Below, one piece after another: positions 1-44,769 of a DNA stretch of 44,769 bases. A program made the translations under genes and the position numbers. The notes below the pieces were generated by a model. That model was not told the DNA's origin. It was given only the letters and a program-made list of their open reading frames with translations, and made no database searches. Position 1 is the first letter of the stretch; every line of letters begins with the position of its first letter. The stretch comes from Spirochaetota bacterium (GTDB lineage Bacteria; Spirochaetota; UBA4802; UBA5550), in assembly GCA_050298055.1 (NCBI GenBank), contig JBNKTL010000043.1, positions 1 to 44,769 on the forward strand. Direction: 5' to 3'.

Positions 1-142
1 ATAGCAGAGTGACTGTACTTACGCCTTTATAAAGAATAATAACTAATATACGGGTTGACATATTTTATACATAGCAGGCGCAAAGTTCGCGAAGGAAGAA
101 GAATGTAAGGAGAAGAGGGAGTGAGGGTTGAAGAGGATGAAT

Positions 143-487
143 TTATTCCATATCCTGTAATATTTTCTCTAATTTTTCTATAAGAGAGGGCAGGTTTTCT
201 TTTACAGTCTGCCATACAATATTGTAGTTTATGTCAAAATAAGCGTGAACGAGCCTGTTTCTCATCCCGGTAATTACAGCCCATTCAATTTCCGGGTATT
301 TTACCCTGGTGTCATCTGAAACATTTGCTGCTGCTTCACCGATAATTTCCAGTGACCGGATGATACTGTAACCAAGCTTTTTGTCTGATTTTAATGTATC
401 TAATGATTCTGAACCCAGGAATTCTATAGCATCTCTTGCCGCATCCAGCATATGAAGCATCCGGACTGTGTCGTCAGATTTCTTCAT
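143..487 (-). CDS. HEPN/DUF86 toxin (HepT-like RNase)
   Basis: 114 aa with RNRLVHAY (RX4HXY) and 'LEIIGEAA'; overlaps the upstream nucleotidyltransferase. Confidence 0.9.
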   Translation of the reverse strand: MKKSDDTVRMLHMLDAARDAIEFLGSESLDTLKSDKKLGYSIIRSLEIIGEAAANVSDDTRVKYPEIEWAVITGMRNRLVHAYFDINYNIVWQTVKENLPSLIEKLEKILQDME

Positions 488-779
488 ATTGAACCGTTGC
501 GGTTGTCATTACATCGTTTCTAAAATACCGGCTTAAATCCTCCGGAGTCCGTATGTCTACGTCTCTGCCAAAAAATTCCTTCAATTCCAGCTCCATCCGT
601 GCCATATCAAAAAGACCCGGCATGTGGCGGGAATCAAATTCAACCAGCAGATCAATATCACTCCCCGGTAGAAGTTCATCACGAAGAGCGGAACCGAAGA
701 GTGAGAGTTTAATGATATGGTTTTTTTTGCAAAATAACTTGATCTGTTCTTCGCTTATGTGGTCTTCTAACTTAAACAT
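474..779 (-). CDS. Minimal nucleotidyltransferase antitoxin (MntA-like)
   Basis: 101 aa with FGSALRDELLPGSDIDLLV (GSX10DXD); in operon with the HEPN gene. Confidence 0.9.
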   Translation of the reverse strand: MFKLEDHISEEQIKLFCKKNHIIKLSLFGSALRDELLPGSDIDLLVEFDSRHMPGLFDMARMELELKEFFGRDVDIRTPEDLSRYFRNDVMTTATVQYEEI

Positions 780-956
780 GGATGTGTTCCTGTGTTTTGG
801 AATGAGTATATATAGAAAAGTTTTGAGGTCAAGAAATTATTTTTTATTCAGGGAAGTTGATGTTGAGGATATTTTTGAAACGCCAGGGCGCGAAGTTCAT
901 TGAGGAAGTGGGGGAGACTAACCGCTATGATCAAAAAGTTGAAATATTTACAACAA

Positions 957-2192
957 TTATAAATAATCTAAAGGGCTTTTAATATCATTCTTGTATTCTA
1001 ATAGTACATGAGTATAAATCATTGTTGTTTCTAATTTTTTATGGCCTAATAATTCTTGCACAACTCTAATATTTACACCTGACTCTAATAAATGTGTTGC
1101 AAAACTATGTCTGAAAGTGTGAGCGCTGATTTTTTTAGGTATATTAGATTTGATTGAAGCGTTCTTAATTGCTTTTTGCACAACACTTTCATGTATGTGA
1201 TGCTTATAGGTTTTCCCGTCATTTTTATCTATATAAAAGTTTTTCGCAGGAAATACTCAATACCATTTAAACTCTCGTTCCGCATTTGGATATTTTCTCG
1301 ACAGAGCATCCGGTAATTTAACACGATTATTATCCAATACCTTATCTTTTTCAAAAATAATTTTTACATGTTCTATTTGATTTTGCAAATCCTGGATAAT
1401 TTTTTCGGGTATCATTACTATTCGGTCTTTATCTCCCTTGCCAGAATGGACTGTTATTATTTTTCGTGACAAATCAATATCTTTTATTCGAAGGGTCATA
1501 CATTCCATTAATCTTAAGCCTGAGCCATAAAGAATTTTTGATATGAGCAGGTTTTCATTATTAAGATATTTAAATACTTCAGTAACTTCTTTTCCCGTGA
1601 GTACCGTTGGAATTTTTCTATTTCTTTTTGCGCGCAGGGTTTCTTCCATATTTTCTAATTCTTTATACAGAACATGCCTGAATAAAAAAAGGATGGCATT
1701 AAACGCTTGATTCTGTGTCGAAGCCGCAACATTTTTTTCTTTTGCCAGATGAGTTAAAAAATTCTTAACATCCATTGAATTACACATTGAAAAACTTTTT
1801 TTAATATAATAATGAAACTGTTTTGTCCAATAGATATAATTTTTTTCAGTTTTACCGGAATAATGCTTTAACTTAATAGCATTATGGATTTGACGTATAA
1901 CAAATTCTAATGAAATTGCATCTTTATCTTTAATCAAAGTATATAATAAATTTACCGCATCAATTGCCTGGTTTATCTGCCAATCCCGGTATTTATTATT
2001 TTCATGAAGGTGCTTCGAAAAATTTCTGAGCATTTCACTTCGAGAAAGTTTTTTTTCATCATAACTATTTTTTTCGAGATATTTTAAAAAAAGCTCAACC
2101 CATATAATATAAAATTTTTTATTAGATTCTTTTATTTGTTGATGTTTTGCTATAATTATTTTATAATCGTTTATATATTCACTGAAAATCAT
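957..2192 (-). pseudogene. intI: Integron integrase, 411 codons, with one in-frame TGA at 1257-1259
   Basis: The two ORF pieces share a frame and read ...[43 protein letters not shown]...; motifs [37 protein letters not shown] and the IntI-specific insertion are present. Confidence 0.92.
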
Positions 2193-2235
2193 GCAAATTA
2201 CCTATTATACCGCAAGCTGTTTAAGCGGATATATT

Positions 2236-2273
2236 GCCCATATTCTGGGTAGCAGTTTATTAAGATGTTATAA
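2236..2273 (+). other. attI site (crossover G^TT at 2267/2268)
   Basis: Lies between the intI start and the first cassette; GTTATAA (2267-2273) is the exact complement of TTATAAC that opens the first attC. Confidence 0.85.
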
Positions 2274-2285
2274 CCAACAAAAATT

Positions 2286-2750
2286 ATGGAACCATATATT
2301 GAAATTTTAAAACTTGGCGTGGTCGGCATCGTGTCCGGTTTGTTTTCGGCTTATGTTGCTACACGCGGACATAGAAATAAAAAGTGGTGGGAACTAAGGG
2401 TGGCTGCGTATCAGTCAGTTATCGAAGCGCTTTCAGATTTAACACATTATTATAATCGCAAATATAAAGCTGAAATTGAGCATAGAGAAATCAGCGAAGA
2501 GTATGAAGCTGAACTAAGTAAGTTCTGGGATAGCAGTTACCATAAAGTAAGAAAAGCTGCTGATAGTGGCGTGTTTTTATTCTCTAAAGAGGTTAATGCA
2601 GCACTACAAGAATTCAAAAATTTACAAAATGAAGACCATCAAACATATTTTGAGTACCTGGATAGTTATTCTGCAATTGCTGAAAAGTGCCTAAAAACAG
2701 TTGTTGAATGTGCAAATAAAGACTTAAGAGTGAGAGATACTTGGTTATAA
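2286..2750 (+). CDS. Cassette 1: hypothetical protein with N-terminal TM helix
   Basis: 154 aa ORF whose stop lies inside the R'' box of attC1. Confidence 0.8.
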   Translation: MEPYIEILKLGVVGIVSGLFSAYVATRGHRNKKWWELRVAAYQSVIEALSDLTHYYNRKYKAEIEHREISEEYEAELSKFWDSSYHKVRKAADSGVFLFSKEVNAALQEFKNLQNEDHQTYFEYLDSYSAIAEKCLKTVVECANKDLRVRDTWL

Positions 2751-2805
2751 CAACGCCATCAAATCCGACGCTCGTACCTCGCGCGGCTTATGGCAAACGT
2801 TATCT
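2745..2805 (+). other. attC1 (61 bp)
   Basis: TTATAAC...GTTATCT with an imperfect palindrome. Confidence 0.9.
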
Positions 2806-2836
2806 CCACAAAAAATAAAAAATAATAGGATACTAA

Positions 2837-3574
2837 ATGCCCACATTCTGGAAATCATTTTTTGGATCATTTTTAGGGAAAATTACATCAGTACTTTTCA
2901 TTACTGTTTGTATGGCAATAGGGTTTGGTCCCGATGAATGGGCAAAATATCTTTTAAATGATTTACCAGTACACTTTAATCCAAGGGCGGCACAAATTCT
3001 TTTATTAATCCTTGGCGCCATTACACTTTTTTTTCTTTCATCTAGACTTCTTTCATCTCTTTTTACATCGTTTAAAAAGAAAGTTATTGATTTTTTAAGT
3101 GATATTGTGTGGTTTGATGGACCTCATTCAATTCACACTTTTGGTTACGTGATTAGTAAACCTAATAATATAGTTCTTGTTGATCACATTAGATTGAGGG
3201 GCAAAAATACCAAAAAATCATCTATATTTGTAAAAGTAGCATATATGCGTTCTTTGGTTTCGGGGGAACAAATCAAAGCAAAAATTAATAACTTAGATGC
3301 AGAAAATTTAGAAATCTTTAAAGGTTCAAGTTTTGACATTTATTTTAGCCTCCCCAATGAAGACGGGGCATTAGCCAACAACCACATTAAAGGTATTTCA
3401 TTTCAAAAATTTCTCCAACGATTTTCAAACTTTGAAATAGTGATTGAAACAGACAAAAAAAATCATATTATTGAATTTGATGATAAAGAAACCAAAAACT
3501 GGGTATCTTTAATCCAAAATGGTCTAATGATGCCAGCTCCTGGTGAAAAAGCAAGAGTTTTGAAAAAGAGATAA
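2837..3574 (+). CDS. Cassette 2: hypothetical membrane protein (2 N-terminal TM helices)
   Basis: 245 aa ORF with AGGA RBS; stop in R'' of attC2. Confidence 0.8.
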   Translation: MPTFWKSFFGSFLGKITSVLFITVCMAIGFGPDEWAKYLLNDLPVHFNPRAAQILLLILGAITLFFLSSRLLSSLFTSFKKKVIDFLSDIVWFDGPHSIHTFGYVISKPNNIVLVDHIRLRGKNTKKSSIFVKVAYMRSLVSGEQIKAKINNLDAENLEIFKGSSFDIYFSLPNEDGALANNHIKGISFQKFLQRFSNFEIVIETDKKNHIIEFDDKETKNWVSLIQNGLMMPAPGEKARVLKKR

Positions 3575-3690
3575 CAAAAGTTTACAGACCGACCGCCATC
3601 GCGCCTTTGCAGATGTCTAGTTGGTCTTTCTTGGCAAATAAATCATAAACACAAAATCAGCGTAGGCGGCGGCTGAAACTCGCGTTATGT
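3569..3690 (+). other. attC2 (122 bp)
   Basis: AGATAAC...GTTATGT; arms AGTTTACAGACCGACCGCC / GGCGGCGGCTGAAACT. Confidence 0.88.
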
Positions 3691-3717
3691 CTCTACTCAA
3701 AATGATGATTTTAAAAT

Positions 3718-4767
3718 ATGAATGAAATTTTAATTACACTTCCAGAATACTACAAAGCTATAGTTGAACGTCTTGCACGTGCAGATTGGTTAATTCATAA
3801 CTTCATAACTCAGGATTCTTCCGATCTCTATAATCCAGCAAACTATGTACACAATATTGAATTCAATAACACTGAATATCGTGCACTGATTGATCTCAAC
3901 ATTCTTCAATATATAGTTAACTGTGTTAAAAAAGAGACAGCCAAAGAACTTTATCGTGATGCGTGTGCGTTACTTATCTTTTTCCGGGCAGCCGAAATTC
4001 AGATCGAGCCAAATCTTGCCATATATGAACGTATTAACTACAATGCTGAAAACTTGGAAGAGGCACTTGATGACCTTTCCTTACTGAGAGCATTAGACAA
4101 TATAGATGTAGAACAACTTGCATGTTATGTATTAGGTGATGAAGGTGCTCTTAAAAATGTAGTCCCTGTTAAAATAGACCGAAAAAAAATCGGAGAGGAA
4201 CTAATTAAATATCATAGGCTCATTAACTGGGATTCAATTTACCTATTGGTCTTGAAAGCTGTTTCAGTTTACTGGGATAATGCAATACCCCATCAGAAAA
4301 AATTAGAGCTATATCTGGACTGGATGATACAAAATTTCCGTTTGTCCCTTCCTTGTATCGTATACGTAGTGAGAATGTTTGGCCATAACCCACTTACAAA
4401 AATGATGAAATTTAAAAACGATGGAAATGAGTATTTAAAACGTACTGCAGTTTTTAATATGACATGGGATCTATTTCATATTGATCACTATTTCAAGAAC
4501 TGGATTAATCCGGAAAAGGAGTGGGAGGAGTTATTCTTTACTCAGGATCGGATGCTTCGCTCATTGTTTAGGCTTGCGATTGAGGTTCAATATGCAGGTG
4601 AAATGACACCACTATTAACTTACCTTTCATCCCCTAAAGCCACAATGTGTCAAACACTAATAGAAGGCTACAGCGACCGAAATGATCGTGTTTACGGAAC
4701 AAGTAGGTGGTCACCTGAACACAGAAAAAATCTAATACGAAACTTGGAGACTGAGCTGTTTCATTGA
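3718..4767 (+). CDS. Cassette 3: hypothetical protein, possibly PIN-like nuclease fold
   Basis: 349 aa; ALIDLNIL near the N-terminus, WD and FFTQD acidic motifs near the C-terminus. Confidence 0.7.
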   Translation: MNEILITLPEYYKAIVERLARADWLIHNFITQDSSDLYNPANYVHNIEFNNTEYRALIDLNILQYIVNCVKKETAKELYRDACALLIFFRAAEIQIEPNLAIYERINYNAENLEEALDDLSLLRALDNIDVEQLACYVLGDEGALKNVVPVKIDRKKIGEELIKYHRLINWDSIYLLVLKAVSVYWDNAIPHQKKLELYLDWMIQNFRLSLPCIVYVVRMFGHNPLTKMMKFKNDGNEYLKRTAVFNMTWDLFHIDHYFKNWINPEKEWEELFFTQDRMLRSLFRLAIEVQYAGEMTPLLTYLSSPKATMCQTLIEGYSDRNDRVYGTSRWSPEHRKNLIRNLETELFH

Positions 4768-4768
4768 A

Positions 4769-4828
4769 ACATAACAAGGCTAATTCAGCCGACGCAAAAA
4801 GCCGCGCGGCTGATTGGCAACGTTAGAT
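4769..4828 (+). other. attC3 (60 bp)
   Basis: ACATAAC...AATTCAGCCGACGC-AAAAA-GCCGCGCGGCTGATT...GTTAGAT. Confidence 0.92.
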
Positions 4829-4905
4829 TTGTATTGAGTTGTTCGCCCTATCATAAAATTGTTACCAGACTATCATTAAGTATGTGGCCCGGAGGAGAGT
4901 TGATT

Positions 4906-6081
4906 ATGACAATTGAAGAATATTTTAAAAAAAATAATATTCCTCAAGAGTTTCTTCCTGTTTTCAACAATATACCGAATTATTTTTGGGGCAATATTAC
5001 TAAAATTGATAAAGAATATTGGGATTTATTTAAATCAAGAAATGGGGCTGATTTAATAATACCTAAATTAAAAAATGAATCAAATAATGATAAAATCAAA
5101 GATTTAAATTTTCAAATTAAATGGGAATCAATAGCTTTATTCTATAGATATAATCAAAATCAATATCATCAAGCCATACAGATAATTCAAGCTCTTTATG
5201 ATCAGATGATTGATTATCAGCTTGAATCAGGGAATATAATTCATAAAGGTATGCCACTAGTCTGGTTAAGAGATTTTCATCTTTTACTTGATCACCCTGT
5301 ATTAGCTAAAAGATATGCTATGTTAACTTTATGTGAAGATGTAATAAGAGATTTTAATAACAATAATTCATTAAACAAAAATGAAGGTGGAATATATTTT
5401 CGTTTAAATTGGTATCATGGTATGTCAGATAAAGAAATAGATAATTATTCCAACATTATTTATGAGAAATACAAAGAAGACAAAGAATTATCAAAATTTC
5501 CTGAATGGTTAATTCAAAATCTTGATAACAATTGGTTGATTGAGTATCCATCATTAAGTGAATTAATGATTTATAAACCAAATTTGAAATATGTAAAATT
5601 ATTATTAGATAAATCATTAACTGATACAACAGGAAAATATTTTGAATACATAGCCGACTATGTTTTATCAAATATCCCTGGTTTTAGAACTCACCTCAGA
5701 ACGTTAGCGGAATGTACTGATTATGATAATTTATGTATTATTGAAGGGGTTAGTGCTGACTTTAGGAGTGAATTGGGTAGATATGTTATTTGTGAATGTA
5801 AAGACTGGTCTAAACCTGCAGATTTTACTGTAATCTCTAAATTTGGCAGTGTAATAGATTCTGTTAAATGTAAAACCGGTATATTATTTTCAAAAGAAGG
5901 TATTACTGGAGAAGATAAAAATAAATTTGCTGAAAGAGAAATACTAAAAATATTTCAAAGAAATGGAGTCTCAATTTTATTAATTGAAGAAAATGATATT
6001 CTCAATGTATTGAATGGATATAATTTTATAGAAATTTTAAGAAATAAATACGAAAAAATTCGGTTTGATCTAAAAGAATAA
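4906..6081 (+). CDS. Cassette 4: protein with C-terminal Mrr-like PD-(D/E)xK restriction endonuclease domain
   Basis: GGAGG RBS before ATG 4906; C-terminal FEYI...DYD...VICECKDWSKPAD...GILFSKEGITG. Confidence 0.75.
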   Translation: MTIEEYFKKNNIPQEFLPVFNNIPNYFWGNITKIDKEYWDLFKSRNGADLIIPKLKNESNNDKIKDLNFQIKWESIALFYRYNQNQYHQAIQIIQALYDQMIDYQLESGNIIHKGMPLVWLRDFHLLLDHPVLAKRYAMLTLCEDVIRDFNNNNSLNKNEGGIYFRLNWYHGMSDKEIDNYSNIIYEKYKEDKELSKFPEWLIQNLDNNWLIEYPSLSELMIYKPNLKYVKLLLDKSLTDTTGKYFEYIADYVLSNIPGFRTHLRTLAECTDYDNLCIIEGVSADFRSELGRYVICECKDWSKPADFTVISKFGSVIDSVKCKTGILFSKEGITGEDKNKFAEREILKIFQRNGVSILLIEENDILNVLNGYNFIEILRNKYEKIRFDLKE

Positions 6082-6138
6082 AGTCATACCTTTAAAAGTA
6101 TTTTATTAATGTGCAGAAAGGTGTACAGCGTAAAAAAA

Positions 6139-6263
6139 ATCTAACATATGCTCAAGCCTGATGCTCCCCGCCCTTTGCGGCAGGTTGTTTTGCTTGTTCA
6201 ACGTCGTTTAACTTGCTTCGGGAGTCGGCGTCGCGGGTCGCACAGCTTAGCAAATCGTTAGGC
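6139..6263 (+). other. attC4 (125 bp)
   Basis: ATCTAAC...TGCTCAAGCCTG / CACAGCTTAGCA...GTTAGGC. Confidence 0.88.
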
Positions 6264-6309
6264 GTCATGTAGAAAAACTGAATATCAAGCAAGCTGAAGG
6301 AGCGGTATT

Positions 6310-6668
6310 ATGAAAGATTTACTTAACATTTACTACAAAGCTTTTGCAGATAAAGCAAATTGGGAAAGTGTCATCGCAGACGATTTTCAATTTGTCGGTG
6401 GAGATATGACAAACACCACTCCAATAGTTGGAAAACAGGCCTATATTGAGATAATAAAACGATTTTCACAGGTTTTAAATCGATGAGAGTTAAAGAAATG
6501 ATAATTGATGGAAGCAAAGCTTGCGTTATAGGAAATTATGATTACCAATTTCCAAACGGACAACAAATGAATGGTAATGTAGCTGAATTATGGACGGCGA
6601 AAGACGGCAAGCTTCAATCTTTGACGATCTATTTTGACACATTAACGTTTGCGAATAATTCAAAGTAG
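6310..6668 (+). pseudogene. Cassette 5a: SnoaL/NTF2-like protein with a 1-nt frameshift near 6473-6476
   Basis: AAGGAG RBS; MKDLLNIYYKAFADKANWESVIADDFQF... joins MRVKEMII...YFDT if one T is added to GGTTTTAAAT. Confidence 0.75.
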
Positions 6669-6678
6669 GCAAACAAAA

Positions 6679-7020
6679 ATGGCTTACAATACAAAACTTG
6701 CTGATAGGGTCAGAGAATATCTTGCTCATTTGCCCAATATACAGATAGAAGAGAAGAAAATGTTTGGAGGCCTAGCTTTTTTGGTCAACGGTAAAATGTG
6801 TGTGAATGTCAGCGGTGAAAACTTAATGTGTCGTTTTGATCCAAGCCTTGTAAAAGAAATTTCGAAAAGAAAAGGCTTTCAAACAATGATTATGAAGGGA
6901 AAGGAATACAAAGGTTATTGCTATGTAAGTCCAGAGAGGATTAAAACAGAAAATGACTTTGATTATTGGATAAAGTTATGCTTATCGTTCAACGAACAGG
7001 CAAAATCTACGAAGAAATGA
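6679..7020 (+). CDS. Cassette 5b: TfoX N-terminal domain protein
   Basis: MAYNTKLADRVRE...EKKMFGGLAFLVNGKMC signature. Confidence 0.85.
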   Translation: MAYNTKLADRVREYLAHLPNIQIEEKKMFGGLAFLVNGKMCVNVSGENLMCRFDPSLVKEISKRKGFQTMIMKGKEYKGYCYVSPERIKTENDFDYWIKLCLSFNEQAKSTKK

Positions 7021-7045
7021 AAGTTGCGCTTCTTCATGAAAGAAC

Positions 7046-7105
7046 GCCTAACAAGACAAATTCAGCCAACGCAAAAAGCCGCGCGGCTGATTTTCGTCGT
7101 TAGGC
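7046..7105 (+). other. attC5 (60 bp), close relative of attC3
   Basis: GCCTAAC...AATTCAGCCAACGCAAAAAGCCGCGCGGCTGATT...GTTAGGC. Confidence 0.92.
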
Positions 7106-7123
7106 AATAAAAACTAGAAGAAG

Positions 7124-7405
7124 ATGAATAAGAAAAATAAAAAACTCACTCCTGTACAAAAACGAGCAAAAAAGAAGGCAAAAGTCGAAAGACAAAAAAA
7201 GTATGAGTGGATTTTCATGAATGGTAAACAAGTCAGAATTAAACGACGACCCACAATAGATGGAATGGATGTTGATGAATTTATTCAAAATAATGCTGAT
7301 CCAATATGGCTTCATCAAAATGAAATGTGGGAATATATGGAACAAGAGAAATACGAAGATGATGATAGTAAGTCATTGAATGACAAAACAAAAAACAGAT
7401 TATAA
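7124..7405 (+). CDS. Cassette 6a: small hypothetical protein (basic N-terminus, acidic C-terminus)
   Basis: 93 aa ORF directly after attC5. Confidence 0.7.
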   Translation: MNKKNKKLTPVQKRAKKKAKVERQKKYEWIFMNGKQVRIKRRPTIDGMDVDEFIQNNADPIWLHQNEMWEYMEQEKYEDDDSKSLNDKTKNRL

Positions 7406-7408
7406 ACG

Positions 7409-7681
7409 ATGCAACATTCAAATAAAGACATCAAAGAAAAGCTGTTTAGGATTTATAAAAAGTATCAAGAATTACATAAAGGTAATCCAGATTCATTGCA
7501 GATGTTCTGTATGTGGTCTACTACAGATCCACCTGACATTTTAGAGGACAGCCCACCATTTCAAGACATAGAAACTGTTTTTAACATCTCAATAGATGAA
7601 GACAATTGTTTGGAATTATATGATATGGATTTAGATGAAGCAGTTGCTAAAATAGCAAATATTATCAAAAAACAATGCTAA
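7409..7681 (+). CDS. Cassette 6b: small acidic hypothetical protein
   Basis: 90 aa ORF; stop in R'' of attC6. Confidence 0.7.
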   Translation: MQHSNKDIKEKLFRIYKKYQELHKGNPDSLQMFCMWSTTDPPDILEDSPPFQDIETVFNISIDEDNCLELYDMDLDEAVAKIANIIKKQC

Positions 7682-7771
7682 CAAATGCATTAATACGGAT
7701 GTTTTTCGCACCGTTTCGTTCGCTACGCTCTCTACACTCTGCGAAAAACACCGGTTATGCTGGTGTTGGGC
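7676..7771 (+). other. attC6 (96 bp)
   Basis: TGCTAAC...GCATTAATACGGATGTTTTTCGCA / TGCGAAAAACACCGGTTATGC...GTTGGGC. Confidence 0.88.
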
Positions 7772-7791
7772 ATCAAATTAAGGAGGAATAA

Positions 7792-8055
7792 ATGGCCACA
7801 GAACACCTTGATATTCCAAACTGCCCAAAGTGCCCGGATGTGCATAGATACAAACTCGATGTTGAGAGAGCGCTTGTAATCAAAATGCTCACTATGTCAG
7901 ATATGAGTGAGCGCCCTCGACAGGTAAAGGTTACCCGTCTATTCACCTGTCCTACAACAAACGAAGAATTTGAGGCTAGGTTCATTCTCACAGACACCTC
8001 ATCAGATAGAATTAAGGATGTCAAAGTCGTGGGTATAGCTAATGCCGATGAATGA
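7792..8055 (+). CDS. Cassette 7a: small Cys/His (zinc-ribbon-like) protein
   Basis: AAGGAGG RBS; CPKCPDVH...FTCP. Confidence 0.75.
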   Translation: MATEHLDIPNCPKCPDVHRYKLDVERALVIKMLTMSDMSERPRQVKVTRLFTCPTTNEEFEARFILTDTSSDRIKDVKVVGIANADE

Positions 8056-8503
8056 AACAAAGAACACAAAAATCGAACTTGAGCAAGTTCAGGATGTAAC
8101 CCCCCATAATAAAGCATTATACGAAGCTGGTAAGAAACTGCTTGTTGATTCTGTAGATGTGGGACGTGAGTTTTGCAAATTCATGACGACAACAACTATT
8201 GGAGCAATACCAACATATCTTGCCCTTCTCAAACTCGTACTTCCGAAAGATTACAGTCTACAATCATATGATGAAATCTTATTTCTTTCCCCTCCAATTG
8301 TCTTCTTGATTTCGGCAGTTCTGTTTGTTCTAGGGTATTTTCCCCAAAAAGGAAGTCTATCATTGGATTTGCCGGCTGAAATCGAAAGAGAACGTAGCGA
8401 GACCATCAGACGTCGACATTTTTATGCAGTCGCGGGTTTTTCCGTGTTTTGTATAGGCATAGTCTTGGGAGTTTGGGTTGTGGTTAATAGATTGATAAAA
8501 TGA
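8048..8503 (+). CDS. Cassette 7b: hypothetical 3-TM membrane protein
   Basis: Overlaps 7a; three hydrophobic segments. Confidence 0.75.
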   Translation: MNETKNTKIELEQVQDVTPHNKALYEAGKKLLVDSVDVGREFCKFMTTTTIGAIPTYLALLKLVLPKDYSLQSYDEILFLSPPIVFLISAVLFVLGYFPQKGSLSLDLPAEIERERSETIRRRHFYAVAGFSVFCIGIVLGVWVVVNRLIK

Positions 8504-8512
8504 ACGAAGGAA

Positions 8513-8601
8513 GCCGAACAAAAGCATGGAGAGGGGCTGGTAAAAGCGGCGCGCCCTTCGGTTGTGCCCCTTTTACCAGCCCCTCATGCTTGGCGTTATG
8601 C
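8513..8601 (+). other. attC7 (89 bp), last recognisable full attC
   Basis: GCCGAAC...AGCATGGAGAGGGGCTGGTAAAAG / CTTTTACCAGCCCCTCATGCT...GTTATGC. Confidence 0.9.
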
Positions 8602-8757
8602 GGGAAAAAATAAAAAACTCTCAATCAATCTTAAACCAGGGAACCACATTTACACCAGGTATGAAATGGTTATATTTTTATATAAATACTCATAAATGAC
8701 TTTACAAAATAATTTTTTCAAACCAGTATAGTGCTCAGCATATGAAAGGTTGAAAAC

Positions 8758-9066
8758 ATGAACCTGCTATTCGTTGAAGATAATAAAACTATGCAGGGCA
8801 TAGTGGGCGGCATATTTGAATCATGGGGAATTGAATATGATATAGCCTCCAACGGAAAAGAAGCGTTTGAACTTGCCGTCCGCAACGAAGGGAAATATGA
8901 TGTCTGCTTCATGGATACAAACATGCCTGTCATGAACGGATTTGAAGCAACCAGGGCCATAAGAAAAAAGGTAAGATACTTCCCCATTTTGTCTACTTCA
9001 CTGGAAGAAGGGTATGAAAAAAAATTGCTGGAAGCAGGCGCGGATGATTTTATAGTGAAGCCCTGA
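8758..9066 (+). CDS. Response regulator receiver domain, probably truncated
   Basis: LFVEDN...FMDTNMPVMNG...GADDFIVKP; stops directly after KP, so helix 5 is missing. Confidence 0.75.
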   Translation: MNLLFVEDNKTMQGIVGGIFESWGIEYDIASNGKEAFELAVRNEGKYDVCFMDTNMPVMNGFEATRAIRKKVRYFPILSTSLEEGYEKKLLEAGADDFIVKP

Positions 9067-9511
9067 AAAAGAATCTCATGACGGAATTTCTCAACCGTGA
9101 TCCGGATAAACCTACATTATGTGATTTATATAGAGGTCACAAAAATTGTATAGTCGAAACGTTTTTAGGTGAAGAAGACTATAATGAGAAACTGGCTGTC
9201 GAAAATGAAGAAATGGCAAAACACGCGAAAAAATATTTTAAGGATGAAGATGAATAGGGTATTTTAATAGCAGATAAAAACGTGAATAAGTTGTTTTTTA
9301 CCTCTGCGTGAAGAGGGGAACTCTTCCGGCATGGGGGAAAGTGAGTGATCTCTGCGCCCTCTGTGTGAAATTTCTTCTTCCTCTTCTTTTACGGACTTTG
9401 CGGTTAAATATATTTATTTAAAAAACTGCTTATATACCGAAAAAAATTTTTATATTTTCCCTCCTCGATCGTATTAATACAAAACACTTAATCAATCAAC
9501 GGAACAACTCA

Positions 9512-10408
9512 ATGACAAAAAAGAAAAAACTCTCACAGGATGGGATGATAAAGGGCCTGATCCGTGACTATCCCGAAGATGCCCTGGAGTTCTTCGAGCC
9601 GGAAATTTATAAGAGATACGGGAAACCGGTTTCAGTGGAGTTTCATATCCAGGAAAACAAAAAGCATCATCACCGGGATCTCAAACTCATCAATGATATT
9701 GCGGTGATCTACCGGTTCAAAAACAGGAAAAATATTGTCCTTACACTTGTAGAACACTGGTCCCAAAAATCAAAGTTTGACATACACAGATTTGCCCAAT
9801 ATCTTATCGACCTGGATTTCCAATTTCCCGGATATGAAAAGCTGCCTGTTGCCCTTTTCACCGATGAAGCGAAAAAATGGGACAAAGATATCCGGCGGGA
9901 GATAACAATTAAATGCCTTGATAAAGTCTATATGAGCTTTACCTTCAGACTTATCAGAATGAAAGATCACGAAGCGGAAAAATACAGGGAGACTAAAAAC
10001 AGGTTTCTGGCAGTACTCAAGTCTGCTATGAGATGGGACAGAGATGATAAAATATTTCTTGCGGTTGATTTCATTAAAAATTACACTGATATTGAAAAGG
10101 AAATAAAAATCGCAATAAAGAATATTGACATAATTGAATATTATCTGCATATTGATGATATTGAAAAAGAAAGGATTACGGATATATTAGAAGGGAAGAA
10201 GGAGTCAAATATGATTGTCGAAGAATTAATTAAAAAAGGCAAAATAGAAGGTAAAATTGAAGGTAAAATTGAAGGTAAAAATGAAGGCATTCTGGAAGGC
10301 AGACTAAAAGACGCCAGGAAAATGCATGAAAAAGGCTTCTCCCTTGAAGACATTATCGATATAACCGAACTCTCAAAAGAAGAATTGAAAAATGCGGGAA
10401 TTTATTGA
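9512..10408 (+). CDS. Rpn family PD-(D/E)xK nuclease (recombination-promoting nuclease/putative transposase)
   Basis: QDGMIKGLI...FFEP, D...VEHWS, and typical C-terminal GKIEGKIEG repeats plus a ...IIDITELS tail. Confidence 0.8.
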   Translation: MTKKKKLSQDGMIKGLIRDYPEDALEFFEPEIYKRYGKPVSVEFHIQENKKHHHRDLKLINDIAVIYRFKNRKNIVLTLVEHWSQKSKFDIHRFAQYLIDLDFQFPGYEKLPVALFTDEAKKWDKDIRREITIKCLDKVYMSFTFRLIRMKDHEAEKYRETKNRFLAVLKSAMRWDRDDKIFLAVDFIKNYTDIEKEIKIAIKNIDIIEYYLHIDDIEKERITDILEGKKESNMIVEELIKKGKIEGKIEGKIEGKNEGILEGRLKDARKMHEKGFSLEDIIDITELSKEELKNAGIY

Positions 10409-10416
10409 GTGATAAA

Positions 10417-10670
10417 TGGGATGCAGCAGAGCACCTTGATACAGAAGACGATATGGCTGCGATCCCTCATTGATTGCGGCAGCGCTGGGTGATATTGCAA
10501 GAGCAAAAGGAATGTCAGAAATCGCGGAACAAACAGGTCTTGGCAGGGAAAGCCTCTACAAAGCATTATCCCCGGAAGGAAATCCGGAATTTGCTACGGT
10601 CTTAAAAGTCGTTAATGCGCTGGGTTTATAAACTGCATGCTGTCCCGGATAAAATTAAATTTACTGCCTG
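10417..10670 (+). pseudogene. Addiction-module antidote protein (HI1420-like HTH) remnant
   Basis: WDAAEHLDTEDDMAA / ALGDIARAKGMSEIAEQTGLGRESLYKALSPEGNPEFATVLKVVNALG in broken frames with no start. Confidence 0.8.
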
Positions 10671-10719
10671 ACAATAGATTCAATACAAACAAAACCAGAA
10701 ATCTGATCAAAACTGAACA

Positions 10720-10944
10720 TTGTATGAAAAATACACAGGTTGTTTTTTGATTGATTATGATAATGGAGAGCATGGCGTGCTTGATATGAAGCCTTTTCTC
10801 GATTTCGGAATTTTTCAGCGCTTAAAAGACTACGATATTTTTAAACATGTTCGGGTATCTTTTGATACGGTAGAGAGGGAATCCGGGATCGATCTCGACC
10901 CCGAGTTTGTGTATGAGAAGTGTAACCGTACTGGCTTGGATTGA
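10720..10944 (+). pseudogene. DUF2442 (DhiA-like antitoxin), N-terminally eroded
   Basis: YDNGEHGVLDMKPFLDFGIFQRLKD...VRVSFDTV...GIDLDPEFVY. Confidence 0.7.
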
Positions 10945-11029
10945 AATACATAAAGATGATTTGCTCGCGGATTGGGAACTTGCCGTTAATGGTAAAACGC
11001 CATTTAAAATCAGGGGATTAGATCAATGA
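10931..11029 (+). pseudogene. DUF4160 (DhiT-like toxin) C-terminal fragment
   Basis: LAWIEIHKDDLLADWELAVNGKTPFKIRGLDQ*, with ATGA overlap to the next gene. Confidence 0.8.
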
Positions 11030-11256
11030 GAATTGCTAAAATTATACCCAATCAGGATTATACTCTCCAAATTATTACAGAAGACGGTAAAACCGGGATT
11101 TTCGATGTCAGTCCATATTTAGAACTGGAAGCTTTTACCGAATTAAAAAAACAGGATGCTTTTCAAAAAGTAACAAATGGCCGTTATTTTATTGAATGGG
11201 ATTGTGGTGCTGATTTATCAGCCGATAGAATCGAAGCTCATTTAAAAAGTGCGTAA
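11026..11256 (+). CDS. DUF2442 domain protein (DhiA-like antitoxin)
   Basis: DYTLQI...FDVSPYL...IEWDCGADLSAD. Confidence 0.85.
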   Translation: MRIAKIIPNQDYTLQIITEDGKTGIFDVSPYLELEAFTELKKQDAFQKVTNGRYFIEWDCGADLSADRIEAHLKSA

Positions 11257-11492
11257 TAATGAAATACGGAAGCTATAGATGGCTTCTTAAAAATGCGGAA
11301 AAATTTGGTCATCTGCCTTCTGGCTTCAACAGTCGGCTGTTTCATGAAATTCATACCTGTATTACTCTTGACAATTTGTCCGCATCATCTAACATAAGGA
11401 TGTGATGTGGTGTTAGCGCATTATTAAAAAACAAAGTGCGCCTGGTTTTTCTGATTATAAAGAGATAACATTTTTATAAGTGCTATTAATAT

Positions 11493-11527
11493 GCCCATAT
11501 TCTGGGTAGTGGTTTAGTAAGACGCTA
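11493..11527 (+). repeat. attI-like copy B
   Basis: 30/35 identical to 2236-2270; core GTT changed to GCT. Confidence 0.85.
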
Positions 11528-11644
11528 TGCGTAAAAGGTGTCGCTTTGAGTAGGGAAGATTGGTACAGAAACGTTAAATTGAAAATAAACCCGCGTTTTG
11601 ATTGAAACTTCATATATTCGCGGGACGCTATTGGAGAAGATATC

Positions 11645-12574
11645 ATGAAAGAAGCCATTAAAACTACCGTGACAATATCCGCGTTTACGATCGTTTTCCT
11701 CGTTCTGTTTTCATGCGCGAAACCCGACGCTCAGCCCTCCGGCGATCAGCCCTCCGGTGATCAGCACTCCGGCGATCAGCCGTTCCAGCATAATCCAATC
11801 AGCGAAAACTTCGATGCAGCCGATAAGCCTTCCTACGAAACAAAAACTTATGACGACAACGGTACCTCGCGGAGTTACGAACTTATGCTCCCATGGAACT
11901 ACGATAAAGATTACAACGCAGACAGGAACTATCCCCTGATGATTAATGTCCACTACTCGGGAAGCCTCGTTGCGGGTAAAACAGACAGAATGCAGGACTA
12001 TCCATGCTTTTGCCTGAATGCCGCTGCCAACAGCGATTGGGTTTACGCCATGGTTGCTGAACTGGTTGCCAACTATAGAATCGATACGAATAGGATCTAC
12101 CTGGCAGGATTCTCCGCTGGTGGTTCAGGTTCCTATCCTTTCGCTTCAAATCTGGAAGCGCAGCAGGGGCTAATCGTCGCAGGCATCGTCCGCTGTGCCG
12201 GCGGAAGTAACACCGCTTTATCCAATGCCATAGCGGGTAAAACCTCGGTCTGGTACCACGTAGGTCTGCAAGATTCCTACGACTTCGGATATGGTAACGG
12301 ATTATTAAGCGAAGACCCAAATGATGACAGGCGCATCTCCAACAAGGCCTACGGTTATGTCAAAGGCCTGGATACCAGTGTCGGAGCTGTTGAAACTGTA
12401 AAAATGGCGACTGTCTCGGGTTATGAACGCACCACCACCGCTCTAGGCCTGTCAGGAGTTGAGATCTTCAAAAGAAGCCATTACGCAGAAATGGGGCATA
12501 CCGGATCCCCGGCTTATGCTGATCAGGAAGTAGTGAAGTGGCTGTTCAACCAGCACCTGTCGAATCGAGATTGA
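11645..12574 (+). CDS. Lipoprotein with alpha/beta-hydrolase (esterase/peptidase) domain
   Basis: GGAG RBS, lipobox LFSC, RIDTNRIYLAGFSAGG nucleophile elbow, C-terminal MGH. Confidence 0.8.
   Translation: MKEAIKTTVTISAFTIVFLVLFSCAKPDAQPSGDQPSGDQHSGDQPFQHNPISENFDAADKPSYETKTYDDNGTSRSYELMLPWNYDKDYNADRNYPLMINVHYSGSLVAGKTDRMQDYPCFCLNAAANSDWVYAMVAELVANYRIDTNRIYLAGFSAGGSGSYPFASNLEAQQGLIVAGIVRCAGGSNTALSNAIAGKTSVWYHVGLQDSYDFGYGNGLLSEDPNDDRRISNKAYGYVKGLDTSVGAVETVKMATVSGYERTTTALGLSGVEIFKRSHYAEMGHTGSPAYADQEVVKWLFNQHLSNRD
11731..11790 (+). repeat. 15-bp coding tandem repeat, 4 copies (QPSGD)
   Basis: TCAGCCCTCCGGCGA / TCAGCCCTCCGGTGA / TCAGCACTCCGGCGA / TCAGCCGTTCCAGCA. Confidence 0.9.
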
Positions 12575-12765
12575 GATAAGGATCAGAAGAAATTAAAAAG
12601 TATGGTTTTTCTCATATATTAAAGGTTGAGGAGGAATGCTTGTGAATGGTCATCCAACAGACAAAACCACAAGTCATTTTAGTGGATATTTAATCCATAT
12701 TTTGGATTTATTCTGTATTAAAAATGATTTTTTACAATAAAAATTGAAAAGTGTTGAGTTTGATT

Positions 12766-12821
12766 CTTCTTGACTTCTTGCAATATGCCCTTATTCTGGA
12801 TGGCAGTTTAATAAGATATAC
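12766..12821 (+). repeat. attI-like copy C with sigma70-like promoter (TTGACT-N16-TATTCT)
   Basis: 12787-12817 is 27/31 identical to 2236-2266; GTT core lost. Confidence 0.8.
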
Positions 12822-12834
12822 TCAAAAGGATAAT

Positions 12835-13260
12835 ATGCAAATTATATCAATCGCTCTGACAGCCTCGTTTGTAATTATTGCAGTTTTTCATATTTTCTGG
12901 GCACTGGGTTTCAAATTCGATATCCGGAATATGGTACCTGTTGTAAACGGTGAACCTGTTCTTATTCCTGGCCCTGTTGGGACCTTTATTGTCGCGATTG
13001 TTTTGTTTTGCTTTGCAGGCGTTTCTCTGGCACTGGGCTATCCCGGCAAAGTGCCTGTCAGCTGTTTGCCGTTTCTGAAACCAGCAGGCTTTGCAATAGG
13101 AATCATACTGCTTTTAAGGGCCGTTGGAGATTTTAAATATGTTGGCTTTTTCAAAAGGATTAAATACAGCAATTTCGCAAAATATGACTACTGGTTGTAC
13201 TCTCCATTTTGTTTATTAAGTGGCGGGGCGCTTGTATACCTGGCAAAAAACTTAACATAA
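12835..13260 (+). CDS. DUF3995-like membrane protein
   Basis: FHIFWALG...LRAVGDFKYVGFFK...YSPFCL; AAGGA RBS. Confidence 0.8.
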   Translation: MQIISIALTASFVIIAVFHIFWALGFKFDIRNMVPVVNGEPVLIPGPVGTFIVAIVLFCFAGVSLALGYPGKVPVSCLPFLKPAGFAIGIILLLRAVGDFKYVGFFKRIKYSNFAKYDYWLYSPFCLLSGGALVYLAKNLT

Positions 13261-13380
13261 TAACTGCTTCCACAGAAACTTGCTCAACAGACTTGATGAC
13301 TGGGTTGATATACGCTCACCATCATTGAAGAAAATGAAATTTCATCTCTTAAAATTCTCCATAAAAGAAAGAATTCTATT

Positions 13381-13443
13381 CTTCTTGACATCGATTAAAA
13401 TACCCATATTCTGAATAGCAGTTTATTAAGATGTTATGCGGGA
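13381..13443 (+). repeat. attI-like copy D with sigma70-like promoter (TTGACA-N16-TATTCT) and intact GTT core
   Basis: 13402-13436 is 32/35 identical to 2236-2270. Confidence 0.88.
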
Positions 13444-13450
13444 TAGATAG

Positions 13451-14140
13451 ATGCGAATCTGGGATATTGACCCGGGCTATTTGAATCGTCAAAGTTTACT
13501 TGGGGAGCATCGGGAATTACATGCCCTGGTTTCAATTGTTGTAAATGGAAAACAGGGATATTCGCAACATCCGGAAACCATCAGGTGGCTGAAGTACGGC
13601 TGGGCTTTAAAATACCGGCACAAGCAGCTCTCCTGTTAAATGAAACTCAGGGGATATCATGATCAGTCACCGGTTCGAACCCGGTCAAATCCGGGATGCT
13701 GGCCGGCAGGATATATAGATACACCGGCTCATCAATTTGAAATACTTAAAGATAAGTACACCGGTAAGGAAAAAGGCCGGATTGAATTACCCTCAAGTGT
13801 GGAACAACTCTGGCGGCAGCATAAGTATTCCGTTCTTGCCCGTGATCCGGGTTTGTATAAGTCAATCGGGCAGAATGTGGCTCGTAAGAGAACCAATATG
13901 CCGGATTTATCCGAATTACTCGTGAAAATGTTACGAACGCCCCCCGGTGAAGGAGGCATGAGAAATGCCGTCCAACATATGTGGGGGTATGTTTCTCGTG
14001 GCTCCCCGGAAAAAAACGAAAAAATTAACAGATGGTCTACAGCAAGGCTCTTAAAAGAAACTCAAAAAAGAGCAATAGGGCAGGGCGAGCCGTATATTAT
14101 GAATTCTACTGCTTTGGGTGAGTTGATGGTGTGGCTCTAA
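13451..14140 (+). pseudogene. Pyrimidine-dimer DNA glycosylase-like / DUF1722 fusion with in-frame TAA at 13637-13639
   Basis: MRIWDIDPGYLNRQSLLGEHRELH...HPET; same-frame continuation MKLRGY...HKYSVLARD...NAVQHMWGY. Confidence 0.78.
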
Positions 14141-14166
14141 AGCGCATAATTTTTTATCTATTAAAT

Positions 14167-14222
14167 CTCTTGACGCTCATTGTTACGACCCATATTGTCA
14201 TCAGCTGAATAATAAGTTGCCG
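14167..14222 (+). repeat. Divergent attI-like copy E with promoter (TTGACG-N17-TATTGT)
   Basis: 14188-14219 matches copy D at 23/32 ungapped. Confidence 0.55.
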
Positions 14223-14359
14223 GATATAAGGAGCTTGAGAAGGAGAGAACATATAAGAAACGGCTCAAATATACACAGACAGCGCACACGTCAAAGCCGC
14301 TAAGTGGAATCACTGGCCTGGTATTATTGTAAGTGGTTTAGAATGTGAGAAGATATTTA

Positions 14360-14722
14360 ATGAAGAAAAAAATCTTTTTAATCGTAATACCTTTAATTTT
14401 CGCACTGTACGCTGCTTTAAGAATAAACACATTAAAACAAATAGACGCTTACAGCGATTCCTTCTTTAGAGAATTCTCACAATCAGGAGAAATGAAAATT
14501 CAAAAATATCTAAGCAAAAACCTGGAGCCGGGAAAAGCATCTTCTCTTCTCAAAAAACATAGTCAGGCAATTGCAAACTTTAATTTCAAAAGAACAAAGC
14601 CGGATATTAATCTTCTCCTTAACAGGGCAATCATAGATGTTACCTGGCATATAACAATTATATTTGAGAAAGAAAAAAATGATTGGATAATATCTGAACT
14701 CAAAGACTATGGAAATGATTAA
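14360..14722 (+). CDS. Hypothetical protein with N-terminal membrane anchor
   Basis: MKKKIFLIVIPLIFALYAAL... Confidence 0.65.
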   Translation: MKKKIFLIVIPLIFALYAALRINTLKQIDAYSDSFFREFSQSGEMKIQKYLSKNLEPGKASSLLKKHSQAIANFNFKRTKPDINLLLNRAIIDVTWHITIIFEKEKNDWIISELKDYGND

Positions 14723-14787
14723 ATAAACGTGATAAACAAATGGAAGAAAATAATTATAAGCCGCTGGGTATTTTTTGGAGTAAACAG

Positions 14788-15324
14788 ATGAACCTGTCCG
14801 AATACAAATTTAGTGATATTGAAGAAATAGAAAAACTATTCATTAAAGTTTTTTCAGATTCAGAAGGAGAATCAGAAGGATTCTTAATAGGAAAGTTGAC
14901 CCATGATCTGATGAGCACTACTGCTCCCGGAGACCTTTACGGATTTGTTGCCAGAGAAAATGGGCAAATTATCGGCAGCATCTTTTTTAGCAGATTTACG
15001 CTTGAATGCGAGGTCAGTGCTTTTATTTTGTCCCCCGTTGCCATACACACAGACTACCAGGGACAGGGCATTGGTCAAAAGTTGATTAACTATGGAATTA
15101 ACTATCTCAAAGAAAACGGGGTTGATTTGGTTTTTACCTATGGTGATCCCAATTTTTATAAGAAAGCAGGCTTTAGAAGTATTACCGAAGAAATAGTAAA
15201 AGCACCTTTTAAGTTGAAATATCCATTTGGCTGGCTTGGCCAGTCATTAGTCAGCAGCCATATTGAACCAATTAAAGGGAAAACATATTGTGTGGACGCA
15301 CTCAATAATCCCGAATATTGGTAG
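14788..15324 (+). CDS. GNAT family N-acetyltransferase (YhbS-like)
   Basis: LSPVAIHTDYQGQGIGQKLI, YGDPNFYKKAGF; GGAG RBS. Confidence 0.9.
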   Translation: MNLSEYKFSDIEEIEKLFIKVFSDSEGESEGFLIGKLTHDLMSTTAPGDLYGFVARENGQIIGSIFFSRFTLECEVSAFILSPVAIHTDYQGQGIGQKLINYGINYLKENGVDLVFTYGDPNFYKKAGFRSITEEIVKAPFKLKYPFGWLGQSLVSSHIEPIKGKTYCVDALNNPEYW

Positions 15325-15510
15325 AAAATAAAATTCGGATTTAAAAAAAGAAAACGGGTAGCAACTTGTTTTGGCGGATGGCAACGCACTTTACTATACC
15401 CGGTACAATTATTAATCATCTTACTCAGTATTAAACAATAATTTTGCCCAGCATTTAAATATTACATGTACCGTTGAAAAGATGTAGAAAAGAATAAGGT
15501 ATTTTAAATA

Positions 15511-15849
15511 ATGAATATATCAAAAAATGAACAGATAGCTGCAATTCTTGAAGCCAATGAGTGGGAATTAGCAGAAAAATGCGGGGTACATGGACCGCGT
15601 AAAATTCCCTGGAGTATCACAAAGAAAGATGTTTATCATTATATTGCCCAATACGGGTTTCCCAAAGGATGGGTATATTTTTCAGAGCAAACTTATGATG
15701 GAATCTATCTCCTGCAAATTGAAAATGAATGGAGTGTTTCATACAAGGAAAGAGGAATCATTCATTCCGAATCAAAATTTGCCACGAAAGGGGAAGCAAT
15801 GGATTTTCTTCTGGATGAATATTATCTTAAGAGAAATGGAATTTCATAA
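15511..15849 (+). CDS. Hypothetical protein
   Basis: 112 aa ORF with AAGGT RBS, ending in TCATAAC. Confidence 0.65.
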   Translation: MNISKNEQIAAILEANEWELAEKCGVHGPRKIPWSITKKDVYHYIAQYGFPKGWVYFSEQTYDGIYLLQIENEWSVSYKERGIIHSESKFATKGEAMDFLLDEYYLKRNGIS

Positions 15850-15861
15850 CATCAGAGAATA

Positions 15862-16000
15862 AACCGCCAGGACGCGAAGATCGTAAATAAAAGTTATTTA
15901 ATGTTAAATTATAAAATCTGTTTTTAATCAGAGAACTCAACATTCAACATTTAAAATTTACCATTCAATTTAACTTCGCGTCCTTTGTACTTTTGCGGTT
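15862..16000. repeat. Inverted pair of CGCnAAG-triplet repeats enclosing TTnAAnATT tracts
   Basis: AACCGCCAGGACGCGAAG ... CTTCGCGTCCTTTGTACTTTTGCGGTT. Confidence 0.7.
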
Positions 16001-16031
16001 CAAATTCGTTCTTAACCCGAAACCCGGAACT

Positions 16032-16556
16032 TTACCTTATTTCCGTGAATGAATCAATCATCTGCTGGTAGGTGGAATTGAACTCGTATTTCTGGCTCTT
16101 CAGTGTCCAGGTGAAGATCTGGTAAAAATGGGTCGGTGATTGGACCACGGCAATTTTATAGTAGATCCCCACATTGTTTCCCTTGAGCTTTCCCTCAAGA
16201 TCGGTCTGGTATATCTTCAGGTTCCCCCTGTTAGAGCTCTTGACTTTTTCGACATTTGCGTCTTTAAGGCCGGTTACGATATTAAAGACCGCCATCTTAT
16301 AATAGATACCCAGGTTGAGCTTCAAATTACCCCTGGCCAGGTCCTGAATAGACTCATCTATGACGATGACATACATCTCCTTTGAAGGGTTGAAATACTG
16401 GAGAGAGGCAATATTGTTCAGTTTGTTTGTTGTTTTCAGGCTGTCCGGCACGCTGATGGAGTAGAGTCCCTTGATAGTGACATTCCGCATTGAACTCTGA
16501 GCATTCAACCCGGTTACTAAAGTCAGAAGCAAGAGTAGAGCAGCAAATTTTTTCAT
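16032..16556 (-). CDS. Exported hypothetical protein
   Basis: Signal peptide MKKFAALLLLLTLVTGLNA; AAGGAG RBS. Confidence 0.8.
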   Translation of the reverse strand: MKKFAALLLLLTLVTGLNAQSSMRNVTIKGLYSISVPDSLKTTNKLNNIASLQYFNPSKEMYVIVIDESIQDLARGNLKLNLGIYYKMAVFNIVTGLKDANVEKVKSSNRGNLKIYQTDLEGKLKGNNVGIYYKIAVVQSPTHFYQIFTWTLKSQKYEFNSTYQQMIDSFTEIR

Positions 16557-16704
16557 GATTTATGACTCCTTTCATTAATTTCAAAATTAACGATATAATA
16601 TATCCTGAAAAGAATTTAATCAATAAAAATTTTTCCCGGAGAAAATTATTTATTCTCTTAAGGAAACCGGGACGGAAACCTATACAAAAGACCGAAAAAG
16701 TTCG

Positions 16705-16793
16705 GCCACAGATGCACGCAGATTAACGCGGATATTTATTTTATTCTTTTGTTTTTCTTCGTTTATCAGCGTCTATCTTCGTGCATCTGCGGC
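16705..16793. repeat. Inverted pair of CRCAGAT-triplet repeats
   Basis: GCCACAGATGCACGCAGATTAACGCGGAT ... ATCAGCGTCTATCTTCGTGCATCTGCGGC. Confidence 0.7.
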
Positions 16794-16934
16794 TCATTCT
16801 TCTTCATATTATTAGAAAAATAAGTGACTTCAACAGATTAATAATTTAAAAACAAATCGTTATTATAGATCAAAATAATCTTTTAAAATTGACTTGAACC
16901 GGAGACGCTTATCTGCTAATGATCATTTTTGACC

Positions 16935-17837
16935 ATGAAGATAGTGGAATCACATATTGTGCCGGACAGGGACCCGGGTCCCATCCTTGACAGGTATGTC
17001 CTTGATGTTTTTGGGGACAGGTATACGCGAAAATACCTGAGAAAGGCAATACGAAGGGGGCTCCTTGTTGTTAACGGAGAGCCCTCTGACCCCCTTTACA
17101 GGGTCAGGGGAGGGAACCGCCTGGATATCCTTGAAAAAGGGGCTGCCCCTCTTAAGAACTTTAAGCTGGAGCTGGAAATCCTCTATGAGGACAGTTACCT
17201 GGCTGTTGTGGAAAAGCTCCCCGGTTTCCCGGTAAACGGAAACAGGTTCAGGACAATAGAAAATGCCCTGCCTCAAAATCTTGAGAGATCGGAAAAAAAG
17301 GGGGCCCTGCAGGTCCCGAAGCCGGTCCACAGGCTCGATTCTTCCACCGGCGGCCTTCTTCTTGTTGCAAAAACATCCGGCGCGCTGAGCAGCCTGGCCC
17401 TCCAGTTCCAGGAAAAGAGGGTCAGCAAGAGATACCATGCCCTTGTTTCGGGGAGGATTGAGGGGAGGGGACTTGTAAAAAAACCTGTGAAAGGACGGTA
17501 TGCTGAAACAGAATACAGGGCCCTTGAAGAATGCGGGTCCCTGAAAAGCGGGTCTCTCACCCTTGTGGAACTGGACCCTCTCACCGGAAGGGAACACCAG
17601 CTGAGGATCCACATGAAGGAATTGGGATGTCCGATTGTTGGCGACTCCCTCTACGGGGAAACGGGGAAGACCCTCAGGGGAAAGGGACTCTTTCTCTGGG
17701 CTACGGGACTTGCCTTTGACCATCCTGAAACCGCTGAAAGGATCAGGGTCACCACGGACCTGCCCCCGAAGTTTAAAAAACACATGGAGCGAGAGCAGAG
17801 GCGCTGGGAGAAGTATAAGATTAATGATGAATTTTAA
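16935..17837 (+). CDS. RluA family pseudouridine synthase
   Basis: S4-like N-terminus, VHRLDSSTGG catalytic motif, TGREHQLRIH, PIVGD. Confidence 0.93.
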   Translation: MKIVESHIVPDRDPGPILDRYVLDVFGDRYTRKYLRKAIRRGLLVVNGEPSDPLYRVRGGNRLDILEKGAAPLKNFKLELEILYEDSYLAVVEKLPGFPVNGNRFRTIENALPQNLERSEKKGALQVPKPVHRLDSSTGGLLLVAKTSGALSSLALQFQEKRVSKRYHALVSGRIEGRGLVKKPVKGRYAETEYRALEECGSLKSGSLTLVELDPLTGREHQLRIHMKELGCPIVGDSLYGETGKTLRGKGLFLWATGLAFDHPETAERIRVTTDLPPKFKKHMEREQRRWEKYKINDEF

Positions 17838-17975
17838 ATTTTGAATTTTGAATTGAAGAGAGGGATTTTGCCACAGAGACCATTTTTTCAATGTTGAGTT
17901 TTAAATTTTGAATGTTAAATTAAAGAAACCGTTCTTGATTTGACAATTTAAAGTTTAACATTCAAAATTCAACAT
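17830..17975. repeat. AATTTTGAATT-type low-complexity repeat in inverted arrangement
   Basis: AATTTTAAATTTTGAATTTTGAATT ... TTTAACATTCAAAATTCAACATT. Confidence 0.6.
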
Positions 17976-18033
17976 TATCCAAAACTTCGTGGTAAAAAAT
18001 CTTAATGGATATTCTATAAAAAGGATTAATAAC

Positions 18034-19005
18034 ATGACAAAGACAGATCTTCATAAAATCGGTGATACCATCAAGATGCTCAGGGAGGAGATCCACAGGG
18101 GGATCATAGGACAGGAGGGACTTATTGAGGGGCTTCTTATTGCGCTTCTGGCAAACGGGCATCTCCTCATCGAGGGAGTCCCGGGGCTGGCCAAGACACG
18201 GGCGGTCCACCTCCTTTCAAAAATATCGGGCCTTGATTTTAAAAGACTGCAGTTCACTCCCGATCTCCTTCCCGCGGATATTATCGGGACGAGGATATAC
18301 AACCAGTCCACCGCGAGCTTTGAAACGAAAAAGGGGCCTGTTTTTGCCCACTTCATCCTGGCCGATGAGATCAACAGGGCCCCGGCCAAGGTCCAGTCGG
18401 CGCTCCTTGAATGCATGCAGGAGAAACAGGTAACGATCGGCGAGGAGACATATCCGCTCCCTTCACCCTTCTTTGTCTTTGCCACACAGAATCCCGTTGA
18501 ACAGGAGGGAACCTATCCCCTGCCTGAAGCGCAGATCGACAGGTTCATGATGAAGCTGGTTGTGGATTACCCCACTCTTGAGGAGGAGTGCGATATCGTG
18601 GAGATGGTGATCCAGGAGACATCCCTCCCCGAGGTGAACCGGCTCCTCTCCGATCAATCGATCCTGGCCCTCCAGGAGGCCGTGAGGCGTGTCCATATGG
18701 AGAAGAAACTTGTTGCCTATATTACCGAACTTGTTGATGCAACAAGGAACCCGGAAAAGTACGGCCTCAGCCTTGAGAACACTATCCTCTACGGGGCCTC
18801 CCCCCGGGCATCAATTTTTCTTGCCCAGGTTTCCCGGGCAACGGCCCTCATGGAGGGGAGGGAGAACGTCATCCCCGATGACATTAAGAGGGCGGCGCCG
18901 GGGGTCCTGAGGCACAGGATTATTCTTACCTACCACGCGGAGGCGGAGGGAGTCAAGAAGGAAGAGATAATCAAAAACATCCTCTCATCGGTAAAGGTGC
19001 CTTAG
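18034..19005 (+). CDS. moxR: MoxR family AAA+ ATPase
   Basis: GVPGLAKT, QFTPDLLPAD, LADEINRAPAKVQSALL, ATQNP. Confidence 0.95.
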   Translation: MTKTDLHKIGDTIKMLREEIHRGIIGQEGLIEGLLIALLANGHLLIEGVPGLAKTRAVHLLSKISGLDFKRLQFTPDLLPADIIGTRIYNQSTASFETKKGPVFAHFILADEINRAPAKVQSALLECMQEKQVTIGEETYPLPSPFFVFATQNPVEQEGTYPLPEAQIDRFMMKLVVDYPTLEEECDIVEMVIQETSLPEVNRLLSDQSILALQEAVRRVHMEKKLVAYITELVDATRNPEKYGLSLENTILYGASPRASIFLAQVSRATALMEGRENVIPDDIKRAAPGVLRHRIILTYHAEAEGVKKEEIIKNILSSVKVP

Positions 19006-19010
19006 AAAGA

Positions 19011-19916
19011 ATGGAGAGCTGCAGAACATTCTGGGAAGAGCGTCCCCCCGGATCGGAAAAGGAGCTTTTAAAGAGGGTCCGCAGGCTTGAGTACAGGGCC
19101 ATGAAAAACTCCTTCAGCTTTCTCCGGGGGAACTATGTTACCCGGGTCCGCGGCAGGGGGATGGACTTTCACGAGGCGAGGAAGTATGTCTACGGGGAGT
19201 CAATCAGGCAGATTGACTGGAACATTACGGCCAGGATGTGTGAGCCCTATGTGAGGATCTACAACGAGGAGAGGGAGAGGGAGGTATTTATCGTCCTGGA
19301 TATAAGCCCCTCCATGCACGGGGGATGGCAGGATATGAGGAAGATCGAGTACGCCGTGGAGATCGCGGTTTCCCTGGCTTATTCCGCCGTTTATTCCGGT
19401 GACAGGCTGGGGTATCTGACCTACTCGGATGAAGTAATTGATTTTTCACTCCCCCTGGAGGGGAAGGTGCAGTTCATGAGGGCGCTGAAGACCTTTTACC
19501 GGAGGGCGGTTGAGAAACCTTCACGGACGGACTTTTCCGATATGAGACAGGCCGTCCACAGGATACAGAGGATCAGGGGAAAGCGGTTTGTGATATTCTT
19601 CCTCTCCGATTTTATCGAGGAGGACATCCCCGAGGACATCAAATATCTCCAGGCAAAACATGATGTTGTCCTCTTCCATCTTTACGACCCCCTTGAGTAT
19701 AATAAAATCCAGAGTCTTTCTTTCGGGACATCCGCCCCCGAGGGGAGGAAAGTTTCCGCCAGAGTTTCCCCGGGAAGCGTCTGCGGCATCAACCGTGCAG
19801 TGGAGAGGATCAAAGCCGCGGCAGGGACTTATCATATACGCTTCAAGTCACTCTCCACCGGGGATGACCTGGAGAAGACCCTCTCCGGGCTCTTCTCTTT
19901 TCCCGGGAGAGGTTGA
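19011..19916 (+). CDS. DUF58 domain protein
   Basis: GRGMDFHEARKY..G...IDWN..AR; position after moxR. Confidence 0.92.
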   Translation: MESCRTFWEERPPGSEKELLKRVRRLEYRAMKNSFSFLRGNYVTRVRGRGMDFHEARKYVYGESIRQIDWNITARMCEPYVRIYNEEREREVFIVLDISPSMHGGWQDMRKIEYAVEIAVSLAYSAVYSGDRLGYLTYSDEVIDFSLPLEGKVQFMRALKTFYRRAVEKPSRTDFSDMRQAVHRIQRIRGKRFVIFFLSDFIEEDIPEDIKYLQAKHDVVLFHLYDPLEYNKIQSLSFGTSAPEGRKVSARVSPGSVCGINRAVERIKAAAGTYHIRFKSLSTGDDLEKTLSGLFSFPGRG

Positions 19917-19919
19917 TCC

Positions 19920-20429
19920 GTGGAGAACCTCCCCTACAGCCTGGCAGAACCTCTTCATATCCTTCCCCGGTGGCTGACCCTTGTTTTCTGGGCCCTTCTT
20001 TTTCTCCTTCTCGCGGTCCTTTTAATTAAGTATATTGGCAGGATAAAGGATCTGCTCCGCAGGCTGTTGAGAAGGGAGACCCTGCCGGGGAGTCCGGGGA
20101 AGAAATCCTCCGGGATCATCCCGCTCATGGAGAGGATCAAGGAGGAGAACCTTGAGAGGATGACCTATAAGAGGGGACTTTTTGAACTCTCGGAGGTGAT
20201 GAAGTCCCATATTGAGAGGATCTCCGGGCTCCCGGTTGAAGAGATGACCTCGGGAGAGATCGGCAGGTTTTTGCGGGTCCGGGAGCCGGGGAAATTTTTC
20301 CGGGAGATGGACCTCCTGGTTTTCCGGGAGAGGGAACCCGGAAGGAAGGATTTTCTCAGGATGTTCGGATGGGCCGGAAAGCTTGTTAAAACGAAAATGA
20401 GACAGGGGGATGCCCGTGCAGATCTTTGA
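19920..20429 (+). CDS. Membrane-anchored hypothetical protein of the Bat operon
   Basis: Single TM; position between DUF58 and the VWA gene. Confidence 0.7.
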   Translation: MENLPYSLAEPLHILPRWLTLVFWALLFLLLAVLLIKYIGRIKDLLRRLLRRETLPGSPGKKSSGIIPLMERIKEENLERMTYKRGLFELSEVMKSHIERISGLPVEEMTSGEIGRFLRVREPGKFFREMDLLVFREREPGRKDFLRMFGWAGKLVKTKMRQGDARADL

Positions 20430-21429
20430 AGGGATAAAGTTCGCCCACAGCTGGGGCCCCTGGCTGCTTCTCCTGGTCCTTCCTTACCTGGCAGTGAGAA
20501 TACTCCTGGGGAGAAGGCGCGGCATTGAGTATCCCCCTCTTTTTTACGGAAAGTCCTTTGCCCGGGGGAGGTCCCTTTATTTTCTGCCCCTCTTCCTCGA
20601 GGTGCTGGTTATTCTGCTCCTGGTCACGGCCTTTACCGGGCCCTACAGGGAGAGCAGCAGGGAGCTTGTCTCCGATAAGGGGGTGGACATCGCCCTTGCC
20701 CTTGACGTTTCCGCCAGCATGCAGGCCGCGGACTTCAAGCCCAACAGGCTGGAGGCCATGAAGACAATTTCCACGGAGTTTATCAGGAAAAGCGGAAGCA
20801 ACAGGGTCGCGGTTTTCGTCTTCGCCAAACACACCTTCACCCAGACACCCCTGACCACCGACTTCTCCGTGCTCATTGAACTCATCGACGGGATCGCCTA
20901 CGAGATGATCGACCATGTGAAGAGCGGAGGCACGGCCATCGGTGATGTCCTTCTCATGGCCTCGGACAGCCTGAATATGAACAGGATTAAGGGCCGGGAC
21001 CAGGCTGTTATTCTCATTACAGACGGTGAGAGCAACGCGGGAATCGACCCTCTCCTGGGAGCGCGGCTCATTAAGACAAACAATATCAGGCTCTATGTTA
21101 TCGGTGTGGGAGGGAAGGAGCCCGTTGAGGTTTATGTGAACGGGAAGCCCTTTATCAACAGGGAAAACCAGGTACTTAAAACACAGCTTGACGATACCCA
21201 GCTCAAGAAGATCGCCTCTGCCGCCGGAGGGACCTACTTCCGGGCGGAGAACAACGATCTCCTTTCGGATGTTCTTGACAAGATATCCCGGCTGGAGGCA
21301 ACGCCCCTGAACACGCAAAAGATTGTAACCCGGACCTCCTACAGATCGGAGATCGGGCTGCTGATCCTTATCCTCTTCTCACTCTACATGACGGCGGAAG
21401 GTATCTTTTTCAGGAGGCCCTACCGGTGA
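20410..21429 (+). CDS. batA: VWA domain protein, BatA-like
   Basis: DVSASM MIDAS motif, PNRLEA, GTAIGD, ILITDGESNAG. Confidence 0.88.
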   Translation: MPVQIFEGIKFAHSWGPWLLLLVLPYLAVRILLGRRRGIEYPPLFYGKSFARGRSLYFLPLFLEVLVILLLVTAFTGPYRESSRELVSDKGVDIALALDVSASMQAADFKPNRLEAMKTISTEFIRKSGSNRVAVFVFAKHTFTQTPLTTDFSVLIELIDGIAYEMIDHVKSGGTAIGDVLLMASDSLNMNRIKGRDQAVILITDGESNAGIDPLLGARLIKTNNIRLYVIGVGGKEPVEVYVNGKPFINRENQVLKTQLDDTQLKKIASAAGGTYFRAENNDLLSDVLDKISRLEATPLNTQKIVTRTSYRSEIGLLILILFSLYMTAEGIFFRRPYR

Positions 21430-22499
21430 TGGAATTTACGCGGCCCCTCCTTCTCATACTCCTTCTTCCCTGGCTCACTTTCACGGTGATCTTCTTTCGA
21501 AGAAACCTGGAGTCCCTTGACTTCCTGGGCTCGGGAGTATCGGTGAGGTTTATCAGGAAATTTACCGTCTATTCCCGGAAGATACTTTCGGGCCATTCGG
21601 TTATCCTTTTTCTCATGGGGGGGATGCTGATATTCTCAGCCGCCCGGCCCGTGATCTCCGGATCCGGCGAAAGAACCGTCAGGCAGGAGCAGATTGTTTT
21701 CATGATCGATGCCTCCCTGAGCATGGTTTCCGGGGATGTAAGCGGCTATTCACCAAGAAAGAAGATAAATAACAGGCGGGATGAGGCGCTGGAGGTGACA
21801 CGAAGTCTTATGGACGGTCTTGCGGGCTACCGCTTCGGCCTCATCTCCTTCAGCGGGATATCCTCCTTCCATTCGCCGCCCGTCGCGGACCGGAAGACCA
21901 TAGAGACATACCTGGACAACTTCAGGCTCCATATATTTCAGAAGATGGGAACAAATTTTAAAGCGGCACTCCTTTCCCTCATCCACCTCGTCGGGTATGC
22001 CGGTCATACAGGCTTCCAGGGTGTCATCATAAGCGACGGGGAGGCAAAGGAGTATGATGACTACAGTGAAGAGCTTATCACCCTGAAGAAAAAAGGTATC
22101 CCCGTGCATGCTGTGGCGGTGGGCACAAAGAAGGGAGGGGGGATTGATATCTTCGACCCAAAAGACGTCCTGGAGGGGAAGAGCAAACCAAGGACCGTAA
22201 AAAGCATTACAAGCTATATGGTCAGGAAACACCTGAAGAAGATATCCGAAGCAACCGGGGGAGAATTTATCGCCATGGAGGAAAATTCCTCCGTGGAAAA
22301 GATCCTCAGGGGCATAATGAATGCCCCGGGGGGAAGAGTGGAAAAGGGAACAAAGGGTAAAAGAGATATCAGTCACATCTTTATCATGATTTTTGCCCTC
22401 CTCTTTTTTACGGATATCCTGGTATTTGACAACCTCGATTTTTTCCGGGGGGTCCTGGGAAGGGCAGTGGAGAGAGTAACGGGGAGGGTAAAGGGATGA
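21426..22499 (+). CDS. batB: VWA domain protein, BatB-like
   Basis: DASLSM, GTN, ISDGE, VAVGT; second VWA gene of the operon. Confidence 0.8.
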   Translation: MMEFTRPLLLILLLPWLTFTVIFFRRNLESLDFLGSGVSVRFIRKFTVYSRKILSGHSVILFLMGGMLIFSAARPVISGSGERTVRQEQIVFMIDASLSMVSGDVSGYSPRKKINNRRDEALEVTRSLMDGLAGYRFGLISFSGISSFHSPPVADRKTIETYLDNFRLHIFQKMGTNFKAALLSLIHLVGYAGHTGFQGVIISDGEAKEYDDYSEELITLKKKGIPVHAVAVGTKKGGGIDIFDPKDVLEGKSKPRTVKSITSYMVRKHLKKISEATGGEFIAMEENSSVEKILRGIMNAPGGRVEKGTKGKRDISHIFIMIFALLFFTDILVFDNLDFFRGVLGRAVERVTGRVKG

Positions 22500-23326
22500 T
22501 CAGGAGAATTTTTATTGTTGCGGTAATCCTGGGGTCTGCAATCCTTGCCGGCTGCGGCAACCCGGTCTGGCTGGCGCACAGTTTTAATGAAAAGGGAATA
22601 TCCCGGTATGAGAAGAGAGAGTATAATACCGCCTCCGGTTATTTTGAAAAGAGCAGAGCCCAGAAGTTCAGGGAGGAGATCCCTGTCTACAACCTGGGGA
22701 ACAACTACTATATGCAGAGGGACTTCACCCGGGCCCACGATTATTACGAAAGGGCCATTGTGCTCAAGCCTGACATGGTTGAGGCCCTCTTCAATGACGG
22801 TCACTCCCTCTACATGTGGGGAAGGAGCCGGCTCGACAAAAACTTCTGCCATATAAAGAGGACACTGGAGCTCTGGGAGAAGTCGAGAAACAGGTTCGGA
22901 GATGTTCTTGAAACCGGGGGACCGGTCTCCGAATATAGAGTGAAGTCAGAGGTCATATCCGATTTTATTGACCGGCAGATGGAATTTATCAAGGCCAGAC
23001 ATGAAGAGAATAAAGAGCTCTGCAAAGGGAAAGGCGGCGGGGGTAAAAGTAAAGAGAATAATAAGGATAAGAACAGGGAGAGGGGGAGTGATAAAAACAG
23101 GTCATCGGGAGATAAGGATAAGCAGTCCAAGGGGTTTTCCGGAGGCAGCGGCGGAGAAGGGACGGGAAGTCCGGACGGGCTCTCCCCGGAGGAGAGGGAG
23201 AGGGTGAAGAGCGCCCTTCAGAGGATAAAAAGAGACGCGGGAAAGTTCAGGTTCAACCAGTCAAAGTCGCAGCAGATAAGGAGAGGGAAGGGAAGACAGA
23301 AGATAGGCGAGGTTATTTCATGGTAA
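22496..23326 (+). CDS. TPR protein, BatC-like (lipobox)
   Basis: LAGC lipobox, YNLGNNYY TPR, low-complexity linker, terminal Trp. Confidence 0.75.
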   Translation: MIRRIFIVAVILGSAILAGCGNPVWLAHSFNEKGISRYEKREYNTASGYFEKSRAQKFREEIPVYNLGNNYYMQRDFTRAHDYYERAIVLKPDMVEALFNDGHSLYMWGRSRLDKNFCHIKRTLELWEKSRNRFGDVLETGGPVSEYRVKSEVISDFIDRQMEFIKARHEENKELCKGKGGGGKSKENNKDKNRERGSDKNRSSGDKDKQSKGFSGGSGGEGTGSPDGLSPEERERVKSALQRIKRDAGKFRFNQSKSQQIRRGKGRQKIGEVISW

Positions 23327-24285
23327 GACCGGTCAGGATTTTTTTCATTTCAGTTTCAGCAGGTGCGCTTTTTGCCGGAGTAATCATCCTTGTTCTTCTC
23401 TTCGGAAGTACGGGTACCGGTGAAGACCGGCGGATAAGTGTTCCCGTGGGAACCAATGGTTTTTCTCTCATTCAGAAACTGGAAAGAAGGGGAGTTATCC
23501 GCCTGAGGAAACTCTTCCTGTTCTCTCTGAAAGTGAACACTCTTTTCTCCGGAGAAATCAAGCCGGGGATCTATGAGATCAGGGGAGAGTACTCATACTA
23601 CAGCCTGGGAAAGAAGTTCTGTTCGGGGGATGTTGCTCTTCTTGCCGTACCGGAAGGATATACACAGAGGAAGATTGCCCGGCTCATAAGGGAAAAGACA
23701 GGTGCGGGAGATTCCGAATATCTCTTTCTCCTTGAGAGGGGAGTCCCCGATTATGAAGGAAAGCTCTTCCCCGCCACATACAGGCTCAACAGTGAGGACC
23801 CGGAAAAGCTCGTGAAGAAGATGCTTGAAACATATATCTTGAGGACAAAGAAGCTCAAGCCGGGAAGGAATGATATCATCCTTGCCTCCATGATCCAGAG
23901 CGAGGGCGCCCGGGTGAAGGAGTTCAGGAGGATAAGCGGTGTTTTCCACAACAGGCTGAAAACCGGGATGAAACTTGAGTCTGATCCCACGCTCCAGTAC
24001 ATTGTGGGGAAGATCCGTCTCACAAGGGAAGTCCTTAAAAACAGGAGTCTCTACAATACCTATATGTATGAAGGTCTCCCTCCCGGGCCAATCTGTAACC
24101 CGGGACTTGATGCCATCCGTGCCGCCATGAACCCGGAGAAGCACAGGTTCCTCTACTTTGTTTCAAAGAGAAACGGCTGGCACTATTTCTCCCTGGACAA
24201 ATGGGAACATTTCCGGGCAGTGGGATATTACCAGCTGGGACATGACAACGGTTTCAGGCCGGAGCCGGGGCACACTCTGGAATAA
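23320..24285 (+). CDS. mltG: Endolytic transglycosylase MltG
   Basis: EGKLFPATY, LASMIQSE, VFHNRL, LESDPT, YNTY..GLPPGPICNPG. Confidence 0.93.
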   Translation: MVRPVRIFFISVSAGALFAGVIILVLLFGSTGTGEDRRISVPVGTNGFSLIQKLERRGVIRLRKLFLFSLKVNTLFSGEIKPGIYEIRGEYSYYSLGKKFCSGDVALLAVPEGYTQRKIARLIREKTGAGDSEYLFLLERGVPDYEGKLFPATYRLNSEDPEKLVKKMLETYILRTKKLKPGRNDIILASMIQSEGARVKEFRRISGVFHNRLKTGMKLESDPTLQYIVGKIRLTREVLKNRSLYNTYMYEGLPPGPICNPGLDAIRAAMNPEKHRFLYFVSKRNGWHYFSLDKWEHFRAVGYYQLGHDNGFRPEPGHTLE

Positions 24286-24306
24286 CTGTTTTTATTTTGA
24301 TAATTA

Positions 24307-24335
24307 TTGACATAATATTTTATTTTGTGTATAAT
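24307..24335 (+). promoter_or_regulatory. Consensus sigma70 promoter
   Basis: TTGACA-N17-TATAAT exact. Confidence 0.85.
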
Positions 24336-24355
24336 AAAGGGAATTAAAAAATGAG

Positions 24356-24496
24356 GTAACTGATCAGCTCTCTATAAAAATTGACATGTTAACAAGAAAA
24401 CATAACTGATGTGTCCCCGCCGCCTTTGGCGGCGGGGACACATTGTTAGTATTTTATTAAATATGTATATTTTTAGCCGGAAAGCTGAGTAGTTGC
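24356..24496. mobile_element. 141-bp IS66-type MITE with internal 16-bp hairpin
   Basis: Ends GTAACTGATCAGCT / AGCTGAGTAGTTGC resemble the IS66 end at 44265; 8-bp direct repeat AAAATGAG at 24348-24355 and 24497-24504. Confidence 0.85.
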
Positions 24497-24558
24497 AAAA
24501 TGAGAGATTACTCCCTCAGGGGAATCTTACCAACATAGAAAACGAGGAGATCAAATTA

Positions 24559-26211
24559 ATGAAAAAACGTGTAATCATTACAGCTTTAATTGTTACCGGA
24601 CTTATGGTTAACAATCCTTCATATGCCATTAAAATAAGGCTGCACAAAAAGATTGATGCGAAGAAAGAAAGGAGGGACATGGTCAGGGCCCTGCAAAGCG
24701 GCAGCAGGGGAAACAGTCATTTTAAAAAGATCAAGTGGAAAAATTTTAAGGCGGGTAACCAGGGAGCAAAGATGTCCACTATCGGTGAAATCTGCGCGGG
24801 AAACTACAGGTGCATACCCGCCCTTGTGGGTGCTTTTAACAACAGGGACGGCAAAGTGAGGAACGCGGTTTATAATGAGCTTATGCGTCTCGGTTATAAC
24901 AGGTCCCTGGAAAGGGACAGGAAATCCCGGGGATCCTACAGGCAGCTGACTTCTGCCATAAAAAGGAATTTGAATAAGGAGAGAGACAGGAATGCCAGAA
25001 GGTCCCTCCAGAGGCTTGACAAAACTGTGGCCGGGGGAGGGGAGTCTACAGGTCCCGGCAAAAATGAGCAGCAACAATTCAGGCAGGCCCTGAGAAGCGG
25101 GAACAGGGGAAACAGATATTTCAGGGCCATAAAGTGGAATAATTTTATCAGTGGGAACCAGGGTATGAAAATGTCCGCTGTTGCGGAAAATTGTATGGGG
25201 AATTACCGGTGTATTCCCGCACTTCTCGGTGGATTTGAGAACAGGGATGCCCGGGTGAGAAATGCTCTCTATAATGAGCTGTCGCGTCTCGGATATAACA
25301 GGTCCCTGGAGAGGGACAGGAGGGCAGGAAGGTATTACAGGCAGCTGACCTCGGCCATAAACAGGAAAATGAGAAGTGAAAGTGACAGAAATGCCAAAAG
25401 GTCCCTTGAAAGACTCAATGCCGCGGTTGCCGGAGGAGGAAAGACCCCGGTCAGGGAAGATACCGGGAAGATGGAAAGAGAAAAGTTCATCCGGGCCCTC
25501 AGGGACAAGAGAAACGGCAGCAGGTACTTTTATTTTGTCTCCTGGAAAGACTTCAATGCGGGAAATATGGGGGGAAAGATGAGCACCATCAATGAGGTAT
25601 GCAGGGGCAACTATGACTGCATCCCCCCGCTCCTTGGAGGCTTTATGAATAAGGACCTCAATGTGAGAAAGGCGGTCTACAGGGAACTTACCTACCTGGG
25701 ATACAGCAAACAGGGACTGAAGAGACACCATGACGGCAGAAGATATGAGAGGATGATACAGCAGAATATTGCAAACAACGAGAGGAAAGAACGGGACAGC
25801 ACCGCGAAGCGTTACCTCATGAACTTTAAAAATCTCTTCGCAATGACAGTACCAGAAGCTGTGAATGCCAGGGACGTCAGGGGACTTGCAACCATGAGCC
25901 CCCAGATATTCGGGAGGACCAACGGCTACGGAAAGACAACCTTTATTTCCACCATGCTCCAGCAGAGAGGGGCCCGGGGCCAGAACACCTGGAACTTTCT
26001 TCTGGATGCCGCAGTTTACAGGAATGGGGACCCGACCACACAGCAATACATCGTGGGAGAGATGAACCAGGCAGTTTACCTCTTCCCGGAACCGGTAAAG
26101 GGCACCATGGCGCGAAACATTAAAAGAAAGATCTCAAGGGTAAGTAACACCAGGATTAAAAGCCAGCTTTCCAGCCTTGCCGAAAGGCTTGAGAAAAAGC
26201 TCGTAAAATAA
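24559..26211 (+). CDS. Secreted, highly basic protein with three ~135-aa repeats (HEAT-like core)
   Basis: GAGGAG RBS, signal peptide; repeats start at 24685, 25084 and 25492. Confidence 0.85.
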   Translation: MKKRVIITALIVTGLMVNNPSYAIKIRLHKKIDAKKERRDMVRALQSGSRGNSHFKKIKWKNFKAGNQGAKMSTIGEICAGNYRCIPALVGAFNNRDGKVRNAVYNELMRLGYNRSLERDRKSRGSYRQLTSAIKRNLNKERDRNARRSLQRLDKTVAGGGESTGPGKNEQQQFRQALRSGNRGNRYFRAIKWNNFISGNQGMKMSAVAENCMGNYRCIPALLGGFENRDARVRNALYNELSRLGYNRSLERDRRAGRYYRQLTSAINRKMRSESDRNAKRSLERLNAAVAGGGKTPVREDTGKMEREKFIRALRDKRNGSRYFYFVSWKDFNAGNMGGKMSTINEVCRGNYDCIPPLLGGFMNKDLNVRKAVYRELTYLGYSKQGLKRHHDGRRYERMIQQNIANNERKERDSTAKRYLMNFKNLFAMTVPEAVNARDVRGLATMSPQIFGRTNGYGKTTFISTMLQQRGARGQNTWNFLLDAAVYRNGDPTTQQYIVGEMNQAVYLFPEPVKGTMARNIKRKISRVSNTRIKSQLSSLAERLEKKLVK

Positions 26212-26244
26212 GTTTCGAGTTTTGGGTTCCGAAAAAGAGTTTTG

Positions 26245-26378
26245 AACCGCTAAGGCGCGAAGGGCGCAAAGGAAGCCCCCAAATCCCCAGTGATGACACT
26301 TGGCCCCCTAACCCTCAAAGGGGGCCACAGGAGTGTTCGGAAAAAGAATCTTACGCCCCCTCAGGGGGATGGGGGGCT
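26245..26378. repeat. Cluster of intergenic repeats (CGCnAAG triplet plus CCCCCTAA...GGGGG palindromes)
   Basis: AACCGCTAAGGCGCGAAGGGCGCAAAG; CCCCCTAACCCTCAAAGGGGG; CCCCCTCAGGGGGATGGGGGG. Confidence 0.65.
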
Positions 26379-26390
26379 CTGTTAAATATT

Positions 26391-27218
26391 GTGTTTAAGA
26401 GATTATTCTATTCAAGTATAATATTCATTCCCATTCTTTTCTCTTCCCCCGCGGGAAGTATCGGGTATACTGCGGATACCATCCATGTGAGTTCTTATTA
26501 CCTTGAGGACAGGGAAACAGCGAAGATCATTCTGTCCAAAAACAGGAAAGCCGTGTATCCCGCGGCAAGCACTGTCAAACTTGTTACCGCCATGGTTGCC
26601 ATGAAACACCTCAGGATGATGAGCCCTGTGAAGATCCCTCTTGCGGCGGCCCGGATTGAGCCCACAAAGGCGTATTTCAGGCGGGGAGAAAGGTTCACTG
26701 CCGGGGACCTTATCAGCGCCCTTTTAATCAAGTCCGCCAATGACGCGGCGGTGGCACTGGCAATCCATATCAGCGGAAGTGAAAAAAAATTTTCCCTTCT
26801 CATGAACAGCTGGTGCAGAGAGAATAAAATTAAGAACACATATTTTGCCGATGCTTCCGGTATCTCCCGCAGGTCTGTTTCAAATGCGGAGGACCTCACA
26901 AGGATCTTTAAGATCTTTATCAGAAAGAAAAAGAACCTTGAAATCATCAGTAAGAGGGAACATATCATAAAGAGTCTCGGCGGCAGAAAGATAAAACTTA
27001 AAAATTCAAACAACCTTCACGTTTACAGGGATGAATCCAGGGGCGTGCTCGTGGGAAAAACCGGTTTTACAAAAAGGGCGGGCTACTGCTTTACCGGAAT
27101 TGTCATTTTCGGAAAGAACTCCTACTTCCTGACGGTAATGGGAGCCAGCATGGCCTGGCACGGAATAAGTATTCTCATGGACCATGCCAACGAAATGTAC
27201 CGGGAAAATAAAATCTGA
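26391..27218 (+). CDS. D-alanyl-D-alanine carboxypeptidase (peptidase S11)
   Basis: PAASTVK, SANDAA, GKTGFT. Confidence 0.92.
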   Translation: MFKRLFYSSIIFIPILFSSPAGSIGYTADTIHVSSYYLEDRETAKIILSKNRKAVYPAASTVKLVTAMVAMKHLRMMSPVKIPLAAARIEPTKAYFRRGERFTAGDLISALLIKSANDAAVALAIHISGSEKKFSLLMNSWCRENKIKNTYFADASGISRRSVSNAEDLTRIFKIFIRKKKNLEIISKREHIIKSLGGRKIKLKNSNNLHVYRDESRGVLVGKTGFTKRAGYCFTGIVIFGKNSYFLTVMGASMAWHGISILMDHANEMYRENKI

Positions 27219-27222
27219 AAAG

Positions 27223-28983
27223 ATGAAAAGGAAAGTCCTTATAGCGGCAGCGGCGGTGCTCTTATTGTTTCTTGTGATCAACGCCTTTGATTTTTATTAT
27301 ACCGCTCATCTTCCTCTTAAGACATATCCGAAGCCCGTGACAATTGAGTTCACCGGGGAGAACGGCCGGCCCTGGCACAGGTACTATGCCGTTAAGAGGT
27401 TCTGTCTTCCTGTCCGTCCTGAAAAGCTGAGTGATGAACTGACCGCGCGGGTGAAAAGATTTTTCAGAAAGAAAACAGGCGGCCCGAAAAACGGGCAGCG
27501 GACCGGCATGAATGGACCCGGGAACACTTTCCTTCTCTCATTTCCCCTTGCACCTCACCTTTTCGGTAAAAGCCGGGTCTCTCTCTACTTTCTCCAGAGG
27601 CTCCGGGAGTACAGGAACATGCTGCTTATGAGTCTTCTCTATTCGGAAGAGGAACTGATCAGCGGACTCCTGAACTGGAAGAGGAGCATACATAATGCCT
27701 ATGGTGCCGGTATTATCTCTGAAGCGGTCTACGGGAAAAGTTACACCATGTTGACTTCCTGTGCGGCTGACCTGGTCCTTGAATTTCTCTATGGAAAAAG
27801 TTCCGGGAATGAACATCCCTTTCACAGGGAAGAATTCATTGAAAAAACAGGAAAATATCTCCGGGAGAAAAACAGGAACCTTCCTCCCTATGGGGGAAGT
27901 TTCCGGGATTACTGTCTCTCCCTTCTCAATAAAGAGGGGATTCTCCGGAAACAGGAGAATATCAGGGTCTCTACCACAATGAACAGTGAAATACAGAAGA
28001 GACTGGAAGAGTATGGAGTTGACTATATTGAGGAGATGAAGGACCAGGACGAAAACAGGAAACGAATCCTCTCCCGGCTTCCCCCCGTAGAGGCCGCAAC
28101 TGTTGTTGTGAGAACGGGGACAGGGGCCATTGCGGGACTTACCGGCAGCATCAGGTATTCCCGTGTGAACTCCTTCAACAGGGCCGTTAACAGCAGGAGG
28201 CAGATTTCCTCCACCTTTAAACCCTTTCTCTACGCCCTGGCAGTTGAGAAGAAGGGGTATACCGGGGAGACAAAGTTTACCGACAAACCGGTGAGGATGA
28301 AAAACAGGGACGGGACAGACTGGGAGCCGGGTAACTACTATCCCTACTACCTGGGAGAAGTGGACTTTCGGGAGGGACTGGTTGTATCAATAAACACCAT
28401 CGCGGTGCAGCTTATCAGGATCCTGGGTGTGGACGCGGTGACCGAAAGAGCACGTGAAGTCTTCAGGATGAAGGGAAATAATATCGACGAGAGAATAAAA
28501 GGGGAGCCCTCTCTCTCCCTGGGGTCCGTTGACCTCACGCCCCTTGAACTGGCAAAGGGCTACCTGGTCATTTCATCACTGGGAAGGGAGATCATTCCTT
28601 CTCCCATCAGGGATGTGAGGGGAGAGGACGGAAGGATGATCCTGGACTATTCGGGGAAGATCAGGGACTTATCGGGAAGGAGGATATATTCTCAAAAGGC
28701 GATGGCGGAAATACGGGAGATACTGAAGGAGGTCATAACACGGGGGACTGCAAGCAGTTTTATCCGGGAGCCTTTCTCCTTCGATGTAGCGGGGAAAAGC
28801 GGTTCTTCTCCCAGCGATTCCTGGTTTGCCGGTTTCAACAGCGAATACCTCCTGGTTACCTGGGCGGGATATGACAGGCCCGCGCTGAGCCGAAAGGGGA
28901 AACTGCCCGAATTTGTGGTGCTTCCCTACTGGTACAACCTCATGAAAAAAATGGTCCCCGGAAGAAAGCACTTCAGGAATTAG
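27223..28983 (+). CDS. Penicillin-binding protein: transpeptidase with degenerate transglycosylase-like N-terminus
   Basis: RQISSTFKPF, SIN, GKSG, DSWFAGF. Confidence 0.85.
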   Translation: MKRKVLIAAAAVLLLFLVINAFDFYYTAHLPLKTYPKPVTIEFTGENGRPWHRYYAVKRFCLPVRPEKLSDELTARVKRFFRKKTGGPKNGQRTGMNGPGNTFLLSFPLAPHLFGKSRVSLYFLQRLREYRNMLLMSLLYSEEELISGLLNWKRSIHNAYGAGIISEAVYGKSYTMLTSCAADLVLEFLYGKSSGNEHPFHREEFIEKTGKYLREKNRNLPPYGGSFRDYCLSLLNKEGILRKQENIRVSTTMNSEIQKRLEEYGVDYIEEMKDQDENRKRILSRLPPVEAATVVVRTGTGAIAGLTGSIRYSRVNSFNRAVNSRRQISSTFKPFLYALAVEKKGYTGETKFTDKPVRMKNRDGTDWEPGNYYPYYLGEVDFREGLVVSINTIAVQLIRILGVDAVTERAREVFRMKGNNIDERIKGEPSLSLGSVDLTPLELAKGYLVISSLGREIIPSPIRDVRGEDGRMILDYSGKIRDLSGRRIYSQKAMAEIREILKEVITRGTASSFIREPFSFDVAGKSGSSPSDSWFAGFNSEYLLVTWAGYDRPALSRKGKLPEFVVLPYWYNLMKKMVPGRKHFRN

Positions 28984-29351
28984 CGCTTTTTCCTGATGTC
29001 AACGACTATGACTTTACCTCCATATTCATGGACCGAGCAGTGGGCCTTAATCATCACCCTCTTAACGCTTTCCGGGATCTTCACGTCGGTGATACTCCGC
29101 GTGAAGGGCTGCTCTTTTACATGGGGATGATAAAGGGTCCTTTTCGCGAGAAGTGCCCCGCTCATGTCGAAGATCTCAAATGCGTCCGCGTAGTGGTCCC
29201 AGCCGGTATCAGCGTGACGTATGGTCACCTTGAAGTTGAATACGGTCCCGGAACTCCGGCTGAATATCACATTTATAACATCCGCTTCACCGGCATGGAG
29301 AAAAGAGGCCGGGAGAATGAAGAGAAGAGTCAAAAACAGTTTTTTCATCAT
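28980..29351 (-). CDS. Exported conserved hypothetical protein
   Basis: AGGAGG RBS, signal peptide, HADTGWDHYAD...HPHVKEQPFTRS. Confidence 0.82.
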   Translation of the reverse strand: MMKKLFLTLLFILPASFLHAGEADVINVIFSRSSGTVFNFKVTIRHADTGWDHYADAFEIFDMSGALLAKRTLYHPHVKEQPFTRSITDVKIPESVKRVMIKAHCSVHEYGGKVIVVDIRKKR

Positions 29352-29514
29352 TTTCCTCCTGAGAGTAACATTTATAGAATCAACAGGGAAAAATCTCAAG
29401 TATAATTTCAGGATATTTCAACCGGTTTCTTAAGTGTGCATTAAATTTTAGGTAATTGTATAAACTAATCAGCAAGAGCCCCTAAATCCGAAGGACTTCT
29501 ACTCACATTTATTG

Positions 29515-29541
29515 AACCGCCAAGGCGCAAAGAGCGCGAAG
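29515..29541 (+). repeat. CGCnAAG-triplet repeat
   Basis: AACCGCCAAGGCGCAAAGAGCGCGAAG, similar to 26245-26271. Confidence 0.7.
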
Positions 29542-29628
29542 TTTTTAGAAGATAAAGAAAAAAGAGAAGGGTGCTTGACTAAATACTTCAGTGTATGATT
29601 ATCACTTGACTATTCGTATTCTATGTGA

Positions 29629-30936
29629 TTGAATAAGAATCAGATGAATACTCTTGTTACTCAGGTAGTCAATAAATTACGTTCGGAAAAGAAAATTCCC
29701 GGTATTATCGATCCCGGAAGAATTCCTGTTCCTGCTGTCAACAAGGTTGAACTGTATCTTACTCTGAATTGTAATGATTACTGCCCCCATTGTATAACAA
29801 ACTCCGGACCGGGAAATACACTGACTCTTCAACCGGATGAAGTTGAAAAAATAATTAAAAATATAAAAAAATTTTCAATACTTAATCACCTGGGATCTCT
29901 CCTGGGGCCGGGACGGTATTCATGTATCCCGGATAAAAATTTAAAGCAGCTGGAAACACTTGCAAAACCTCCGGGTCGGCTTGACAGGAGAATCAAGGAG
30001 GCTTATTCGGCTGCTTTACAGGGCAGGGAGGACATCTCATTCTGGACCACCGAGAAGGGGGAAGAAATAAAGCTGCCCTTTGGACGGCCCTCTCTAAGAT
30101 TAAGCGGCGGTGAATTTTTTCAATGGCCCCACCGGCTCAACGGGGAGATTGTGGAGACAGAAGACCGTCTGGAATATCAAAAGAAACTGTTGGATAAAAT
30201 TCGTGAAGATCTCCCTTATTATGATATCTGGATACTCACAAACGGGAAGTTTGCCGGGAACCAGTCTATCACAGATAAAACCCTGGAGAAGTGGACAAAC
30301 AGCGGGAAAGACGCGCAGAGGGACGGTAAAACCAGGATTTGTATATCCCTGGATATGTTCCACACTCCTCCCCCAAACAGTACTGTTGAGGATATGCTTT
30401 ACCGCATCTGGACTTCCTGCAAAAGAAAAGGGGCTTGCTCACCTTTTCTCTATGGTGTCCCGAACAATAGAATCTCCCTTTTGGGGAGGGCCTTTAAAAA
30501 CTTTGGAACAGGCATGCAAAGGGAAAAGATGATAAACCGTTCCGGTTCTCTGATCAATCCGGTCAAAGACCTGGTTATTGATCCCGTTGATCTTATCTCC
30601 TCTGACGGATGCAATGAAGTGAAGGGTTTCCTGGTCCAACAGGGCCACAAAAGTATTATCGCCAACAATATTGTGGTGTCCCCTGAAGGTAACCTGGTTT
30701 TTTGTTGTGCCTGTCTCGGTAATTACGGAGACTTCGTTTCCGAACCGGAAAAGTGTTTAAAAAACCTGGTTGTAAACCCGGTTTCATTAATGCTTCGAAA
30801 AGCTGATACGGCAACAGAGCTTCTTAATACGGCGGTGAAGCTTGACCCGTCAATTAAAATATTCGGGAAAGGCATTCACCCCGCGGTAACCGGTTCCACG
30901 TGTTATCAAATGATCTCAGGAGAGAGGATTGATTAA
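29629..30936 (+). CDS. Radical SAM protein
   Basis: CNDYCPHC, LSGGE, LTNG, ISLD.FH. Confidence 0.85.
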   Translation: MNKNQMNTLVTQVVNKLRSEKKIPGIIDPGRIPVPAVNKVELYLTLNCNDYCPHCITNSGPGNTLTLQPDEVEKIIKNIKKFSILNHLGSLLGPGRYSCIPDKNLKQLETLAKPPGRLDRRIKEAYSAALQGREDISFWTTEKGEEIKLPFGRPSLRLSGGEFFQWPHRLNGEIVETEDRLEYQKKLLDKIREDLPYYDIWILTNGKFAGNQSITDKTLEKWTNSGKDAQRDGKTRICISLDMFHTPPPNSTVEDMLYRIWTSCKRKGACSPFLYGVPNNRISLLGRAFKNFGTGMQREKMINRSGSLINPVKDLVIDPVDLISSDGCNEVKGFLVQQGHKSIIANNIVVSPEGNLVFCCACLGNYGDFVSEPEKCLKNLVVNPVSLMLRKADTATELLNTAVKLDPSIKIFGKGIHPAVTGSTCYQMISGERID

Positions 30937-31077
30937 TGCTTTGGAAAACCTCTTGAGATAGTTCCGCTCAACAGGTCCGGCTCATGATAATGCCTGATGA
31001 GCGGAAAATTACTTAAATCATTGAACAATTGATCTCACAGTTTTTTTATCCTGTCTGAACTGTCAGATCAACACATC

Positions 31078-32997
31078 TTATACCTTAAAAAAGTTTATAA
31101 CATTTTTAAGTTCCATTGCCCCGCTTGACAGCATTTCAGACGTTGACGCGAGTTCTTCCGCTGATGCGGCTGTTTGCTGGGTGACCTGGTTGAGCTGATC
31201 CATTCCTCTATTGATCTGTTCGACTCCTGATTTCTGCTGTGTTGAAGAGACACTGATTTCCTGCACAAGATTGGCGGTTTCCTGAATGCTCGGTACGATC
31301 TCACTGAGCAGGGTGCCCGCTTTATCGGCAAGCTTTACGCTGTTCTGTGTCAGTTCGCCGATCTCCTGGGAAGCGATCTGGCTTCTTTCCGCAAGCTTTC
31401 TCACTTCATTGGCAACAACAGCAAATCCTTTTCCGCTTTCCCCCGCACGCGCCGCCTCTATGGCCGCGTTGAGTGCCAGAAGGTTTGTCTGGTAAGCAAT
31501 ATCATCGATGATATTGATCCTCTCTGCAATATCTGTCATGGCCTTTACCGTCTGCTTGACAGATTCACCTCCTTCCATTGCGCTCTTGGCAGTTTTTTCC
31601 GCGATCTTGTCGGTTTGAAGGGCGTTTTCGGTATTCTGGACAATACTTGCCCCCATCTCTTCAATTGATGAGGCTATCTCTTCCACATTTGACGCGTGTT
31701 CGGTGGCACTTTGACTGGCATTTTCAGCTGTGGCACTCATCTCATTTGCAGACGTGGATATATTTTCCGCGTTTTCCATGACAACATTGACCACCTCGTT
31801 TAATTTCTTAATGGTATTGTTCACCGCGTTTGAAAGTCTGCCGATTGAATCGGTCTTTTCCAGGTATTCTTCTTTAACCGAAGTTGTCAGATCGCCTTTT
31901 TCAACATCAACCATATTGTTGGCCAGGTCAACAAAGGCGCTGTTATCTGTGATGACCTCGAAACCGCCGGTTACATTCCCCATGACATCCTGAAGATAGC
32001 CGCAGCTTGCCCTCACGGGAATTTTCTTCCCGGTTCTGCTCTTTGCCGTTGTCTCGGCAACAATGGTTTCCTTTTTCTCCATGGCATTTTTGATCGTACA
32101 GTCTGCGGTATTGCATACCGGGGTTTTGCAGAGGTCCGCGCAGGTCATTTTCCCCACAACCTCTTCGCGTTTGTACCCCAGGGCATTAAGCGCGGAATTA
32201 TTGATATTTTGAATAACAAGGTTCTTGTCGGTCCTGAAGGCGGCATCTGCCATATTTGAGAGAAATCCCTCATCAAGGACATCAACGGTATTAATGATTT
32301 CAAAACCGCCGGTAACATTTCCCCCGGCATCCTGAAGATATCCGCAGCTTGCACGCACGGGCAGGATCTTGCCGTCCCTGGTCTTGGCTACAGTGGTCGC
32401 GACAACAGTCTCCTTCTTCTCCATGGCTTTTTTAATAGTACAATTCGCCGTCTTACATACCGGGGTTTTGCAGATGTCCGCGCAGGTCATTTTGCCGATA
32501 ACCTCTTCGCGCGTATAACCCAGGGCATTTAGCGCGGCATCATTGATATTCTGAATGACCAGGTCCTTGTTGGTCCTGAATGAGGCATCGGCCATATTCA
32601 GTAAAAAACCCTCATCAAGATTATCAAGCTTGCTGATGATTTCAAAACCTCCGACGGGAGTCCCCTTTTCATTAAGAATGGCATTGCATGCGGCCAGTAC
32701 CGGTATTTTTGTTCTGTTCCTGGTCTCGGCAACGACCTGCCCGGTTATTGCCTGTTTCTGTTCAATGCAATTTTTTATTGTACAACTGCCGGTGTTACAC
32801 AATTCGGTTTTACATACATCGGCACAGGTCATCTTGCCTATGACCTCGGTTTTCGAATATCCCATGGTGTCAAAAAAGGCATCATTTGCATATTGGATCA
32901 CCAGGTCCGTATCACAGAGAAAGACCGGGTCCGGTATTCTCTGAAGGAAGTAGATACTGTTACGGATGATTTTGTCGATACTATTTTTATTAAACAT
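31078..32997 (-). CDS. Soluble methyl-accepting chemotaxis protein with three Cys-rich PAS domains
   Basis: [32 protein letters not shown]; 114-aa (342-bp) PAS repeats; no TM. Confidence 0.93.
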
Positions 32998-33274
32998 ACA
33001 TCACTCCTTTTAAATCTTCATTAAATATTATCAGAGAATATCATTACTAACACTTATAATTTATACGGATTTTTCAACTTAAGTCAACAAGTTTAACATC
33101 TTTTTTAAACAGCGGGGAAAATATTTTTTGTGGTCATAATAATGACAGGGGTAACATGTTGCAGCAATGGAAGGACATTTCTGCACCTTCGTGAAAATAA
33201 GGAACTGCTTGACATCATATCCGGAACAGGAAATGAGTAATTTATCAGGTGATTGATTTTTCAGAGAGAGGGCA

Positions 33275-33802
33275 ATGATGAAGATGAACAGGAAAGAGCT
33301 TGTAAAAAAGGCCGTGGAATTTCACGGGCACCTCTGCCCCGGAGTAGCCCTTGGTGTGGTGGTGGCGGGATATGTCCTTGACCATGAGAGTGACTTTTCA
33401 GTAGATGAGGAACTTGTGGCCGTCGTTGAAAATGATAACTGCAGCGTTGATGCCCTCCAGGCCCTCCTGGGGACCACCTTCGGGAAGGGGAACCTGGTGT
33501 TCAGGGATTACGGCAAGAACAACTACACCGTTTATAACAGGGAGAAGGGGAAGGCATTTTCTTTCAGGGCAAAAGCGAAGGATCTCGGTGACAGGAAGAT
33601 GACCCGGGAGGAGAGGATTGAATCCATCATGGCATCAAAGGCGGAAGACCTCTTCGCCATCACACAGGTTGAACCTGATCCCCCCGCTTATGCGGAGATC
33701 CGTAAATCGATCATATGCGACAAATGCGGCGATCCGGTGATGAGTACCCGGATAAAAAGGGTAGACGAAAAAAACCTCTGTATCCCCTGCGCGGGGATAT
33801 AG
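33275..33802 (+). CDS. FmdE family protein with C-terminal zinc finger
   Basis: FHGHLCPG, ENDNCSVDALQ, CDKCG...CIPC. Confidence 0.9.
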   Translation: MMKMNRKELVKKAVEFHGHLCPGVALGVVVAGYVLDHESDFSVDEELVAVVENDNCSVDALQALLGTTFGKGNLVFRDYGKNNYTVYNREKGKAFSFRAKAKDLGDRKMTREERIESIMASKAEDLFAITQVEPDPPAYAEIRKSIICDKCGDPVMSTRIKRVDEKNLCIPCAGI

Positions 33803-33822
33803 CTCAGAAAGGTTGAAACCCA

Positions 33823-34269
33823 GTGAAACCGGGAAGAAAACTCTCCTCACTCCTTGTACTGACAGTTTTTCTCGCTGTCCCCCGTACTCTCATTTCCCGT
33901 TCCGAAGGTTTTACTGATTTCAAACAGTGTTCCGCCCAGTGCGGCGGATTTACCGGGAGTATGAAGATAAAGTGCATTGAGACCTGTTCCCGGATGAGCA
34001 GAAGGGAGAAGAAGAGGGAGTCTCCCAATGATAATTTCAGTAAGTGCGATGAAGTCTGTAAGAGCTTTAAAGGGATAGATAATATCAGGTGTATCAGGAT
34101 CTGCCTGGAAAAGATTAAAGAGAGGGAAAATAAGAGCAGGGGGGGGAGTGTGAAACCTGACGATCCGTGCAGCGGCAGGTGTTCCGTTTTCAACGAGCCC
34201 ATGAAATCGCAGTGCTTCCGGAAGTGCAGGGGAGAGACCAGGCCCTTCAAAAAGAGGAGTGTCTGGTAG
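33823..34269 (+). CDS. Secreted Cys-rich protein with 3x CX3C-X10-CX3C
   Basis: Hydrophobic N-terminus; 12 Cys in a regular pattern. Confidence 0.7.
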   Translation: MKPGRKLSSLLVLTVFLAVPRTLISRSEGFTDFKQCSAQCGGFTGSMKIKCIETCSRMSRREKKRESPNDNFSKCDEVCKSFKGIDNIRCIRICLEKIKERENKSRGGSVKPDDPCSGRCSVFNEPMKSQCFRKCRGETRPFKKRSVW

Positions 34270-34337
34270 GTAAATATCTTGAACTATCTTTCCCCGGAAA
34301 ATATAATGACACGATACTCTCAGGACAGGATCTGTTC

Positions 34338-35666
34338 ATGACAAACATTACGCCCGGACTTATGGTAAAAATCATCTATGCCCTTGGAATAGGGATCCTT
34401 ATCGGTCTCGAACGATCGATAGAACAGCCTTCCGAAACCGGCGGATGCTCCGTGCCCGGTAAAAAACGGGAAAAGGGGCCGGCTCCCGGGAACGGTGCCG
34501 ACGAGTTTAAGGAACTCATCGGGGTAAGGACCTATACCATACTTTCCCTGGTGGGATTCGCGGCGGCGCTTCTGGGGAAAGACTATCCCCGGGCAACAGC
34601 GGTACTTCTGGGCGGGGTCCTTGTGCTGATACTGCTCATGTACTGGCTTCACCGGGAGGCCGATTACGGGATTACAACAGAAGCTGCCGCCATGGGAACC
34701 TGCGGGCTGGGGGCCCTCTGCTATACAAATCCCCAGGCAAGCGGCGTTATCGCCCTTCTGGTGACCATAATCCTGGCATCCAAGAGGTTTACCCGGAAAA
34801 CCGTGGGCCGGATACGCCGTGTGGAGCTCACCGATACCCTGAAATTCCTGGTTATTATCTTTATCCTCCTCCCCATACTGCCGGACCGAACGCTGGATAT
34901 TTACGGCGCATTTAATCCCTACAGGGTGACATTCCTGATCATACTGATCTCGGGGATAAGCTTTGTGGGGTATTTCCTCACAAAATTCCTGGGAGCGGAG
35001 AAGGGGCTTGGGCTCACCGGTTTTCTGGGGGGACTTACATCATCAACTGCCGTTACCGCGGCCATGTCAAACCAGGTGAAGGCCGCGCCGGGACTTACGG
35101 GGGCGTGCGCCTTTGCCACGGTCCTTGCCAATGCCACTATGTTCGGCAGGGTCCTGGTGGTTGTTGCCATTCTTGACAGGGTGCTTGCTTTACGGCTGGC
35201 ATGGTCTATTGGGACGATGACCCTGGTTGCGTGTATCAGTGTATTTATACTCTGGACCCTCTCCCGGAAAAAGAAGAGCCGGGAAAAGCAGACTTCGGAA
35301 GACCTGGCGCTCTCCAATCCCTTCTCCCTGGGGCCCGCAATAAAATTTGCCCTCTTTTTTGTGCTGATAATCTTTGCAGCAAAGATCGCTAAGCTCTACC
35401 TGGGAAACAGCGGGCTCTATCTCGCTTCCCTGGTGAGCGGACTGGCCGATGTGGATGCCATTACCCTCTCTCTTGCAGGGGAAACCCGGAAGATGCAGCT
35501 CGACTACTCAACTGCGGCAATTGGGATCACCATTGCCGTTGTCTCCAACAGTATCGTAAAGTCGAGTATCGCACTCTATTCGGGAGGGGTCCGTTTTGGC
35601 ATTCTCGTGGGATCCATTCTCCTTGTCTCCACAGGGGCGGGACTTCTCGTGCTTCTTCTCATGTGA
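34338..35666 (+). CDS. MgtC/SapB-DUF4010 membrane protein
   Basis: GILIGLER, GVRTY, GITTE, GGLTSSTAVT, SGLADVDAIT. Confidence 0.9.
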   Translation: MTNITPGLMVKIIYALGIGILIGLERSIEQPSETGGCSVPGKKREKGPAPGNGADEFKELIGVRTYTILSLVGFAAALLGKDYPRATAVLLGGVLVLILLMYWLHREADYGITTEAAAMGTCGLGALCYTNPQASGVIALLVTIILASKRFTRKTVGRIRRVELTDTLKFLVIIFILLPILPDRTLDIYGAFNPYRVTFLIILISGISFVGYFLTKFLGAEKGLGLTGFLGGLTSSTAVTAAMSNQVKAAPGLTGACAFATVLANATMFGRVLVVVAILDRVLALRLAWSIGTMTLVACISVFILWTLSRKKKSREKQTSEDLALSNPFSLGPAIKFALFFVLIIFAAKIAKLYLGNSGLYLASLVSGLADVDAITLSLAGETRKMQLDYSTAAIGITIAVVSNSIVKSSIALYSGGVRFGILVGSILLVSTGAGLLVLLLM

Positions 35667-35870
35667 TTGTATTTCTCCCCTTATCCCCTTTTTACACATT
35701 TTTATAATGCCTCTATGCTGACAAATAAACTCTGTGAGCTCTGTGTAAAACTTAAGGAAGTTAAGAATTTACTAAAAAAATAAATATGCTTGCCGTTTTT
35801 AGAAATATTTATTAGATTAAGGATATGTCACTCTTTGATCAGCCAAACTACCTTCATGTCGGAGCATTTC

Positions 35871-37334
35871 ATGAGTAAAAATAAAAACATCGTGATAAGC
35901 GGTTCAATCATAACCGCCATAATAGTGATAATCGTCTTACTGGCAATTTTCCCGGTTAAGGATGTCCGGGGGCATAACCCGTGGAGAAAGATCAACAGGA
36001 TGAGGAGCCACCTGGACCACTCGCCGTTTTTTAAAGGAAAAAAGTTTAAAGAAGGGAGAGAGGTCACAAAGGCATGCCTGGAATGTCATGCTGATGCGGC
36101 CAAAGAGGTTATGAAGACCGTTCATTTCACCTTCCTGAGCGACCCCGTAGAGATACCCGGTAAAAAAGGGAAGTTCAGGATAGGCAAGAAAAACCTCATC
36201 AACAACTTCTGCATCGGGGTACAGGGAAACTGGTCGTCATGCACAAAGTGCCACGCGGGATACGGGTGGAAAGACGCTTCATACGACTTCACAAAAGAGG
36301 AGAATGTGGACTGTCTCGTCTGCCATGACGGGTCAGGAACATACAGGAAGGACAAGGCCGGGGTCCCGGCCAAAGGTGTCGACCTCACGACCGTTGCCCA
36401 AAAGGTGGGATATCCGAAAAGGGAGAACTGCAGCATCTGCCACATGAACGGCGGAGGGGGAATGGGGGTCAAGCATGGTGATCTTGATATCTCACTGATC
36501 AATGCGTCCCCCAATGTTGATGTCCATATGGGAAAGCACAATATGCTCTGTATAGACTGCCACAGGACCAAAAACCACAGGATCGCGGGGACCGCCTACT
36601 CTGTGAGCGTGGACCACAGGAACGGGTTCGGATGCATGGATTGCCATAAAGGGCATGTCCATTCCAACGGGGAGATAACGCCCCATGAGAAGACCCTCGC
36701 CTGTGAAACCTGCCACATCCCGAAGATCGCAAAAAGGGCCCCTACCAAGACACACTGGGACTGGTCAAAGGCGGGAAATCCCAACAGGAAAGACGACGCG
36801 CACAAATACCTCAGGATAAAGGGTGAATTTATCTATAACCAGAACATTACCCCTGAATACCGCTGGTTCAATATGAAGATGAGGAGATACCTCATGGGCG
36901 ATAAAATCGACCCGGGCAGGGTGACCGATATCAATTTACCGGTGGGAAATATCAGCGACAGGAAATCAAGAATCTATCCTTTCAAGATCCACAGGGCCAT
37001 ACAGCCCTACGATACCGGTTACAAATACCTCCTGAATCCCGTTACATCGGGGGAGGGGGGATTCTGGCACGAATTCAACTGGGACAAGGCCTTCAGGCTG
37101 GGGGAAAAAGTCACCGGCCTGAAGTACAGCGGCAGATACGGATTCACCCGGACGGATATGTACTGGCCCATCGAACATATGGTGACCCCGCGGTCACAGG
37201 CGTTGACCTGCGAGAACTGCCATGAGGAGGGGACCCGGATTGACTGGAAGGCCCTGGGTTATCCGGGAGACCCCATGGAAGAGGGGGGCCGGGCCGAAAT
37301 TGCAGAAAAGAAAGGAGAGAAAAAGGATGAGTAA
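35871..37334 (+). CDS. Octaheme c-type cytochrome, tetrathionate reductase (OTR) family
   Basis: Eight CxxCH motifs; GKKNLINNFC, DVHM, WDWSKAG. Confidence 0.9.
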   Translation: MSKNKNIVISGSIITAIIVIIVLLAIFPVKDVRGHNPWRKINRMRSHLDHSPFFKGKKFKEGREVTKACLECHADAAKEVMKTVHFTFLSDPVEIPGKKGKFRIGKKNLINNFCIGVQGNWSSCTKCHAGYGWKDASYDFTKEENVDCLVCHDGSGTYRKDKAGVPAKGVDLTTVAQKVGYPKRENCSICHMNGGGGMGVKHGDLDISLINASPNVDVHMGKHNMLCIDCHRTKNHRIAGTAYSVSVDHRNGFGCMDCHKGHVHSNGEITPHEKTLACETCHIPKIAKRAPTKTHWDWSKAGNPNRKDDAHKYLRIKGEFIYNQNITPEYRWFNMKMRRYLMGDKIDPGRVTDINLPVGNISDRKSRIYPFKIHRAIQPYDTGYKYLLNPVTSGEGGFWHEFNWDKAFRLGEKVTGLKYSGRYGFTRTDMYWPIEHMVTPRSQALTCENCHEEGTRIDWKALGYPGDPMEEGGRAEIAEKKGEKKDE

Positions 37335-37845
37335 TGAATCGAAAGGATATATCAATCCCTATCTTGGCGGGGCGCTGCTGGGGCTTGTGCTCTTCGCGGC
37401 ATTTTTCTTCACGGGATCGGGACTCGGGGCATCGGGGGCCGTTTCACGGATACAGACCGCCCTGGTGGACCTTTTCGCCAGCGAACACGTTGACAGGGTA
37501 GGATATTTCGCGAAGCTCGCGGGAGGGGACAAAAACCCCCTTGACTCCACCACGGTCCTTCTCCTGGCGGGGACCTTCCTGGGGGGGCTTATCTCCGGGG
37601 CCTTTAACAAAAGGCTCAAGGTTGAGATCAGGAAGGGACCGGGGATCACAAACAGGACCCGGCTGATACTGGCATTTGCCGGGGGGAGCATAATGGGCTT
37701 TGGCGCGCGGCTTTCCAGGGGATGTACCTCGGGACAGGCCCTTTCCGGCGGAGCGGTCCTCTCGGTGGGAAGCTGGGCGTTTATGTTCTCTGTCTTTATC
37801 GGGGGATATTTAATGGCCTGGTTTATGAAAAAGGCCTGGAACTAG
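37327..37845 (+). CDS. YeeE/YedE family sulfur-compound transporter
   Basis: GFGARLSRGCTSG. Confidence 0.9.
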   Translation: MSNESKGYINPYLGGALLGLVLFAAFFFTGSGLGASGAVSRIQTALVDLFASEHVDRVGYFAKLAGGDKNPLDSTTVLLLAGTFLGGLISGAFNKRLKVEIRKGPGITNRTRLILAFAGGSIMGFGARLSRGCTSGQALSGGAVLSVGSWAFMFSVFIGGYLMAWFMKKAWN

Positions 37846-37859
37846 GGAAGGAGAGAGCA

Positions 37860-39128
37860 ATGGCACCATTTGATATATTAGGAACAAGCGGAAAACTTGC
37901 CGGGTATCTGGTCTCACTTCTCATAGGCGTTGGCTTTGGCATATCCCTGGAGATGTCCGGATTCGGCGACTCGCGAAAGCTCTCGGCGCAGTTCTATTTT
38001 AAAGATATGACAGTGCTCAAGGTCATGTTTACAGCTATCGTTGTGGCAATGACGCTCCTGTTTCTTGCCTCATCGCTGGAGATTCTTGATTTTAACAGGG
38101 TCTATGTGAACCCAACCTACCTGAAACCGGGAATTGTGGGGGGGCTCATAATGGGAGTGGGCTTTATTGTGGGAGGTTTCTGTCCCGGGACCTCCATTGT
38201 ATCTGCCGCCACATTTAAGGTGGACGGGATGGTCTTTGTGGGAGGTGTGGTCTTCGGATCATACCTTTTCGGGGAGAGCATTACCACGTTCAAATACTTC
38301 AGCAATTCGACATATATGGGGAAGTTCATGCTTCCCGAGCTTTTCGGCCTTTCCACGGGAACGGTTGTTCTGCTGGTGGTCCTTATGGCCCTGGCCATGT
38401 TTTACGGGGCGGAGATAAGTGAAAAGGTCTTCGGACAGGGGGTCCCGTTGAAGGATATCGACCCGGTCCCGGACTTCAAAGGCGCCGGCAGGCCGAAGTT
38501 TATAGCCGCGCTTCTCCTTATCATACTGGCCCTCATCACCCTGGGGAAGGGACAGCCCGACCTGGAGGCACGGTGGTCATGGATAAAGGAGAAGGAACTG
38601 GCTAAAATAAGTAAACGGGAGGTCTTTATCCACCCGGGAGAAATGCTGGATACCATGAACCACCCCCTTCTCTACAAGACAATCCTTGACGTGAGAAGTG
38701 AAGGGGACTTTAGAAAGTTCCATTTACAGGACGCACGAAGGGTAGAACCGGGAAGCGTGGGGGACGGGTCCCTTGCCCTGATGATCGGGAACAGGCCCTC
38801 AAACAACGTTAACATCCTTGTGAGCAATGACGAGAAGGCTGCGGTTGATACCTACAAGAAGCTCCGGGCGCAGGGAGTAATCAATCTCTACATCCTGAGC
38901 GGCGGTGTAAACAGGTGGCTTTCCCTCTTTCCCCTGAACGGGAAGATTGCCGTGAAAAACGGGGATGAGACTGAGGACTCCCTGAAATATGACTTCAAGA
39001 AAGAGGTGGGGGAGCTGATGCCCCAGTCAAACCCCGCGGGGCATATGCATTATAAGAAAATGAAATTTAATTACGTGAAGAAGATAAAGATAAAGGTCAG
39101 GAAGGTGTTAACCGGGGGGTGCGGTTAG
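37860..39128 (+). CDS. YeeE/YedE family protein fused to a rhodanese-like domain
   Basis: GGFCPGT; ILDVRSE..F..FH, ILSGG...W; C-terminal GGCG. Confidence 0.88.
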   Translation: MAPFDILGTSGKLAGYLVSLLIGVGFGISLEMSGFGDSRKLSAQFYFKDMTVLKVMFTAIVVAMTLLFLASSLEILDFNRVYVNPTYLKPGIVGGLIMGVGFIVGGFCPGTSIVSAATFKVDGMVFVGGVVFGSYLFGESITTFKYFSNSTYMGKFMLPELFGLSTGTVVLLVVLMALAMFYGAEISEKVFGQGVPLKDIDPVPDFKGAGRPKFIAALLLIILALITLGKGQPDLEARWSWIKEKELAKISKREVFIHPGEMLDTMNHPLLYKTILDVRSEGDFRKFHLQDARRVEPGSVGDGSLALMIGNRPSNNVNILVSNDEKAAVDTYKKLRAQGVINLYILSGGVNRWLSLFPLNGKIAVKNGDETEDSLKYDFKKEVGELMPQSNPAGHMHYKKMKFNYVKKIKIKVRKVLTGGCG

Positions 39129-39139
39129 AGTTCTCCTCT

Positions 39140-39565
39140 TTACCTGTTCATTGATTCTTTGAGGAGAGAATATATGTCAGGGGGTATATCCGCTGCCTTG
39201 AGCTTTTCCGGGTCCTTTGATGTAATACAGATTCTCTTCTCATAGCCTCTGACCAGGAGAGTGCTGTCACTCATTTTTTCAATTTCATGTTTCAATCTTA
39301 CGGTTTTGCCCGTGAGGTCATCGATTTCTGTTGTAATCCGGATATCATCATAATACCTGCCGGGGCTGAAGTAATCGGATGAGGTATTAACAAGCCCAAA
39401 GAGTATCTGGCGCTCTCTCCAGAGGTCCTTCATGTTAAGTCCCAGCATGTCAAAAAACATATGTCCGCAGCCGTCAAACCACTCGTAATACCGGGGATAA
39501 AAAACGATCTCCAGGGCATCGAGATCGCCCCACATGATCTTTCTTTCAACAATATTCTTCTTCAT
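39140..39565 (-). CDS. Acyl-CoA thioesterase (4HBT/hotdog fold)
   Basis: WGDLDALEIVFYPRYYEWFD. Confidence 0.88.
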   Translation of the reverse strand: MKKNIVERKIMWGDLDALEIVFYPRYYEWFDGCGHMFFDMLGLNMKDLWRERQILFGLVNTSSDYFSPGRYYDDIRITTEIDDLTGKTVRLKHEIEKMSDSTLLVRGYEKRICITSKDPEKLKAADIPPDIYSLLKESMNR

Positions 39566-39580
39566 TTGATCGACTCCGTT

Positions 39581-40768
39581 TTACTCAGATAGTGAGTTAT
39601 AGATTTTCTTTAAGTGGCATGTACTTCCCAGGGGCATGCCGTGAGAGGGAATGATTATTGACGGGTCCATCTCCAGTATCCTGTTAATTGATTCTCTGTA
39701 TCTCTTTTTGTCTCCCGGGTTACTAAGATTTTGAGACATGTTAATTCTCCAGTCTGATGATCGGATCAGATCACCAACATGAAACCAGGAGAGATTTTCG
39801 GGAGCAAGTCCTATCCGGCCCGCATCTCCCGGAAGTTTATAGACGGCAACCCTGTGTCCCAGCCAGTAAGTAAGAATTTCCTTTTCCCTGAGATCTTTGA
39901 CATCGATCCCGTTAAAACAGGAACTGCCAATTTCTTTAAGAATAAGATCATGTGTGACAGAACTACATCTTATTTCAAGATTTAATTTTCTGGCAAGGAG
40001 ATTTATATCAACATGCAGATTCCCCGGGTAATGTGTTATGACCAGACCCTGAAGACGGAAGGGTTTTAAACTGAACACCAGCTTTTCAAACTCTTCGGGA
40101 GGGCAGGGGGAGGGATCAATGAGATAAGCCGGGTCACCGAAAACAACGGCATTGGAATAAGGGTGTCCATTTTCTCTTCCTGAAGCTATGAAGAGAAAGT
40201 GTATCCCCCTGATAAGTTCGAGTACCGGAACTTCCTTCTCCCGGTTACAGAGAGCATTGAACGGCTCAATTTTTACGGTCGAAATATCTTTTGCAAGTTC
40301 TTCAATGATCCGCAGTGTGGGTATTACCGCAAGAATATTTCCCCGGGAATAGAGCTCCCAGAGTTCATTAACGGGGATCCACCCGGAATCATGGGCCTCT
40401 TCCGGCCCCGGGACGAATTGAATTTTTTTATTCAGGGTAATTTTAAAGTGGTGGGCAATAAATTTCCCCATTGCATCCACCGGCGGTTTTGCAAGTCCCA
40501 TATATTCGAAATGTTTTATTTCATCATTATTAATTGCGTCTTCAAGACCGAAGTTCAATTCTTCATCAAGTTCCCTGCAGAGTGCATGCATTATCCGGGG
40601 GGGATAATCTTTCAGGTATCTTGTCCGGAGGGGAGTTTCGGATTCATCCCGGTCAATTTTCCCCCCGGGAAAAGCGTGATAGCCGGGAAAAGCTCTTAAA
40701 TTCAATTGTCTCTGAAAATAAAAAATTTCTTTTTCATAAACAAAAACAGCCACAACAGATTCGATCAT
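39581..40768 (-). CDS. NUDIX hydrolase fused to a degenerate metallo-beta-lactamase fold
   Basis: FPGGKID...RELDEE; LIDP, VGD, IPSHG. Confidence 0.82.
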   Translation of the reverse strand: MIESVVAVFVYEKEIFYFQRQLNLRAFPGYHAFPGGKIDRDESETPLRTRYLKDYPPRIMHALCRELDEELNFGLEDAINNDEIKHFEYMGLAKPPVDAMGKFIAHHFKITLNKKIQFVPGPEEAHDSGWIPVNELWELYSRGNILAVIPTLRIIEELAKDISTVKIEPFNALCNREKEVPVLELIRGIHFLFIASGRENGHPYSNAVVFGDPAYLIDPSPCPPEEFEKLVFSLKPFRLQGLVITHYPGNLHVDINLLARKLNLEIRCSSVTHDLILKEIGSSCFNGIDVKDLREKEILTYWLGHRVAVYKLPGDAGRIGLAPENLSWFHVGDLIRSSDWRINMSQNLSNPGDKKRYRESINRILEMDPSIIIPSHGMPLGSTCHLKKIYNSLSE

Positions 40769-40880
40769 GAATTCTCCTGAGAAACTTTATTTAAATCATA
40801 TATCCGAGTAGTTGTCATATTTTTATTATTCTATCCTTTATAAATCGTAAACATAATTTTAAATATTTTTTTCATTTTTT

Positions 40881-41002
40881 CTAACTGCTCAGTAATGTAT
40901 AAGAATAATTATATTCATGAAAAAATATAACTGATATGTCCCCGCCGTCGAAGGCGGCGGGGACATATTGTTGATATTTTAGTAAACAGGTTGATTAGTT
41001 AT
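40881..41002. mobile_element. Decayed second copy of the IS66-type MITE
   Basis: CTAACTGCTCAG / GTTGATTAGTTAT ends; same hairpin at the same offset from the left end; no TSD. Confidence 0.65.
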
Positions 41003-41102
41003 ATTAGTGAATCGTAACAAAATGTTATTGTTTAAAATTGCCTGAAATCATAATCTATGATATAATCTACTCAGAGTTGATTTCTTATTTGAGAGGAGAG
41101 AA

Positions 41103-41672
41103 ATGAGAGAAAACCGGCTTAATAAACCACGGATACATCCAATGAAGGAAGATGATCTCAATAAAGACCTTCAGTCACTCCTGGAGGGTTCAAAGAAGTT
41201 TTTCAAGGGGAGGGTCCCGAATATTTTCATGACCCTGGCCAATCATGAAAAGCTCTTAAAGAGATGGCTCGTTTTCAGCAACCATATATTGAGTAAATCA
41301 ACCCTGGATCCCCGTGACAGGGAATTGCTTATTCTCAGAACAGGGTGGCTCTGCCGGTCCGAATATGAATGGGGACAGCATGTGATAATCGGAAAGCAGG
41401 CGGGTCTCTCTGATGAAGAGATTCTTCGTGTTGCAGAGGGCCGTAACGGGAAAGGGTGGAGTGTTCGGGAATCACTTCTTCTGAAGGCAGTTGATGAACT
41501 TCATGCCGATTCCATGATCAATAACGATACCTGGGAGTCACTCTCCGGTTTCTATGAACAAAACCAGCTTATGGACCTGATTTTTACAGTGGGGCAATAC
41601 AGGATGGTTGCCATGGCATTAAACAGTTTCGGTGTTCAGCTTGAGGAGGGGGTAGGCGGATTTCCCGGTTAA
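41103..41672 (+). CDS. Carboxymuconolactone decarboxylase / AhpD-like protein
   Basis: RELLILRTGWLCRSEYEWGQH, DELH, FTVGQY. Confidence 0.88.
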   Translation: MRENRLNKPRIHPMKEDDLNKDLQSLLEGSKKFFKGRVPNIFMTLANHEKLLKRWLVFSNHILSKSTLDPRDRELLILRTGWLCRSEYEWGQHVIIGKQAGLSDEEILRVAEGRNGKGWSVRESLLLKAVDELHADSMINNDTWESLSGFYEQNQLMDLIFTVGQYRMVAMALNSFGVQLEEGVGGFPG

Positions 41673-41682
41673 ACCGGACGGT

Positions 41683-42930
41683 TCAGTGGGCGCTTTTTCC
41701 CTTCTCGGTTTTTATCAGCAGGGAGATCAGGGACCCTCCCAGGGCAACCAAACCGGCAAGGATAAAAGCGGAGAGAAAGGACCCGGTGCTGTCCGCCAGG
41801 GCCCCCGCAACACCGGGACCGGCAGCCTGACCGATACCGAAGAGGAGTGTGATGAATCCCAGGGCTGCCGGGGCCATTCTCGATCCCAGCCTGTCACCGC
41901 AGGCAGCTGCCATGATCGCGGGGATACTCCACGCCGTGATACCGAAGAGAACAGCCGATATTAAAAAACCGGCAGGTGCCGTCCATACTCCAAAGAGGAG
42001 AAAAGAGAGGGCCTGGATGATGAAAACAATGATCAGGGCATATTTGCGCCCGATATTATCTGAGACAGTTCCCCAGATCAAACCGCATAAAAGGCTGAAC
42101 CATCCCATGATCATAAAGAGGTTCCCCGCTTCCTTCTCCGTATATCCCCCTGTTGCAATAAGATGTTTTGTAAAAAATGTCATATAGATGATGTAGGAGA
42201 ATCCAAAGCAGGCATAGACAATTCCCAGATGCCACACAGAGAGTGATTTATAGACCTTTCCCCACTCGAGTTTAACTCTCCGGGAAGTTGAAGGGGGAAA
42301 GGGATTTATCCCCGCACCTATCTGTTCAAGACCTTTGTCGGAAGGCCTGTCTTTCAATATAATATATCCGGTAATTGAGAGTATCAGGGTAATGGCCCCG
42401 AAGAGAAACCAGCAGGCCCGCCAGCCATTCTCCCCAAAGACATTGAGGAGAGGGGGGACGGAGGGTCCGAGAAATATCAGGGCAACAGATGAACCGGATA
42501 CCGCAATCCCCGCGGCCATTCCCCTGCGTTTTGCCGCAAACCACGCGGAGATCAGCCCCATTACGGGAACATTGCTTGCCCCGCTCCCGATCCCTGTGAG
42601 GGCACGCCAGAATGCTGCGGGAATAATACTGTCTGCAAAACCCGTGAGAATCATTGAGATCCCGGCTACAGCAAGTCCCGCGGTAATAACAACCCGGGGA
42701 CCCAGCCGGGAAGCCAGGGCACCCCCGATTGCCGAGAGGGCAAGGTAACCGACGAGGTTTGCAGTTGCCAGAAGTCCCGCCTGGGTGTTGTCCATTCCCA
42801 GTCCCTTCTGCATGGAGGGGAGGACCACGGTGTAGCCGAAACGGGCAAGCCCCAGGGATCCGAAAACCACCAGGGTGGCCATAACAAGGATAAGCCAGCC
42901 GTAATGAAAACGGGTTGATGTGGGTGTCAT
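41683..42930 (-). CDS. MFS transporter (YbfB/YjiJ-like)
   Basis: GLARFGYT, ANLVGYL, GTVSDNIGRK; about 12 TM. Confidence 0.92.
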   Translation of the reverse strand: MTPTSTRFHYGWLILVMATLVVFGSLGLARFGYTVVLPSMQKGLGMDNTQAGLLATANLVGYLALSAIGGALASRLGPRVVITAGLAVAGISMILTGFADSIIPAAFWRALTGIGSGASNVPVMGLISAWFAAKRRGMAAGIAVSGSSVALIFLGPSVPPLLNVFGENGWRACWFLFGAITLILSITGYIILKDRPSDKGLEQIGAGINPFPPSTSRRVKLEWGKVYKSLSVWHLGIVYACFGFSYIIYMTFFTKHLIATGGYTEKEAGNLFMIMGWFSLLCGLIWGTVSDNIGRKYALIIVFIIQALSFLLFGVWTAPAGFLISAVLFGITAWSIPAIMAAACGDRLGSRMAPAALGFITLLFGIGQAAGPGVAGALADSTGSFLSAFILAGLVALGGSLISLLIKTEKGKSAH

Positions 42931-43036
42931 ACTCTAGTCCGGTTTTATTTATTATCAGTCTGTCCTGAGAGTGGAAAGTATGGGAAAGTCCTTTAAAAAG
43001 TCAACCACGGTTTTCCCGTGGTTGACTTATCTGTTG

Positions 43037-44230
43037 TTATTTTCCGATTTTCAGGACCATTGCTCCTCCTGTATCACCGGCGGCGCATCCCGCCCAGAGA
43101 AGGTATCCTCCTCCTTTTTTCGCTACAGCTTCAATCCCCTCAATAATGCTTCGTCCCGCGGTAGGGGCCTGGGGATGCCCGTAGATAAGCGAGCAGCCGT
43201 AGTTGTTCATCTCATTTACATCGATATTAAAGTGTTTGGCAAAATAGAGGTCATTGACCGCGAAAGGGTTGTGCGTCTTTATTTCCGCAACATCATTTAT
43301 CTTTATCCCCGCCTTATCAAGGGCCATCCGGGCGGCGGGAACAACTGCTTTTGCCATGTATGCTTTATCAGTCCGGGCAAACCCGTAGGAAAGGACCTGA
43401 ACGTCAATATCGGAACCGCCGCTCAATTCCTTTGCTCTCTCCTTTGTTGTGACAATGACACCGCAGTTCCCGTCAGCGGGATGTGTCTGTGAACCGAAGG
43501 TGTGAACGCCGCCGGGAAGAACAGGCTGCAGTTTTGCCAGTCCTTCAACTGAAGATTCCATGACACCTTCATCCGCTTCCACCAGAATTGTTTTCTTTTT
43601 TGATAATCGCACCTCAACCGGGAACATGTAGCCTTTTTGAAATTCACGGTCATTGGAAAGCGAATCGAGGTACTGCTCATATCGTCTCATTGTCAGGGCA
43701 TCGCACTCCTCCCGGGTAATGCCCGCTTCCTTGGCGACATTTTCTCCTGTCTGGACCATGGACCCCCCTGCCCAGGGATCTTTGGCAAAGTTGTCCATCA
43801 TCCAGTTTTCCGAGATGACTTCACCGCCGGGACCATTGGGATTCGGCCAGACAGTATGCGGTCCGTTAGAGCACCTGTCCGTATTCAGACAGAAAGCCTG
43901 CCGGTAGTATCCGGCCTCAACACCGATGCATGCCTGGTAGATGCTGGTTGTGGAAGTGGTACATGCCTGGCTGACCATCAACCCGGGAATTCCCTCCATC
44001 CCGGAAAGAGCCGCGGCCCAGGGACCTCCGTAAAATCCCCTGTGCTGTCCGATGGTAATACCCAGAAAGAAGTAGTCGAATGCTGCGGGATCGATCTTTT
44101 TCTCAGCGAGCCACCTCTTGACCGTTGCGGCACCCAGGGTGATCGAATTCTCATTGGCCATGCTCCCCTGCCACCTTGCGAAGGGACTGCTATAATACCC
44201 TTTATAAGGAATAAATGCTTTTGATAACAT
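43037..44230 (-). CDS. Thiolase family protein
   Basis: SQACTTS, HPADG, HNPFA, YGHP, CAAGD; GGAG RBS favours the ATG at 44230. Confidence 0.92.
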   Translation of the reverse strand: MLSKAFIPYKGYYSSPFARWQGSMANENSITLGAATVKRWLAEKKIDPAAFDYFFLGITIGQHRGFYGGPWAAALSGMEGIPGLMVSQACTTSTTSIYQACIGVEAGYYRQAFCLNTDRCSNGPHTVWPNPNGPGGEVISENWMMDNFAKDPWAGGSMVQTGENVAKEAGITREECDALTMRRYEQYLDSLSNDREFQKGYMFPVEVRLSKKKTILVEADEGVMESSVEGLAKLQPVLPGGVHTFGSQTHPADGNCGVIVTTKERAKELSGGSDIDVQVLSYGFARTDKAYMAKAVVPAARMALDKAGIKINDVAEIKTHNPFAVNDLYFAKHFNIDVNEMNNYGCSLIYGHPQAPTAGRSIIEGIEAVAKKGGGYLLWAGCAAGDTGGAMVLKIGK

Positions 44231-44264
44231 ATTTTTCTCCATTATAATAATTATAATAATTTTT

Positions 44265-44769
44265 GTAACTACTCAGCTATTCAACATGGGAATTCAAGGT
44301 AAACCTGTTTCCCGTTTAGAATTTTTTCAAGGGCATCTATAACACTATAGCCCTGTTTTTTTACCGTTGAGACAAAACTTCTAATAATGCAAAATTGTTC
44401 CGCACCACTAATAGTCCTGTATAGCCCTGATATTTTTTGCTGTACCTTCACCATACGGATATCTCTTTCAGCAAGATTATTATCAAAAGGAACGTCAGGA
44501 TCATACATGAATGCCAATGTTTCTTTTTGAAAATCACGTAATCTTTCTAAGAGGCATAGCACTTTGCCTTTTCTTTTTCTCCCACGCTTTTTCACCTTCT
44601 CCGGTCCTGGGGGAGGATTTGCCTTGAAACCTTCTTTCAAAATCCTTTTGTACTTATTCTCAAACTGTTTTATACGAGAACCTTCAAGTAATTTTCCTTC
44701 AATTTTAGCCTTTCCCACCTCTCCTTTAACTTCACAGAGAAATTTTATCATTTTTTTCGCCCATTTCTG
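44265..44769 (-). mobile_element. IS66 family element, right end (runs off the window)
   Basis: Terminal GTAACTACTCAGC at 44265-44277, next to the transposase stop. Confidence 0.88.
44281..44769 (-). CDS. IS66 family transposase, C-terminal part
   Basis: VPFDNNLAERDIRMVKVQQKISG. Confidence 0.92.
   Translation of the reverse strand, partial: QKWAKKMIKFLCEVKGEVGKAKIEGKLLEGSRIKQFENKYKRILKEGFKANPPPGPEKVKKRGRKRKGKVLCLLERLRDFQKETLAFMYDPDVPFDNNLAERDIRMVKVQQKISGLYRTISGAEQFCIIRSFVSTVKKQGYSVIDALEKILNGKQVYLEFPC

What the first reader, a model, noticed from the sequence alone, without database searches (positions are those of the whole stretch)
11476..14222. Dispersed promoter+attI modules replace attC sites in the tail of the integron
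Seen: the attI left arm at 2236-2270 (GCCCATATTCTGGGTAGCAGTTTATTAAGATGTTA) recurs in the same orientation 9-12 kb from intI. Clear copies lie at 11493 (30/35), 12787 (27/31) and 13402 (32/35, GTT core intact). Weaker copies lie at 12678 (21/29 versus 2221-2249) and 14188 (23/32 versus copy D). Each clear copy sits just upstream of an unrelated cassette-type ORF (lipoprotein hydrolase, DUF3995, glycosylase) with no full attC behind it. Copies C, D and E carry a TTGAC -35 16-17 nt before a TATT(C/G)T -10 that lies inside the repeat. Established: integrons normally have one attI next to intI, and replacement of an attC by an attI fragment is known from a few class 1 arrays. Inference: these are diverged, integrase-less expression and capture platforms, or attI-bearing segments integrated one after another, giving a multi-attI integron where each gene has its own promoter and is locked against excision.
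Basis: partly seen in the sequence, partly recalled or inferred. Interest (0 to 1): 0.85.

Follow-up and report, generated by a model that had tools for sequence, protein, structure and literature searches.

The report
Multiplied orphan integron attI-promoter modules
A 65-70-base stretch that joins a promoter to an integron's cassette-docking site (attI) occurs about a dozen times in this uncultured spirochaete genome, mostly with no integrase beside it and no captured cassette behind it, which departs from the usual one docking site per integron.

Summary
The repeat is real: 4 clear and 2 weak copies lie in the window, where shuffles give none. It is a genuine attI. In 7 of 9 copies that head cassette arrays (copy A here, 8 in other genomes and metagenomes), the G plus the 6 bases after the module pair 7/7 with the R'' box of the first attC. 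Conservation stops at GTT, and the module does not fold like an attC.

It is not confined to the integron. A sequence model finds 13 matches in this genome on 7 contigs. 20 of the other 121 genomes of the order have 1-2 each. The cassette array ends at 8603, and I found no attC in the intergenic DNA of 8.6-16 kb.

Copies B, X, C, D and E, and those on other contigs, are best read as orphan, partly decayed attI+Pc platforms. What they most plausibly still do is drive the gene behind them from a TTGACA-16/17-TATTCT promoter. They are not replacements for attC sites.

The only intI in the genome carries an in-frame TGA. No RNA run was listed, so promoter activity is inferred.

Earlier notes of this scan describe the same kind of dispersed attI heads on other DNA. 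I found no description in the papers searched.

The parts
957..2192 (-). intI pseudogene. It is the only integron-integrase gene in the genome. An in-frame TGA at 1257-1259 sits where relatives have Trp, upstream of the catalytic C-terminal part.
   Evidence: Pfam Phage_integrase plus Phage_int_SAM_4 when read through. tblastn of the genome finds no second copy. 77% identical to an intact IntI in G012.
2208..2270 (+). Copy A: attI in its canonical place, short form (intI-proximal 'A-left' palindrome region, then the CCCATATTCTGG box, then the core CAGTTTATTAAGATG|TT). The crossover lies between 2266 and 2267. There is no TTGAC -35.
   Evidence: G plus TTATAA (2266-2272) is 7/7 complementary to the R'' box TTATAAC of attC1. 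No promoter-like site is called at its TATTCT.
2746..8603 (+). Seven-cassette array. attC sites lie at 2746-2807, 3570-3693, 4770-4830, 6140-6265, 7047-7108, 7677-7763 and 8499-8603.
   Evidence: Read from the sequence and located. Two crude hairpin scans each find 5 of 7 and together find all 7. attC3 and attC5 fold with z -2.4 and -4.2.
11466..11528 (+). Copy B: orphan short-form module, with the crossover triplet changed to GCT. It lies 117 nt upstream of a lipoprotein with weak alpha/beta-hydrolase matches (11645-12574).
   Evidence: (E 4.5e-11).
12665..12715 (+). Copy X: decayed A-left plus box relic. Together with copy C it forms the long two-part platform; box-to-TTGAC spacing is 66 nt here and 65 nt in L032.
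12756..12822 (+). Copy C: TTGAC-type module (TTGACT-16-TATTCT, core 14/16, GTT lost). It lies upstream of the DUF3995 gene (probable start 12836, end 13260).
   Evidence: (E 7e-16).
13371..13437 (+). Copy D: TTGAC-type module (TTGACA-16-TATTCT, core 16/16, GTT intact). It is followed by TTATGCGGGA, the same 10 nt that follow the last attC (8598-8607). It lies upstream of Pyr_excise (13451-13639) and DUF1722 (13640-14140).
   Evidence: (E 3e-17). No matching R'' heptamer within 3 kb.
14159..14220 (+). Copy E: decayed TTGAC-type module (TTGACG-17-TATTGT, core 12/16, GTT lost). It lies upstream of 14345-14722 (no Pfam family) and a GNAT gene (14740-15324).
   Evidence: (E 6e-8).

Best explanation
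The repeated 65-70-bp element is the attI site, with its cassette promoter Pc, of a chromosomal integron lineage found in uncultured Leptospirales and other spirochaetes.

Its long form has two parts. The first is an intI-proximal part ('A-left': the palindrome TTAAAC-N7-GTTTAAGCGG plus a CCCATATT(C/A)TGG box). About 65 nt later comes the second part: TTGACA, 16-17 nt, TATT(C/A)T inside a second box, then the core CAGTTTAnTAAGATG|TT, where cassettes enter. A short form joins A-left directly to the box and core.

This genome has one copy in the canonical place: copy A, short form, beside a TGA-broken intI, heading 7 cassettes. It also has about a dozen orphan copies with no integrase and no cassette. 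Five of these (B, X, C, D, E) lie 3-6 kb beyond the end of the array, and the rest are on six other contigs.

I read the orphans as decaying duplicates of the integron platform. What survives in them, and what is probably kept by selection, is the promoter that drives the gene behind each one. They are not substitutes for attC sites.

Shown: the attI identity, the copy number, and the lack of attC and intI at the orphans. Inferred: promoter activity, decay of the recombination function, and the way the copies multiplied. Candidate routes are attI x attI or attI x secondary-site recombination while IntI was intact, or segmental duplication followed by deletion.
For: (1) attI identity. In 7 of 9 distinct array-heading copies, the G plus the next 6 nt is 7/7 complementary to the R'' heptamer of the first attC downstream. 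These are A, L027, L030/L031 (the same as G033), L035, G158, G012:C373 and G001. L029 gives 3/7 and L032 gives 5/7.

(2) Across 13 strong copies, positions outside the search pattern stay conserved through G-T-T (pairwise identity 0.59, 0.71, 0.85). Identity then falls to 0.30. G001 and G012:C373 share an identical 54-nt module and diverge right after GTTAT.

(3) The modules do not fold as hairpins (z -0.2 to -1.2). attC3 and attC5 do (z -2.4 and -4.2).

(4) Dispersal. Model R1 gives 13 matches at E<=0.01 in this genome. 20 of the other 121 genomes of the order have 1-2 each. nhmmer adds C62:15128.

(5) The orphans lack integron parts. There is one intI in the genome. No attC-like hairpin lies in the intergenic DNA of 8.6-16.1 kb, nor after the first gene at the C4, C62, C6, C58 and C22 copies. 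No matching R'' heptamer lies within 3 kb of B, C, D or C4; the one exact match behind C62a lies inside hicA, not at a hairpin.

(6) The promoter half is kept better. In the 9 TTGAC-type copies of this genome the -35 and -10 hexamers match 95/108 and the core 110/144; one copy (C62b) was mis-parsed, to the promoter's disadvantage. GTT is lost in B, C and C62a here and in G019, but in only 1 of the 9 array-heading copies.

(7) The long form is seen directly in L032 (intI relic, A-left, TTGAC module, cassette, attC) and again at X-C in the window.
Against: No RNA run was listed, so no transcription start is shown.

D and C4 keep a perfect or near-perfect core and GTT, so they could still recombine.

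My attC scans are crude. Each missed 2 of the 7 known attCs, and one missed the G158 attC that I then found by eye. Decayed attCs behind the orphans could therefore be overlooked.

In another sample of the same study (X2), one contig joins 2248 (inside copy A) directly to 13377 (the 5' edge of module D). The copies therefore do rearrange or exist in other arrangements. That fits an active role better than simple decay.

The way the copies multiplied is not shown.

The promoter-versus-core difference rests on 9 copies, with best-offset matching.
Confidence: 0.6

Rival explanations
1. Multi-attI integron. The modules act as the recombination sites of attC-less units ([gene + attI-left] circles made and inserted by attI x attI recombination). 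The tail of the integron would then be an array in which attI copies take the place of attC and give each gene its own promoter.
For: Units follow each other at 615-786 nt, with one gene each. attI x attI recombination is a documented though inefficient reaction of IntI1, at 1.8e-4 (PMC7790495, passages; PMC3518468, passages). D and C4 keep core and GTT. The X2 contig joins copy A to module D. The 10 nt after the last attC equal the 10 nt after D's crossover.
Against: GTT is lost at B, C and E, so those junctions could not recombine now. About 2.9 kb with no attC and no module separates the array from B. Copies on six other contigs are not in any array. intI is broken. The 10-nt match includes the common R' box TTATGC, so only 4 extra bases are informative. 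No circle or insertion polymorphism at an orphan copy was seen.
Confidence: 0.15
2. Live integrase-less capture platforms. The orphan modules are working docking sites served in trans by an integrase encoded elsewhere, and are simply empty at present (In0-like).
For: In other genomes the same module heads true cassettes with no intact intI nearby: G158 (none in 1.5 kb upstream and none in the genome), L027 (none in 731 nt) and L030 (only an intI relic 1.8 kb away). Cassette content of the main array differs between samples. In X2, depth is 0.25 over 5337-6003 against about 7 on the flanks.
Against: This genome has no intact IntI. 0 of about 11 orphan copies here is followed by a cassette with attC. 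Most have a mutated GTT or core. The arrays without intI elsewhere could have lost intI after capture.
Confidence: 0.12
3. A promoter-plus-operator family of a regulon. The conserved core would be the binding site of a transcription factor, and the integron merely shares it.
For: The core contains imperfect palindromes (CTG-N5-CAG; CAnnTTAnTAAnnTG) with variable central bases (read). The module sits upstream of unrelated genes on many contigs.
Against: The R'/R'' complementarity at 7 array heads and the stop of conservation exactly at GTT are properties of a recombination site, not of an operator. The downstream genes share no function: toxin-antitoxin pairs, a methyltransferase fragment, lipoproteins, DUF3995, a glycosylase. 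Other genomes of the order carry 0-2 copies.
Confidence: 0.08
4. Assembly artefact. The extra copies would come from chimeric joins in a metagenome-assembled genome.
For: The genome has 199 contigs. Modules often lie at contig ends in other assemblies (G012:C373, G001, L035, G033).
Against: Contigs of run X1 span 8903-12568 and 12539-17919 without a break, although X1 may be the source sample. X2 and X3 contigs cover B, X and the E unit. The copies differ from one another by 12-26%, so they are not collapsed repeats. Contamination is 0.77%.
Confidence: 0.03

Closest known systems
attI1 with Pc in the class 1 integron platform
   Same: It is a double-stranded site of about 65 bp beside intI, with crossover between G and TT of a GTTRRRY-like core. 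Cassettes enter by attI x attC, and a promoter reads into the cassettes (PMC3518468 and PMC4889954, passages). The repeated CCCATATT(C/A)TGG boxes recall the DR1/DR2 accessory integrase-binding sites; that comparison is my inference.
   Different: The sequence is unrelated. Here Pc lies inside the attI region rather than in intI. The site is conserved across several spirochaete families. [quoted passage not shown]
attI1* copy in front of aac(6')-Ib in Tn1331-type elements
   Same: A copy of attI sits away from any intI at the start of a gene, in a region that resembles an integron's variable part (PMC3656343, passage).
   Different: That is a single copy on a resistance transposon, still followed by a regular attC. 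It is not a dispersed chromosomal family and has no promoter module of its own.
CALIN (clusters of attC sites lacking an integron integrase) and In0
   Same: These are integron parts found without the rest of the system. They are thought to arise by loss of intI, rearrangement or secondary-site insertion, and were proposed as a step towards fixing captured genes (PMC4889954, passages).
   Different: CALIN are defined by at least 2 attC sites and In0 by intI. The orphans here have neither. [quoted passage not shown]
Reused or 'mobile' promoters of prokaryotes (Promoter reuse in prokaryotes, PMC3575422)
   Same: Highly similar promoter sequences lie upstream of unrelated genes, within and between genomes (abstract in the search listing only).
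   Different: Here the propagated promoter is physically part of a site-specific recombination site. That suggests a route of spread the general concept does not specify.

Membership tests
Integron attI site | Lies beside intI, between it and the first cassette | tested here: met
   Met for copy A only: the intI start is at 2192 and the crossover at 2266|2267. Not met for B, X, C, D, E or the copies on other contigs, since tblastn finds no intI or relic near them.
Integron attI site | Crossover at G|TT, so that G plus the start of the first cassette is complementary to the R'' box of that cassette's attC | tested here: met
   7/7 complementary in 7 of 9 array-heading copies (A, L027, L030, L035, G158, G012:C373, G001). 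L029 gives 3/7 and L032 5/7. The orphan copies have no attC to test against.
Integron attI site | Recombined by the cognate IntI | not testable with these tools
   Needs recombination assays. The window's intI carries an in-frame stop.
Integron attI site | One per integron | tested here: not met
   13 model matches in this genome, 5 of them in the window, plus X by alignment and C62:15128 by nhmmer.
Cassette promoter Pc | Sigma-70-type -35 and -10 at proper spacing, reading towards the cassettes | tested here: met
   C is TTGACT-16-TATTCT, D is TTGACA-16-TATTCT and E is TTGACG-17-TATTGT. A and B have no -35 match. These are consensus matches only.
Cassette promoter Pc | A transcription start mapped at the site | not testable with these tools
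   No run on record as RNA was listed for this DNA.
attC site | Imperfect palindrome that folds as a single-strand hairpin, with R''/L''/L'/R' boxes | tested here: not met
   Modules fold no better than shuffles (z -0.2 to -1.2). attC3 and attC5 give z -2.4 and -4.2.
CALIN | At least two attC sites with no intI nearby | tested here: not met
   No intergenic attC-like hairpin in 8.6-16.1 kb. The only two hits lie inside coding sequence. The scans are crude.
MITE or IS end | Terminal inverted repeats and target-site duplications | tested here: not met
   Homology among 13 copies is limited to about 70 nt in one orientation, with no inverted ends.
Transcription-factor regulon operator | Sites upstream of functionally linked genes, conserved as a regulon in relatives | tested here: not met
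   The downstream genes are unrelated. Relatives have 0-2 copies, several of them heading cassettes.
Reused (mobile) promoters | Near-identical promoter upstream of non-homologous genes | tested here: met

The most novel reading that the evidence does not exclude
The attI+Pc platform is itself a propagating unit. While IntI was active, attI x attI or attI x secondary-site recombination copied the docking site, with its strong promoter, to many chromosomal places. That would make a distributed integron with many entry and expression sites served by one integrase in trans. After loss of IntI the sites would survive as a ready-made promoter family. Integron recombination would then be a mechanism of promoter spread.
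Probability: 0.2. Interest if true: 0.85.

Novelty: new variant of a known kind. Interest (0 to 1): 0.65.

Why it matters
attI sites are the least known part of integrons. They are unknown for most integrons and cannot be searched for generically (PMC4889954, passages).

Here an attI is defined to the nucleotide for a spirochaete integron lineage, conserved across families, and present in many copies without integrase or cassettes. If the copies are or were recombination-competent, an integron need not be a single-entry device. If they are only promoters, they show a concrete route by which a recombination site becomes a dispersed promoter family and by which captured genes become fixed.

Either reading can be tested directly with the sequences listed. 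It also extends integron platforms in spirochaetes beyond Treponema, the only spirochaete clade reported to carry them in 2013 (PMC3607928, abstract).

Tried and rejected
- **Rfam.** No family matched at gathering score in the window. Only one chance-level hit (E 2.1) fell in 11300-14400.
- **RNA evidence.** No RNA holder was listed, so transcription starts could not be mapped.
- **MITE or IS idea.** The alignment of 13 copies with 85-nt flanks shows no inverted ends.
- **LexA-type or sigma-54-type readings of the core.** Considered from memory of their consensus sequences and dropped because the spacing does not fit. This was not a tool test.
- **attC covariance model.** The MAFFT alignment of the 7 attCs (A1) was too poor in the centre, so I used two hairpin scans instead. 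They are crude: each missed 2 of the 7 known sites, and one missed the G158 attC.
- **Motif at other IntI loci.** 0 of 8 IntI loci of the order matched at E<1. I first took this to mean that the motif is not a general attI. I later saw that the G012 intI contig ends inside the inter-box region and that its TTGAC module lies on another contig.
- **The 10-nt identity after attC7 and after D.** I kept this only as a weak hint, because 6 of the 10 bases are the common R' box.
- **'Carrier cassette' idea from earlier scan notes.** I looked for a shared tail at the 3' ends of the units by eye and found none.
- **Literature.** Searches for orphan, solo, additional or duplicated attI returned nothing that describes dispersed attI copies. 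The papers they listed deal with other matters.
Full report
**Observation**

The window carries a divergent intI (957-2192, minus strand) with an in-frame TGA at 1257-1259. Seven cassettes follow it. Their attC sites are at 2746-2807, 3570-3693, 4770-4830, 6140-6265, 7047-7108, 7677-7763 and 8499-8603.

The sequence between intI and cassette 1 recurs on the same strand at 11487-11528 (81%), 12781-12822 (74%) and 13396-13437 (88%). A weaker copy lies at 14188. A 24-specified-base pattern with up to 3 mismatches hits these 4 places and nothing in 100 shuffles.

It aligns 29/40 with score 36, against a shuffle maximum of 26 in 300.

**Is it an attI?**

Yes. At copy A the G at 2266 plus the next six bases (GTTATAA) is the exact complement of the R'' box (TTATAAC) of attC1. 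That is what an attI x attC insertion of a circular cassette produces.

A metagenome scan gave 9 exact-pattern hits. Of these, 6 (5 distinct) are family members and 3 look like chance. Genome searches in the order and phylum added more copies.

Nine distinct copies are followed by a gene and an attC-like hairpin: A, L027, L029, L030/L031 (the same as G033), L032, L035, G158, G012:C373 and G001. In 7 of the 9 the R'/R'' complementarity is 7/7. L029 gives 3/7 and L032 gives 5/7. Each 7/7 has a chance of about 1/256 beyond the fixed AAC/GTT.

Among 13 strong copies, columns not used for finding them stay conserved through G, T, T (0.59, 0.71, 0.85). Identity then drops to the background of 0.30. 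G001 and G012:C373, from different genera, share an identical 54-nt module and diverge right after GTTAT.

The modules do not fold as single strands (z -0.2 to -1.2). Two attCs of the window do (z -2.4 and -4.2). Rfam has nothing here.

**Anatomy**

Two forms exist. The long form is seen whole in L032:
- a 14-residue intI C-terminal relic;
- an 'A-left' part with the palindrome TTAAAC-CGCATGC-ATTTAAGCG and a first CCCCATATTAT box;
- about 65 nt of spacer;
- TTGACG, 16 nt, then TATTAT inside a second box;
- the core CAGTTTATTAAGATG;
- a ZIP-transporter cassette and its attC.

The window has the same two-part layout at 12665-12822 (relic X plus copy C, box-to-TTGAC spacing 66 nt).

The short form joins A-left directly to the box and core and has no TTGAC. 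It is found in A, B, G158 and L030.

The intI contig of G012 (intact IntI, 77% identical) ends inside the inter-box spacer. A TTGAC module that heads a cassette starts another G012 contig. The intact integron of this lineage therefore probably carries the long form; this is inferred, because the two contigs are not joined.

Consensus scans call promoters at C, D and E but not at A or B.

**Dispersal**

The module is not confined to the integron.
- A fuzzy search finds two more strong copies, at C4:73457 and C62:15933.
- nhmmer adds C6:30657, C58:1424(-), C62:15128, C22:81811(-) and a weak C6:86582.
- A sequence-only covariance model gives 13 matches at E<=0.01 in this genome, 9 of them at E<1e-7. 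20 of the other 121 genomes of the order have 1-2 each.
- In a sample of 401 genomes of the phylum, 5 had a pattern match. The reversed-pattern control hit 2.

The downstream genes of the orphans are unrelated: a lipoprotein with weak hydrolase matches, DUF3995, Pyr_excise plus DUF1722, an unknown gene plus GNAT, a truncated methyltransferase, hicAB, a membrane protein, a ParE-type toxin-antitoxin set, a PD40 lipoprotein and a small ORF.

**What the orphans lack**

The genome has one intI. Other tyrosine recombinases are at most 31% identical.

Two hairpin scans together recover all 7 known attCs. In 8.6-16.1 kb they give only two hits, both inside coding sequence. No attC-like site follows the first gene at the copies on C4, C62, C6, C58 and C22 or in G019. 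No complementary R'' heptamer lies within 3 kb of D, C4, B or C. The one exact match behind C62a lies inside hicA, not at a hairpin.

GTT is changed in B, C and C62a here and in G019, but in only 1 of the 9 array-heading copies. In the 9 TTGAC-type copies of this genome the promoter hexamers match 95/108 and the core 110/144. One copy was mis-parsed, to the promoter's disadvantage.

So the array ends at 8603. The 'tail' is ordinary accessory DNA that holds several decayed platforms, not an array in which attI replaces attC.

**Evidence that complicates simple decay**

D and C4 keep core and GTT. The 10 nt after D's crossover equal the 10 nt after the last attC, though 6 of them are the common R' box.

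Contigs of three DNA runs of one study were laid on the window. In X2, one contig at the depth of the intI contig (7.2) joins 2248, inside copy A, directly to 13377. That is the 5' edge of module D as defined by the multi-copy alignment. The contig ends 37 nt later, as expected on entering a repeat.

X2 also has low depth over cassettes 1-4 (0.25 to 4, against about 7 on the flanks). Many contigs share attC1 and attC3 with other flanks. So the platform and array vary between samples.

X1 may be the source sample, and all three runs belong to one study.

**Integrase-less heads elsewhere**

G158 has no IntI in 1.5 kb upstream or anywhere in its 92%-complete genome. G033 has only relics: L030 carries an intI fragment 1.8 kb upstream, with a 4Fe-4S membrane gene in between. 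L027 has none in 731 nt. IntI is found in 8 of 122 genomes of the order.

**Comparison with what is known**

The element works like attI plus Pc of an integron and meets the tested attI criteria at copy A. It fails 'one per integron'.

The nearest precedents are:
- the attI1* copy in front of aac(6')-Ib in Tn1331-type elements (PMC3656343, passage);
- CALIN and In0 as partial integrons (PMC4889954, passages);
- attI x attI recombination, a weak but real IntI1 reaction (PMC7790495, passages; PMC3518468, passages);
- promoter reuse (PMC3575422, abstract in the search listing only).

Searches for orphan, solo, additional or duplicated attI found no description of dispersed attI copies in the library.

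Earlier notes of this scan report the same kind of dispersed promoter-plus-attI heads in other genomes. They are unchecked AI notes and I do not count them as support.

**Verdict**

The attI-plus-promoter identity is well supported. 'Replaces attC in the integron tail' is not supported.

The best reading is orphan, decaying platform copies retained as promoters (confidence 0.6). A still-open possibility is that the platform was itself spread by integron recombination.

This is a new variant of a known kind. Interest 0.65.

Noticed in passing
window 1257-1259 (intI, minus strand): The in-frame TGA falls where relatives have Trp (FKWYW). The organism decodes selenocysteine according to earlier notes, but a Trp position makes a nonsense mutation the simpler reading. 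No variant at this place appears among the rows shown for runs X1 and X2; 53 rows were not shown.
   Followed up: partly
window 2208-2235; L011 1-85; L032 205-235; L036 (G158) upstream of the motif: A conserved palindrome, TTAAAC-CGCA(A/T)GC-(N)GTTTAAGCG, lies between the intI start and the attI box in four lineages. It could be an operator for the intI promoter. No regulator was identified.
   Followed up: partly
window 2139-2167 (+): A promoter-like site (TTGATG-17-TATAAT) lies inside the 5' end of intI and reads towards the cassettes. Copy A lacks the TTGAC -35, so this could be the array's promoter, as Pc inside intI1 is in class 1 integrons.
   Followed up: no
window 2002-6003, runs X1-X3: Cassette content differs between samples. 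In X2, depth is 0.25 over 5337-6003 and 2-4 over cassettes 1-3, against about 7 on the flanks. Many contigs share attC1 (2746-2748, 2796) and attC3 (4773, 4815, 4824) with other flanks, which points to a community pool of related cassettes.
   Followed up: partly
window about 11345-11560 and 15972: X1 and X2 hold a second contig over this stretch, which includes copy B. It has a 1-nt deletion at 11426. In X1 it is at full depth (10.1) and is joined in opposite orientation to about 15972, next to a REP-like repeat. This could be a second copy or an inversion variant missing from the assembly.
   Followed up: no
window 77-135, 884-925, 9290-9400, 15860-15990, 17823-17990: REP- or MITE-like GC-rich repeats (…CGCGAAG…, …GCGCAAAG…) flank the integron and the module region. 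15897-15978 and 17908-17989 are 71% alike. Earlier notes describe MITE families in this genome.
   Followed up: no
window 13451-14140: Pyr_excise (62 aa) ends at a TAA that is followed at once by the ATG of a DUF1722 ORF. This is either a split gene or a tight two-gene unit.
   Followed up: no
L048 (G012:C373:6-70) and L049 (G001:C10:89635-89688): Two genera share an identical 54-nt module, each at a contig end and each followed by a different cassette. This points to horizontal transfer of the platform or to strong constraint on it.
   Followed up: partly
window 143-779 (-): A HepT-like ribonuclease and nucleotidyltransferase (MntA-type) toxin-antitoxin pair lies just outside intI.
   Followed up: no
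L051, L052, L054 (G063, G065, G066): Three species of one genus keep a diverged module (TTGACT … TATTAT … TAGTTTAAGAATATGTTAG) upstream of the same DUF2442-like gene, with no attC found. This looks like a fixed promoter copy.
   Followed up: partly
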